Positions 1 through 31,707 of a DNA stretch of 31,707 nucleotides are shown one piece after another. This stretch comes from a virus. Every line of letters starts with the position of its first letter. Positions within the stretch are counted from its first letter, which is position 1. The notes beneath the pieces are model-generated. The model was given only the letters and a program-made list of their open reading frames with translations. It did not search any database and had not been told where the DNA came from. The stretch spans positions 1 through 31,707 of IMG/VR virus record IMGVR_UViG_3300033232_000021. One strand, written 5' to 3'. The position numbers were made by a program, and so were the translations under genes.

Positions 1-127
1 CTTTTCTTTCTGCTTCTGCTTGTTCTTTCAATTCTTCTGGTGTTGGTCCTGATGTACCACTTGTTGTACCACCTGACGTACTTGTTGTACCACCTGACGT
101 ACTTGTTGTACCACCTGACGTACTTGT
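1..127. repeat. Terminal direct repeat. Bases 1-127 are identical to 31581-31707, consistent with the assembly overlap of a circular or circularly permuted genome (unique length 31,580 bp).
   Basis: Compared base by base: cttttctttctgcttctgcttg...ccacctgacgtacttgt is present at both ends. An ORF continues in frame through the join. Confidence 0.95.
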
Positions 128-295
128 TGTACCACCTGACGTACTTGTAGAGCCGTCTGATGTACTTCCCGAGCTTCCTAATACAGGCCCTATTGTTTGT
201 GTGCCTGTGTAGCCTGATTCTGTGTTATACCAATCTTCGGGAATTGTTGTATATATATCTGTTGAGGGTGCTTGACCCGATGTAAGTATACTCAT
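1..295 (-). CDS. 5' (N-terminal) part of the junction-spanning gene. It continues at 31580 down to 30520, giving 451 aa in total. The N-terminus is Ser/Thr/Gly-rich with four STSGGTT heptads.
   Basis: ATG at 295-293 is preceded by AAAGGAGGATTT. My translation is MSILTSGQAPSTDIYTTIPEDWYNTESGYTGTQTIGPVLGSSGSTSDGST(STSGGTT)x4 SGTSGPTPEEL, with no stop. Position 295 is in frame with the track ORF ending at 31611 (264 nt = 88 codons). The track start at 31611 is a TTG inside this longer ORF. Confidence 0.7.
   Translation of the reverse strand, partial: MSILTSGQAPSTDIYTTIPEDWYNTESGYTGTQTIGPVLGSSGSTSDGSTSTSGGTTSTSGGTTSTSGGTTSTSGGTTSGTSGPTPEELKEQAEAERK
61..148. repeat. Perfect 21-bp tandem repeat (ttgttgtaccacctgacgtac), 4.2 copies, with degenerate copies on both flanks (about 48-170).
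   Basis: Copies at 61-81, 82-102, 103-123 and 124-144 are identical. A partial copy is at 145-148. The period of 21 nt keeps the reading frame and encodes the heptad STSGGTT. Confidence 0.95.
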
Positions 296-522
296 AAATC
301 CTCCTTTAGCCTATCCTCTTCTTTATCAAGGTCTTCTTCGGTGACCTGTTTAGGCTCATCTTTTAAAATAGATACTATACCCGGAAGTTCTTTTATAGCT
401 TCCTTTAGTGTTTTATAAACATATTCCGATTCATCATCTTCTGAACAGGCTTTAACGATTATTCCATTTAAAGCACCTTCAATTTTGACGAACCAATTAT
501 CTTTTAGACCAGACTTTTCCAT
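292..522 (-). CDS. Hypothetical small acidic protein (76 aa).
   Basis: ATG at 522 is preceded by ATAGGAGGAAAAT. Its TGA overlaps the ATG of the next gene (ATGA at 292-295). Confidence 0.6.
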   Translation of the reverse strand: MEKSGLKDNWFVKIEGALNGIIVKACSEDDESEYVYKTLKEAIKELPGIVSILKDEPKQVTEEDLDKEEDRLKEDL

Positions 523-539
523 ATTTTCCTCCTATAAAT

Positions 540-570
540 AAAAAAAACCACGTCAATAAAGACGCGGTTT
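540..570 (-). terminator. Rho-independent terminator downstream of ORF 604-945.
   Basis: Minus strand reads AAACCGCGUC-UUUAUU-GACGUGGUUU followed by a U run. One stem pair is G.U. Confidence 0.7.
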
Positions 571-603
571 CATACGGCTGTGATTACCACTTATATAATT
601 CTA

Positions 604-945
604 TCAAATAGCACTGTCTGTGTCAAAACCACTCTCAGATCTATCTATCTTGTTTACTTCCCCCCAGATTATGATTTCATTCCCACCTAAGCTGTCTACG
701 TAGAATATAGGAAGCTTAATCGTTACGGGTATCTCTGGTGTTGTGGGGTTTGGTTCTGCCTGACCGGGTATCTTAAACATAAACATATCCCCGTCTGCAT
801 CTAATAGTCTTAGATACGAGGAGAGGTTGTTGCAGTTGTAAAATACTGACTGAACATTCAAACAATAATTAGACCCGAAGTTTGTTCTAACTTCTACTTT
901 CTTATCTCCTATACTTTTTTCTATTTTTACTTTAAATGGTTTCAT
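604..945 (-). CDS. Hypothetical protein (113 aa) immediately downstream of the repeat fibre. It could be a fibre-associated or assembly protein.
   Basis: ATG-initiated ORF. The call rests on position only. Confidence 0.55.
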   Translation of the reverse strand: MKPFKVKIEKSIGDKKVEVRTNFGSNYCLNVQSVFYNCNNLSSYLRLLDADGDMFMFKIPGQAEPNPTTPEIPVTIKLPIFYVDSLGGNEIIIWGEVNKIDRSESGFDTDSAI

Positions 946-953
946 ATATTATA

Positions 954-2462
954 TTATATCTCAATCCAAAAATATTTGTTATCAGGGTCCTCTGGTTTTA
1001 AGTTGTAGTAAATTCTTTCACCAAGTGGAACTATCAGTCTTGATGGTTGTGGTATATAAGCATTACAGTCTGGTGCTGATGAAACCAACGTTTGTACATC
1101 TGGAGATACTGTCACACTTCTTTTTGTTGTTATTGTTACATCTTGTGCTGATGATGTTAAAGATTGTTCACTTACACCAATAGATATTGTTCCTGATAAT
1201 GCTATGGTTGGACTATTAGCAACCGAAGTTAATGATTGAACTCCAGCACTTATTGAAACATTCCTTATAACAGAGACGTTTATAGTAGGTTGAGAGCTGG
1301 TTAGTACCTGTGCTTCTGGTGTAACGGTTACGCCCCTTACTGTTGTAATAGTTACATCCTGTGCTGATACGTTAGACGATATAGCATTTGGTGATACTGA
1401 TATATTACCAGCAGTTGAAACACCCGCCCCATCTGTACTCGCAACTAATGATTGTACTTCAGGAGATATGGTTACTGATTTAGTTGTTGTTATTGTAAGT
1501 GTGGGTTGGGAAGATGTTAGTTCGTTTGTTGTAACATTTACAATCGTACCACTTGCTAATGATATTGTTGGTGATACTGCTGTTCCTGTTAGTACTTGTG
1601 CTTCTGGAGTTATGGTTACATTCCTAACACTTGTTACTGTAGGTACTGGTTGAGATGTAGTACACACGTTAGCATCAGGAGTAATTGTTGCATTCCTAAT
1701 AGCTGAAACTGTAGCTGTAGGTATAGATGACGTTAATGCCAAAACACCTGCAAGTATAGTTGCACCTATTCCTAATGTTACTGCATTAGTAGAAGCTGTT
1801 AATGATTGAACTTCCACACTTGTAGATACATTTCTTACACCTGTAGTTGTAGCGGTTGGTTGAGAACTTGTTAGAGTCTGAACTGATGGTGTAATGGTTA
1901 CACTTGTTGACTCACTTCCCCAAGAAACATTTTCATTTAGGTTAAGGAAGGTGTTTGTACCTGTTCCTGCTGCATTTCCACCAAACCATACAGTACAAGT
2001 ATAGCCATTAGCCATAGTGCCTACATTTGTAATGTATAGTTTCAAAACTAACCTATCATCTGCAGAAAACCCTGTATCTGTTACATCACCAACCCAAGTC
2101 ATTGCAGCTTCTGAACCTGTTTTATTAAATTCTACACCATCGTCAAATGGACCACCACTAATAAGAGTCTCACTCCCACCACTCCATTTATAAAGTCGGT
2201 ATCTACCACCTGCATTAGCTTTAGCGTTATCCTCACTTGCCCAGATTGAAATATCTGTCGTAGTTAAAGTAAACCCCGTCCCCACGGGTGGGGAAATCCA
2301 AGCCATTGCAGTCCCACCAGCAGTTTTAGTCCATTGAATATCTGTCCCAGAGGCAGAGGTATTAACTACCCCTGTTGTCCCAGAAGTACCTGCTGATAAA
2401 TCAAGGTCGTAATACCCGCTTACTCTTGTTTGTTCACTTCTTAAATATAATTTAGTTGCCAT
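954..2462 (-). CDS. Tail fibre / surface fibre protein (502 aa). It has a globular N-terminal domain of about 180 aa, then about 290 aa of degenerate Ser/Thr/Val-rich repeats.
   Basis: Repeats of about 24 or 48 aa look like VTITPEAQVLTSSQPT....VRN, and each ends in R/K-N/S/G. The gene lies in the late operon downstream of the capsid genes. Extended beta-strand-like composition is typical of fibres. Confidence 0.65.
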   Translation of the reverse strand: MATKLYLRSEQTRVSGYYDLDLSAGTSGTTGVVNTSASGTDIQWTKTAGGTAMAWISPPVGTGFTLTTTDISIWASEDNAKANAGGRYRLYKWSGGSETLISGGPFDDGVEFNKTGSEAAMTWVGDVTDTGFSADDRLVLKLYITNVGTMANGYTCTVWFGGNAAGTGTNTFLNLNENVSWGSESTSVTITPSVQTLTSSQPTATTTGVRNVSTSVEVQSLTASTNAVTLGIGATILAGVLALTSSIPTATVSAIRNATITPDANVCTTSQPVPTVTSVRNVTITPEAQVLTGTAVSPTISLASGTIVNVTTNELTSSQPTLTITTTKSVTISPEVQSLVASTDGAGVSTAGNISVSPNAISSNVSAQDVTITTVRGVTVTPEAQVLTSSQPTINVSVIRNVSISAGVQSLTSVANSPTIALSGTISIGVSEQSLTSSAQDVTITTKRSVTVSPDVQTLVSSAPDCNAYIPQPSRLIVPLGERIYYNLKPEDPDNKYFWIEI

Positions 2463-2463
2463 A

Positions 2464-2739
2464 TTAAGTTAGATGAACTATGTGCTTTCCAATCCAATAC
2501 CACACTTTAAAAGCAATAGATTCATCGCTATACCATCTACCAACTTTATTAAAACAATACCCACCGAACCACCACCATATACGCCTGTGCAACTTTGAAG
2601 TAACACAATCCATATACTGACTAAAGTCCCTTGCTATACAACGCAGGTGTTTTATCTGCCTACGCATAACATCAAGGTCTGTTATTTCCTCGTCATTTTT
2701 TAGCCAATCATATATTTCTTTAGGTGCTTCGTATGCCAT
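2464..2739 (-). CDS. Hypothetical Trp-rich protein (91 aa).
   Basis: ATG is preceded by GAAAGGA. Its stop lies 1 nt before the fibre ATG. Confidence 0.55.
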   Translation of the reverse strand: MAYEAPKEIYDWLKNDEEITDLDVMRRQIKHLRCIARDFSQYMDCVTSKLHRRIWWWFGGYCFNKVGRWYSDESIAFKVWYWIGKHIVHLT

Positions 2740-2761
2740 AATATCCTTTCAAAAGTTTCTT

Positions 2762-2805
2762 ATAAACAAATAGGGCGGAGCAGTTTTATACCCACACCCG
2801 CCCTA
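2762..2805 (-). terminator. Putative intrinsic terminator after the 142-aa structural gene.
   Basis: 8-bp GC-rich stem (tagggcgg 2771-2778 / ccgcccta 2798-2805). On the minus strand it is followed by UUUGUUUAU. The 19-nt loop is large. Confidence 0.55.
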
Positions 2806-2826
2806 AAAGATACAAATTTATATCCT

Positions 2827-3255
2827 TTAACCTACGTTAATTATACCTTCTGCGTTCCATTGGATTGTAAAATCTCCAGAAGAACTAACCTTATCTGCAC
2901 CGAAGTCAAAATAAGCTATAAGTAAACTCGTAGCAGCCGTGCCGGTATCTAAGTAAACAACAGCACCTCTTGCAGTTATTGTTGAAGATGACCACGTAAC
3001 GTCAGCAGCATCAAATACTCCCTCATCATCTACGGTATCTTTTGTTACTGTCTTAGATGCCAATGTTGCTCCACCTGCTGTATATCCTGTACCTGTAACT
3101 TCGTTTGTTATATCTGCGAAATCTTCGTGTGTATCAATGTCCGGGGTGTAGGTACTTGTAACTAAAGCTACGTTTATATCAACTAAAGCATTATCCAAGT
3201 CATAATCACCTGCTAATATTCCTTGTTTGAATCTATTGTAAATTGCATTTGCCAT
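2827..3255 (-). CDS. Conserved-looking phage virion protein (142 aa), function unknown. Probably abundant.
   Basis: ATG is preceded by GGGGGTGAG and the gene is followed by its own terminator. The pattern YTPD..H..F.DI..EV.GTGYTAGG...W resembles uncharacterised structural proteins of other phages. This is from memory, not a search. Confidence 0.55.
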   Translation of the reverse strand: MANAIYNRFKQGILAGDYDLDNALVDINVALVTSTYTPDIDTHEDFADITNEVTGTGYTAGGATLASKTVTKDTVDDEGVFDAADVTWSSSTITARGAVVYLDTGTAATSLLIAYFDFGADKVSSSGDFTIQWNAEGIINVG

Positions 3256-3332
3256 TACTTCTCACCCCCATCCTTATTTGAACCTTTTACTTTTAATGTA
3301 GGAACTTCTACTATTACGTCTTTATTTTCCAT
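3255..3332 (-). CDS. Possible 25-aa micro-ORF (MENKDVIVEVPTLKVKGSNKDGGEK).
   Basis: AAAGG lies 6 nt upstream of the ATG. Its TAA overlaps the next ATG (TAATG). Below the ORF-track size cutoff. Confidence 0.25.
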   Translation of the reverse strand: MENKDVIVEVPTLKVKGSNKDGGEK

Positions 3333-3343
3333 AATTTGCCTTT

Positions 3344-3598
3344 CTAAGAATAACTTAATGTTAAATAATTATCCCAAATATTATCAAAATTAGCATCACC
3401 ATCTGCCCAAGTAACTATTAAACCAGATGCTGTATTTAACTTCTTAATTCTCCACACGTTATTACTCGTAGCAGAACCTATCTGTGCCTTACCAACATAT
3501 ATAGTATCACCAGACTCTACCAATCGAATAGTATATTCACCCTCAATGGCTGATATAACACCTGATAGATCTGTTTTAGAAAATCCTGTACTAACCAT
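3344..3598 (-). CDS. Hypothetical small protein (84 aa).
   Basis: ATG ORF that overlaps the stop of the upstream GT-B gene. Confidence 0.55.
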   Translation of the reverse strand: MVSTGFSKTDLSGVISAIEGEYTIRLVESGDTIYVGKAQIGSATSNNVWRIKKLNTASGLIVTWADGDANFDNIWDNYLTLSYS

Positions 3599-4676
3599 GC
3601 ACTACCTCCATATAAATATCTAAAAAATCCTGAAGGTGGTCTTTTAGGTTAAACTTTTCCTTAACTTCTTTACACGCTTGTTTTCCTATCTTTTTTCTTA
3701 AATCCCTATCCTCAATTAACATTGAGATGTATTTTTCCCACTCTTCCTCTGTTGAAGCTAAAAATCCATTCTTCCCATGATCCACTACATCAGAATAAAG
3801 CACGGGGGAACATACTGCAGGTGTTTCAAGTATCCCATACTCCATCCACTTGATAGGTGTTTTACATCTATTAAAGTAATCATCAACTAATGGTGCTATT
3901 CCTATATCAAAGTCAAGCGTCCTGTGTTTCATCGGCCAATAGTCTTCTCTTACACCTATCGCAAACTCGCGTCTGTGTCTCGGGAGTTCTTTAAAAACAT
4001 CCTCTCCCCAACTTGCCTCTGTGTATATTTTATCACTACTCATACCTCCAAAGCCACAATAAACAAATTTCAACTGTGGATATTTGTCTAAAAGTCGCCC
4101 TATAACAGGTGTAATCATTCTCATATCTTCATAGTGTCCGCGCGAACCAAACCAACCAAGTCTTATCTCGTCTGTGGTTCGTTCTATATTTAATCTACCT
4201 TCGCCGTACCAATCATAGTTTATATAGTTAGGAACTACATATATCGGTTTATCGGTATGTTTGGCGTGGTTTTCTTTTAAGTGTTCGTTTGTAACCATTA
4301 AAGCATCTACAAGTTGGATTGTTTCTATAGTCTTTTCTCTGTGGTGTTCTCCTATGTGTTGAAGGTTTTTTCGTTCCTTTCCATAAGCATCTAACATTGC
4401 GTCATCTGACTCGTATATTACCTTTGCACCTTGAGCCTGACACTCTCTTACCATATCAGGGGAGGTAAGCATTTCCATTATTACAAGGTTAGTTCCTTGA
4501 GGAAGTCTACCGTTCCACTTAGTCCACTCTGTTACATATACTGCGTGGTCTTCTGTTTGAGTGTTTAACCAATCAGCAACACCATCTATTCTAAATGCGT
4601 GAGAAGCTGTTCCATTTGTAAAGAATACAGCGTTAATCTTTTTTGCCGTAGTATTCATATAACCCTTTCTGTGCAT
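3591..4676 (-). CDS. GT-B fold glycosyltransferase (GT1/GT4-like, 361 aa).
   Basis: C-terminal EYGILETPAVCSPVLYSDVVDHGKNGFL...EEW matches the E-x7-E / nucleotide-sugar binding region of GT4-type enzymes. No TM segments. Confidence 0.75.
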   Translation of the reverse strand: MHRKGYMNTTAKKINAVFFTNGTASHAFRIDGVADWLNTQTEDHAVYVTEWTKWNGRLPQGTNLVIMEMLTSPDMVRECQAQGAKVIYESDDAMLDAYGKERKNLQHIGEHHREKTIETIQLVDALMVTNEHLKENHAKHTDKPIYVVPNYINYDWYGEGRLNIERTTDEIRLGWFGSRGHYEDMRMITPVIGRLLDKYPQLKFVYCGFGGMSSDKIYTEASWGEDVFKELPRHRREFAIGVREDYWPMKHRTLDFDIGIAPLVDDYFNRCKTPIKWMEYGILETPAVCSPVLYSDVVDHGKNGFLASTEEEWEKYISMLIEDRDLRKKIGKQACKEVKEKFNLKDHLQDFLDIYMEVVHG

Positions 4677-5235
4677 TAAGCACCTCTGATAAAAACATAA
4701 ACTCTGTATCTGGGGACAGTTTTAATATCCTGTGCATTGTTTCCTCAAGCCCATTATCACATACATCTTGAATGTGTCCGTGAGCTATTATAGGTTCTTT
4801 AGCATCTGCGTTAGGTTCATCGTTAGATAAGTTCCAATTATAATAACCATCCTCTACTACCTTAAATCCTGCGTCTAATGCTGCTTGTTTTGCTTCCTTT
4901 GATAACTCCCACTGCGGTGCTTTGAATATTTTAGTAAAGTTTTTAATCCCAGCGTTTTGGAACATCTTTTGTCCTACTGTTAGTCTTTTTAAAGCACCCT
5001 CATAAGAAAGTTCTGCAAACTCTGATGGTGCGTGTGTTAGTCCATGCAGTGCAACCTCTATCCAATCGGCTTTGTTTACAGCCTCAACGAATGGTTTAAA
5101 TTTATCAAGTGTTATAGGTGCGGAGTCTTGAATGTTCTTGCAATACCTAACCTCCCAAGGAACAGTGAATAAAGTCACCTTAAAGTTAGGGAAGTGGTCT
5201 GCCATTTCCTCTAAATACACAAGACCGTGGTTCAC
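4633..5235 (-). CDS. Polysaccharide-deacetylase-like (DUF2334/NodB-like) protein. It may be N-terminally truncated.
   Basis: Contains KVTLFTVP...ALHGLTH...FKAPQWE motifs. The only start in the track is GTG at 5235, and no SD is visible. The in-frame peptide PDDFSA lies just upstream, behind a TGA. Confidence 0.45.
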   Translation of the reverse strand: MNHGLVYLEEMADHFPNFKVTLFTVPWEVRYCKNIQDSAPITLDKFKPFVEAVNKADWIEVALHGLTHAPSEFAELSYEGALKRLTVGQKMFQNAGIKNFTKIFKAPQWELSKEAKQAALDAGFKVVEDGYYNWNLSNDEPNADAKEPIIAHGHIQDVCDNGLEETMHRILKLSPDTEFMFLSEVLNAQKGLYEYYGKKD

Positions 5236-5296
5236 GGCAGAAAAATCATCCGGTCATATTCTATCGCAACTCTTAGGGGCTTATCCTTTTTCTTGC

Positions 5297-5734
5297 TTAT
5301 AGACATAAAGGCACCACCTCCTTCCGATGTTCATTTAAATGACATGCCTGACACAGGACTTCTAAATTTTTTACTATATTATTCTTTTTATTTCTGTCTT
5401 TATGGTGTATCACAAGAGTAACCTCGTCTTTCCCCCTACCACACCTTTCACAAAAAGCATTGATAGTGGATTTATTACCTTCAAAAAACTTATTCTCTGA
5501 CCATCTTCTTTTATATAGTCTTGTGCTTTTCTTCCTGTTGAACTTTGTCCAAATTTCTTTACGAGTCTTTTTATGTTCTTTTTCATATTCTCTACGACAT
5601 TTCTCAGAACAGTAACTAATACTATAACTATCTCTATTGGCTTTCTTAACATCATACTCAGCTCTTTTAAAATCTTCCCCACAGTTTTTGCACTCGTATT
5701 TATAATATTTACCTCTGGGTCTTCCCATAAACAT
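5297..5734 (-). CDS. Free-standing HNH homing endonuclease with N-terminal Zn-ribbons.
   Basis: VIHHKDRNKKNN...LEVLCQACHLNEH is a canonical HNH motif. CKNCG and CSEKC pairs lie in the N-terminal part. Confidence 0.85.
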   Translation of the reverse strand: MFMGRPRGKYYKYECKNCGEDFKRAEYDVKKANRDSYSISYCSEKCRREYEKEHKKTRKEIWTKFNRKKSTRLYKRRWSENKFFEGNKSTINAFCERCGRGKDEVTLVIHHKDRNKKNNIVKNLEVLCQACHLNEHRKEVVPLCL

Positions 5735-5765
5735 ATTATACTACATCTGTCCAGAAAACCTATTT

Positions 5766-6284
5766 TCATTTAGTAACCTCCAAAAAATAATCACCGTTAG
5801 ATAGCTTTGTAATATCTACATTCTCACCGAAAGCATCTACAAGCTCTTGGTATGTTACTACCTTAGCAGGTTCGCTCTCCCTTTCAAGTGTGGAAGGTGC
5901 TTCTATTATACCTATTCCGTCAGGTTTTAGTATTCTTAATATCTCTTTATAGGCATCGTTTCTATTTTCTAATATGTGTTCAACTACTGCGTAGCATATA
6001 ACCATATCAAACGTATTGTCCTCAAAGTTTGTTTTTCTTATGTCTTGAACGTATGTCGGTAGAACGTTAGGATCAATGTCTAATGTTTCATACGTGGCGT
6101 TATCAAACATATAAGCATGACCGCCGGGCCAAACATCGCCGTGTATTCCTATGTCTAATACTCTTTTACCTTGTAAGTCTACCATCTTAGCAATTGCTTC
6201 AAGTCTTTGCCAACCCGGTCTTGACCTTGCGTTTGCAATCATATTTTCTTTTATTTCTGGTGTAATTTTTGACATATTAACCAA
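5766..6284 (-). CDS. Class I SAM-dependent methyltransferase (about 170 aa).
   Basis: RVLDIGIHGD resembles motif I. MVICYAVVEHI and LKPDGIGII are post-I-like motifs. The start is ambiguous: TTG at 6284 with GAGGAG upstream, or ATG at 6275. Confidence 0.7.
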   Translation of the reverse strand: MVNMSKITPEIKENMIANARSRPGWQRLEAIAKMVDLQGKRVLDIGIHGDVWPGGHAYMFDNATYETLDIDPNVLPTYVQDIRKTNFEDNTFDMVICYAVVEHILENRNDAYKEILRILKPDGIGIIEAPSTLERESEPAKVVTYQELVDAFGENVDITKLSNGDYFLEVTK

Positions 6285-6814
6285 TACTCAGGTACTCCTC
6301 TTAACTTAACTGCCTCGTATATAACCTCAGCCTTTCCTTCTAATTCCTTTTTAATCTTTTCAGGGTCATCTATCCATTGCGTATGTGAGGGATTGTATTC
6401 GGGATACTCACTTTCAATAGGAACAATTAAGTATAACTTGTCGTTTAAAGCGTCTAATATACTTGCGATAGCTTTTTTTAAATCATAACTATGCTCAAGT
6501 GAGTGTGCGCAGAATATCACATCCCACTTTCCTTCAACGTAGTGCATATCTTGATACATCACTTTTGCGTATTGCTCGGCAACCTTCAGCTTGTTTCTAT
6601 CTATATCTCCACCAACTACTTTTGTATAAAGCATGTTCTCTTGAATATACTGAGTTCCCCAACCATCACCACACCCTAAATCAAGCAATGTCTTAGGCTT
6701 ACCGACAGTTTCAAGCATCCAATCTATACCCTCTTTTAAGAGTCCTTGATATCCGGGGTAATCCCTCGTCCAAGCACTTCCATTAAGTTGTAATTCTAAG
6801 TATTCTTCGTTCAT
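6251..6814 (-). CDS. Class I SAM-dependent methyltransferase (187 aa).
   Basis: LLDLGCGDGWGT is motif I. It also has VIFCAHSLEH. ATGA overlap with the upstream GT2 gene. No DPPY/NPPY DNA-methyltransferase motif seen. Confidence 0.8.
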   Translation of the reverse strand: MNEEYLELQLNGSAWTRDYPGYQGLLKEGIDWMLETVGKPKTLLDLGCGDGWGTQYIQENMLYTKVVGGDIDRNKLKVAEQYAKVMYQDMHYVEGKWDVIFCAHSLEHSYDLKKAIASILDALNDKLYLIVPIESEYPEYNPSHTQWIDDPEKIKKELEGKAEVIYEAVKLRGVPEYWLICQKLHQK

Positions 6815-8244
6815 GCTACTTCGGTTTTTTCTTTTATACGCCTTTCAAAATAATCGGGGTACTTTTCTTTTTGTCCGCTTGTTCCATCTATATGCCACAC
6901 TCTATGTAAAGGAATGTAACAAGGCATGTATCCTTTTTCTCTAAAGTTCTTACTTGCCTCACTATCTTGGTTTCCGTGTTTGAATTGGTCTGTCCATCTA
7001 AAATCGTCATAAGCCTTACTACTAACAAATGCACACAACCCCCCTACGTGTTTAGTGACTTCTATAGAATAAGGACCGATAGTTGAATATCCAAGCCTTA
7101 TAGCACCACCGGGATTGTCAACAAGCCCTTCAGGATAGGGTGACATATAAAGCATGTGATTCCTTCGCCACAGGTCTACTAAAGACTCAAGCCAATGCTT
7201 TGTCATGAAAGCGCAGTCGTTATCTACCTTAATAATTACGTCATATCCAATTTTTTGTATCTTATCTAATAAATGGTTAGATGCTTTTGTTATACCTACG
7301 TTTGAGCCATTTAGATGAACGTATCTTGGTTTCACTTCGTCCATTAACCAATCCCCTGTTCCATCATCACTTCCCTGATCAAACACAAACCAATCAAACG
7401 GATACTTTGTGGAGTCTTTTAACGACTCGTACATTTGTTTAGTGTATTCAATTCTCCCATACGTTAGTGTAAATATAGCAACTCGTGGGTTTCTTTCGTG
7501 TGGGTTTTCACCCAAAAAGGGTCTAAAGATATAATCTCCAACAGGGTCAAATGGTGGTTTAAACATCATCATCTTATACATAGGGTCATACCACGACTCT
7601 ACCTCGGTTCTTTTTGACTGTGTGTCGCCTTCGTGAATGTAATATTTAGTAGCAACAATAGGAACACGTTTAAATCTTGCACCCCACTTCATTGCTCTTA
7701 TACAAAAGTTCCAATCAGTAAATCGTTTAACGCTCTCGTCCCAACCACCTATATTGAAAGCCACTTCCTTCTTGTGCATTATCTCTGATGTATCTATGAA
7801 ATTTCTATTAAGTAGAAACTGTCCGTCAAAATCCACTGCTATTGCCTGTGATAACTCGCCGTCAGGTTGAACAGTCATCATATCACAGTATGATACGTCT
7901 GCTTTATCTTTTTCTAATACATCTAAAAGTATCTCTAAATGATATGGGTAATATTCGTTATCATCGTCTAAATAGGCTATATACTTGCCTTTTGCTTCTT
8001 TTAAGGCTAAATTGAACGGTCTACAATGCGTTTTAGCGGGGTTATCTTCATTTTTGATATATCGTATCCTCTTATCTTTGAACCCCTTTATCACTTTTTC
8101 GGTGTCGTCTGTGCAGTTATCTGCAACTATTATGTATTCAAAATCATCTTCCGTTTGAGCCAACACTGATTTAATAGCTCTCGGTAATAGGTCCGCCCTA
8201 TTATGCGTGGCCGTGATAACGGAAATCTTAGGTGCTTGGTCCAT
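6811..8244 (-). CDS. Two-domain GT-A (family 2-like) glycosyltransferase (477 aa).
   Basis: Domain 1 has ISVITATHNRADLL...YIIVADNCTDDT...AYLDDDN (DxD). Domain 2 has VAIFTLTYGR...FVFDQGSDDGT...IKVDNDC. No TM segments. Confidence 0.85.
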   Translation of the reverse strand: MDQAPKISVITATHNRADLLPRAIKSVLAQTEDDFEYIIVADNCTDDTEKVIKGFKDKRIRYIKNEDNPAKTHCRPFNLALKEAKGKYIAYLDDDNEYYPYHLEILLDVLEKDKADVSYCDMMTVQPDGELSQAIAVDFDGQFLLNRNFIDTSEIMHKKEVAFNIGGWDESVKRFTDWNFCIRAMKWGARFKRVPIVATKYYIHEGDTQSKRTEVESWYDPMYKMMMFKPPFDPVGDYIFRPFLGENPHERNPRVAIFTLTYGRIEYTKQMYESLKDSTKYPFDWFVFDQGSDDGTGDWLMDEVKPRYVHLNGSNVGITKASNHLLDKIQKIGYDVIIKVDNDCAFMTKHWLESLVDLWRRNHMLYMSPYPEGLVDNPGGAIRLGYSTIGPYSIEVTKHVGGLCAFVSSKAYDDFRWTDQFKHGNQDSEASKNFREKGYMPCYIPLHRVWHIDGTSGQKEKYPDYFERRIKEKTEVA

Positions 8245-8599
8245 ATTGATCCCTTCCCGCTATACCCGATATCTCACTATCAGGATAGTCAATTCCATAC
8301 ACTAACATTGTTCTTTGTTTGTGATTAGTTACCCATCCGTAGTTACGCAGTAAATTAACAACTGTTTTTCTACCGCGCTTTCTTATAGGGCCTTGGACGT
8401 ACTTCATTGGGTCATCGGGGTCACGTAGCATAAACCTATACCCATTTAAATGTAGTTCCCCTTTTGAAAATCTACCAATATACCCCCCTTTACCGGATAT
8501 GCCTTTAAAAATTCCCTCCACATCCACAACACCTCTGTGTCGGATTGTGAGTTTAGGATTTATCTTTTTTAGCAGTTTTTGAAATCGTGCTATGGTCAT
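8228..8599 (-). CDS. Hypothetical basic protein (123 aa).
   Basis: ATG ORF that overlaps both neighbours. Confidence 0.5.
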   Translation of the reverse strand: MTIARFQKLLKKINPKLTIRHRGVVDVEGIFKGISGKGGYIGRFSKGELHLNGYRFMLRDPDDPMKYVQGPIRKRGRKTVVNLLRNYGWVTNHKQRTMLVYGIDYPDSEISGIAGRDQYGPST

Positions 8600-8891
8600 A
8601 ATATGCCATTATGTCGTCCTGTGCGACTACCACCCAACCATCTTTTTGAATCTCTGAGAATGTTTTTTTACCCGAAATAATATCTCTAACATCAAATACA
8701 TTTGCTGCGGAATACTCGGAATAAAACACTCCCTGTCCTTTTTCAAACTTAGTGTCTCCCTGATGAACTATCTCACCATAGAATAGGTTCTCTCCTGCTT
8801 TAAGTTGTCCTGCGATGATGATTCCTGAAGATGTTAGTTCTTCAATGTGTATGGGTTTAATTATTACACGATCTGTGTTTGGTATTACCAT
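8553..8891 (-). CDS. GroES/Cpn10-like co-chaperonin.
   Basis: From the ATG at 8891: MVIPNTDRVIIKPIHIEELTSSGIIIAG...GEIVHQGD...VVVAQDDIMAY. This parallels the GroES pattern (DRVIVK...T.GGI....GEVVAVG...SDILA). The track start at 8918 is a GTG inside a hairpin. Confidence 0.65.
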   Translation of the reverse strand: MVIPNTDRVIIKPIHIEELTSSGIIIAGQLKAGENLFYGEIVHQGDTKFEKGQGVFYSEYSAANVFDVRDIISGKKTFSEIQKDGWVVVAQDDIMAYYDHSTISKTAKKDKS

Positions 8892-8908
8892 GGTTAATAT
8901 TTTATCAC

Positions 8909-8938
8909 ATAAGCCCACCCTGTAAAGAGCGGGCTTAT
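8909..8938 (-). promoter_or_regulatory. Hairpin just downstream of the capsid gene. Possible attenuator or RNA-stability element.
   Basis: 8-bp stem ataagccc/gggcttat with a 14-nt loop. No clean U tract follows on the minus strand. Confidence 0.35.
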
Positions 8939-8948
8939 TGAACTGCGA

Positions 8949-9860
8949 CTACTGTGTAGCGCCTGTTTCGATTCTTGCACAGAAAGAGTCATTTAAGACT
9001 TTAACTGCGAAAGATGCCTTCCATCCTATGTCGCTGTATAGTCTAAGCGCACTTCTTGGTGAAGGACTATCAACGTAGGTTACCAAATTTTGCAATTTAG
9101 AAACACCGAAGAAGTCTTTACCCATGATATGTGTCTGATAGACGTTAGCAGATACGCAACCTGCATAAGTAAGTACAGGGGCTTTTTGAGTCATTACGAA
9201 ACGAGTTCCGAATATCTCTCCAGCTTCCCCATTGTAGACAGCATCTATTCCCTTCTCAGTGTAAATGTGAGCATTTACCCAATTAGAGTCACCCTGTAGG
9301 TCATAAATAACGTCAGGATGTGCTGTACCAACAAATTTTCCTTTAGTATGTGGTTGGGCTGCGAAGTTGTTCAAGGTTCTTAATGCTTTTCTAACATCAG
9401 ATACCTGAATAGCGTTTGCAGCAACAAGTGAATTTCTTGCAACTATTGAACCTTGTAGTTGCTGAGTACCTCCTGCAGTTAATGTGTTAGCGATGACTGT
9501 GTCTATTGATAGAGCAGCCTCATAAGCTAATACATCAATAACTTCTTTAATCAAGGTATCTATAGCGGTCAATTCAAGTAGGTCAGAAACCTGCTCAAAG
9601 TTACCGTATTGAGCTACGGTTGCAGAAATTAAGGTTGCAGAAAGTCCTGCGGGTGTAGGATCAAATGATTCAGATAGTGCTGTTTTAGCGGTTGGGTTTG
9701 TTAACCTGTTCCATACGACAGTCTTACCTTCATTAGCGGGGACTCTCCCTGCTGTTCCTAAACCCTCAAATACGAAGTTCTCTTCTGCTCTCATAAGGAA
9801 ACGCTTCTCATAGTAAGCAGCTACCGGTTGAGGCATTTGAGTTGTATGTGTTCTTGCCAT
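8949..9860 (-). CDS. Major capsid protein (HK97-fold type, 303 aa).
   Basis: Lies directly after the scaffold-like gene. Strong SD (GGGGGTGA). The pattern YYEKRFL...EGKTVVWNRL...ATVAQYGNFEQVSD is typical of small HK97-like capsid proteins. Confidence 0.8.
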   Translation of the reverse strand: MARTHTTQMPQPVAAYYEKRFLMRAEENFVFEGLGTAGRVPANEGKTVVWNRLTNPTAKTALSESFDPTPAGLSATLISATVAQYGNFEQVSDLLELTAIDTLIKEVIDVLAYEAALSIDTVIANTLTAGGTQQLQGSIVARNSLVAANAIQVSDVRKALRTLNNFAAQPHTKGKFVGTAHPDVIYDLQGDSNWVNAHIYTEKGIDAVYNGEAGEIFGTRFVMTQKAPVLTYAGCVSANVYQTHIMGKDFFGVSKLQNLVTYVDSPSPRSALRLYSDIGWKASFAVKVLNDSFCARIETGATQ

Positions 9861-9910
9861 TTTAAGTTTTCACCCCCATTCAAATAAAAGACTTTTTACA
9901 AGCCTCTTTA

Positions 9911-10801
9911 TTATCTGGAGAATTCTGACTCTAATGACTCAAGCTCATCTATGTTTTTGACTGAACGTAGTTTCTTTTCTAAAGAAGGGTTTTCGCTTAC
10001 GCTTTCACCCGACGGTCTAAATGCTTGTTCGCCCTCTTGTTTGTTAACAGTAGACCTAACTTCATCCGCACCTTCGGAACGACCCCTCTCTTTAATAGAC
10101 ATCCAATCGTCTACAAAAGCGTCAAAGCGGTAATATTTACCTTTCTTCCTGTATTCTTCAAATATGGGTTTATAGTAAGTAGCTACTTTTTCAGCTAAGT
10201 TGTTGTCGTACTTAGGTCCTGATTCAATATCATTGAGTTCAGGATAAGATGAACGTACTTTTTCAAGGTCAGACTTAAAGGCTTCGTAAATTGCTTTCTC
10301 CCGCCTCGTGTTTTCTCTTGTGTTTAATACTTGTTCAACAACATCCTTTGCTGCTAATGCAACGTGCTTCTTATATTCGTTAGGATTGATTGCTGGTTGT
10401 CCATTACTCCACGGTAAATTAGAGGGAGCAATAACACTATCGTCAATCTCAACATCTCCCATGGGGAAATCTTCCCCTAAGTTAATAACAGGTTCTTCCT
10501 TTTTAGGTTCAACCTTCTTTGACTCAAGCTCTTTTAGTCTTTGAGCCATATCTCTAAAGCGTTTTTGTGCTTTCTCAGATAATGAAGAGATCTCATTTTC
10601 GGTTAAATCTTCTGAAGGGTCATTGGCATCTCCTTCTTCTGACTTTTCCTCAATGTCCTTTTCTTCTGAAGTTGGCGAATCTTCGTCAGAGGCTTGTCCC
10701 TCTGACTGCTCTGAAGTTTCTTCCTCAGTGGAGTTTGCCAATTCTTCCTCCATCTTAGAAAGTTCCTCCTCGGCATTTACTGCCTTTTTTTGTTTTGGCA
10801 T
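9911..10801 (-). CDS. Scaffolding protein (acidic, coiled-coil, 296 aa).
   Basis: Very Glu/Asp/Ser-rich N-terminal half. Located between portal and capsid genes. Confidence 0.6.
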   Translation of the reverse strand: MPKQKKAVNAEEELSKMEEELANSTEEETSEQSEGQASDEDSPTSEEKDIEEKSEEGDANDPSEDLTENEISSLSEKAQKRFRDMAQRLKELESKKVEPKKEEPVINLGEDFPMGDVEIDDSVIAPSNLPWSNGQPAINPNEYKKHVALAAKDVVEQVLNTRENTRREKAIYEAFKSDLEKVRSSYPELNDIESGPKYDNNLAEKVATYYKPIFEEYRKKGKYYRFDAFVDDWMSIKERGRSEGADEVRSTVNKQEGEQAFRPSGESVSENPSLEKKLRSVKNIDELESLESEFSR

Positions 10802-10861
10802 ACTAAACCTTTCTACAACCCACGTTAATGGTCAGGGTGCTACCATAATTTAGTATATGGT

Positions 10862-11086
10862 TTATTCTATCACACTGTGTTTTCTTTTGACAAGGTTACC
10901 TTCAACTATATCAAACTTCTCAAAGTCAACAGGAACTGTATGTTGATACTTGCAGGAGGTACAAACCGCATAGGGTCCTTGCCATACAAGGTAGTGTTCT
11001 TTTTCAGGTTTAACCTCCGGCACGTCAAATACGTTTATTTCATTATCTCCCCAAAATTCTTTATCGTTACTTGATGGTAGACTCAT
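10862..11086 (-). CDS. Hypothetical protein (74 aa).
   Basis: ATG is preceded by AAGGGAA. Confidence 0.5.
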   Translation of the reverse strand: MSLPSSNDKEFWGDNEINVFDVPEVKPEKEHYLVWQGPYAVCTSCKYQHTVPVDFEKFDIVEGNLVKRKHSVIE

Positions 11087-11402
11087 TCTCTATTCCCTTA
11101 ATTTTCGCAACATTCTCTACCCTTGATATTATTTGGTCTGCAAACCTATTAACAAGATCAAGAGCCATAAACCTAAAACCTATCTCCTCTAAAGAAGCAG
11201 TAGTGTCCGCCTTCTTTCTTAGCTCTGAAGCAAGTGTTGACCTTTTAGTATTGATGTATCCTTTTAGATACTCCCACGCATCTGATTGAGATAGGCTTAA
11301 AAGCACATTATCTAAATCATCGCCGGGTTCAATTACTTCCTTGTGGTCATCTAATACACCGTGCATCCATTCAGGCATTGGCTTAATAGCTTCATTGTGC
11401 AT
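11067..11402 (-). CDS. Hypothetical protein (111 aa from ATG 11402).
   Basis: ATG at 11402 is preceded by GGGAGGTG at 6-nt spacing. The track start at 11411 is GTG. Confidence 0.55.
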   Translation of the reverse strand: MHNEAIKPMPEWMHGVLDDHKEVIEPGDDLDNVLLSLSQSDAWEYLKGYINTKRSTLASELRKKADTTASLEEIGFRFMALDLVNRFADQIISRVENVAKIKGIENESTIK

Positions 11403-13212
11403 AAGGTACACCTCCCATTCCTCCTAAAACTTCTTGAATCATTCCTTGTATCTGTGGGTCTGCTATATCCTCCGGCATTTGTTGTGGCATCTGAGGGGGC
11501 ATCTCTTGTGACATTTCGTCTGGTATAGACTCCAACGATTCTGCTTCGGGTTCTTTGTCTACTATTATGTTGTCCCAATCTCTCACGTTATATTTTAACC
11601 ATCTCTCAAATAACTCACCGATTCTTAGTTCCTTTCCTTCCATTGCTAATGATTCTAATACTTGAGGGCTTTCAAGGACTGATTTTAATACCGCTGTTAT
11701 TTTGTTCTGCTCTTCTTCAGGGTCTACCTGATAAGTTGATCCGGGTTCTAATACAAAGTCGTACTTGGTATCAAGCGAACCTTTCTTAATAGCAACTTGC
11801 CCTCTTTTACCTGAGTCAAACATCTCCACCACATCGGGGTATGTTTTTTCAATATCCTCTATCTCATCGCTGAATAATCTTATCTTGACGTTTTTTTCTT
11901 GCTTGGATGCTATTAAGGCAATCCATCTCTCGTATAGACTTTGAATGGTTTCGTCCATCATGAATAAGTCCCATTCGTCCCTTGCCTTTTGATTGAACAA
12001 CCTGTTCTCAATAGCACGTGGTGTTTTACCTAAGCTAAAGTCACTCTTTTGTGAAGTCATAACCTCTGTACTTCCCGCCTGATTAACAAGTGCGTTTGAC
12101 AAGAAACTATAAGTAGATTGGAACGTATCTAACCCTCTTGGGTTTACGTTCATAGGTTGAATATCTACGTTAGGGTTATCCATAAACCAAAACTCTCCCG
12201 CACCCCATTTAATTGATGATTTGACTACGTTGTCGGGATTAACGTGTAATGGGGGAAATATACTAAACTTCACGCCTTCCATGTACATGTTTATCAAACT
12301 GTTTATTGCGTACTGTAATGATTTACCTCTTGCAAACTCACCCAATCCAATAGGACTGTTCATTAAAGGTAGTGCGTCTTTTGATATCACGGGTAGCATG
12401 TAGTCAGGATATGGGTCATCTACTACTCTTAATACGTAAGGTCTTGATGTTTTAGAGTCTGCTCTCATAGGTGTCCATGTTATCCACTTATCCCTTCGGT
12501 ATTCGTGAACTATCTCTACTTTAGGAAACGATGCGTCCGATACTACGTCAGGAAATAGTGTTCTGTCTATAAAGGATGACTTATCCTGATCTACGTTTTC
12601 AAGGTCGCCACCTTTTTCTTCCAATTCTTTTATGAGGTCGTCTACATTCCATACATCTGGTGCTTCTTCTGCTCTTTTTTTAAGCCACGATACTGAAACC
12701 ATATCTCTTGCTTGAAACCAATCGGCATCATCTAACGAACATCCGGGTTGTGGGAATGAGTTTCTTATAGGAAGTAAATTAAGTTCTGGCCCAATGTAAC
12801 CTTTTTTCTTATCCACTCTCCAGGGAACTATTGCGAACATTGTTCCATATACCAGCGAATATAAATCCATCATTCTTAGTTTGGTTACAAACCTTCGCTG
12901 TTCGTTTGCTTTCTTACTGTAATAATCTAAAAACAAGTTCATCAAAAGTGTCTTGCCTATATCGTCCTTAGACGTAGCATAAGCCTTTCCTTTTGGTGAT
13001 TGCCCCATTACTCTTGCAGAGCGTTCGTACACTGTTGTTGAGAGTTTGGGGTCAAATATTTTGCCTTTACCTAACGCCTCTTTGTTTACCCCTATAAGCA
13101 TTGCCTCAAGTTCGTCCCACTCCTCTCTCCTATCACCAAGCCATGTCTTTGAGTCGGTGTAGTGTTGCTGAACGTCATCAAGGAGGGATTCTTTAAATTT
13201 TTCTTTTGCCAT
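11392..13212 (-). CDS. Portal protein (606 aa).
   Basis: Size and position are typical: downstream of terL and upstream of the scaffold and capsid genes. SD is TTAGGAGGAC. Confidence 0.8.
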   Translation of the reverse strand: MAKEKFKESLLDDVQQHYTDSKTWLGDRREEWDELEAMLIGVNKEALGKGKIFDPKLSTTVYERSARVMGQSPKGKAYATSKDDIGKTLLMNLFLDYYSKKANEQRRFVTKLRMMDLYSLVYGTMFAIVPWRVDKKKGYIGPELNLLPIRNSFPQPGCSLDDADWFQARDMVSVSWLKKRAEEAPDVWNVDDLIKELEEKGGDLENVDQDKSSFIDRTLFPDVVSDASFPKVEIVHEYRRDKWITWTPMRADSKTSRPYVLRVVDDPYPDYMLPVISKDALPLMNSPIGLGEFARGKSLQYAINSLINMYMEGVKFSIFPPLHVNPDNVVKSSIKWGAGEFWFMDNPNVDIQPMNVNPRGLDTFQSTYSFLSNALVNQAGSTEVMTSQKSDFSLGKTPRAIENRLFNQKARDEWDLFMMDETIQSLYERWIALIASKQEKNVKIRLFSDEIEDIEKTYPDVVEMFDSGKRGQVAIKKGSLDTKYDFVLEPGSTYQVDPEEEQNKITAVLKSVLESPQVLESLAMEGKELRIGELFERWLKYNVRDWDNIIVDKEPEAESLESIPDEMSQEMPPQMPQQMPEDIADPQIQGMIQEVLGGMGGVPYAQ

Positions 13213-13230
13213 AAGTCCTCCTAAATAAAT

Positions 13231-13461
13231 TTATTTATATACTATTCTATCACTTTTTGACACTACCATGTCGGTTACCTGTCCTTTGTGAATACGAATA
13301 TCAAACCTAACTATCCCCGCGTCAATGTTTCCGAGCCTGTCTAATATGTCTACGACAACCTTTGAGTTCTCCTCTAATATCCTTCGTGCCATAGTACCCA
13401 TTAGGTCGGGGTGTTCTTTTAGTATCTTTTCTAAATGTTCTTCGGCAGTTTTTTTATTCAT
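13231..13461 (-). CDS. Hypothetical protein (76 aa).
   Basis: ATGA overlap with the terL stop. Confidence 0.55.
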   Translation of the reverse strand: MNKKTAEEHLEKILKEHPDLMGTMARRILEENSKVVVDILDRLGNIDAGIVRFDIRIHKGQVTDMVVSKSDRIVYK

Positions 13462-14645
13462 AGTGTTTCTAAAATATCTTGGCGGGGAAATCCCTTCATC
13501 AAATCGGTATAGTGTTCCCTACCCATACTTCTACTTATTGAACTACTCATCCCATAACGTATCGCATCCATCAAGTGGTCATTAAGCTTAGTAGGTTCGT
13601 TTATTATTATACCCGACCTATCTGTTTGCCATAAATAATTACGATATTCCTTCAGTAAGTTGGTGCTTCGTTTGGTGACTGATATCCTCTGGTCCTGTAT
13701 GTACTGAATACCTTGTAAGACACTTCCCTGTCCTTTAACAGCACCTATTATATTAACACCATACCCCCTTATCTCGTCTATGCTCTTAGGTTCTGCGGAG
13801 TCTGCTACAACGAGTGTTCTTGGTAAGCTATTTAATATATCTGCTATCTGTCTGTTAGTTTGACCGTACTCGTAGGTAACCTCGTCAAACACATACCCCC
13901 CGTTATAATAATATATCGCTACTATTGCTGTGGGGTCGTTTGTGTACCCGAAATCAAGCCCATATCGTTCAAGTCTTGCCTCGTGTGGTATTTCGTCAAG
14001 CTGTTCCCAATCTGTATAGATTCTTCCCTTAGCCTCACCTAAAAGTCCCAACCCATATACACGCCACCAATTCTCGTTATGCTTACGCGATTCTATTGCA
14101 TCTTTTACTCTTGGATCTAATGCCTCGTTATCCTGATAAGTTAGTGTCACAAAATCTACGTCCTGATTAGGTACTACCTCTGTGTACCACCAGAACTCTG
14201 ATACCGGATTCCAGTCTAACCATATTATCTTGTTAGTACGTACCTCAAGCTGTGTATATACATCGTATGAGATGTTGTTCGCCTCGTTTATGAATAATAT
14301 GTCCCTTCTTGGTCCTCTTACCTTTCCGGGTTGGTCTGCACTAAAAAACTCAACCTTTGAACCTGTGGGAAATGTATATATGTAGTCGGTCTTGTTCCAA
14401 CTTTTAGGATTAAAGTATCCGTGTTCTTCCATTATTGTTAGAAAGTCCCTTATTGCACCTCTTTTTAAATGTGGGAATGTTTCTGATACTACGGATATGG
14501 TTTCGTTCTTCTGTGTCTGTGCGCGTTGAATAATCCACAACAGAATAGATATTGTCTTTGAGGCACTTGTTCCACCGGATACACCACGTATCCTTTTTTT
14601 TAACTCAAGTAGTTTTTTTGTTCCTGTTGTTTTTATAAAACTCAT
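13458..14645 (-). CDS. terL: Terminase large subunit (small PBSX/Terminase_3-like type, 395 aa).
   Basis: Walker A-like GGTSASKT. Walker B-like ILFINEA. Nuclease motifs GLDFGYTNDPTA, VVADSAEPKSI and HLMDAIRYG. Confidence 0.9.
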   Translation of the reverse strand: MSFIKTTGTKKLLELKKRIRGVSGGTSASKTISILLWIIQRAQTQKNETISVVSETFPHLKRGAIRDFLTIMEEHGYFNPKSWNKTDYIYTFPTGSKVEFFSADQPGKVRGPRRDILFINEANNISYDVYTQLEVRTNKIIWLDWNPVSEFWWYTEVVPNQDVDFVTLTYQDNEALDPRVKDAIESRKHNENWWRVYGLGLLGEAKGRIYTDWEQLDEIPHEARLERYGLDFGYTNDPTAIVAIYYYNGGYVFDEVTYEYGQTNRQIADILNSLPRTLVVADSAEPKSIDEIRGYGVNIIGAVKGQGSVLQGIQYIQDQRISVTKRSTNLLKEYRNYLWQTDRSGIIINEPTKLNDHLMDAIRYGMSSSISRSMGREHYTDLMKGFPRQDILETL

Positions 14646-15031
14646 TCAGCTTTATCTTCTCCAAGTATGGGAACGATGTTTATCTGCATGGCGTGTGTTG
14701 GTCCTTCTTGTGGATAATCACCAACCTTTTTAGTCATTAGTTCTAAATGGTTGTAGTTACCCTTCTCAGCATATTTCAAAGTTATCTGGTCAAGTTTCGG
14801 GATTATTCTTCTACGTTTCTTTGTATATTGCTCATAAAACCAATCCTCAAACCCCTCTACCTTTAACCACTTATACCAATTAGTTCTGTCGAGTCCACAC
14901 TCTGCTGAAACTTTGGCGGGGGAATCTGTTAAAAGCCTTACCGCAGCGTCAAGATATTCAATCATTCCTGCAGTAGGCTTAAAAATAACGACTTCTGTAG
15001 AATTTTGACGATTATCAATCTCCTTAGTCAT
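14642..15031 (-). CDS. Putative terminase small subunit (129 aa).
   Basis: Immediately upstream of terL and coupled to it by an ATGA overlap. HTH-like segment AKVSAECGLDRTNWYKWLK. Confidence 0.5.
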   Translation of the reverse strand: MTKEIDNRQNSTEVVIFKPTAGMIEYLDAAVRLLTDSPAKVSAECGLDRTNWYKWLKVEGFEDWFYEQYTKKRRRIIPKLDQITLKYAEKGNYNHLELMTKKVGDYPQEGPTHAMQINIVPILGEDKAE

Positions 15032-15206
15032 CTGATAAATTCTTTAAGTTGCTACTATGTATTCCGTTGGGACTTCTTCCACCTAAAAATGATACTGATC
15101 CTTTTGCTTCTGCCTTACCATTACATAGGGGACATTTGATAGTTTCTTTTTCCGCCGTTTTTTTAAAATATTCTTTACAGTTTAAGCAGTAGAATATGTA
15201 TTTCAT
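15024..15206 (-). CDS. Zn-ribbon protein (60 aa from ATG 15206).
   Basis: CLNC...CPLC cysteine pairs. The track start at 15215 is TTG. Confidence 0.55.
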   Translation of the reverse strand: MKYIFYCLNCKEYFKKTAEKETIKCPLCNGKAEAKGSVSFLGGRSPNGIHSSNLKNLSDD

Positions 15207-15208
15207 AA

Positions 15209-15346
15209 TTACCAAAAAATAATATCTATACCTTTGTTCTTTCTATTATACACTACTGCACATTTATGAGAACAGAACTGTTGCTTCCGGTTTTTGGGTT
15301 GAAACTCTTTTCCACATTGCTTACATTTCTTTTTTTCAAACGCCAT
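15209..15346 (-). CDS. Small Zn-ribbon-like protein (45 aa), not in the ORF track.
   Basis: GGAGAAAGG SD followed by ATG. Protein is MAFEKKKCKQCGKEFQPKNRKQQFCSHKCAVVYNRKNKGIDIIFW. Confidence 0.45.
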   Translation of the reverse strand: MAFEKKKCKQCGKEFQPKNRKQQFCSHKCAVVYNRKNKGIDIIFW

Positions 15347-15482
15347 ACTTACCTTTCTCCTTATGGACTTTCTTCATGTTTTTTCTGGCTTCTTTAGTCA
15401 TTGGTCGTGGTAAGTTATTAGGAGTTAGCAGTTCAATTATTTTCCACCACAACTCTTTGTACCATTTATCTTTAATCCTCAT
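15336..15482 (-). CDS. Small basic protein (48 aa), not in the ORF track.
   Basis: ATG at 15482 follows a G-rich stretch. Protein is MRIKDKWYKELWWKIIELL...KEKGKYGV. It overlaps the next ORF's start. Confidence 0.35.
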   Translation of the reverse strand: MRIKDKWYKELWWKIIELLTPNNLPRPMTKEARKNMKKVHKEKGKYGV

Positions 15483-15547
15483 CTTTTGAACCCCCCTTTA
15501 ATATATTTCCTTTTTTCATTTTATTCCTTTATATATCTCATATTACT

Positions 15548-15922
15548 TTAATTTTCTACAATTATATTTTTGATTTGGGAGTAGTTACACAATCCCCAAC
15601 CGAATCCCCTAACCCCCTCGTATTCAATAGTAACCAACTTTCTACTTTTACTTAAATCTCTTGCTTGTTCTGCTAACTCTTTATCATATTCATGTATACA
15701 ATATATATCCTCTTGTGAACTTGAATTGTCTGTCTTAAAGTATATTTCATAATTTTTTACAAAGAATCCCCGCTGGTCTACCGCAGTAACATATCCAGTA
15801 TGAGTACTTGGTCTTAATCCACTCAATCGAACAGAGCCTAATACAAAAATTAGACCTATCCCGAACATTAGTAAAAGTGTTCCTACAAGTATATAACCTA
15901 TTACTTCTTTTATTTTATTCAT
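15548..15922 (-). CDS. Membrane-anchored protein (N-terminal TM, 124 aa).
   Basis: Hydrophobic segment VIGYILVGTLLLMFGIGLIFVLG. ATGA overlap with the upstream ORF. Confidence 0.55.
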   Translation of the reverse strand: MNKIKEVIGYILVGTLLLMFGIGLIFVLGSVRLSGLRPSTHTGYVTAVDQRGFFVKNYEIYFKTDNSSSQEDIYCIHEYDKELAEQARDLSKSRKLVTIEYEGVRGFGWGLCNYSQIKNIIVEN

Positions 15923-16122
15923 TTAGTTCCTTTCTTTGTAGGTGCTAACTTATTAAACTCTTGCCAATATCTTAGTAAAATCATTGCGTGTCTATTACAA
16001 CAATCACACTTCATATCAAAATCATCAAAATTTCTCTGTAAACTCTCTATTAACTCCCTTTTTATATTATTAGAGTAATAAGGTTCTTTACTTTCTCTTA
16101 TTATTGTTCTTACTTTTTTCAT
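15919..16122 (-). CDS. Hypothetical protein (67 aa from ATG 16122).
   Basis: ATG at 16122 is preceded by AGAAAGGACAAG. The longer track ORF (to 16239) overlaps the 3' end of the upstream gene by about 150 nt. Confidence 0.4.
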   Translation of the reverse strand: MKKVRTIIRESKEPYYSNNIKRELIESLQRNFDDFDMKCDCCNRHAMILLRYWQEFNKLAPTKKGTK

Positions 16123-16495
16123 CTTGTCCTTTCTGTAAGTAGGTTTCTGCAAGTTTTCTTGCCTCTGCTCGTAGTAAGGAGTTAGCGACAACTGGTTGTA
16201 CATCGCTTGATATTTTAACAAATGTAGGTAACCACTCAATAAACCCTTTAACAGCTTCTTCTCTTACCTCATCATATCCCTCTTGTATAGTTTCAACACC
16301 ATCTTTTACACCCAAAAGATAACTTTTCTCTTTTTCTTGTTGTATTTTAGTTTCAACCCATTCCCACAAGTCATCTTTATTAACAGAGGAATCGCACTCA
16401 TAACAATTCATCTTAAAACCACTTGGTTTATCGCCAAAACAATGATTTATTTTTATATCAAACTCTTTTTTTATTTCCTCTATTTTATCTTTCAT
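16088..16495 (-). CDS. Hypothetical protein (135 aa).
   Basis: ATG is preceded by AGAAAGGAATAT. Confidence 0.55.
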   Translation of the reverse strand: MKDKIEEIKKEFDIKINHCFGDKPSGFKMNCYECDSSVNKDDLWEWVETKIQQEKEKSYLLGVKDGVETIQEGYDEVREEAVKGFIEWLPTFVKISSDVQPVVANSLLRAEARKLAETYLQKGQDEKSKNNNKRK

Positions 16496-16723
16496 ATATT
16501 CCTTTCTGTATGTTCACGGATAATATACATTTTTGTCTATTATCTTGTATCATACGATTCCATAAACCCTGTCTTTTTCGTGGTTTTTAACCCCGATGTT
16601 AGTTTCTCTTTAACTTCCAGTACAATTCTGTACAGGTAGGTTTTCTACCACTTTGGTTCATTGTAAGAACCTGATGGCGCTACCCTCAGTGCTTTAGACA
16701 CCAAGGGGGCGTAAATCCTAAAG

Positions 16724-16771
16724 GGTGTGGGCGTGAAAAAACCTGCCCATGAGTAGATAAACACCCACACC
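16724..16771 (-). promoter_or_regulatory. Large hairpin directly after the NinG-like gene. Possible terminator.
   Basis: ggtgtggg (16724-16731) pairs with cccacacc (16764-16771). On the minus strand it is followed by CUUUAGGAUUU. The 32-nt loop has its own GGGC/GCCC pairing. Confidence 0.3.
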
Positions 16772-16773
16772 TT

Positions 16774-17133
16774 CTAAGACTCAAGTTGCATTTTCAACTT
16801 CTCGTATATGTCTTGCATTTCTTCTAAAGTCACGGGGGTAGTTTCGTAGGATAGCCGATCTATCTCATCCATTGTTCCTTCCCCTAAGTATTCGTCTACC
16901 CACTTCCCGAAGGCTCGAGGGTGTTGGTGTGACCAGAAGTGGCATCCGGAACAAAGACAGATGGCATTGAGTTGGTTCCACCTTGTATGTAGGAATCTTC
17001 GGGAGTTAATGTGAGCGCATTGTAGATATTGTTTAGAACCGCAACGCTCACACTCCCCCACCTGTCGTACTACTTGGCTGAATATTTTATCCAGCTTTGC
17101 TTTCATCGTTTTTTTACTTGGTTTTCTTGGCAT
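16774..17133 (-). CDS. NinG/Rap-like Cys/His-rich recombination-associated protein (119 aa).
   Basis: CERCGSKQYLQCAHINSRRF...CLCSGCHFWSHQHP has the layout of lambda NinG-family proteins. Confidence 0.5.
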   Translation of the reverse strand: MPRKPSKKTMKAKLDKIFSQVVRQVGECERCGSKQYLQCAHINSRRFLHTRWNQLNAICLCSGCHFWSHQHPRAFGKWVDEYLGEGTMDEIDRLSYETTPVTLEEMQDIYEKLKMQLES

Positions 17134-17449
17134 GTGTTATTAGTTTCTTAACCGCTTCTTCTAATACACCTATCTTACCTTCTAACTCAAACATTCTTTG
17201 GTCTAATAGGTCGGTCTTTGAGGGGATATCAAAGTTTAAGTATTCGCCGTTTTGCTCTACACTTATCGTGACCGTGTCCCCTTCCTTCCAACCGTCTACT
17301 GTGGCGAGTTTCTTTTCACCCCATTCTTTATCAAGATACATTGATAACTTAGAATCCCCGGTATCAAGTATAACCATATTGTAAGGTCTACCTTTCTTGC
17401 TTACGCCTGACCTTATTTCAAGTTCTTTTATTTTAACGTTTTCTATCAT
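17114..17449 (-). CDS. Hypothetical protein (111 aa). Possibly an OB-fold or ssDNA-binding protein.
   Basis: ATGA-coupled to the upstream nuclease gene. Beta-rich N-terminus and coiled-coil tail. The functional guess is weak. Confidence 0.4.
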   Translation of the reverse strand: MIENVKIKELEIRSGVSKKGRPYNMVILDTGDSKLSMYLDKEWGEKKLATVDGWKEGDTVTISVEQNGEYLNFDIPSKTDLLDQRMFELEGKIGVLEEAVKKLITHAKKTK

Positions 17450-18129
17450 AGTAACCTTTCAGAAATTGGTACTCCGGCTTTTTTTAGAAGTTCTTCGTTT
17501 AGACTTTCCCATATAAACTTACAGGCTAAAAACCCTTGAAACTTATCCTTGGCTTTTTCGTACTTATATTTTCCGTCATCTTGCAATAAAAGTATAGCGG
17601 TATCCTCAACTTCTATGCCGTCTTCTGATAAGGCTTGTTTATAAGCACTAACCTGAAGGTGTGCTTCCGGGTAGATATCCTTACCTGTCTTTACATCTAT
17701 AATGGTAAGTTTTCCTTTTATCTTTACTAATAAATCAAGTGTTCCTGCGTATCTGTATTTTTCTGAATAGACCGTTTTTTCGTTCTCTACTACTTCAATG
17801 TCGTATTCGTTCACAAAGTCTTGGAATGCCTTAGCGTATTCCTGAAAAGGTCCTTCCTGTCCTACCACATCGCCTATATTTTTATATGCCTCAACGATGT
17901 CGTGTACGGCTGTTCCACGATCCTTTGCACTTTCGGATACCTTGTAAGGATAAGCGAGTGCTTCTTGTTCACTTAACTCGGGGTTTAATGCCGTTGCTTC
18001 GTAGACTTGTTTACCGTACCAATATCTCAACGCCGGTTTATCTATAACCTTTAAAATCTGAGTGACTGACGGATAGTACTTTTCATCTTTGATGTACATT
18101 CCTGCTCTTTTTTTTAGTTTTTCATTCAT
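17446..18129 (-). CDS. PD-(D/E)XK (RecB-family) nuclease (227 aa from ATG 18129).
   Basis: GTLDLLV...IIDVKTG...HLQVSAYKQAL corresponds to the D...(D/E)xK...QxxxY motifs. Confidence 0.75.
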   Translation of the reverse strand: MNEKLKKRAGMYIKDEKYYPSVTQILKVIDKPALRYWYGKQVYEATALNPELSEQEALAYPYKVSESAKDRGTAVHDIVEAYKNIGDVVGQEGPFQEYAKAFQDFVNEYDIEVVENEKTVYSEKYRYAGTLDLLVKIKGKLTIIDVKTGKDIYPEAHLQVSAYKQALSEDGIEVEDTAILLLQDDGKYKYEKAKDKFQGFLACKFIWESLNEELLKKAGVPISERLL

Positions 18130-18230
18130 AATATTAACCACCTTAAACCGAACCTAAGTATTGAAAGCGATATCCACGCACCTACTATAAACATTAGGCA
18201 ACTGCATCCGAATTCAATTATTTCGTCCAT
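18126..18230 (-). CDS. 34-aa hydrophobic peptide, not in the ORF track.
   Basis: GAAAGGAACACT followed by ATG. Protein is MDEIIEFGCSCLMFIVGAWISLSILRFGLRWLIL. ATGA overlap with the nuclease ATG. Confidence 0.4.
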   Translation of the reverse strand: MDEIIEFGCSCLMFIVGAWISLSILRFGLRWLIL

Positions 18231-18256
18231 AGTGTTCCTTTCGTAAATAAATATTT

Positions 18257-18291
18257 GTGGTAGCCGACTGGGAGTGACTACCACATCCCAG
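18257..18291 (-). promoter_or_regulatory. Interleaved stems forming an H-type pseudoknot or two mutually exclusive hairpins.
   Basis: gtggtag (18257-63) pairs with ctaccac (18278-84). ctggga (18268-73) pairs with tcccag (18286-91). The arms interdigitate. Confidence 0.3.
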
Positions 18292-18304
18292 CCGACTTTT
18301 ATGG

Positions 18305-18907
18305 TTACTCTAAACAGCTAACATATAGTCCGCTTTTATAGACTGACCACGCCTCCCAACTTCCTATTCCATCTCCCTCTACTCCATTTCCCCTGTCCCA
18401 AATCCAATATGCTACTTCCAAGTTCTTGTCTACGTTGAACATGTCTATTGCGGTGTACCCGAACTTCTCATAAATAGCTTTCTTCCAAGTAGCCCAATTT
18501 ATCTGTGCGATTCCTATATCACCTGTTTTAGATATAGCTTCCGGGTCTAAACCTGACTCACAACTAAATATCGCTATAGCAATCATTGAGGTCTTGTAGT
18601 CCCCCCACATTTGGACTATCTTCTGCTCGGTTGAAGTTAGATCCTCATATGGAGTTCCTACTACTACTATTTCCTTTACAGGTTCAGGTGCTTCTATTTC
18701 CTCAATCCTGTAAGGTAATTGGAATTGTAATGTTTGTTTAACTATATTTTGTTTAATTATTTGATGTCCGGCACCCCAATCCGCTACTTTTTTTATAGCC
18801 GTTGCTACACCAACTATTAAGACTATTAAGATAATTGCTACGAATACTGTCATTATTCCGTAATCGTTTTGTTTCTTCTTTGTTTTTTTAATAGGTATTA
18901 TTTCCAT
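18305..18907 (-). CDS. Membrane-anchored lytic transglycosylase (SLT domain, 200 aa).
   Basis: N-terminal TM segment MTVFVAIILIVLIVGVATAI. SLT motifs CESGLDP and GDIGIAQIN. Confidence 0.75.
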   Translation of the reverse strand: MEIIPIKKTKKKQNDYGIMTVFVAIILIVLIVGVATAIKKVADWGAGHQIIKQNIVKQTLQFQLPYRIEEIEAPEPVKEIVVVGTPYEDLTSTEQKIVQMWGDYKTSMIAIAIFSCESGLDPEAISKTGDIGIAQINWATWKKAIYEKFGYTAIDMFNVDKNLEVAYWIWDRGNGVEGDGIGSWEAWSVYKSGLYVSCLE

Positions 18908-19188
18908 GAGTAAAATTCACCTCCTTCATCGTAATCCCCGAACATATCCTTTATATCGTCCATGTCTGTTCTTTCTTCCGGGTCAAGGTCGTTTCTTACG
19001 TGGTCGCATTGCATACACTCACCAACGGAGTTCGTGAATTCGTATTCACTTCTTTTTGTGATTTTTTTTCCACAAGTAGGACACTTGTGTTCGTGGAGTA
19101 AAAATTTATTAAACTCTTCTTGTTGCTTGATGGTCTCAAGCGTTTCTTGACAAGCAGTAATTGCTTGGTCTATTAGGCTTTGTGTCAT
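18898..19188 (-). CDS. Zn-finger protein (96 aa).
   Basis: CPTCG...CMQCDH. SD is GAAAGG. Confidence 0.55.
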   Translation of the reverse strand: MTQSLIDQAITACQETLETIKQQEEFNKFLLHEHKCPTCGKKITKRSEYEFTNSVGECMQCDHVRNDLDPEERTDMDDIKDMFGDYDEGGEFYSWK

Positions 19189-19202
19189 GGGCTTTGCCTT
19201 TC

Positions 19203-19418
19203 TTAATTATCTACTGTATCCAATTTACCATTATTTATAAACTTTGTCAAGTGTTCTTTAATATCTTTGTACATATCTTCTGATATCACAACTTGGTTAT
19301 TCCTAACACGACATAGGTACGCCGGGGACTTATCCATAAATCGTGCAAATTCCATTAAAGGAACTTTCTCAAAGTCGGCGTCGTTTATTTCTATTAAGTT
19401 ATTTATTCGGACTTTCAT
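19203..19418 (-). CDS. Small putative DNA-binding (Cro/excisionase-like HTH) protein (71 aa).
   Basis: ATG at 19418 is preceded by GAGGAGGGAAATAT. The segment MEFARFMDKSPAYLCRVRNN is HTH-like. The track start at 19451 is TTG. Confidence 0.5.
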   Translation of the reverse strand: MKVRINNLIEINDADFEKVPLMEFARFMDKSPAYLCRVRNNQVVISEDMYKDIKEHLTKFINNGKLDTVDN

Positions 19419-19632
19419 ATATTTCCCTCCTCTCAAGGCGGACAGACTCAAAACCTTTTAGCTTCTCATAGTAATTAGTAGTGTCGTTTCTCATTATCAC
19501 CTTGGTCAGGTTTTCCAACCTTGTGATCCTATCTTCGTATTCCCTTATATAAGATAAAAATATCAATAAAGTAGCTAACATAATTGTAGCGAACATTAGG
19601 TCTTTAAATTGTCTTTTTATTTCTTCATTCAT
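19399..19632 (-). CDS. Single-pass membrane protein (77 aa from ATG 19632).
   Basis: TM segment MFATIMLATLLIFLSYI. Confidence 0.45.
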   Translation of the reverse strand: MNEEIKRQFKDLMFATIMLATLLIFLSYIREYEDRITRLENLTKVIMRNDTTNYYEKLKGFESVRLERREIYESPNK

Positions 19633-19942
19633 CTTGTTCAAAATTGTAGTCTTCAATTTCCTGCTTAAACCTATTTACATTTACCATTCCTAATATATGT
19701 GAGTCGGTCGGTACAAAGTAGTTCCAATAACCGTTGTTTGCCTTTATATAGTAAAAAAAGAACACGGCTTTCTTCCCGGTGTTTTTCTTATAGTAGGCAA
19801 GTGCTGTGTTCTCACTTAGTATTTTTACCTTTTCAATTTCAAAAGTTTCATTCGTAAAGTTATACTCACGGTCAGGGTTTGAGAATCGTTGACCGACTTC
19901 TTTAACTTTTAGTTTTAGTTTGTCTGCTACATCTTTTTTCAT
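19625..19942 (-). CDS. Hypothetical protein (105 aa).
   Basis: ATG ORF, ATGA-coupled to the upstream gene. Confidence 0.55.
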   Translation of the reverse strand: MKKDVADKLKLKVKEVGQRFSNPDREYNFTNETFEIEKVKILSENTALAYYKKNTGKKAVFFFYYIKANNGYWNYFVPTDSHILGMVNVNRFKQEIEDYNFEQDE

Positions 19943-20301
19943 TTAAATTGGTGTCCGCATTTTGGACAAGTAATTAACTTCTTTTTCTTTCTTTCCCTTT
20001 TAACATCAGGAAGGTAATCGTTTACAACCTTGTGCCAACTAATAGCCTTACCTTCCGGGAGTTTATTCATATCAGGGAATTTTTCGTAAAATCTAACAGA
20101 TCTTGAAATAGTCATTTCCGATACTCCTGAATCTTCTGCTATCTGTTCGTAATTATCACGCTGTGATTCAACTATAAATCTTCCCACCTCGTGATAGGTT
20201 TCAAGTAAAGACCAACGAGAATTAAACTCGCCCTCAACGATGATGGCTTTTAACTCTTCTATAAATTCGGTGTATTCTTCGTTCCTTGCCAAATTACTCA
20301 C
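19939..20301 (-). CDS. wHTH DNA-binding protein with a C-terminal Zn-ribbon (120 aa).
   Basis: LLETYHEVGRFIVE...IAEDSGVSEMTISRSVRFYEKFP resembles the N-terminal DNA-binding region of YhcG/DUF1016 proteins. C-terminus has CPKCGHQF. GTG start. Confidence 0.55.
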   Translation of the reverse strand: MSNLARNEEYTEFIEELKAIIVEGEFNSRWSLLETYHEVGRFIVESQRDNYEQIAEDSGVSEMTISRSVRFYEKFPDMNKLPEGKAISWHKVVNDYLPDVKRERKKKKLITCPKCGHQFK

Positions 20302-20422
20302 TTAATAAAACCCTTTCTAAATAGTCAATAATATAATCTACAGACAGCTTTTTATCAGGATAATTCTTATAATCTTTTAAAATTGCGAGTATTATTTTTA
20401 ATGCGGTTATGTCTATTTTCAT
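20294..20422 (-). CDS. Possible 42-aa ORF, not in the ORF track.
   Basis: Protein is MKIDITALKIILAILKDYKNYPDKKLSVDYIIDYLERVLLSE. A G-rich stretch lies upstream. It overlaps the GTG start of the next gene. Confidence 0.35.
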   Translation of the reverse strand: MKIDITALKIILAILKDYKNYPDKKLSVDYIIDYLERVLLSE

Positions 20423-20434
20423 CTCTACCCTACC

Positions 20435-20476
20435 CTACTCCACCGCTGTTTTTTGTTGTTGTTATCGGTGGGGTAG
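20435..20476 (-). promoter_or_regulatory. Strong 11-bp hairpin with a 20-nt A/C-rich loop between the first two early ORFs.
   Basis: ctactccaccg pairs with cggtggggtag (one G.U). The loop on the minus strand is AUAACAACAACAAAAAACAG. No U tract follows. Confidence 0.4.
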
Positions 20477-20487
20477 TGGTATTATAT

Positions 20488-20703
20488 CTACTTTACAGGA
20501 AATGTCAATGGTACAGAACCATCAAAGATACCACCGGGATTATCCAAATCATACACCGCCAATTTTTTTACAACGGTTTCAGATCCTTCATCCCTTAAAG
20601 CAAGATGGTCTTTGTAGTAATTCCTAAACATCTTACCTAATTCCGTAGGTGGTACTTTACCTAAGTTTCTTTTAATTTCTTTTAAGTGTTCTTGAGCAGT
20701 CAT
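20488..20703 (-). CDS. Hypothetical first early protein (71 aa from ATG 20703).
   Basis: The ATG at 20703 gives MTAQEHLKEIK... The track start at 20715 is a TTG lying inside a DnaA box. Confidence 0.5.
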   Translation of the reverse strand: MTAQEHLKEIKRNLGKVPPTELGKMFRNYYKDHLALRDEGSETVVKKLAVYDLDNPGGIFDGSVPLTFPVK

Positions 20704-20705
20704 AC

Positions 20706-20782
20706 TTATCCACAAAAGTTATCCACAATTTCGGGGCGGTCTATTTACTTTAAATACAATATCCCTATAAAAGTTATCCACA
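20706..20782 (+). promoter_or_regulatory. Cluster of three perfect DnaA boxes (TTATCCACA), all in the same orientation.
   Basis: Exact 9-mers at 20706-20714, 20719-20727 and 20774-20782. A 7/9 match (TTATAAACA) is at 20801-20809. Confidence 0.7.
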
Positions 20783-20814
20783 ATGATATTGATCCCCTAC
20801 TTATAAACACCCCT

Positions 20815-20890
20815 ATTAAAACCTACTAATATATAAATATATCTTTATATAATAGATACATTTAAAAATGTAAATTTTAATAAACATTTA
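20815..20890. other. Very AT-rich tract. Candidate DNA-unwinding element.
   Basis: Sequence is ttaaaacctactaatatataaatatatctttatataatagatacatttaaaaatgtaaattttaataaacattta. It lies about 30 bp from the DnaA boxes. Confidence 0.4.
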
Positions 20891-21001
20891 CGGTTGTGTG
20901 TTTACTCTCACGCCGTAAACTCGGAACAAGCACTTAACCTGTCTGCTTGTAGGAAGCTTTACTTACTTTTCAAGCTATACGCCTCACAGGTGTACCTCCG
21001 A

Positions 21002-21181
21002 TCATCTAATAAAGATGTCTTGCTTGTAATACTTACGTGCTTTCTTTATTAGACTTCTTTGTTCGTCACTTAGAATATATTTTCGGCGTTTTCGTTTACT
21101 AAACCTTTTTCTTTCCAGCCTTGCCTGTCATTTTAGTTCTTTTCTTTTTTCTTCTGATTCTTTTAAATACTCTTCGTTCAT
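21002..21181 (-). other. 59-sense-codon Lys/Arg-rich ORF interrupted by one in-frame UGA. May be noncoding.
   Basis: Reads MNEEYLKESEEKRKELK-TGA-QARLERKRFSKRKRRKYILSDEQRSLIKKARKYYKQDIFIR. The internal TGA is at 21128-21130 and is followed by C. Confidence 0.2.
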
Positions 21182-21221
21182 AACAAAAAGGACTCCTCGA
21201 GCCGAAGCTCAAAGAGTCCTT
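21181..21221 (-). terminator. Strong intrinsic terminator (T3) with a UUCG tetraloop.
   Basis: Minus strand reads AAGGACUC-UUU-GAGC-UUCG-GCUC-GAG-GAGUCCUU followed by UUUUGUU. Confidence 0.75.
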
Positions 21222-21226
21222 ATTGC

Positions 21227-21254
21227 TTATCACTCGTGTTGACATGTGTGATAA
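21227..21254. promoter_or_regulatory. Inverted repeat TTATCAC-N14-GTGATAA centred on the -35 box of P(+). Candidate operator.
   Basis: ttatcac at 21227-21233 and gtgataa at 21248-21254. Confidence 0.35.
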
Positions 21255-21268
21255 ACCTGTTGTATAAT
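21239..21268 (+). promoter_or_regulatory. Consensus sigma70-type promoter P(+), the only convincing plus-strand signal in the genome.
   Basis: TTGACA (21239-44), 18-nt spacer, TATAAT (21263-68). Confidence 0.6.
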
Positions 21269-21274
21269 TTGAAT

Positions 21275-21358
21275 AATTTATTCATAAGTAAATTAAATAA
21301 TATACCTCCTCGTGAGGTATGTCAAGAACCTCTCAATCAAATGAGGGGTTTTCTTGTT
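21275..21358 (+). ncRNA. Predicted small RNA of about 85 nt from P(+). It has an AU-rich 5' tail and two hairpins; the second is a terminator.
   Basis: Hairpin 1: atacctc/gaggtat (21302-21320) exposing CCUCCU. Hairpin 2: cctctca/tgagggg (21329-21348) followed by uuuucuuguu. No ORF with a usable RBS. Confidence 0.4.
21297..21325 (-). promoter_or_regulatory. Near-consensus promoter P(-), facing P(+).
   Basis: Minus strand reads TTGACA (21325-21320), 17-nt spacer, TATTAT (21302-21297). The spacer contains the 19-bp palindrome ATACCTC-ctcgt-GAGGTAT (21302-21320). Confidence 0.5.
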
Positions 21359-21363
21359 ATATG

Positions 21364-21396
21364 GGAAAAAAACACCGACCAGACGAGTCCGATCGG
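21364..21396 (-). terminator. Second minus-strand terminator (T2).
   Basis: Minus strand reads CCGAUC-GGACUCGUCU-GGUCGG followed by UGUUUUUUU. The stem has 6 bp including one G.U. Confidence 0.4.
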
Positions 21397-21483
21397 GGGC
21401 AGTACAAATTTTAATAGGTAAGCGTACATTTATGCCTTAGCAGTGTTTAGCTTTTACCATCTGTACACACCAGATAAATTTTA

Positions 21484-21527
21484 TCAAAAAAATTAGGGGA
21501 ATCAATATATAAAATATCAATTCCCCT
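21484..21527 (-). terminator. Intrinsic terminator (T1) ending the long late transcription unit.
   Basis: aggggaat pairs with attcccct (8 bp), extended by a further 4-bp stem. On the minus strand it is followed by AAUUUUUUUGA. Confidence 0.7.
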
Positions 21528-21540
21528 TGGGAGTCCGGTA

Positions 21541-22398
21541 CTAAGTTGAACAATGAATGTCCCAATGCTTTCCACCCAAATAAACATTTGCAACTCCGAT
21601 TCGTGTCGGATTGTAATTCTTCATTTGAGCATAGCTACCTTCATAGGCAAGAAAACCACCAGTTAAAACGGTGTATTGTTTTCTAACCTTGACTGTTTTG
21701 GCTCTGCGGTCATAGTATCGTTTATCTTCGGAGTCAACCATCAATGCATGAGTGTGTCCATAAAGATAGAGGTCTGCTTCTGTGTGTGTTGCTGTTCTTT
21801 TTGCACCCTGCATTTTAGTATGGTTATATCTACCACCTGTAGAACCATGCTGTGCGTGACATACATAGCTCTGATTACCTACTCTAAAGTAGATAAAGGA
21901 AGCATAACCACCATAAGGTATATCAAGGTATCTTGCTAACACACTTGATGGGTCAATCCCTGTATCTTTCCACACTCTCAACTCATGATTCCCTGTGAGA
22001 AGAACCAAAATTTGCTCTCTTAATGGGTAGAGCAGGTCTGCTAAAGTATCCAACTGTTCCTGTGGTGATTGTGTTTGTTCAACCCAACCTGAACCAACAG
22101 AACTTTTATTGGCAGACTCTAACAAATCTCCCATCAAGACAATCTTGTAATCCGGATTCTCTTTCAGGAACTTAATGGTATCGTGAAACTTTTTGACATC
22201 ACATGTAGGAGCACCTAAATGAACATCACCTAAAGGCACTACCCACAACTTGTCTGCATCAACTTCACAGCGTACAGACTTTACTTGGCGTTTGTTGGCT
22301 TTGCCTTCAAACTGTTCTAACAAGGTCATATCATTGTCAATGTCCATATCACTCTCCTCATAACATGATTCATCAATCATAGGCAGTTTACCCCTCAA
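21541..22398 (-). CDS. Calcineurin-like metallophosphoesterase (about 280 aa).
   Basis: Motifs in order: GDVHLG, GDLLE, GNHE, HGS and GHTH. The start is TTG at 22398 or ATG at 22380. Confidence 0.8.
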   Translation of the reverse strand: MRGKLPMIDESCYEESDMDIDNDMTLLEQFEGKANKRQVKSVRCEVDADKLWVVPLGDVHLGAPTCDVKKFHDTIKFLKENPDYKIVLMGDLLESANKSSVGSGWVEQTQSPQEQLDTLADLLYPLREQILVLLTGNHELRVWKDTGIDPSSVLARYLDIPYGGYASFIYFRVGNQSYVCHAQHGSTGGRYNHTKMQGAKRTATHTEADLYLYGHTHALMVDSEDKRYYDRRAKTVKVRKQYTVLTGGFLAYEGSYAQMKNYNPTRIGVANVYLGGKHWDIHCST

Positions 22399-22425
22399 AC
22401 TTATTTACGCTCCTTTCCATCTCTC

Positions 22426-22581
22426 CTAATTCTCCTCATCATCCTTTTCTGCATCCAATTCTTCGGTGCATTTCTCAAAGAGTTTTTCTTCAAGGTCCTC
22501 AATGAGGGTTTGAACATTTTTTCCTTCTTGCTGAAGGCGGTACAATTTGAACAACTCATTTAGAATCTCCTGTCTGTTCAT
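22426..22581 (-). CDS. Small acidic protein (51 aa), not in the ORF track.
   Basis: TAGGAGAGTGCA followed by ATG. Protein is MNRQEILNELFKLYRLQQEGKNVQTLIEDLEEKLFEKCTEELDAEKDDEEN. Confidence 0.5.
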   Translation of the reverse strand: MNRQEILNELFKLYRLQQEGKNVQTLIEDLEEKLFEKCTEELDAEKDDEEN

Positions 22582-22756
22582 TGCACTCTCCTATTTCTGA
22601 CTCAACGATTTGATATAGGTAAAAGTAAGGTAGATATTTCTTCAACCACTCACTTCGTTCCCACTCAGCTACCCTCTTATTAGGATAACCACTTCCGATA
22701 AACGTCATTGTTTCGTTTCTGCTTTTGTACAGAAAGACAATCTTGTAGTACCACAT
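22556..22756 (-). CDS. Hypothetical protein (66 aa).
   Basis: ATG is preceded by AAAGGAGAGTGGT. Confidence 0.55.
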   Translation of the reverse strand: MWYYKIVFLYKSRNETMTFIGSGYPNKRVAEWERSEWLKKYLPYFYLYQIVESEIGECNEQTGDSK

Positions 22757-22804
22757 ACCACTCTCCTTTATATGTTTTTTGGCTCATTTTGCCATTCTAA
22801 GCGA

Positions 22805-23017
22805 TTATTTTTCGCTTTCTTTAGCCCTATCCATTCTTGGCTTTATATTCTTTAAAAAGACTAATAAAACATTAATAACAAAAGACAAAGGCATACTTTG
22901 AATATCAAGGTTTCCAAGTATTACAATTATCTCTGCTATTGCGTAAGATACTGCTATATATAATGCTACCTTTATCTCTGAAGGTAGTCTTTCCCATATT
23001 GATTTAATTTTATCCAA
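22805..23017 (-). CDS. Two-TM membrane protein (holin/antiholin-like, 70 aa).
   Basis: TTG at 23017 lies 6 nt after AAAGGAGGTG and directly after the endolysin stop. The track start at 23059 is a GTG inside the endolysin gene. Confidence 0.5.
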   Translation of the reverse strand: MDKIKSIWERLPSEIKVALYIAVSYAIAEIIVILGNLDIQSMPLSFVINVLLVFLKNIKPRMDRAKESEK

Positions 23018-23018
23018 A

Positions 23019-23942
23019 CTAAACACCTCCTTTAGAAAATAACCTATTAAATAATTCACTTACTAAATCTTGCCAACTATACTCAGATATAGGGTTTTGA
23101 GATGCAATCTTGTCTTCTAAGTCTGATATAGTAACCTTTAGCTTCGGAATGACTATTTCATAACCTTTAACGGCATCAAGCAGTCCATCCCTCTCTCTGC
23201 TAACATCTGAGAATTGTCCTTGTAGTGACTGGATTTCGGCATATTGTGAGGCGTTGGCGTGGCTAAGGGATTCTACTTCTTTTAAGATTTTGGCTATTTC
23301 TTCAGCTTGGCTTTTAACCACCTCTCTAAGTTCACGAGCTTCTTTTTTATACTTTTCTTTTTCGCCTTTTTCATATTCATATTCTCCTACAAGTTTAACC
23401 CAATCGTTTATTAGTTCTTCATAAGTCCAATACTTATTATATCTGTCTATCTCTTTTAGTTTGAATTTTTCTTCTATATCGGAAGGAATATCTATATCCA
23501 TATTATCTCCTTTCGCTAAATTTATAATTTTATCTATATCTAAAGTTCCAGGACAAGCTGTCGCTTTTACTTGGTTGTGTCCAATTATATGTTCTCTATC
23601 TAAGGGTATTGAATGTCGTTTACAGATATCTGCAACAAGTTGTCCTGAAGTTTGATAAGTCTTTTCTGAAGCGTTTTTAGTAGTAGTAGCATCATGCTCT
23701 ATACCTATGGATTCTTGATTAACTTCGTAGTTTCCAGCGTGATAGGCAACGTGTTCCTCTTTTACCCATTGAAATACAGTATCGTCTGAAATACCATAGT
23801 GAGCAGAAACACCGCTTGAAGCACTTTGAAAACGATTATTAGCAGAATTAAGGTCACCAACACCAAACCAATGAATAACAATTTTCGTAATCGGCTTTCT
23901 ATTTTTGTCATAGTTAGGCGAACCCTTCCATTGTATACTCAT
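23019..23942 (-). CDS. Endolysin: N-acetylmuramoyl-L-alanine amidase (Amidase_2/PGRP fold) with a long C-terminal coiled coil.
   Basis: IVIHWFG...SAHYGI...AYHAGN...IGIEHD...IIGHNQV..TACPG. The C-terminal region of about 150 aa is heptad-like and Glu/Lys-rich. Confidence 0.85.
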   Translation of the reverse strand: MSIQWKGSPNYDKNRKPITKIVIHWFGVGDLNSANNRFQSASSGVSAHYGISDDTVFQWVKEEHVAYHAGNYEVNQESIGIEHDATTTKNASEKTYQTSGQLVADICKRHSIPLDREHIIGHNQVKATACPGTLDIDKIINLAKGDNMDIDIPSDIEEKFKLKEIDRYNKYWTYEELINDWVKLVGEYEYEKGEKEKYKKEARELREVVKSQAEEIAKILKEVESLSHANASQYAEIQSLQGQFSDVSRERDGLLDAVKGYEIVIPKLKVTISDLEDKIASQNPISEYSWQDLVSELFNRLFSKGGV

Positions 23943-24262
23943 TTTTGTTTTCTAATATCTATATGTGTAAGATAAATAAACCAAGATGTTACAAGAAAAA
24001 ATGCGTTAACAAATAATCTTGAATAAGGCGACATTTGATGTGCAGCTAACCCATTACCAACTAATGCTATTAGTGATAGTGTTGCGTTTACTATCGCACT
24101 AAGTGAAATACCTGCAAAAAGCACAGTTAATGCTTTGTTTACCTTTCTTTGTTTAACCGGTATAACTCTTTTCTCTTTTGCCACTATCATTAGTAAGACT
24201 ATTGATGGGGGTACGGAGATTAAAGCTACAATTGTATTTATAATTTGTATAATTTCTCTCAT
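23939..24262 (-). CDS. Holin-like protein with three TM segments (107 aa).
   Basis: Three hydrophobic segments. ATGA-coupled to the endolysin gene. Confidence 0.6.
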   Translation of the reverse strand: MREIIQIINTIVALISVPPSIVLLMIVAKEKRVIPVKQRKVNKALTVLFAGISLSAIVNATLSLIALVGNGLAAHQMSPYSRLFVNAFFLVTSWFIYLTHIDIRKQK

Positions 24263-24273
24263 AAGTTATTCTC

Positions 24274-24534
24274 TCACTTTCTTAAACTTTCGTAAATATA
24301 GTTCGTTAAAGTTTCGGTTGCTTTTGTGTTTTGTTTTATTGAATCTCTAAGCTCTGACTGTACTCTTGTGTTTTGAACGACGATATCCATTATCTTTCCG
24401 TTTAACTCGTGTATCTTATCGTCCTTTTCTTTGATGATTTCCTTCCTATCTTTCCAAACAACAAATAGAAAATACATCAACATTGCGATGCTTCCTAAGT
24501 CTATTAAAGGTTTTATTACATCAAGGTTTTCCAT
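24274..24534 (-). CDS. N-terminal TM plus coiled-coil protein (86 aa). Lysis accessory protein or spanin-like.
   Basis: TM segment LGSIAMLMYFLFVVW. Position is upstream of the holin. Confidence 0.45.
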   Translation of the reverse strand: MENLDVIKPLIDLGSIAMLMYFLFVVWKDRKEIIKEKDDKIHELNGKIMDIVVQNTRVQSELRDSIKQNTKATETLTNYIYESLRK

Positions 24535-24539
24535 ATTTA

Positions 24540-25856
24540 CTATGCTATGCTGTAACTACCGTTAGCATTGAATTGTCTCCCAGTCCCCAAACCAAAGTTA
24601 GCATTGTCGTACCTATAGAACGGAATAATGTTTGAACCATTAATTCCTATATCATTTCTTGCTATCATATAAGAGCTACCACCATCTAAAAACCAACAAC
24701 TAAAAGAACAATATCTTGAATTAACCCCATTACTAAATGGCGATGTAATTCTTACATTATTAGAAGCAGTCCCACCTGTAGTTCCTGTTACCATAGCTCT
24801 AATAAAAATATTATCTCCAACTATCTTATAAGATGTCATACCCGTGGTTACAGACGTATAAGTCATAGAGCCACCTGCTGAATATGTTGGTTGCCATGTT
24901 AAGTTTCTTGTCTCAAATATTGGTCTTTGAATAAGGTTAATTGAAGTAAATGTAGGAACACTCCAAGTGTACCCCGCACCTGCTGAAAGAGTTGCGGCAA
25001 ACCTTCCTATAACTGTGTAGTCATCACCACTTGCCGCGTTTGTTATTGTTGAAATAGCACAATACTTCTCGTTTGTTGTAGTTGCTGAAAACTGCGAATA
25101 GTCCGTTGCATAAGGTATTCTTGAAAAACCTAAAACGACCCCGTCTGTTGCGTTGTATCCTAAGTAAGTGAAGTAGTCTATTTCTTTAGTTGCTAACTCG
25201 TCAGAACCAGCGTTAAACAAGTTAGTTCCTGCGTTTGTCGTGACTGAAAGAGCCGAAGTTATTGAATGAACGGTATCTCCTATACGGACATATATAGGGT
25301 TAGTTGCTGACGGGTCGTTACCATCTAAACCTTTTAATGCTACTGTTAGGTTGTCTGAAGTTACACTCGGAACTATCTTTCCGTTTATTAAATATCCTTC
25401 AGGCGAGTTAAAACTTATTAAGTTAGTTGTGCCTATCGTTTTATTAGTTAGAGTTTGAGCAGTAGTTAAATCTACTACTTTTGTTGTGTCGTGTGTTCCA
25501 TCTTGATCGTGTTCAACTAAAACACCATCTATTGTGTCGTTCCACGTTTCTGCATCCCATATAACCTCTACTACCGCACCTGCATCATGTGCTGCCGGTG
25601 TTGTTCCATCCTCACCTCTTAGAGATGTAACGATGTCTGTTCCTGAAACTACTCCTGTTATTCTCTCTACTTTAGCGGGAGTGGACACACCGTTTGAGTC
25701 TACCCTATCTATTGTTAATGTCACCGCCGTATCAGTTGGAAGTCCTGTCGTTGATGATAGGGATATTGTCGTGTCACTATCTGATATCCCCGCACCAAGT
25801 GTGGTTGAAAAGTTTGACGTTTGTTTTCTAAATTTATCTGTATTAGCTGCTGCCAT
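24540..25856 (-). CDS. Tail fibre / receptor-binding protein (438 aa).
   Basis: N-terminal region ...TISLSSTTGLP...VERITG...DGT..AAHDAGAVVE...TLTNKTIG resembles the N-termini of many phage fibre proteins. Confidence 0.6.
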   Translation of the reverse strand: MAAANTDKFRKQTSNFSTTLGAGISDSDTTISLSSTTGLPTDTAVTLTIDRVDSNGVSTPAKVERITGVVSGTDIVTSLRGEDGTTPAAHDAGAVVEVIWDAETWNDTIDGVLVEHDQDGTHDTTKVVDLTTAQTLTNKTIGTTNLISFNSPEGYLINGKIVPSVTSDNLTVALKGLDGNDPSATNPIYVRIGDTVHSITSALSVTTNAGTNLFNAGSDELATKEIDYFTYLGYNATDGVVLGFSRIPYATDYSQFSATTTNEKYCAISTITNAASGDDYTVIGRFAATLSAGAGYTWSVPTFTSINLIQRPIFETRNLTWQPTYSAGGSMTYTSVTTGMTSYKIVGDNIFIRAMVTGTTGGTASNNVRITSPFSNGVNSRYCSFSCWFLDGGSSYMIARNDIGINGSNIIPFYRYDNANFGLGTGRQFNANGSYSIA

Positions 25857-25882
25857 TTTAAAATCCTCCTTATATAATTATA

Positions 25883-27835
25883 TTACAATCCCCAATCCTC
25901 GGGTTTTCCTGTACCAATTAAATACCCCTCTGCCATTAAACCTGTGATTGTTGCTCTATCACTTAAAGAACTTCCTACAAGCGACCATTGAATATCTCTA
26001 ACTAAAGCCCTTGGGTAGAAGTATCTAATCAATGACTGTAAAGCAAAGGTTGTCGGAGTCCCTGATGTACTACCCATTAAAACTGAACCCATTAAATCCC
26101 AACCCATACCTGTATCTGAAACTCCTTGCTCAATAGTAGATGTAGCAAGTGTTTTTGTTGAGTCGCTTTTACCTGTTCCTGTAAATGTAAAATTAGGCGT
26201 ACCGAGTGCGTCTTTTAACTTAATATATGCACGTTTTATTTTTCCAAACTGTCCCCAATTTTTTGAAACTAAAAATCTCGGACTTGTATATTTCCACGAA
26301 AATGCGGTTCCGGAATCTCCTGCATAGTTTTCTGAAAATTCTATTAAACCTGTTCCTCTTATTCCAAGCAAGTGTGTTCTTCCTGCAGAATCGGTAAACT
26401 CGCCGAATTGTGACACACCGACAGTCCAATCTTTAACCCACGCCTTAAGCTCCGTATCGTAGTAGATTGTTCTGTTAGGACTCCCTGTTGCTCTTGGAAC
26501 TGAAAAAAACACTTTAGATTCGTAATAATACGAACAAGACTTTTCTATTGAAGGCTCGTCTAACGACCTTATATACGGTCTTATTTTAGCTGATATCTCG
26601 TTGGTTCTTAGTCTATTGAAAACGCCCACCTCATCCCCCAACACGTGAACTCCCGCTTCGTTTAAGAAGTAAATATCGTTCTCCACGTGTACCGCAGATC
26701 GTGGTGCTACTGTCCCTTTAGCTGATATAAGTTTAGAAGGAACAGGAATAACCACCGTTCCTACACCCATATCTGTTGATGTTAAAATTATCTTCCAAAT
26801 AGAACCCCTACCTTCGGCTGTTTTACAAAATATGTGTGCCTCTCCTTGATAGTCTTTTACACATACGTTCTCACTTCTACCCCCACGTTCAAGGTCAATC
26901 CAACCACCATCAAAAGAAGGTGAGAAGTTTCCAAGATTAACCCCTGTTCCTGAGAAGTAAACTCTTTGAGGATTGTTTTCGTCCTTTGTTCCCCACACCC
27001 TGTTTCCTGATACACCAATAGAAGCAAACAAAGGTCCTGTGGTCGTGTTATCTAATGACGGTACGATGTATCCGTTGGGTACATCTTTTCCGGTATCTCT
27101 ATAAGAATTAGTAGATACTTGAGATAGCATAACCTCATAACCTGCGGTGTCCGCAAAGTATATTGAATACCTGACAGCACCTGTAACAGCACCCCAAGCT
27201 AAATCTAAATACTCATCTGCCGCCGACCAACTATCTCTTAATTTATCAACTGTGATTGATTCCGCCGTGTTTGCTACTGTCTCACCAACTGCATTTACAG
27301 CAGAAACCCTGTAATAGTATGTGTAAGAACCTGCGGATAAACCAGCACCTCTTGTTATAGGAGTCCCACCCCACGTAGGTGTTGCAAGTGCGGTGTATTT
27401 TACAAGGTTAGTTCCATCATATCTTGCCAACACGTCCTTGCCGTTACATATATATAATTCATCTCTTATTTGAGCAAAATCACATGCATATCCTTGAGTA
27501 AATGTAGCACCTGTTATTTCGGTTTTTGTACTTGCGTTAGGATCTACCTTCCAAGCCTTCCCATCTGCTGTCACGACCAACTCTCTTGAGCCTGTTGTTG
27601 TCCTATACTCTACAAATCCATCTGGTTCGTTTGTAAACGTCACTCCACCATAAGCCCCTGTTCCCCATCTCTTTGACCACACACCGTCCTCTGTAAGCAT
27701 AAGGTTAGTAGATTCAACCGCCTCGTTTTCTTTGATTCTGGTTTCTGAATATAAGTTATTAGATCCCCCACTAAAGTCGGATATTTCAATAAAAACTTCC
27801 TTATTGTTTCTTAGTCGCGGTGTGTTTCCAATCAT
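25883..27835 (-). CDS. Large tail (nozzle/tubular-B-like) protein with an FN3-like insertion (650 aa).
   Basis: Size and position support the call. GSYTYYYRVSAVNAVGE and WGAVTGAVRYSIYF are FN3-like strands. Confidence 0.5.
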   Translation of the reverse strand: MIGNTPRLRNNKEVFIEISDFSGGSNNLYSETRIKENEAVESTNLMLTEDGVWSKRWGTGAYGGVTFTNEPDGFVEYRTTTGSRELVVTADGKAWKVDPNASTKTEITGATFTQGYACDFAQIRDELYICNGKDVLARYDGTNLVKYTALATPTWGGTPITRGAGLSAGSYTYYYRVSAVNAVGETVANTAESITVDKLRDSWSAADEYLDLAWGAVTGAVRYSIYFADTAGYEVMLSQVSTNSYRDTGKDVPNGYIVPSLDNTTTGPLFASIGVSGNRVWGTKDENNPQRVYFSGTGVNLGNFSPSFDGGWIDLERGGRSENVCVKDYQGEAHIFCKTAEGRGSIWKIILTSTDMGVGTVVIPVPSKLISAKGTVAPRSAVHVENDIYFLNEAGVHVLGDEVGVFNRLRTNEISAKIRPYIRSLDEPSIEKSCSYYYESKVFFSVPRATGSPNRTIYYDTELKAWVKDWTVGVSQFGEFTDSAGRTHLLGIRGTGLIEFSENYAGDSGTAFSWKYTSPRFLVSKNWGQFGKIKRAYIKLKDALGTPNFTFTGTGKSDSTKTLATSTIEQGVSDTGMGWDLMGSVLMGSTSGTPTTFALQSLIRYFYPRALVRDIQWSLVGSSLSDRATITGLMAEGYLIGTGKPEDWGL

Positions 27836-28491
27836 GCTTGACTCCCAAAATCACCCCCAAAACTATCACTTGGTACGTTAGGTTGATTATCAGGTAAAAG
27901 CATATTTCTCGTTTTCATTGACTTCATTTTTCCAACGGCCTGTGCGTATTCAGCAGAAGCAAGTTGTCCCTCACCATCGTTTGACCTCATTCTATATAAA
28001 GCCCAATTTATACAAAAGTAAGGCTCGCTCATTTCAATAACGTCTGTTGTAAGTGATGGTTGTGATGCTTCCTTATAGTAAGGATAATCAATCGTTAATC
28101 CAACTTCTGGTTGTGATAAGAAATTTAACTTATAGCCCGCTGATTTGTTTCCTGTAACATAACAAACACTTTCAGTTGTATAGCCGTCTTTTTCGTATGG
28201 TTGAATAATCTGATAATCAGAACCACCCACATCAACATAAGAGCCTAAAAACTTAAAGTCTGAAGGCATATCATATGTGAGTGTAGTTGTGACTGTCTTA
28301 TCTCCATCTGAAGCGTCTGATAACATTGTCCACAACTCTTTCCAAAATATTCCTTTCTCACCTTCCCACATTGCTATAGCTTCGTGCAGAAGTGTGTTTC
28401 TGTAAGTCCATTCCCCCGAGGTACTTGTTGGGGTGTTTGTATCTCCTTGATAGATGCTATGAAGGTTAGTTTGAAATTCCTGTAGTGTCAT
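27832..28491 (-). CDS. Putative head-tail adaptor / tubular-A-like protein (219 aa).
   Basis: Called from position and size only. ATGA-type coupling to its neighbours. Confidence 0.35.
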   Translation of the reverse strand: MTLQEFQTNLHSIYQGDTNTPTSTSGEWTYRNTLLHEAIAMWEGEKGIFWKELWTMLSDASDGDKTVTTTLTYDMPSDFKFLGSYVDVGGSDYQIIQPYEKDGYTTESVCYVTGNKSAGYKLNFLSQPEVGLTIDYPYYKEASQPSLTTDVIEMSEPYFCINWALYRMRSNDGEGQLASAEYAQAVGKMKSMKTRNMLLPDNQPNVPSDSFGGDFGSQA

Positions 28492-30509
28492 TAATAACCT
28501 CCTATTGATTTAAATAGATTCTCAAACAAATCTAACTTATAAGCTATTGTTTCATCAGTATCTGTTATCTTAGGTAACATCCCACTATATCTCTTCCACT
28601 CTGCGTTATTTATAGCAGCACCTGTTCTCATTCTCTGCAGGACATCTTGAATTTCATCTCCCGCTGTTTTTAACATCTGTGCCTTAGTGTTTAACCCTTG
28701 GAGTGGGAGAATCCTACTTGCCATAACTCCCCTATTTACCTCATCTCCTGAATAAAGTGCAGACTTTAACGAGTCTATTGCTCTTAGACCCGATTGTGCG
28801 TTAGCTTGTTCCTTTGATACCTCACCACTACCTCCAAATGACTTAGAATCATATTCTATAAAGCTCTGTGTCATTGGATTCCATATCGCCTTACCTGATG
28901 GGTGTATTATCCACAATTTTCTCATAACATCTTCACCGTATTGTTTCATAAGTTGTGGTGCCATTTGTGTTGCTTCAAAATAAGATATAGGACCTTGGGG
29001 TACTTGAGAACCTTGAACCATACCCCCTTGAGGAGCCCCCCCTATTGAACTGTCAAGTCTTTGCAACGGCGTACCTCTTTCTTTAGTTGCTAAACCACCT
29101 GCCTCTTGTGCCAATACATCTCTTAAAACATCTCGTGAACCTGCAGACCCCGCTACATTTAAAGCACCCTGTACAGGTTTCATAAGTGTGTCACCCAATC
29201 TTGAAAAACCAGCACCTGCTTGACCTTTTGTTATTGGTAAATTAAATCCAAGGTCATCTACTCCGGGGAAGTTTAATCTTGCTGGCACATCTCCCTGATA
29301 GTTTTTAACCAATTCTTCCGCTATATTAAACAATGCCCTTTCCTTATTGTTTATCACACCTATGTTGGGGTCTACATCTGCTAAAGCGTCTTGGAAAGAC
29401 CTAAACAGTGCCTTGTGAATCTGATTCTTTGCAGAACCCTTTACACCGTGTTTCAACATCTGAGATGCTTCCTGCTTCGCTGCATATAAACTATCAACAT
29501 CAGTTATAGAGTCTATTTTATCTAAAAGATTATCCATAAAAAACCTATTTCCTTTAACTGTATCATCAAACTCTACATACCTGTTCACACTCTCTACAAA
29601 ATTATTTAGTATTTTATCTTTGTCCACAGGTTTGCCAGTGTATTCTTTTAAGATATTCTTCAGCTCAGAATCATATCTATTAAACCCGGGTTCAAGCTGT
29701 TCTACTTGTTGAAAAGGTGTCATTTTCTTATTTAATCCGATATCTTTTACCACTGCGTCCAAATCCTTCTTCTTACTTGCAAAAAAGGGGTCATCTTTTT
29801 CCAATGCTGTGCCTTTTAAGTCAACACCCTTAGAAACCTTGTTTGCCTGTCTTTCCTTTAGTTTACCAAGCCAATCCCCCGCCTTGTAAAGTCCTGCACC
29901 TGTTAAATAACCAGCACCAGCACCAACACCTGTCTGTATAAGTGTCTTGCCTACATCTGCCTCACCTTCTCCAAAACCTCTTGCACCGCCATACACAGCA
30001 CCTCTTAAACCTGCCTGTGCTGCTGATGTTGCCTTACCACCTAACAAAGCACCTGCTGCCATCTTAGGTGCTGCAAACGGCGCAACTGTTGCCCACGTTC
30101 CCACACCTTTCTTAGCACCATAAAAACCACCTTTTAAGGGTTTACCGCTTATATCCGCCACCGCTTTAGCTTTCATGAATTTTGGTCTGTTTAACTCTTG
30201 GAATTTCTTTATTTCATCTTCACTAACCTTTCCTGAATCTAATCTTTTTGATATAGACCTGTATTCAGGATTGATTTGATTTAAACCCTGTCTTCCTGCC
30301 TCTAACACAAGCCCACCATATTCCATAGGAATTTTAGCTATTCCTTTACCTATGTTATATGTCAGATTAACTAAAGGTGCGTCGCTAAACTTAACAAGGT
30401 CTGCTTCTTTGTATTGTCTTCTTCTCTGTTCTACTTGTTCAGGTGTAGCACCCAATCGCTGAGCTAATTGGAGTTTTTCTTCTAACTCTTTTTTACTAAG
30501 TCTTGCCAT
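28491..30509 (-). CDS. Internal virion / DNA-ejection-like protein (672 aa) with a Gly/Ala-rich hydrophobic region.
   Basis: Contains GAKKGVGTWATVAPFAAPKMAAGALLGG...GVGAGAGYLTGAGLY. Large size. No tape-measure context, since no tube or sheath genes are present. Confidence 0.45.
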   Translation of the reverse strand: MARLSKKELEEKLQLAQRLGATPEQVEQRRRQYKEADLVKFSDAPLVNLTYNIGKGIAKIPMEYGGLVLEAGRQGLNQINPEYRSISKRLDSGKVSEDEIKKFQELNRPKFMKAKAVADISGKPLKGGFYGAKKGVGTWATVAPFAAPKMAAGALLGGKATSAAQAGLRGAVYGGARGFGEGEADVGKTLIQTGVGAGAGYLTGAGLYKAGDWLGKLKERQANKVSKGVDLKGTALEKDDPFFASKKKDLDAVVKDIGLNKKMTPFQQVEQLEPGFNRYDSELKNILKEYTGKPVDKDKILNNFVESVNRYVEFDDTVKGNRFFMDNLLDKIDSITDVDSLYAAKQEASQMLKHGVKGSAKNQIHKALFRSFQDALADVDPNIGVINNKERALFNIAEELVKNYQGDVPARLNFPGVDDLGFNLPITKGQAGAGFSRLGDTLMKPVQGALNVAGSAGSRDVLRDVLAQEAGGLATKERGTPLQRLDSSIGGAPQGGMVQGSQVPQGPISYFEATQMAPQLMKQYGEDVMRKLWIIHPSGKAIWNPMTQSFIEYDSKSFGGSGEVSKEQANAQSGLRAIDSLKSALYSGDEVNRGVMASRILPLQGLNTKAQMLKTAGDEIQDVLQRMRTGAAINNAEWKRYSGMLPKITDTDETIAYKLDLFENLFKSIGGY

Positions 30510-30519
30510 ATTTTCTCCT

Positions 30520-31707
30520 TTATAAATCTAAACCTGATACATCAACGTAACCCTTTGGCATAGAAAGACCGGCTATATCAAAAGGGTCGTTTGTTATCCC
30601 ACTGTAGGGCTGTGGTTGCATACCACCTGTTTCGTCTATTGTTAGAGGTGTTCCGCCAAATCCGAAGACATCAAAATCATTTCTTTCTTCTAAGTCTGTT
30701 GGTAAGTTGCCTCTAAAATATTCCTCTGCACCCGCTCTTGCTGCCTCGTCTGAATAACCCTCATTCAGTAGTTCTCTGTAGTATTGAACCATTCCAAGAT
30801 AATCTGTACTTGAGGGCCCGCTGTATGACTTTGAGATAGAGAGTTTTTTTGCATAATCTTCCATCTCAGCCTGTCTTTGTGCTGACCACATATCTACTTG
30901 CTGTTTGTATTGTCTTGTTTCTGCGTCTAAACTTCTCATTGATTCAATAAATTGCATCTGAGTATTCTGAATAAGATTAGCAAGTGCGTTAGCTTTTTGT
31001 GCTGTAGCACCTCTTCTTTCAGCTTCTAATGCATCTAACTTCTGACCGAAGTATTGTGATATCTCCATTGCCTTACTTGCCTTGAATTGGTCTATCTGTA
31101 GAAGTTGCTCACCTGCTATTTGATTGACTTCGTTTATCTTACTTCCAATTTCTTTTATAGCTTTGTTTCTTGTATCAAGAACCCCTGATCTGCTCTGTTG
31201 TGCAGCTCTTGAAAGCATCTCACTCATTTGTCCTGATGCTGAAGAATCTGCGGCACCTCTTACACCTAAATAACGACCTGCCGCTGTAAGTGAGTTTCTG
31301 ATATCCTCTTCTAACGATCTTAAAGATTTGGTAGCGAGATTTTCTTGCTCTCCTTTTTGTGACTCAAGTCCTGTTACGCCTCTTGCTCTTTGTGATTCAA
31401 CAATACCTGCTTGTGAACCTGCCATTTGGTCTATAAAACCCAACATCTCCTCCTTTTGTTCAGGGAGTAGTCCTGCCATCTGGTCTAATTGTGAAAATAC
31501 ATCCGAATAGCCCGATTCTATCTCCTCTCTTATTTTTCTTTCCATTTCTTCAATTCTTTTTCTTTCTGCTTCCTCCGCTGCTTTTCTTTCTGCTTCTGCT
31601 TGTTCTTTCAATTCTTCTGGTGTTGGTCCTGATGTACCACTTGTTGTACCACCTGACGTACTTGTTGTACCACCTGACGTACTTGTTGTACCACCTGACG
31701 TACTTGT
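30520..31707 (-). CDS. Body of the junction-spanning gene (451 aa in total; start codon at 295). Coiled-coil-rich internal virion/ejection-like protein.
   Basis: The ORF stays open to the window end, and 31581-31707 duplicates 1-127. Glu/Lys/Ala-rich heptads (EELKEQAEAERKAAEEAERKRIEEMERK). Confidence 0.7.
   Translation of the reverse strand, partial: TSTSGGTTSTSGGTTSTSGGTTSGTSGPTPEELKEQAEAERKAAEEAERKRIEEMERKIREEIESGYSDVFSQLDQMAGLLPEQKEEMLGFIDQMAGSQAGIVESQRARGVTGLESQKGEQENLATKSLRSLEEDIRNSLTAAGRYLGVRGAADSSASGQMSEMLSRAAQQSRSGVLDTRNKAIKEIGSKINEVNQIAGEQLLQIDQFKASKAMEISQYFGQKLDALEAERRGATAQKANALANLIQNTQMQFIESMRSLDAETRQYKQQVDMWSAQRQAEMEDYAKKLSISKSYSGPSSTDYLGMVQYYRELLNEGYSDEAARAGAEEYFRGNLPTDLEERNDFDVFGFGGTPLTIDETGGMQPQPYSGITNDPFDIAGLSMPKGYVDVSGLDL

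Follow-up and report, generated by a model that had tools for sequence, protein, structure and literature searches.

Gene content and organization of the island

The window, a 31,707-nt stretch of viral DNA, comprises the whole circular genome (31.58-kb) of a podovirus, the contig carrying a terminal repeat of 127 nt and being read as circular. It belongs to a clade of uncultured phages from aquatic metagenomes. A sequence-only reading had placed six genes for glycan and methyl tailoring between the capsid/GroES-like genes and the fibre genes, and all six ORFs are indeed present on the (-) strand at 3591-8244, their assignments being supported by Pfam, PHROGs and structure searches. The island and the features relevant to its interpretation are as follows:

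8949..9860, (-) strand: major capsid protein (phrog_1357, 1.3e-47)
8553..8918, (-) strand: GroES (Cpn10)-like protein (PF00166, 1e-7; phrog_3188)
8228..8599, (-) strand: conserved basic 123-aa protein, its gene always flanked by the GroES-like and two-domain GT2 genes
6811..8244, (-) strand: two-domain GT-A (GT2) glycosyltransferase, 477 aa (PF00535, 3e-40)
6251..6814, (-) strand: class I SAM methyltransferase MT1, 187 aa (Methyltransf_23/11/25, 5e-12 to 1e-8)
5766..6284, (-) strand: class I SAM methyltransferase MT2, 172 aa (Methyltransf_11, 8.9e-13, C-terminal half only)
5297..5734, (-) strand: HNH homing endonuclease (PF01844; phrog_1271, 7e-13)
5233..5304, (-) strand: residual DUF2334 start, a 24-codon leader (MSISKKKDKPLRVAIEYD...), from three-frame translation and DNA
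4633..5235, (-) strand: DUF2334 protein, CE4/NodB deacetylase fold, 200 aa as now read (PF10096, 9e-10)
3591..4676, (-) strand: GT-B (GT4-like) glycosyltransferase, 361 aa (phrog_7162, 1.6e-33)
954..2462, (-) strand: Ser/Thr-rich repeat protein ('fibre'), 502 aa (Ser+Thr 29%)

The island accounts for about 15% of the genome. Its genes are all co-oriented with overlaps of 4-47 nt between neighbours and no terminator-like site was found between them, in agreement with the tight coupling within a late operon that had been proposed. The stated coordinates hold. Further genes lie on both sides of the island: the gene for the 123-aa protein separates it from the GroES-like gene, and three small genes lie between the GT-B gene and the 'fibre' gene. 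As anticipated, none of the island proteins contains a transmembrane-like segment.

Enzymes encoded by the island

The two-domain architecture of the GT-A glycosyltransferase was confirmed by Pfam, which detects two Glycos_transf_2 stretches, and neither of its DxD motifs (DDD93-95 and DND341-343) varies among 12 clade members. The predicted GT-B enzyme has no Pfam match above the cut-offs; nonetheless, its classification is upheld by the PHROG match and by a predicted model (pLDDT 91.5) with a GT4-like GT-B fold. Nearest PDB folds of this model are PglH, ManT, PglA, TarM, BshA, MshA, SdgB and PimA, whose acceptors are diverse and comprise lipid-linked sugars, teichoic acid, small molecules and proteins. 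Homologues of the GT-B protein (230) were found on phage-sized contigs.

Both methyltransferases proved to be class I SAM enzymes according to Pfam. The MT1 gene is joined to the GT2 gene by an ATGA overlap, and the protein bears a canonical LDLGCGDG motif; searches of the PDB returned weak, generic small-molecule methyltransferase matches only, and no DNA-methyltransferase family was matched. MT2, which has an atypical glycine-loop motif (DIGIHGD), likewise matched generic methyltransferases in the PDB. Orthologues of MT1 are present in loci L004, L005 and L064, those of MT2 in loci L005, L006, L009, L028 and L064. In a further relative, L021, a methyltransferase domain is fused onto the two-domain GT2, which ties methylation to the glycan.

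The assignment of 4633-5235 as deacetylase-like needs to be qualified. An intact DUF2334 homologue (P0122) is predicted to adopt a CE4/NodB deacetylase fold (pLDDT 95.2), with PdaC, Bc1960, BA3943, chitin deacetylases and NDST1 as top Foldseek matches (TM-scores 0.60-0.65), and residues D8, D9, H76, H80, H164 and H166 are conserved across 46 homologues. In the window, however, the N-terminal catalytic Asp-Asp motif is out of frame owing to a 5-nt insertion, which alignment to L064 and L006 places after GAATAT. The residual start has a Shine-Dalgarno sequence and an ATG, but the insertion ends the leader, whose TGA stop overlaps the GTG restart of the DUF2334 ORF (GTGA). In this genome, the gene has thus suffered damage at the 5' end.

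The neighbouring gene does encode an HNH endonuclease, but it should not be counted among the island components. It is missing from the closest relative (L064; GT-B 85% identical), in which MT2 and DUF2334 are coupled directly, and just a C-terminal remnant is left in L005. The HNH gene is therefore a mobile selfish insert outside the pathway. Other HNH and TnpB inserts occur at other island sites in L005, L007 and L022.

Conservation of the island behind the capsid gene

Comparison with relatives whose capsid proteins are 56-87% identical revealed a common gene order, namely capsid, GroES-like, 123-aa protein, two-domain GT2, a variable block, DUF2334 and GT-B, which recurs in all relatives whose contigs extend far enough downstream (13 complete islands and six contigs that end within the two-domain GT2 gene or shortly behind it). 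The capsid gene directly precedes the island in all of them, the GroES-like gene is kept across the clade, and the two-domain GT2, which forms the conserved 5' edge, is found in every relative whose contig reaches past the capsid gene; the GT-B gene forms the 3' edge. The block in between exchanges methyltransferases, nucleotide-sugar enzymes such as sugar epimerase/dehydratases, an acyltransferase, extra glycosyltransferases and a sulfotransferase-like gene. Even MW202801, a distantly related podovirus with 28% capsid identity, carries a GT2/methyltransferase/NodB-like/GT-B set in the same slot. The island is hence a core syntenic feature of the whole phage clade, located directly behind the capsid gene. 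Among the 109 ORFs of 14 islands (13 from the clade and that of MW202801) there is no convincing membrane protein and consequently no priming phosphoglycosyltransferase, flippase, polymerase or oligosaccharyltransferase.

The proteins that had been proposed as acceptors behave differently. The 'fibre', which has no family match in Pfam or PHROG, is rich in Ser and Thr, but its N-x-S/T sequons are not significantly enriched (11 observed; shuffled sequences, 7.5 +/- 2.3; p=0.09), their number being accounted for by composition. The supposed separate STSGGTT protein at 1-295 turned out to be the N-terminus of a 451-aa ORF, which continues across the 127-nt repeat to 30520-31611. As to whether related phages keep the island linked to Ser/Thr-repeat fibres, the region downstream of it contained no homologue of the 'fibre' or of the 84-aa and 142-aa proteins in any of the relatives examined, including the closest one, and no Ser/Thr-rich tract recurs in these phages. 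We therefore rejected the fibre and the STSGGTT protein as partners of the island. Since the enzyme set is conserved, its acceptor should be conserved as well, and the neighbours that show such conservation are head proteins. From this we infer that the major capsid protein, which shares 31% identity with that of Bacillus phage Page, is the most probable candidate for a conserved acceptor. Alternatively, the 123-aa protein could act as partner or acceptor; it occurs throughout the clade loci, with a counterpart of 26% identity in MW202801, and has no match in Pfam, PHROG or PDB.

Candidate roles of the island

Taken together, these data support a soluble island for glycan building and methyl tailoring inside the late structural operon. 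Its best explanation, judged from the circumstantial evidence of gene position, is glycosylation of the virion, most likely of a head protein, which we consider to have an even chance of being correct. This reading is favoured by the soluble enzyme set free of membrane proteins, the methyltransferase fusion in L021, the absence of signs of lysogeny and the precedents discussed below; against it speak the many acceptor types of the GT-B fold neighbours, a capsid protein that lacks a Ser/Thr-rich C-terminal extension and the missing sequence similarity to Corndog gp35-38. The original proposal of a virion glycosylation system thus persists without its tie to Ser/Thr-rich fibres.

Alternatively, the soluble transferases may alter lipid-linked units of host O-antigen or capsule, or teichoic-acid precursors, at the cytoplasmic face, with the host exporting the polymer; we regard this as unlikely, albeit worth serious consideration. 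If true, such remodelling of the envelope could block superinfection or keep new virions off cell debris. The missing transmembrane segments had been taken as an argument against Gtr-type O-antigen conversion, and Gtr is in fact a poor fit, but enzymes of this kind may still act on host wall polymers, since soluble TarM, TarP and TarS are among the sequence and fold neighbours of the island enzymes, together with PglA, PglH, PglI and PimA. Moreover, PHROGs places the nearest phage glycosyltransferase families in 'moron / host takeover', and the nucleotide-sugar enzymes of the relatives resemble O-antigen locus types. However, the island is clade-core and fixed in the head module rather than a sporadic accessory set, and its co-transcription with late structural genes leaves little time for surface display. 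Lysogenic conversion is also unlikely, as the genome has neither an integrase, nor an integrase-sized unassigned ORF outside the tail module, nor any other sign of lysogeny. Finally, membrane enzymes for priming, flipping or ligating are absent from all islands, and the bacterial relatives of the GT-B protein are 23-33% identical and never adjoin a DUF2334 gene.

It is improbable that the island makes a free or particle-associated poly- or oligosaccharide, or modifies a small non-protein acceptor, with no covalent link to the capsid. The two-domain GT2 might, for instance, synthesize a repeating polymer in the manner of glycosaminoglycan polymerases: its best PDB sequence match is the two-domain chondroitin polymerase K4CP (2.6e-18), and heparosan synthase is also listed. 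Some relatives add the sulfotransferase-like gene, the DUF2334 model has a likeness to the NDST1 N-deacetylase domain as well, and BshA and MshA, among the fold neighbours of GT-B, use small acceptors. However, the likeness to K4CP is essentially confined to domain 1 (domain 2 alone: E=0.89), no island provides an export function, and placement behind the capsid gene across the whole clade would be left without explanation.

Glycosylation and methylation of phage DNA as a protection against host nucleases is very improbable, even though phage glycosyltransferases classically act on hydroxymethylated bases (reviewed in PMC9614988, PMC12619734) and methyltransferases are present: no ORF fits a dCMP/dUMP hydroxymethylase, as had been noted, or a TET/JBP dioxygenase, DNA polymerase or nucleotide-metabolism enzyme (all ORFs of at least 200 aa are assigned or lie within the tail module, and early-region ORFs are <136 aa or otherwise assigned), the methyltransferases match the small-molecule families Methyltransf_11/23/25 rather than those of DNA methyltransferases, T4 alpha-/beta-glucosyltransferase is not among the best 50 fold neighbours listed, and the relatives' sugar epimerases, acyltransferase and CE4-fold deacetylase would be unusual for such a role.

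Comparison with known systems and proposed mechanism

The suggested novelty of the island is overstated, as comparable glycosylation systems have been described for mycobacteriophage Corndog (gp35-38) and for chlorovirus PBCV-1 (A064R/A061L). Virion O-glycosylation has been reported for the mycobacteriophages Corndog (gp35-38), Che8 (gp108-110) and Myrna (Freeman et al. 2023, as cited in PMC11600133, PMC12363180, PMC4351075). Corndog-type phages encode an O-methyltransferase and three glycosyltransferases within the head-gene module (PMC4351075), and these enzymes reportedly act on capsid and tail tube (PMC11600133). Both systems thus combine phage-encoded soluble glycosyltransferases with a methyltransferase and lack membrane components, but no similarity to Corndog gp35-38 is detectable by sequence. 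The window island differs in its additional GT4-like GT-B, CE4-fold DUF2334 protein and two-domain GT2, and in its location behind the capsid gene of a ~31 kb podovirus from aquatic metagenomes. Moreover, glycosylated mycobacteriophage capsids are reported to have a Ser/Thr-rich C-terminal extension, whereas the capsid protein studied here, for which glycosylation is predicted from the genes, ends with ...ARIETGATQ and has no such extension.

In PBCV-1, the major capsid protein Vp54 receives a methylated glycan from a soluble GT-GT-methyltransferase enzyme (A064R) and a second methyltransferase (A061L) (PMC9614988). The parallels include soluble, cytoplasmic multidomain glycosyltransferases with two SAM methyltransferases, the same three-domain fusion as in A064R in relative L021, and glycan make-up differing among virus lineages. 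However, PBCV-1 differs in being a giant virus of eukaryotes whose N-linked glycans are atypical and whose glycosylation genes are scattered over the genome, as opposed to one compact operon segment here, and no sequence relationship was detected, a chlorovirus A064R chain being absent from the PDB sequence matches at E<0.01.

In bacteria, the O-glycosylation systems for serine-rich-repeat adhesins and SD-repeat proteins (GtfA/B, GalT1, dGT1, SdgB) attach sugars stepwise to protein Ser/Thr in the cytoplasm, without a lipid carrier. They likewise use soluble GT4 and GT2 enzymes, and SdgB and GalT1 are among the neighbours of the window enzymes, but the resemblance does not go beyond fold or family (10-15% identity), and the long Ser-rich repeats that serve them as acceptors have no conserved counterpart in the window clade. 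Nod-factor tailoring employs the same three chemistries (NodC GT2, NodB CE4 deacetylase, NodS N-methyltransferase), and the methyltransferase of one relative has a weak NodS match (8e-4). Here we claim likeness rather than orthology: the Nod-factor acceptor is a free chito-oligosaccharide from a membrane-bound synthase, and the deacetylase is impaired in the window genome.

We propose that the island may function as a self-contained cytoplasmic assembly line expressed alongside the head genes, whose product would be a short methylated glycan on a conserved virion component. In a putative first step, the GT4-like GT-B and the two GT-A domains would transfer sugars from host nucleotide-sugars directly onto a folded or assembling protein without a lipid carrier, and the two SAM methyltransferases may then cap hydroxyl or amino groups of these sugars. 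In the relatives, the CE4-fold DUF2334 protein would in addition N-deacetylate a HexNAc residue, a step that is probably lost or weakened in the present genome because the Asp-Asp motif is out of frame. Lastly, the gene content between the conserved edges changes from lineage to lineage, and different phages would thereby carry different glycans.

Genome layout and operon structure

The first 127 nt of the window recur exactly at its end, as a direct repeat at 1-127 and 31581-31707, which identifies the window as a circular contig that is complete and measures 31,580 bp per unit. All genes are located on the minus strand and are arranged, in order of transcription, as follows.

14642-15031, minus: small terminase, first in transcription order
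13458-14645, minus: large terminase
11392-13212, minus: portal
9911-10801, minus: scaffold-like protein
8949-9860, minus: major capsid protein
8553-8918, minus: GroES/Cpn10-like protein
8228-8599, minus: basic 123-aa protein, between the GroES-like gene and the island
8244 down to 3591, minus: six island genes (two-domain GT2, methyltransferases MT1 and MT2, HNH, DUF2334, GT-B)
after the GT-B gene, minus: three small genes (84, 142 and 91 aa)
954-2462, minus: Ser/Thr-rich repeat protein of 502 aa, followed by two small genes
from 295 across the junction to 30520-31611, minus: 451-aa ORF
thereafter, minus: 672-aa protein, SU10-type adaptor, 650-aa and 438-aa proteins, Amidase_2 endolysin
last in order, minus: early block of short genes, two nucleases and an SLT-domain protein

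The island accounts for about 15% of the genome. Its adjacent genes overlap by 4-47 nt and no terminator-like site lies between them, the sole strong minus-strand terminator being found at 571-544. Neither an integrase nor a DNA polymerase is encoded in the window genome, and no ORF qualifies as an integrase candidate. The short-gene early region contains a stretch at about 15000-16500 with a GC content of ~0.31 as compared to ~0.39 elsewhere and a strongly negative GC skew, which might mark an origin or a regulatory region.

Glycosyltransferases and methyltransferases of the island

The 477-aa protein encoded by the first island gene matches PF00535 in two stretches (3e-40, 138 bits versus a curated cut-off of 23.3). 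Both of its DxD motifs, DDD93-95 and DND341-343, are shared without change by 12 clade members, which together with the Pfam score identifies it as a GT2 enzyme (GT-A fold). By sequence, the best solved relative is chondroitin polymerase K4CP, likewise a two-domain enzyme (2.6e-18 for the full-length protein). When domain 2 was compared with the PDB alone, nothing significant was retrieved (E=0.89 to K4CP). A function as true glycosaminoglycan polymerase thus finds no support in domain 2, the similarity to K4CP being confined to domain 1.

The 361-aa product of the last island gene has Pfam matches to GT1 families below the curated cut-offs and a match to phrog_7162 at 1.6e-33. Its predicted structure (pLDDT 91.5) shows two Rossmann domains in a GT-B arrangement, and the nearest Foldseek structures are PglH, ManT, PglA, TarM, BshA, MshA, SdgB and PimA, with top E-values of ~1e-12 to 1e-14 (PglH, PglA, TarM, BshA, MshA, PimA). 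The model therefore points to a GT4-like enzyme. A fold search of BFVD returned only viral glycosyltransferases without annotation.

MT1 (6251-6814) carries an LDLGCGDG motif and scores above the cut-offs for Methyltransf_23 and Methyltransf_11; MT2 (5766-6284) exceeds the Methyltransf_11 cut-off and has a degenerate motif I. Judged from these matches, both are class I SAM methyltransferases of generic small-molecule families, and neither matched a DNA-methyltransferase family. The six enzyme assignments of the sequence-only reading are borne out by Pfam, PHROGs and fold comparison, as is its statement that the island proteins are devoid of transmembrane segments: no transmembrane-like segment was detected in any of them.

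An apparent frameshift in the DUF2334 gene and a selfish HNH insert

The DUF2334 protein matches its family at 9e-10. To assess its fold, an intact homologue sharing 84% identity with the window protein, P0122, was modelled (pLDDT 95.2). The model superposes on PdaC, Bc1960, BA3943 and (fungal) chitin deacetylases with TM-scores of 0.60-0.65 and also on the deacetylase domain of NDST1, suggesting a CE4/NodB fold for the window protein as well. Homologues share a CE4-type catalytic and metal-binding set composed of an Asp-Asp pair and H76, H80, H164 and H166, and the N-terminus in the relatives reads M-K-x-x-x-E-x-D-D-F-S-P. The combination of Asp-Asp, HxxxH and catalytic His is intact in most relatives but incomplete in the window protein, which keeps the His residues H64, H68, H152 and H154.

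The defect traces to a 5-nt insertion after GAATAT, as revealed by comparison of the region 5233-5304 (minus strand) with L064, the closest relative found, and with the related locus L006. A good Shine-Dalgarno sequence and the ATG at 5304 now encode a peptide of 24 codons, whose TGA stop overlaps a GTG restart codon (GTGA), and the Asp-Asp codons are left out of frame upstream of this restart. The frameshift may represent real decay or an assembly error; unless the latter applies, the deacetylase step is probably lost or weakened in this phage, since the Asp-Asp pair is no longer read. Programmed frameshifting in the leader was considered and rejected, because a -1 slip on the A-rich stretch runs into an immediate stop and no slippery site exists at the required position. 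Exact look-up of the window DUF2334 protein gave no record. A separate frameshift, located a few codons further on, is present in the DUF2334 gene of the related locus L005.

The HNH gene (5297-5734) is a selfish insert. It is missing from L064, where an intact DUF2334 gene directly overlaps the MT2 gene (ATGA), and because of this absence from the closest relative a role of HNH in packaging or in the pathway was also rejected. In L005, only a C-terminal remnant of the window-type HNH gene is left (about 11100-11200), and a TnpB/IS605 OrfB gene resides within the island (8736-10028). Elsewhere, island HNH genes occupy other positions (L007, 8305-8694 and 9318-9839; L022, 14295-14786 and 17476-17871). 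Selfish elements have a hotspot in this island, although L064 has none of them. The composition proposed by the sequence-only reading stands as regards glycosyltransferases, methyltransferases and a protein with predicted CE4 fold, but not as regards the HNH gene, and the DUF2334 gene is damaged.

Conserved edges and an exchangeable middle

The island proved to be widespread and specific to one clade. Homology searches yielded 230 homologues of the GT-B protein (E<1e-5) and 148 of the DUF2334 protein (E<=0.001) from JGI, ENA, Logan and Tara; the long contigs among them are phage-sized, the largest measuring ~45 kb. With the capsid protein as query, 20 IMG/VR loci were retrieved at 56-87% identity. 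In every locus with enough downstream sequence the order is capsid, GroES-like protein, 123-aa protein, two-domain GT2, a variable block, DUF2334 and GT-B. Complete islands were recovered from 13 loci (L005, L006, L007, L008, L009, L016, L017, L021, L022, L024, L026, L028 and L064), six further contigs end within the two-domain GT2 gene or shortly past it, and no relative at 56-87% capsid identity was seen to be without the island. It is missing in more distant capsid relatives (~30% identity), namely Bacillus phage Page and one human-gut contig. In MW202801, an equally distant freshwater podovirus, the slot is filled by a homologue of the 123-aa protein, a radical-SAM/SPASM protein, a GT2, a PhyH dioxygenase, a methyltransferase, a NodB-like protein and a GT-B. 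Here, the radical-SAM/SPASM enzyme and the PhyH-type Fe(II)/2-oxoglutarate dioxygenase lie beside glycosyltransferases (MW202801.1, 19640-22137); enzymes of both types are frequent modifiers of peptides or proteins.

Islands range from 4.2 to 8.5 kb, and their architecture is one of conserved edges (two-domain GT2 on one side, DUF2334 and GT-B on the other) flanking an exchangeable middle. In the latter, SAM methyltransferases and NAD-dependent sugar epimerase/dehydratases come in one or two copies each, and a hexapeptide acyltransferase, additional GT2 or GT1 enzymes, a sulfotransferase-like and an RGP/GT75-like protein occur as well, depending on the lineage. The sulfotransferase-like gene (PF13469, 28.4 bits versus a cut-off of 27) and the RGP/GT75-like gene (1.3e-39) occur in L006 (8009-8641 and 9143-10003) and similarly in L009; sulfotransferase-like and 'reversibly glycosylated polypeptide' genes are uncommon in phages. 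In L021, a single 657-aa ORF (7435-9408) constitutes a GT2-GT2-class I methyltransferase fusion. The two-domain GT2 orthologue of L007 (2684-4720) measures 678 aa owing to a low-complexity extra segment of ~200 aa within domain 2, which might represent an intron or intein, or else an insertion that the ORF caller read through. In L064, the GT-B and DUF2334 proteins are 85% and 84% identical to those of the window. Among the 109 ORFs of 14 islands (the 13 complete ones and MW202801), no convincing membrane protein was found.

Every clade member has the 123-aa protein, and so does MW202801 (26% identity); its gene always separates the first glycosyltransferase from the head genes. The protein gave no meaningful match in Pfam, PHROGs or the PDB, even with a 15-sequence profile.

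A near-identity DNA search of the window against GenBank phages gave no match, and neither the DUF2334 protein nor a two-domain GT2 of full length was found in any isolate phage. The nearest GT-B relatives in isolates belong to phi92-like Justusliebigvirus and related phages. In Escherichia phage muut (L066, NC_052657.1), four tandem glycosyltransferase genes are located between endolysin and primase/helicase genes (107413-110589); we know of no function assigned to these four genes of phi92-like phages. Searching a genome collection for hosts recovered no more than two contigs of phage size that had been mis-binned into MAGs, plus distant glycosyltransferases of bacteria, none of them next to a DUF2334 gene. 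The two clade contigs, L027 (JAUWOX010000007.1) and L028 (CAYLKT010000003.1), were binned as 'bacterium' and 'Thermoplasmatales archaeon', and one GT-B cluster carries the name Nitrosopumilus; these labels are probably binning artefacts and do not assign a host.

Candidate acceptors and alternative substrates

Taken together, the island is a complete, soluble and lipid-independent line for glycan assembly and tailoring, in which phage-encoded soluble glycosyltransferases are expressed with structural genes. The identity of the sugars, their linkage and the order of steps are inferred. We consider the chances to be about even that a virion component is the acceptor, a reading favoured because the island is fixed in the head-gene segment, is core to the clade and resides in a genome without signs of lysogeny. 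Conserved enzymes would call for a conserved acceptor. The neighbouring genes that are conserved encode head proteins, and we therefore favour the major capsid protein, or else the 123-aa protein, over the fibre.

The fibre had been brought in by the sequence-only reading, which, in proposing virion glycosylation, pointed to Ser/Thr- and N-x-S/T-rich repeats in the 502-aa protein and in an 'STSGGTT protein' at 1-295. While the glycan island is real and a virion target plausible, the link to the fibre is not supported by conservation. The 502-aa protein matches no family, and its presumed richness in N-x-S/T is not borne out (11 sequons versus 7.5 +/- 2.3 expected from composition, p=0.09). The STSGGTT repeat is real, [TSTSGGT]x4, but represents only the N-terminal linker of the 451-aa, largely coiled-coil protein. 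In the relatives, homologues of the 84-, 142- and 502-aa proteins are absent after the GT-B gene, even in L064, and no Ser/Thr-rich tract recurs downstream of this gene. A Ser/Thr-rich fibre as acceptor was rejected on these grounds.

Alternatively, the enzymes could remodel the host envelope, which we regard as unlikely. The neighbours do include soluble TarM/TarP/PglA-type enzymes, but late expression, the core status of the island and the lack of lysogeny fit poorly with such a role. Conversion of the Gtr type, already disfavoured by the sequence-only reading, is a poor fit: it would require a membrane flippase, a membrane-anchored bactoprenol glycosyltransferase and a polytopic serotype-specific transferase on a temperate phage, whereas island proteins lack transmembrane segments both here and in 14 islands of related loci, integrase candidates are absent, and the weak match to phrog_841 ('GtrB-like') covers the generic GT2 core only. 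That the product is a free polymer or a small molecule is rather improbable, as its main basis is the likeness of the two-domain GT2 to K4CP, which does not extend beyond domain 1. Glycosylation of DNA is very improbable: as noted by the sequence-only reading, no step would create a hydroxymethylated base, there being no ORF both long enough and unassigned that might encode a thymidylate-synthase-like hydroxymethylase; moreover, the island methyltransferases are of the wrong type, and neither T4 alpha- nor beta-glucosyltransferase is among the top 50 fold neighbours listed.

Relation to known systems and implications

The view that no phage system of this type had been described proved too strong, given mycobacteriophage Corndog. 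In Corndog-type phages, the head-gene module includes an O-methyltransferase and three glycosyltransferases (PMC4351075), which reportedly modify capsid and tail tube (PMC11600133). Mycobacteriophage glycans are attached covalently to capsid or tail proteins, reportedly at C-terminal segments. The window enzymes lack homology to these proven glycosylation enzymes: BLASTP against Corndog gp35-38 gave a best E-value of only 0.08, orthology was thus rejected and the systems are analogous. In further contrast, the window capsid protein has no Ser/Thr-rich C-terminal extension.

The closest mechanistic precedent is chlorovirus PBCV-1, in which soluble A064R (two glycosyltransferase domains and a methyltransferase domain) and A061L finish the methylated glycan of the major capsid protein (PMC9614988). 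The window's two-domain GT2 followed by two methyltransferases mirrors A064R/A061L, and the fusion in L021 has the three-domain layout of A064R. Cytoplasmic glycosylation of bacterial serine-rich adhesins is a cellular analogue, alike in outline. What is new is an enzyme set that combines a GT4-like GT-B and a two-domain GT2 with a CE4-fold DUF2334 protein, as well as its variation by modules and the lineage concerned, a clade of small, uncultured aquatic podoviruses in which the island is universal. In the literature that we found, phage-encoded virion glycosylation has been reported solely from actinobacteriophages, and Freeman et al. 2023 reportedly saw little evidence of it in other phages.

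Tentatively, this widespread clade may build its own capsid sugar coat by a soluble, operon-encoded pathway, the middle tailoring block of which is exchanged between lineages to generate 'glycotypes'. These would resemble the diversity of bacterial O-antigens or giant-virus fibrils, albeit on a 31-kb phage in antibody-free habitats, and the coat would then serve other ends, for example particle stability, avoidance of non-productive adsorption or grazing, or binding of host glycans. Lineages combining the two-domain GT2, the CE4-fold N-deacetylase and the sulfotransferase-like gene might even make a sulfated amino-sugar glycan.

If the target were the host envelope instead, the island would be an unusual, clade-fixed module for host-surface remodelling in a lytic phage. 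If the island glycosylates the capsid, it would give engineers a compact set of fully soluble tools for protein glycosylation, and self-glycosylation would extend, as a core trait, to an abundant lineage of uncultured aquatic podoviruses. In that case, the modular build, with its edges kept and its middle swapped, would suggest that glycan diversity is selected for, which would bear on the interactions of phage particles with hosts, grazers and particles in water.

What the first reader, a model, noticed from the sequence alone, without database searches (positions are those of the whole stretch)
20704..20890. Three perfect DnaA boxes plus an AT-rich tract in a phage with no recognisable replication genes
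TTATCCACA occurs three times in the same orientation within 77 bp (20706, 20719 and 20774). A 7/9 box is at 20801. Short CCCTA(T/C)T..AAA direct repeats lie nearby, followed by a tract of about 75 bp that is almost pure A/T.

I could not recognise a polymerase, primase, helicase or initiator anywhere in the 31.6 kb. A host-DnaA-dependent origin is a parsimonious explanation.

Two of the boxes sit 3-24 nt upstream of the ATG of the first early gene (20703). DnaA could therefore alternatively, or additionally, gate early gene expression and couple phage development to host replication status.
Basis: partly seen in the sequence, partly recalled or inferred. Interest (0 to 1): 0.62.

Follow-up and report, generated by a model that had tools for sequence, protein, structure and literature searches.

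The report
Host-DnaA binding module in small phage
A small lytic phage with no replication genes carries, just upstream of its first early gene, three conserved consensus binding sites for the host replication initiator DnaA beside the most AT-rich stretch of its genome, laid out like a bacterial chromosome origin; this is most likely a borrowed-initiator origin, but it could instead be a DnaA-controlled gate on early genes.

Summary
TTATCCACA occurs at 20706, 20719 and 20774 (+). The genome holds 5 copies against 0.43 expected. A 7/9 box lies at 20801. The tract 20816-20890 is the lowest-GC stretch of this complete 31.7-kb genome.

The boxes are under selection. A diverged relative (L282/L283) keeps all three perfectly, with identical 13- and 55-bp spacing, while neighbouring non-coding DNA is only about 48-62% identical.

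The layout is: box pair, 46-bp gap, single box, CTACTA, AT tract, all co-oriented. This matches E. coli oriC (R1 to R5M, also 55 bp) and a Clostridia dnaA-dnaN origin. An unrelated 57-kb phage has the same layout.

HMM searches found no polymerase, primase, helicase, loader or initiator. A syntenic relative carries a replication-initiator gene in this slot.

Against an essential origin:
- The module sits in a 473-bp hypervariable cassette.
- Four sister lineages with the same flanking genes lack the boxes.
- GC skew is uninformative.
- The trio-to-box spacing rule is only loosely met.

Verdict: a functional DnaA-binding element is about 85% likely. Initiator-less origin about 45%; early-gene gating about 25%; titration or anchoring about 15%. 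This is a new variant of a known kind.

The parts
20706..20714 (+). DnaA box 1 (TTATCCACA), 2 nt from the ATG of the first early gene
   Evidence: Conserved perfectly in L282/L283.
20719..20727 (+). DnaA box 2 (TTATCCACA), in tandem with box 1 (4-bp gap, 13 bp start to start)
   Evidence: The same 13-bp spacing occurs in L282. The exact 22-mer pair occurs in the genomes of more than 120 bacterial species.
20733..20739 (+). GC cluster GGGGCGG inside the 46-bp spacer between boxes 2 and 3
   Evidence: Partly conserved in L282 (GGCGTGG).
20774..20782 (+). DnaA box 3 (TTATCCACA), 55 bp start to start from box 2; the perfect box nearest the AT tract
   Evidence: The 55-bp spacing is identical in L282, in the unrelated phage G001/L098 and between R1 and R5M in E. 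coli oriC.
20801..20809 (+). Degenerate box TTATAAACA (7/9), flanked by CCCCTA motifs
   Evidence: Not conserved as a box in L282.
20823..20831 (+). CTA CTA ATA, which reads 3'-GAT GAT TAT-5' on the other strand (DnaA-trio-like). It lies 13 bp after the 7/9 box, at the edge of the AT tract.
   Evidence: this is the only box+trio hit in the genome with at least 2 consensus trios (0.75 expected). CTACTACTT is conserved at the same edge in L282.
20816..20890 (.). AT-rich tract (10.7% GC) with internal inverted repeats; candidate unwinding element
   Evidence: lowest-GC 60-bp and 75-bp window of the genome. (inverted repeats I3 and I11). An AT-rich tract of about 19% GC sits at the same place in L282.
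20709..21181 (-). Hypervariable cassette that carries all of the above. It lies between a conserved promoter/terminator block and the conserved first early gene.
   Evidence: homology breakpoints. Alternative cassettes in L154/L155/L161, L157 and L284.
21002..21181 (-). Small basic ORF of the cassette, interrupted by an in-frame TGA at 21130-21128. Intact 61- and 65-aa homologues exist in L282 and L284.
   Evidence: TGA is an ordinary stop in 12 other genes.
21188..21325 (-). Conserved upstream promoter (TTGACA-17-TATTAT, 21325->21297) and strong terminator (21221->21188). Transcripts from here run towards the AT tract and the boxes.
   Evidence: Conserved with relatives.
20488..20703 (-). First early gene (71 aa, three predicted helices, function unknown), conserved in lineages with and without the boxes

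Best explanation
The segment 20706-20890 is a functional binding module for the host's DnaA protein, and it acts as an oriC-like origin that needs no phage initiator.

Proposed mechanism, all inferred:
1. Host ATP-DnaA occupies the tandem pair (boxes 1 and 2) and the single box 3.
2. The 46-bp spacer allows bending, as the R1-to-R5M spacer does in E. coli oriC.
3. The DnaA oligomer engages the CTACTA-led AT-rich tract (20823-20890), opens it, and the host helicase is loaded there.
4. Transcription from the conserved upstream promoter (21297) passes through the tract and may help opening.
5. After initiation, the phage's own nucleases would take over recombination-dependent replication. These are a PD-(D/E)XK exonuclease, an Mre11-like phosphoesterase and a NinG/Rap-like nuclease.

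Shown here: the boxes, their conservation, the geometry, the composition and the missing replication genes. Not shown: DnaA binding, unwinding and helicase loading.
For: 1. **Statistics.** Three perfect co-oriented boxes lie within 77 bp, with 5 in the genome against 0.43 expected.
2. **Selection.** L282/L283 share 76% identity in the adjacent protein. They keep all three boxes perfect at identical 13- and 55-bp spacing and add a fourth 8/9 box. The cassette's middle region is only 48% identical, and non-box positions near the boxes about 62% identical.
3. **Geometry.** The order is pair, 46-bp gap, box, AT tract, with the AT tract 3' of TTATCCACA. In E. coli oriC, R1 to R5M is also 55 bp start to start, in the same orientation, with the unwinding element on the R1 side. 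In a Clostridia dnaA-dnaN origin the order is a tandem array, a 45-nt gap, boxes, GCCC, CTACTACTA, then AT-rich DNA.
4. **Independent recurrence.** A complete, unrelated 57-kb phage (G001/L098) has a pair, a 46-nt gap, a box, a 14-nt GC-rich spacer and a pure AT tract of about 100 nt. It sits in the opposite orientation relative to the downstream gene, which argues for a self-contained DNA element rather than a promoter operator.
5. **Composition.** The AT tract is the least stable stretch of the whole genome by GC content.
6. **Trio-like motif.** The genome's only box-plus-trio hit with two consensus trios sits at the edge of the tract.
7. **Missing genes.** The complete genome has no polymerase, primase, helicase, loader or initiator. 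The 120-aa HTH protein has no structural match to initiators.
8. **Synteny.** In relative L125 (phosphoesterase 81% identical) the same slot holds a replication-initiation protein (phrog_19658, HTH_36) and no boxes.
Against: - Four sister lineages have the same flanking genes but no boxes in this slot: L154, L155/156 and L161, L157-160, and L284. The boxes are therefore not a fixed requirement of this phage group, unless each cassette is a different origin type.
- In three of those lineages the slot holds a structured element of about 230 nt with compensatory pairs, which looks more like an RNA leader.
- Box 3 is 40 bp from the trio-like motif, against about 13 bp in characterised origins. The bridging 7/9 box is not conserved in L282.
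- The generic box+trio pattern is no more frequent than in shuffles: 50 hits against 47.
- Cumulative GC skew shows no extremum.
- Clusters of 3-5 boxes also mark non-origin DnaA sites in B. subtilis (PMC2533591).
- T5-like phages carry paired boxes away from their origins (bioRxiv 10.1101/866236).
- The host is unknown and no binding data exist.
Confidence: 0.45

Rival explanations
1. The boxes are a DnaA-operated gate on early transcription. Early genes are transcribed from the conserved promoter at 21325->21297. DnaA bound to the three boxes in the transcribed leader, directly before the ATG, blocks or modulates elongating RNA polymerase. This would tie early gene expression to the host's DnaA-ATP level, and so to its replication and growth status.
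For: - The boxes lie between the only strong same-strand promoter/terminator block and the start codon. Box 1 ends 2 nt from the ATG, and in L282 an extra box keeps that abutment.
- The slot is a variable leader. In relatives it holds a structured RNA-like element, which points to a regulatory position.
- DnaA is an established transcription factor and elongation roadblock, and binds best to closely spaced box pairs (PMC11317965).
- B. subtilis regulatory sites have 4-5 boxes, of which 2-3 are perfect (PMC2533591).
Against: - The consensus scan finds no sigma-70-like promoter inside or next to the box cluster on the gene strand.
- This reading does not explain the conserved AT tract, the conserved CTACTA edge or the conserved 55-bp oriC-like spacing.
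- The same module in phage G001 has the opposite orientation relative to its downstream gene.
Confidence: 0.25
2. The module is a DnaA sink or anchor. Many replicating phage copies, each with 3-5 high-affinity boxes, would titrate host DnaA and shut down host initiation, as datA does. Alternatively, the boxes tether the incoming or replicating genome to membrane-associated DnaA, as proposed for the injection-stop region of phage T5.
For:
- These arrays show no consistent AT-rich side: 60 upstream against 53 downstream.
- Several lie beside terminase/portal modules, including in G001.
- T5-like phages keep eight paired boxes in terminal non-coding DNA, away from the origin (bioRxiv 10.1101/866236).
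- The phage has two further perfect boxes elsewhere in its genome.
Against: - Only three strong sites are present, fewer than in the large arrays seen elsewhere.
- A pure titration role does not need the conserved 55-bp spacing, fixed orientation or adjoining AT tract.
- The physical genome ends are unknown, so a T5-like terminal position cannot be claimed.
Confidence: 0.15
3. The repeats are sites for another protein, whether phage-encoded or a different host factor, and match the DnaA consensus only by coincidence. Or they are a non-functional remnant.
For: - Boxes 2 and 3 lie within a longer exact 16-mer, and flanks such as AATTGTGGATAACT are also conserved in L282. A recognition sequence longer than 9 bp is therefore conceivable.
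- The phage encodes small HTH proteins of unknown function.
Against: - The repeated core is exactly the 9-bp highest-affinity DnaA box, three times, and four times with one mismatch in L282.
- The identical tandem 22-mer is found in more than 120 bacterial species' genomes, and comparable tandem DnaA-box arrays lie in a confirmed dnaA-dnaN origin.
- No cassette-specific protein co-varies with the boxes. The small basic ORF is broken in the window and occurs without boxes in L284.
- Perfect conservation argues against a remnant.
Confidence: 0.1

Closest known systems
E. coli oriC left half (DUE, R1, IHF-site spacer, R5M, tau2)
   Same: - High-affinity box next to the unwinding element.
- A second box exactly 55 bp away start to start (46-bp gap), followed closely by another box.
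- All boxes co-oriented, with the AT-rich element 3' of TTATCCACA.
- CTA-type triplets at the edge of the unwinding element.

All verified on sequence.
   Different: - The window has 40 bp, not 13 bp, between the proximal perfect box and the trio-like motif.
- It has no 13-mer repeats, only one GATC, no right half (R2-R4), and no neighbouring dnaA, gidA or mioC.
- The pair gap is 4 bp rather than 2 bp.
- It resides in a phage whose host is unknown.
Basal unwinding system of Firmicute origins (B. subtilis incC; Clostridia dnaA-dnaN origin seen in L278)
   Same: - A distal tandem box array.
- A gap of about 45 nt.
- Box(es) proximal to a GC cluster.
- CTA CTA ... (3'-GAT-5' DnaA-trios), then an AT-rich region, all in one orientation (PMC8287927, PMC6669920).
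   Different: - In real origins the trios start within 16 bp or less of a good box, and there are at least 3-5 of them.
- Here only CTA CTA ATA follows a 7/9 box. In relative L282 no box with 2 or fewer mismatches lies within 16 bp of the trios.
Plasmid and phage origins that combine DnaA boxes with their own initiator or primer RNA (P1 oriR, pSC101, F, RK2; the pBR322 DnaA box near its R-loop origin). Named from my own knowledge, not tested here.
   Same: - An extrachromosomal replicon recruits host DnaA through consensus boxes next to an AT-rich region.
- An upstream promoter directs transcription towards the origin, as in ColE1-type replicons.
   Different: - No element-encoded Rep protein and no clear iterons were found.
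- Primer-RNA function of the upstream transcript is untested. That region does not fold better than shuffles.
Paired DnaA boxes in the injection-stop (iss) region of T5-like phages (bioRxiv 10.1101/866236)
   Same: - Conserved pairs of consensus DnaA boxes in a large non-coding region of a lytic phage.
- The function has not been shown experimentally.
   Different: - T5 has eight boxes, in pairs 3 bp apart, tied to inverted repeats in the terminal repeat, and it has its own replication genes and a mapped origin elsewhere.
- Here there are three boxes in an oriC-like order beside an AT tract, in a phage without replication genes.
Non-origin DnaA-box clusters that regulate transcription (B. subtilis sda, ywlC, yydA; E. 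coli dnaA, nrdAB, mioC; PMC2533591, PMC11317965)
   Same: - Similar box number and density.
- Closely spaced co-oriented pairs.
- Location upstream of a gene.
   Different: - Those clusters overlap or flank a promoter. Here no promoter-like site lies within the cluster.
- Here the cluster is coupled to a conserved AT tract.

Membership tests
oriC-type DnaA-dependent origin (DnaA-box cluster plus unwinding element) | Cluster of several consensus DnaA boxes, more than chance gives | tested here: met
   Three perfect boxes and one 7/9 box lie within 104 bp. The genome has 5 against 0.43 expected, and 0 of 100 shuffles reach 5.
oriC-type DnaA-dependent origin (DnaA-box cluster plus unwinding element) | Boxes oriented so that the AT-rich unwinding element lies 3' of 5'-TTATCCACA-3' | tested here: met
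   Window. The same polarity was verified in E. coli oriC and in a Clostridia dnaA-dnaN origin. It is kept in L282 and G001.
oriC-type DnaA-dependent origin (DnaA-box cluster plus unwinding element) | Adjacent AT-rich duplex-unwinding element | tested here: met
   20816-20890 is the lowest-GC 60-bp and 75-bp window of the genome. This is composition only; actual unwinding was not testable.
oriC-type DnaA-dependent origin (DnaA-box cluster plus unwinding element) | DnaA-trios: at least 3 NAN repeats (3'-GAT-5') within 0-16 bp of a box with 2 or fewer mismatches (rule of PMC8287927) | tested here: inconclusive
   The rule is met in the window only through the 7/9 box (13-bp spacer, CTA CTA ATA). 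It is not met in L282. The generic pattern is as common in shuffles: 50 against 47.
oriC-type DnaA-dependent origin (DnaA-box cluster plus unwinding element) | Distal box or boxes about five helical turns from the proximal box (E. coli R1-R5M; B. subtilis distal box) | tested here: met
   55 bp start to start in the window, L282, G001 and E. coli; 54 bp in Clostridia origins.
oriC-type DnaA-dependent origin (DnaA-box cluster plus unwinding element) | Strand-composition (GC-skew) switch at the origin | tested here: not met
   Cumulative skew is monotonic over the whole genome. The test is uninformative because all genes are on one strand.
oriC-type DnaA-dependent origin (DnaA-box cluster plus unwinding element) | DnaA binding, ATP-DnaA-dependent opening, and autonomous dnaA-dependent replication | not testable with these tools
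   This needs EMSA or footprinting, a P1-nuclease or KMnO4 assay, and a plasmid replication test.
Iteron/Rep-type plasmid or phage origin with auxiliary DnaA boxes (P1 oriR, pSC101, F) | Element-encoded initiator protein | tested here: not met
   There is no initiator family hit in any ORF or in six-frame searches. The only hit is a 12-bit sub-threshold HTH_36 match in a 120-aa HTH protein, which has no structural match to initiators.
Iteron/Rep-type plasmid or phage origin with auxiliary DnaA boxes (P1 oriR, pSC101, F) | Array of iterons (about 17-22-bp direct repeats) | tested here: inconclusive
   Only short CCCTA-type repeats and the 16-mer around boxes 2 and 3 are present.
DnaA-regulated promoter | Boxes overlap or directly flank a promoter of the regulated gene | tested here: not met
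   No sigma-70-like site lies on the minus strand within 20704-20900. The nearest is at 21325->21297, with a terminator in between. The consensus scan is crude, and other promoter types are not covered.
DnaA-regulated promoter | Boxes within the transcribed region upstream of the gene (roadblock type) | tested here: inconclusive
   The position fits. No transcript data are available.
T5-type iss DnaA-box pairs | Pairs of boxes 3 bp apart, tied to inverted repeats inside the terminal repeat that enters the cell first | tested here: inconclusive
   There is one pair, with a 4-bp gap. Inverted repeats occur only in the AT tract. The physical genome ends are unknown, and the 127-bp terminal repeat looks like an assembly overlap.

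The most novel reading that the evidence does not exclude
This lytic phage replicates from a true miniature oriC. It encodes no initiator, helicase, primase or polymerase, and starts replication by assembling the host's own DnaA on a left-half-oriC mimic (pair, 46 bp, box, trios, AT tract). The module would be one of several interchangeable origin cassettes at the same genomic slot in this phage group; the others would be a phage initiator gene and a structured transcript. The same module recurs in unrelated phages, which would make initiator-less 'oriC mimicry' a general phage strategy.
Probability: 0.3. Interest if true: 0.72.

Novelty: new variant of a known kind. Interest (0 to 1): 0.55.

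Why it matters
DnaA boxes are known as helpers in plasmid and phage origins that also have their own initiator, and as unexplained features of T5. To my knowledge, a phage origin that relies on host DnaA alone has not been demonstrated. I did not find one in the literature searches.

If the origin reading holds, three things follow:
- It would show how a 31-kb lytic phage with no replication genes starts its DNA synthesis.
- It would couple phage replication directly to the host's initiation potential.
- It would supply a compact, natural, minimal DnaA-dependent origin for mechanistic work.

If the gating reading holds instead, it would be a case of a phage reading the host cell-cycle regulator to time its early genes.

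Either way, the data point to a wider and little-studied phenomenon: consensus DnaA-box arrays are common in uncultured phage genomes.

Tried and rejected
- **GC skew.** Cumulative skew shows no extremum and is uninformative here.
- **RNA genes.** Rfam and tRNA scans of the window and of relatives found nothing relevant.
- **Close relatives via the exonuclease.** None found.
- **Relatives via large terminase (about 65% identity) and phosphoesterase (50-81% identity).** None has a box cluster in the syntenic region.
- **Capture of a host origin fragment.** The cassette shares nothing beyond the boxes with 120 bacterial loci carrying the same 22-mer, or with 119 viral loci.
- **More copies of the cassette.** Pattern scans of JGI metagenome contigs and IMG/VR returned 0 hits.
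- **Reading the in-frame TGA of the small ORF as a sense codon (code 4 or 25).** Rejected, because 12 other genes end in TGA.
- **Leaderless or box-embedded promoter for the 71-aa gene.** No acceptable -10/-35 was found, by eye or by the scan.
- **Homology of the 71-aa protein to the L125 initiator.** None.
- **Structure of the 71-aa protein.** Low confidence (pLDDT 63), so it was not searched further.
- **Structure of the 120-aa HTH protein.** Good model (pLDDT 82), but no significant PDB match. The weak hits are HTH transcription factors, not initiators.
- **Folding of the cassette's middle region.** Not better than shuffles, z = -0.9.
Full report
**What the window is.** The window is a complete viral record with direct terminal repeats and a CheckV completeness of 100%. 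It is 31.7 kb long with 38% GC, and every gene lies on the minus strand. A gene runs across the linearisation point, so the map is circular. Reading in the direction of transcription, the order is as follows:
- tail and lysis genes;
- a metallophosphoesterase (22398->21541);
- the largest non-coding region of the genome (21540->20704);
- about twenty small early genes;
- the terminase, portal, capsid and glycosylation genes.

Shine-Dalgarno sequences are common, perfect TTGACA/TATAAT promoters occur, and TGA is a normal stop codon. The host therefore uses standard bacterial signals, but it remains unidentified.

**The observation.**
- TTATCCACA occurs at 20706, 20719 and 20774 on the + strand. 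The genome holds five copies against 0.43 expected, and none of 100 shuffles reached five.
- A 7/9 box, TTATAAACA, lies at 20801.
- The tract 20816-20890 has 10.7% GC and is the lowest-GC 60-bp and 75-bp window in the genome.
- Boxes 1 and 2 lie 3-24 nt upstream of the ATG (20703) of a 71-aa gene.

The suggested GC-skew check is uninformative: the cumulative curve falls monotonically because all genes share one strand.

**Missing replication genes.** PHROG and Pfam scans covered the early proteins and all large ORFs. They found only a PD-(D/E)XK exonuclease, a NinG/Rap-like HNH nuclease, an Mre11-like phosphoesterase, an SLT transglycosylase and structural or packaging proteins. Six-frame HMM searches of the whole record found no DnaB-type helicase, family-A polymerase, Prim-Pol, Toprim primase, DnaC/IstB loader or DnaA DNA-binding domain. 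The only hit was a sub-threshold HTH_36 match (12 bits) in a 120-aa HTH and zinc-ribbon protein. Its confident model (pLDDT 82) has no significant PDB match, and its weak resemblances are to HTH transcription factors.

**Comparative anatomy of the slot.** Homologues of the 71-aa protein (74-86% identical) gave short contigs from sister lineages. DNA similarity to the window covers three blocks:
- the phosphoesterase gene;
- the block 21527-21182, which holds terminators and a face-to-face promoter pair;
- everything from 20708 onward.

The 473 bp between these blocks (20709-21181) has no counterpart in most relatives, so it is a replaceable cassette. Five states of the slot were seen:
1. **Window and L282/L283.** A small basic ORF, a diverged middle, an AT tract and DnaA boxes.
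2. **L154, L155/156 and L161.** An element of about 230 nt with nine compensatory base pairs, and no boxes.
3. **L157-160.** A different 67-aa ORF and leader, and no boxes.
4. **L284/285.** A homologue of the small basic ORF, but no boxes.
5. **L125.** This relative is syntenic over the lysis gene, the phosphoesterase (81% identical), the 120-aa HTH protein, a zinc-finger protein and the SLT transglycosylase. In the slot it carries a 220-aa replication-initiation protein (phrog_19658, E = 3e-26; HTH_36) and no boxes.

**Selection on the boxes.** The L282/L283 lineage keeps the three boxes perfect, at the same 13- and 55-bp start-to-start distances. It adds an 8/9 box abutting the ATG. Across the same alignment the cassette's middle is 48% identical. 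The non-box positions around the boxes are about 62% identical: 39 of 63, derived. Perfect retention of 27 box positions by chance is therefore very unlikely. Also conserved are CTACTA at the box-proximal edge of the AT tract, and the distance from box 3 to that motif (40 nt against 38 nt). The small basic ORF is not tied to the boxes. It is broken by an in-frame TGA in the window, and it occurs without boxes in L284.

**Geometry compared with real origins.**
- I checked the E. coli origin on sequence rather than from memory. The fetched locus lies between mnmG and mioC.
- On the strand where R1 reads TGTGGATAA, the 13-mer unwinding element lies 5' of R1. R5M (TGTGAATGA) starts exactly 55 bp after R1, a 46-bp gap, in the same orientation. 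Tau2 follows after 2 bp.
- On the window's minus strand the order is AT tract, TGTGGATAA, a 46-bp gap, TGTGGATAA, 4 bp, TGTGGATAA.
- A Clostridia dnaA-dnaN intergenic origin, with DnaA and DnaN confirmed by Pfam, shows the same logic: a tandem array, a 45-nt gap, two boxes, GCCC, CTACTACTA and AT-rich DNA.
- The exact pair TTATCCACAAAAGTTATCCACA occurs in more than 120 bacterial species, mostly Bacillaceae, Clostridia, Deinococcus and Actinobacteria.
- The published rule for the basal unwinding system (PMC8287927) is a box with 2 or fewer mismatches, a spacer of 16 bp or less, and at least 3 NAN trios. The window meets it only through the 7/9 box (13-bp spacer, CTA CTA ATA). That hit is the only one in the genome with two consensus trios.
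- The loose form of the rule is no more frequent than in shuffles, and it fails in L282.

**An independent example.** Their gaps are mostly 2-3 bp and G-rich, arrays reach seven boxes, and there is no consistent AT-rich side. Many lie 0.7-3 kb from a large-terminase gene. One of them, a complete 57-kb phage (G001/L098), has the window's layout: a pair, a 46-nt gap, a box, a 14-nt GC-rich spacer and a pure AT tract of about 100 nt. G001 has no dnaA gene and does have a DnaB-like helicase. Its module sits upstream of its terminase genes, in the opposite orientation relative to the downstream gene. The internal architecture is therefore conserved while its relation to transcription is not. That favours a self-contained DNA element over a promoter operator.

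**Transcription context.** On the gene strand, the only strong promoter in the non-coding region is TTGACA-17-TATTAT at 21325->21297. A strong terminator follows at 21221->21188. A perfect opposing promoter lies on the + strand at 21239->21268. The consensus scan finds no promoter within 20704-20900 on the gene strand. If early genes are read from the upstream promoter, the AT tract and the boxes are transcribed. That is compatible with transcriptional activation of an origin. It is equally compatible with DnaA acting as a roadblock; both DnaA roles are reviewed in PMC11317965.

**Weighing.** I consider it very likely (about 85%) that these are functional DnaA sites.
- **For an origin:** the oriC-like order, spacing and polarity; the extreme AT tract; the independent recurrence in G001; the total lack of replication proteins; and the initiator gene occupying the same slot in L125.
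- **Against an essential origin:** the cassette is absent from four sister lineages. In three of them the slot holds what looks like a structured RNA leader. The proximal box lies 40 bp from the trio-like motif. GC skew gives nothing. Non-origin DnaA clusters of similar size are well known (PMC2533591), and T5-like phages keep paired boxes away from their origin (bioRxiv 10.1101/866236).

I rate the readings as follows: initiator-less origin 0.45, early-gene gating 0.25, DnaA titration or anchoring 0.15, and another protein's site or a remnant 0.10.

**Limits.** There are no binding, transcript or replication data. The host is unknown. The relatives that carry the cassette are 1.2-kb contigs. 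Statements about P1, pSC101, pBR322 and DnaA roadblocks at asnC rest on my own knowledge, or on the cited reviews, and were not tested here.

Noticed in passing
window 21002-21181 (-): A small basic ORF directly after the terminator is interrupted by an in-frame TGA at 21130-21128. Relatives have intact 61-aa (L282) and 65-aa (L284) versions. Because TGA is a normal stop in this phage, the copy is either a pseudogene or needs readthrough.
   Followed up: partly
L154:1044-1314, L155:2626-2877, L161:31-265: In three sister lineages the slot that holds the DnaA cassette is occupied by a conserved element of about 230 nt. It has 51 predicted pairs, 9 of which show compensatory changes among only three sequences. 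There is no Rfam match. It may be an undescribed structured leader RNA, or a single-strand DNA signal, of the early operon.
   Followed up: partly
window 21188-21360: Two face-to-face near-consensus promoters (minus strand 21325->21297; plus strand 21239->21268) each run into their own terminator. The block is conserved at the DNA level with the relatives. An earlier finding of this scan covers the same feature.
   Followed up: partly
L030, L036, L104, L107, L120 (IMG/VR contigs): Arrays of 6-7 perfect, co-oriented DnaA boxes, mostly TTATCCACA-GG(T)-TTATCCACA, sit in the divergent intergenic region next to large-terminase and portal genes. Of 119 tandem-box loci, 25 held a detectable large-terminase gene, and in 22 of these the array lay within 3 kb of it. 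No function is known.
   Followed up: partly
L289 (G001:C1:7500-17500), boxes at 4873-4959: A complete 57-kb phage carries the same architecture as the window: a pair, a 46-nt gap, a box, a GC-rich spacer and a long pure-AT tract. The module lies just upstream of its small- and large-terminase genes. This phage encodes a DnaB-like helicase but no DnaA.
   Followed up: partly
L125:7192-7854: The closest full-length syntenic relative (a 30.3-kb contig) has an HTH_36 replication-initiation protein exactly where the window has the DnaA cassette plus the 71-aa gene. The replication-initiation determinant therefore appears to be exchangeable at this locus.
   Followed up: yes
window 14709-14717 (-) and 28907-28915 (+): Two further perfect DnaA boxes lie inside coding regions, in the small-terminase gene and in a 672-aa late protein gene. 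They may be chance occurrences or secondary DnaA sites.
   Followed up: no

Follow-up and report, generated by a model that had tools for sequence, protein, structure and literature searches.

Where the late genes of this uncultured phage meet the early genes, two near-consensus promoters face each other in a cassette only ~180 bp long, and each predicted transcript crosses the opposing promoter before meeting its own intrinsic terminator. We put at roughly one half the probability that this cassette is a promoter-competition or transcriptional-interference switch, in which the backward promoter P(+) limits firing of the forward promoter P(-). The window, meaning the whole 31,707-nucleotide stretch of DNA analysed, is a complete circular contig of ~31.6-31.7 kb with all genes in one direction. 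P(+) is the sole strong promoter opposing that direction, and P(-) is predicted to be the first promoter of the early region. Promoters were scored against the sigma-70-type bacterial consensus. Feature positions are collected in Table 1.

Table 1. Positions of the cassette elements and neighbouring features in the window.
Feature	Position	Strand	Remarks
P(+), backward promoter, TTGACA-18-TATAAT	21239-21268	+	12/12 vs consensus
P(-), forward promoter, TTGACA-17-TATTAT	21325-21297	-	11/12 vs consensus
Predicted overlap of the two start regions	21275..21289	.	predicted from -10 positions
Inverted repeat, TTATCAC-N14-GTGATAA	21227-21254	.	brackets P(+) -35
Palindrome, ATACCTC-N5-GAGGTAT	21302-21320	.	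in P(-) spacer
Backward RNA, ~80-85 nt, three hairpins	21275..21358	+	predicted; fold z = -5.6 vs shuffled sequence
T(+), intrinsic terminator of backward RNA	~21323-21358	+	hairpin 21325-21352, then UUUUCUUGUU to ~21358
Forward leader RNA, ~107 nt, ending at T3	21182..21289	-	predicted; fold z = -6.7 vs shuffled sequence
T3, intrinsic terminator of forward leader	21221-21182	-	15-bp stem and UUCG loop 21221-21188, then UUUUUGUU
Homologue of 61-aa very basic protein, first ORF after T3	21002..21181	-	comparison with L144, L145, L148
Three perfect DnaA boxes (TTATCCACA)	20706..20782	+	sequence matches
e71, conserved 71-aa early gene	20488..20703	-	conserved in relatives
P_E2, second early promoter, TTGACA-16-TATAAT	20481..20508	-	at e71 3' end
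~105-nt conserved structured RNA unit	21364..21505	-	ends at T2 (21396-21375)
T1, late-operon terminator	21495..21527	-	after metallophosphatase gene; stem covaries among lineages

The predicted starts, 21275 on the plus strand and 21289/90 on the minus strand, overlap by ~15-16 nt, and RNA polymerase footprints would clash at 21275-21289. T(+) begins within or directly after the P(-) -35 box. An earlier, sequence-only reading had already described the facing near-consensus promoters, starts about 16 nt apart, a plus-strand RNA of about 85 nt ending at a hairpin and U tract, and a minus-strand RNA of about 110 nt running into a UUCG terminator. All four are borne out here at the level of sequence, and the facing promoters recur in six lineages.

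The consensus match and clustering of both promoters are far above chance. Only four sites scoring at least 11/12 occur in the whole 31.7-kb genome, three of them within 850 bp at this locus, and dinucleotide-preserving shuffles give an expectation of 1.3 ± 1.2 such sites. A convergent promoter pair no more than 150 bp apart arose in 1 of 300 shuffles, and three sites within 1 kb in none of the 300.

We found the cassette in five further metagenome lineages, at nucleotide identities of 67-75% or less, and compared these (L142, L146, L149, L174, and L501) with the window. Both promoters are kept in all six. P(-) scores 10-11 of 12 throughout, always with a 17-bp spacer and an invariant TTGAC in its -35 box (TTGACA in five lineages, TTGACT in L501). 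P(+) is a 12/12 match in five of the six, and its spacer is 17-18 bp across the set; in L142 it reads TTGCAT-17-TATAAT, and this degraded -35 box implies that strong backward firing is not indispensable. The two -10 boxes stand 25-28 bp apart in five lineages and 31 bp apart in L501, and the start overlap, a sequence-level prediction, is 13-19 nt in every case. Orthologues of the backward RNA measure 80-92 nt and those of the forward leader 105-125 nt. T(+) always abuts or encloses the forward -35 box (in L501 the hairpin loop encloses it), and T3 always lies a few bases beyond the backward promoter, so that each transcript would just clear the opposing promoter.

Covariation in homologous control regions, which the sequence-only reading had proposed as a check, is evident in both terminator stems. 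Among five aligned lineages, compensatory double changes affect 4 of the 12 stem pairs of T(+), with almost none broken, and 5 of the 20 stem pairs of T3; T3 is also present in L144, L148, and L501. The elements, their conservation, the constant geometry, and the terminator covariation are features of the sequences themselves, and the comparison indicates that selection acts on the two promoters, on their terminators, and on the P(+) inverted repeat, all of which are real. The cassette is missing in L499 and L503, more distant carriers of a 120-aa protein considered below. Relatives identified through the metallophosphatase (L001-L022) were set aside, as they have only T1 in common with the window and their intergenic regions do not align. 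Pattern scans, which targeted DnaA boxes in pairs, the T(+) tail together with the -35 box, the promoter geometry, and the neighbouring small RNA, returned mostly chance matches and one true relative, L174. Nucleotide searches of cultured phages gave no match, nor did Rfam for the window or its relatives.

The symmetric element noted earlier over the P(+) -35 box is real, and an inverted repeat of some kind surrounds this box in all six lineages. Its core, TATCAC/GTGATA, is invariant in five of them save for one U-A to U-G change in L174, and in L501 GCACT..AGTGC replaces it in the same place. The half-sites are separated by N14 in the window and N13 in the other lineages. The repeat could be either a DNA operator or a hairpin in the forward-leader RNA; given the shift in spacing and a substitution that keeps a G-U pair, an RNA hairpin fits as well as an operator. 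The 19-bp ATACCTC palindrome claimed for the P(-) spacer is likewise present, but a role as general P(-) operator is not supported: the palindrome is lineage-specific, occurring in the window, L142, and L146 but not in L149, L174, or L501. In the predicted fold of the backward RNA, it gives rise to the middle hairpin. Neither palindrome has further copies elsewhere in the genome.

The backward RNA is predicted to be compact, terminated, and well folded. The claim that it lacks a translatable ORF agrees with our finding that no ORF within this RNA is conserved among relatives, and a 31-aa plus-strand ORF (21319-21414), which lacks conservation, was dropped. The RNA also has no conserved loop or seed, its conserved sequence consisting only of the P(-) hexamers and its own terminator, and the suggested analogy to P4 CI or P1 c4 RNA immunity is not supported. 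The further suggestion of an anti-Shine-Dalgarno RNA exposing CCUCCU fares no better. By fold prediction, the motif lies mostly within the stem of the middle hairpin, and CCUCC is found in only three lineages, base-paired where present and lost with the palindrome in the other three.

Both the minimum free energy and centroid folds of the forward leader contain T3 in all lineages with no competing fold, and fold prediction yields no alternative antiterminator structure. Five lineages, though not L501, retain an ATG that lies 4-6 nt from the predicted P(-) start and opens a frame of 21-40 codons; with one exception, the remaining frames are closed immediately. We dropped a type I toxin or leader peptide as the product of this frame, because the peptide is not hydrophobic, is not conserved among lineages, has no Shine-Dalgarno sequence, and is missing in L501; a leader peptide or toxin is a minor possibility.

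T3 lies just ahead of the putative origin region and of the early genes, where the sequence-only reading had placed it. The GAGGAG Shine-Dalgarno of the ORF starting at 21181 falls within the 3' arm of T3, and the same arrangement is seen for the post-T3 ORF of L144, L148, and L149. The window copy of this basic-protein ORF is broken by an in-frame TGA (21130-21128). The DnaA boxes adjoin an AT-rich stretch (20810-20880), and the two together may represent an origin or a region under DnaA control. L144, L145, and L148 retain the boxes; L142, L146, L149, and L174 lack them. At least three unrelated versions of the stretch from T3 to e71 occur (the basic ORF with DnaA boxes, a ~230-nt conserved non-coding module, and a 67-aa gene), and we found no consistent promoter between T3 and the e71 start codon. 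P_E2 has no terminator behind it and is conserved in all lineages (12/12 at five loci, 11/12 in L149 and L501, and 9/12 in L174). Elsewhere in the genome, a second promoter-terminator-gene unit stands ahead of the tail genes (P 626-598, T 571-544).

The phage is lytic and reliant on host RNA polymerase. Searches of the complete genome with Pfam, PHROGs, and NCBIfam detected no integrase or repressor, in keeping with the earlier remark that the plus strand carries no repressor gene, and no Q, N, or other antiterminator family; Rfam detected no known nut or put RNA. Nothing recognisable as a replication protein or an RNA polymerase is encoded in the complete genome, and no tRNAs were found in the window. 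Neither cassette transcript includes a regulator gene, as both stop after ~80-125 nt without a conserved ORF. One candidate regulator is the helix-turn-helix and zinc-ribbon protein of 120 aa encoded at 19939-20301. No PDB entry matches its confidently predicted structure (pLDDT 86.6) significantly; the strongest of the weak matches are helix-turn-helix repressor domains.

That the promoters are active and interfere, that T3 is read through, and which protein acts as regulator are all inferred from these sequences, and the switch we propose would work as follows. Polymerase at one of the two facing sigma-70-type promoters, whose starts overlap by 13-19 nt, would exclude polymerase from the other, and an escaping polymerase would traverse the whole opposing promoter and then halt at its own terminator. 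P(+) would limit P(-) firing in cis through promoter competition, occlusion, and sitting-duck interference. Mutual exclusion with immediate termination suggests that P(+) acts mainly by cis transcription and not by a diffusible RNA. The act of transcription is also favoured over a seed-based small RNA because the backward RNA has no conserved sequence of its own and its middle hairpin is lost in three lineages.

Transcripts from P(-) would enter the ~107-nt leader and meet the strong T3, which would hide the ribosome-binding site of the next ORF, and only read-through would reach e71 and the variable module, here the DnaA boxes and AT-rich stretch. The inverted repeat at the P(+) -35 box is a likely control point. 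A protein expressed from the unattenuated P_E2, for example the 19939-20301 product, may bind there, and binding would silence P(+) and turn P(-) on. The lack of a consistent promoter between T3 and e71, together with the conserved P_E2, favours this switch. Against it, T3 looks so strong that P(-) may yield mostly short RNA regardless of P(+).

The 186 and P2 switches decide between lysis and lysogeny in temperate phages; each of their promoters drives a regulator gene, and those of 186 lie ~62 bp apart. Our cassette resembles 186 pR/pL and P2 Pe/Pc in its convergent phage promoters and overlapping transcripts, and interference in those systems is relieved when the interfering promoter is repressed (PMC5423467, PMC3675496). 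It differs in having no integrase and no repressor gene, an overlap of only 13-19 nt, and a terminator on each side. The P2/186-type switch invoked by the sequence-only reading fits the convergent geometry but is not supported in a lysis/lysogeny role, given that no integrase or repressor was detected, that all genes share a single direction, and that neither transcript encodes a regulator. There is precedent both for promoters that face each other and compete directly and for a repressor whose activating effect comes from relief of interference (PMC2760811, PMC5423467). In the Ecl18kI restriction-modification system, RNA polymerase complexes at facing promoters compete directly, and a protein that blocks one indirectly turns on the other. 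There, however, both promoters drive protein genes and the methyltransferase regulator and its operator are known (PMC2760811), whereas the present cassette would yield two short, terminated, non-coding RNAs and has only a candidate regulator. Interference between opposed promoters has been studied in depth in a small number of temperate phages, plasmids, and restriction systems. The version described here is pared down, with short terminated RNAs and no regulator gene in cis, in a lytic phage and kept through substantial divergence.

An alternative that is compatible with the interference switch, differing only in what the switch gates, treats P(-) as the counterpart of a c2-type PE1. Its RNA, ended at T3 or reading through, would activate or prime replication, and P(+) would serve as copy or timing control. 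According to PMC7150918, the ceduovirus origin, placed between the first two early promoters, lacks an ORF, is found in three unrelated types, and needs no phage proteins; the essential early transcript is credited there to Schiemann et al. 2004 (as cited in PMC7150918). The likeness would be that P(-) and P_E2 also flank an interchangeable stretch, of three unrelated module types, in a phage with no recognisable replication genes. The complete 31.6-kb genome encodes no recognised replication protein or RNA polymerase, and the DnaA boxes and AT-rich stretch fall between P(-)/T3 and P_E2. However, the boxes are missing in four lineages that keep the cassette, and, lying directly beside the start codon of e71, they could do no more than regulate that gene. 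Moreover, e71 and, in some lineages, a 61-67-aa ORF lie within the supposed origin, whereas the c2 origin as described there contains neither an ORF nor a leader terminator nor an opposed promoter. We regard an origin transcript as unlikely.

A related view, to our minds quite doubtful, is that the cassette is a self-contained timing device built of host-polymerase signals only, in which two mutually exclusive promoters, each closed off by its own terminator, would gate transcription into interchangeable origin modules, whether of the DnaA-box type or the ~230-nt structured non-coding type. If true, such a device would let phages without replication genes control origin firing.

Processive antitermination would instead make P(-) and T3 the central pair. 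In lambda, the strong constitutive promoter PR' gives 6S RNA, which stops at tR' after ~100-200 nt and before the controlled genes until Q antiterminates; Q binds in the PR' spacer, and no opposed promoter is known inside the PR' leader. By analogy, or in a nut-like manner, P(-) would produce a constitutive short RNA, an early protein or leader hairpin would permit passage of T3, and P(+) would be secondary. The cassette does share with PR'-tR' a promoter-proximal terminated transcript, with a strong promoter and a strong terminator within ~107 nt directly before genes, conserved across lineages. A similar unit precedes the tail genes, a conserved hairpin lies directly upstream of T3, and a palindrome occupies the P(-) spacer, as at the lambda Q site. 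Because the leader has no alternative antiterminator fold, any read-through of T3 would need a factor. Yet no Q-like protein or qut-type element was found, the family and Rfam searches above detected no antiterminator (an unrecognised factor is possible), the spacer palindrome is missing in three lineages, and a conserved perfect backward promoter with its terminator is left unexplained. We consider this reading improbable.

Antisense pairing is more doubtful still. Here the backward RNA would pair with the first 13-19 nt of the P(-) leader, or with late transcripts that pass T1 and T2. IS10 pIN/pOUT and P22 Pant/Psar work through opposed promoters whose RNAs overlap at their 5' ends, one of them a small, stable, terminated RNA of ~70 nt, and the target's ribosome-binding site falls within the overlap. 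Our cassette likewise has opposed promoters, with RNAs complementary at their 5' ends in every lineage and a compact backward RNA, and the ATG kept near the P(-) start in five lineages means that pairing could block a near-leaderless leader ORF of 21-40 codons. Its overlap, however, is short, almost pure A/U, and without a Shine-Dalgarno sequence, the small RNA has no conserved pairing loop or seed, and the ATG and ORF are missing in L501, with an unconserved peptide elsewhere. Among countertranscript attenuation systems (pT181, pIP501, prgQ/Anti-Q, and RnaG), the leader terminator is a feature shared by our cassette, but the long complementarity and alternative leader fold on which such attenuation depends were not found. 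The prgQ/prgX locus of pCF10 (Enterococcus faecalis) and RnaG/icsA (Shigella) also combine convergent promoters, a leader terminator, and a small counter-transcript; there the antisense overlaps the leader by >100 nt and induces the terminator fold (PMC5423467, PMC2879508), as opposed to a 13-19-nt overlap and, by fold prediction, a T3 that forms unaided here.

That T1, T2, T(+), T3, and the backward promoter merely insulate the early region from late read-through on a circular or concatemeric template is scarcely credible: three forward terminators and one backward terminator do fall within 350 bp where late and early genes meet on a circular, one-direction genome, but T3, with P(-) located between it and T2, ends the transcripts of P(-) itself, and an insulator has no need of a perfect backward promoter, a conserved inverted repeat, or a precise conserved start overlap.

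If the promoter-competition model holds, the cassette would be a compact natural inverter or toggle and a well-defined test case for promoter competition versus antisense pairing. It would also offer a route into the ordering of early events, perhaps including replication, in small phages that depend on the host polymerase. Two further conserved non-coding elements adjoin it, the ~105-nt RNA and the ~230-nt module, neither of which matches an Rfam family. Pairing of the ~105-nt RNA with the leader or backward RNA was considered and dropped, as duplex energies were no better than for shuffled sequences. The extended -10 promoter of this RNA (21505-21478) overlaps T1, and compensatory changes are seen in 10 of its 29 pairs.

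Every sequence element of the facing promoter pair that a sequence-only reading had picked out was recovered at its position in the window (see the table): the backward promoter P(+), directed against the genes, the forward promoter P(-), first of the early region, and their respective terminators, T(+) for the backward RNA and T3 for the forward leader. The predicted starts, at 21275 (+) and 21289/90 (-), give a backward RNA of ~80-85 nt and a forward RNA of ~107 nt, which overlap by ~15 nt at their 5' ends and fold far more stably than shuffled sequence (z = -5.6 and -6.7, respectively). The 31.7-kb sequence contains four promoter sites scoring at least 11/12, three of them within 850 bp of one another in the region of this cassette (the facing pair, both terminators, and an inverted repeat at the P(+) -35). 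In dinucleotide-preserving shuffles the count was 1.3 +/- 1.2; of 300 shuffles, one had two convergent sites no more than 150 bp apart and none had three within 1 kb. Chance does not account for the promoter pair.

Features of the cassette and of the stretch between T3 and the early gene e71
Feature	Position	Strand	Place or basis
P(+), TTGACA-18-TATAAT	21239-21268	+	sequence reading
P(-), TTGACA-17-TATTAT	21325-21297	-	sequence reading
T(+), hairpin and U tract	21325-21358	+	sequence reading
T3, 15-bp stem, UUCG loop	21221-21182	-	sequence reading
TTATCAC-N14-GTGATAA	21227-21254		over -35 of P(+)
ATACCTC-N5-GAGGTAT	21302-21320		in P(-) spacer
Module 1: basic ORF, structured stretch, AT-rich stretch, perfect DnaA boxes			window, L144/145 (three boxes), L148 (two)
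Module 2: conserved non-coding ~230 nt	L142:1045-1310, L146:2650-2875, L174:2325-2565, L501:2950-3190
Module 3: 67-aa gene			L149

The window is an entire JGI contig whose ends match each other over ~127 nt (1-127 and 31581-31707), which indicates a complete genome of ~31.6 kb that is circular, circularly permuted or terminally redundant. The gene in which this end repeat falls contains tandem 21-nt repeats (GGTGGTACAACAAGTACGTCA) coding for Ser/Thr/Gly-rich units. The genes are all minus-strand and begin, in that direction, with tail genes, an amidase, small ORFs, and a metallophosphatase whose end is at 21541. An 825-nt non-coding stretch holding the cassette follows, and beyond it come small early ORFs, a transglycosylase, a PD-(D/E)XK nuclease, and then terminase, portal, capsid, and sugar- and methyl-transferases. 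Among the proteins of this complete genome we detected no integrase, repressor, or antiterminator family and recognised no DNA polymerase, helicase, primase, initiator, or RNA polymerase; it appears to be a lytic phage that relies on host polymerases. The window also gave no Rfam match and no tRNA.

No cultured phage gave a nucleotide match to the window. Relatives reached via the metallophosphatase had only T1, a neighbouring forward terminator, in common with it, and cassette-bearing contigs were reached via homologues of e71 (a conserved 71-aa early gene with its true start at 20703) and of a 120-aa early protein, with L174 added through a DNA pattern scan. The cassette is present in six lineages: the window and metagenome contigs L142, L146, L149, and L174, at 67-75% nucleotide identity to the window, and L501, the most distant. 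The L149 lineage includes L150-152, identical at the cassette, and the L174 lineage includes L493-496 (99.5-95% identical). Upstream of the cassette, L146 (1446-2291), L149 (1365-2210), L174, and L493 carry a metallophosphatase of a different sequence family, still called Metallophos by Pfam, and tblastn with the window's protein found nothing in these four at E <= 1e-4; conservation of the cassette thus extends across a mosaic boundary. In more distant relatives without the cassette (L020:2900-3001, also L015 and L018), the corresponding late/early junction holds a backward promoter that scores 11/12 (TTGACA-16-TATACT) and is directly followed by a long UUCG-loop hairpin and U tract, with a predicted backward RNA of ~55 nt.

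Across the six lineages, each predicted transcript spans exactly the opposing promoter and then stops. The forward -35 keeps TTGAC in all six (TTGACA in five, TTGACT in L501), with a 17-bp spacer and a -10 of TATTAT, TATAGT, TAATAT, or TATATT (score 10-11/12 in 6/6). The backward promoter matches consensus at all 12 positions in every lineage but L142, where it reads TTGCAT-17-TATAAT. A gap of 31 bp separates the two -10 hexamers in L501 and one of 25-28 bp in the other five lineages, so the predicted starts overlap by 13-19 nt in all six. The backward RNA is 80-92 nt long throughout and always ends in a hairpin and U tract; the T(+) hairpin begins inside or adjoining the forward -35, which in L501 lies within the hairpin loop, and its stem shows compensatory double changes in 4 of 12 pairs, with almost none broken. 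The forward leader (105-125 nt) always ends at T3, where compensatory double changes affect 5 of 20 aligned pairs and the loop is UUCG in four of five aligned lineages; L149 and L501 have longer versions, and two more variants occur in L144 and L148.

Two features stressed by the sequence-only reading did not extend this far. The 19-bp palindrome of the P(-) spacer and the CCUCC motif, proposed to be exposed in the backward RNA as a complement to Shine-Dalgarno sequences, occur only in the window, L142, and L146 (L149, L174, and L501 have unrelated spacers), and the window's copy of the motif is largely base-paired. In the backward RNA, nothing but the P(-) hexamers and the terminator is conserved in sequence, and a plus-strand ORF at 21319-21414 is not conserved in relatives. 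In the forward leader, five lineages (L501 has none) keep an ATG that lies 4-6 nt from the predicted P(-) start and opens a 21-40-codon frame whose end lies at or within T3; other leader frames close immediately in all but one case. This ORF has no Shine-Dalgarno sequence and its peptides are unrelated between lineages, leaving a leader peptide as a minor possibility.

Because conservation extends to the promoters, their mutual distance, and the terminator placement but not to the backward RNA's sequence, we infer an effect of transcription in cis. Since the starts overlap by 13-19 nt, two open complexes could not coexist, and an elongating polymerase from either side would sweep the opposing promoter. 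At a probability of roughly 0.5, with each functional step inferred from the sequence features and their conservation, which are what is shown, the cassette would work by mutual exclusion or transcriptional interference, with P(+) holding back P(-). The inverted repeat would be the likely site where a factor tips the balance, and blocking P(+) would switch P(-) on; blocking one promoter turns on the opposed one in Ecl18kI and in repressor-relieved interference (PMC2760811, PMC5423467). The repeat flanks the backward -35 on both sides in all lineages. Its core is TATCAC-N13-GTGATA in four relatives (N14 in the window) and is invariant save for one A-to-G change in L174 after which the forward RNA can still pair there as U-G; L501 has GCACT..AGTGC at the same position. 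Either an operator or an RNA hairpin could underlie the repeat: a hairpin is consistent with the N13/N14 difference and the U-G change, a protein site with two strictly invariant arms amid variable flanks, and either with L501's altered letters.

T3 would act as an attenuator, limiting both transcription and translation of what follows. In the window, an ATG at 21181 adjoins the T3 U tract and its GAGGAG falls in the T3 3' arm; L144, L148, and L149 likewise have a Shine-Dalgarno sequence inside T3. The ORF at 21002-21181 (- strand) is a homologue of a 61-aa very basic protein in L144, L145, and L148, with an in-frame TGA at 21130-21128, where relatives have Arg, that could mark a pseudogene, a read-through site, or an assembly error. 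The T3 5' arm (21205-21218, - strand; CUCUUUGAG in the window, ACUCUCUAAC in L142) bears a short and tentative likeness to the boxA elements of ribosomal RNA antitermination. From T3 to e71, different lineages carry unrelated modules and no consistent promoter, and P_E2, the second early promoter, at the 3' end of e71 (20508-20481, consensus), is conserved with no terminator after it. Therefore, e71 and the variable module would depend on T3 read-through, and the rest of the early operon would be independent of it. A candidate regulator is the 120-aa protein encoded by the second gene behind P_E2, a helical protein with a C-terminal zinc ribbon (confident model, pLDDT 86.6) whose structural neighbours are solely weak matches to helix-turn-helix repressor domains. 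A 96-aa early protein (18898-19188, - strand) has a weak, sub-threshold match (E = 0.0056) to the TraR/DksA-type C4 zinc-finger family, which has members that bind RNA polymerase.

An origin transcript recalling the c2-type origin (PMC7150918) is suggested by the interchangeability of the modules that lie between P(-) and P_E2, by the DnaA boxes with their AT-rich stretch, and by the absence of replication genes among those recognised; three of the five perfect DnaA boxes in the whole window cluster at 20706-20782. We consider this origin reading unlikely, and it can coexist with the switch. The ~230-nt module, which sits where the window has its DnaA-box module, has neither an ORF nor an Rfam match in its four lineages and contains several hairpins with stems differing between lineages.

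Processive antitermination, as at lambda PR'-tR', could draw on the hairpin ahead of T3 and on another unit (626-544) in which promoter, terminator, and gene follow one another in front of the tail genes. However, no known factor was found and the backward promoter would be left unexplained, making this quite unlikely. This second unit consists of a strong promoter, TTGACA-17-TG-TAGAAT (626-598, - strand), a strong terminator ~20 nt on (571-544), AGGAGG, and a gene at 522.

Antisense pairing at the 5' ends of the two RNAs is very doubtful: unlike pT181, prgQ, and RnaG, the cassette has no long complementarity or switchable leader fold, and unlike IS10 and sar, its overlap holds no Shine-Dalgarno sequence. 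That the cassette is a mere insulator is highly improbable.

The cassette works like known convergent-promoter systems, yet without the defining features of each family. It differs from 186/P2, to which the sequence-only reading had likened it, in having no regulator genes or lysogeny, and from lambda in that no Q or N protein was found in this phage. The most fitting description is that of a minimal, doubly terminated, non-coding version of such a system, conserved in a group of uncultured lytic phages and, for a specialist, neat and testable more than very surprising.

Next to the cassette, an extended -10 promoter (TTGATT-16-TG-TAAAAT; unit at 21364-21505, - strand) overlaps the T1 3' arm and drives an RNA of ~105 nt, without an Rfam match, that ends at T2, another neighbouring forward terminator. 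In L149, this small-RNA promoter shares an identical TTTGATAGAATTATAT with the 626-598 promoter of the window. All lineages conserve the promoter, the blocks UGGUGUGUA, GCUAAACAC, GUAYGCUUA, and UACUGCCC, and the structure of this RNA, in which 10 of 29 pairs show compensatory changes.
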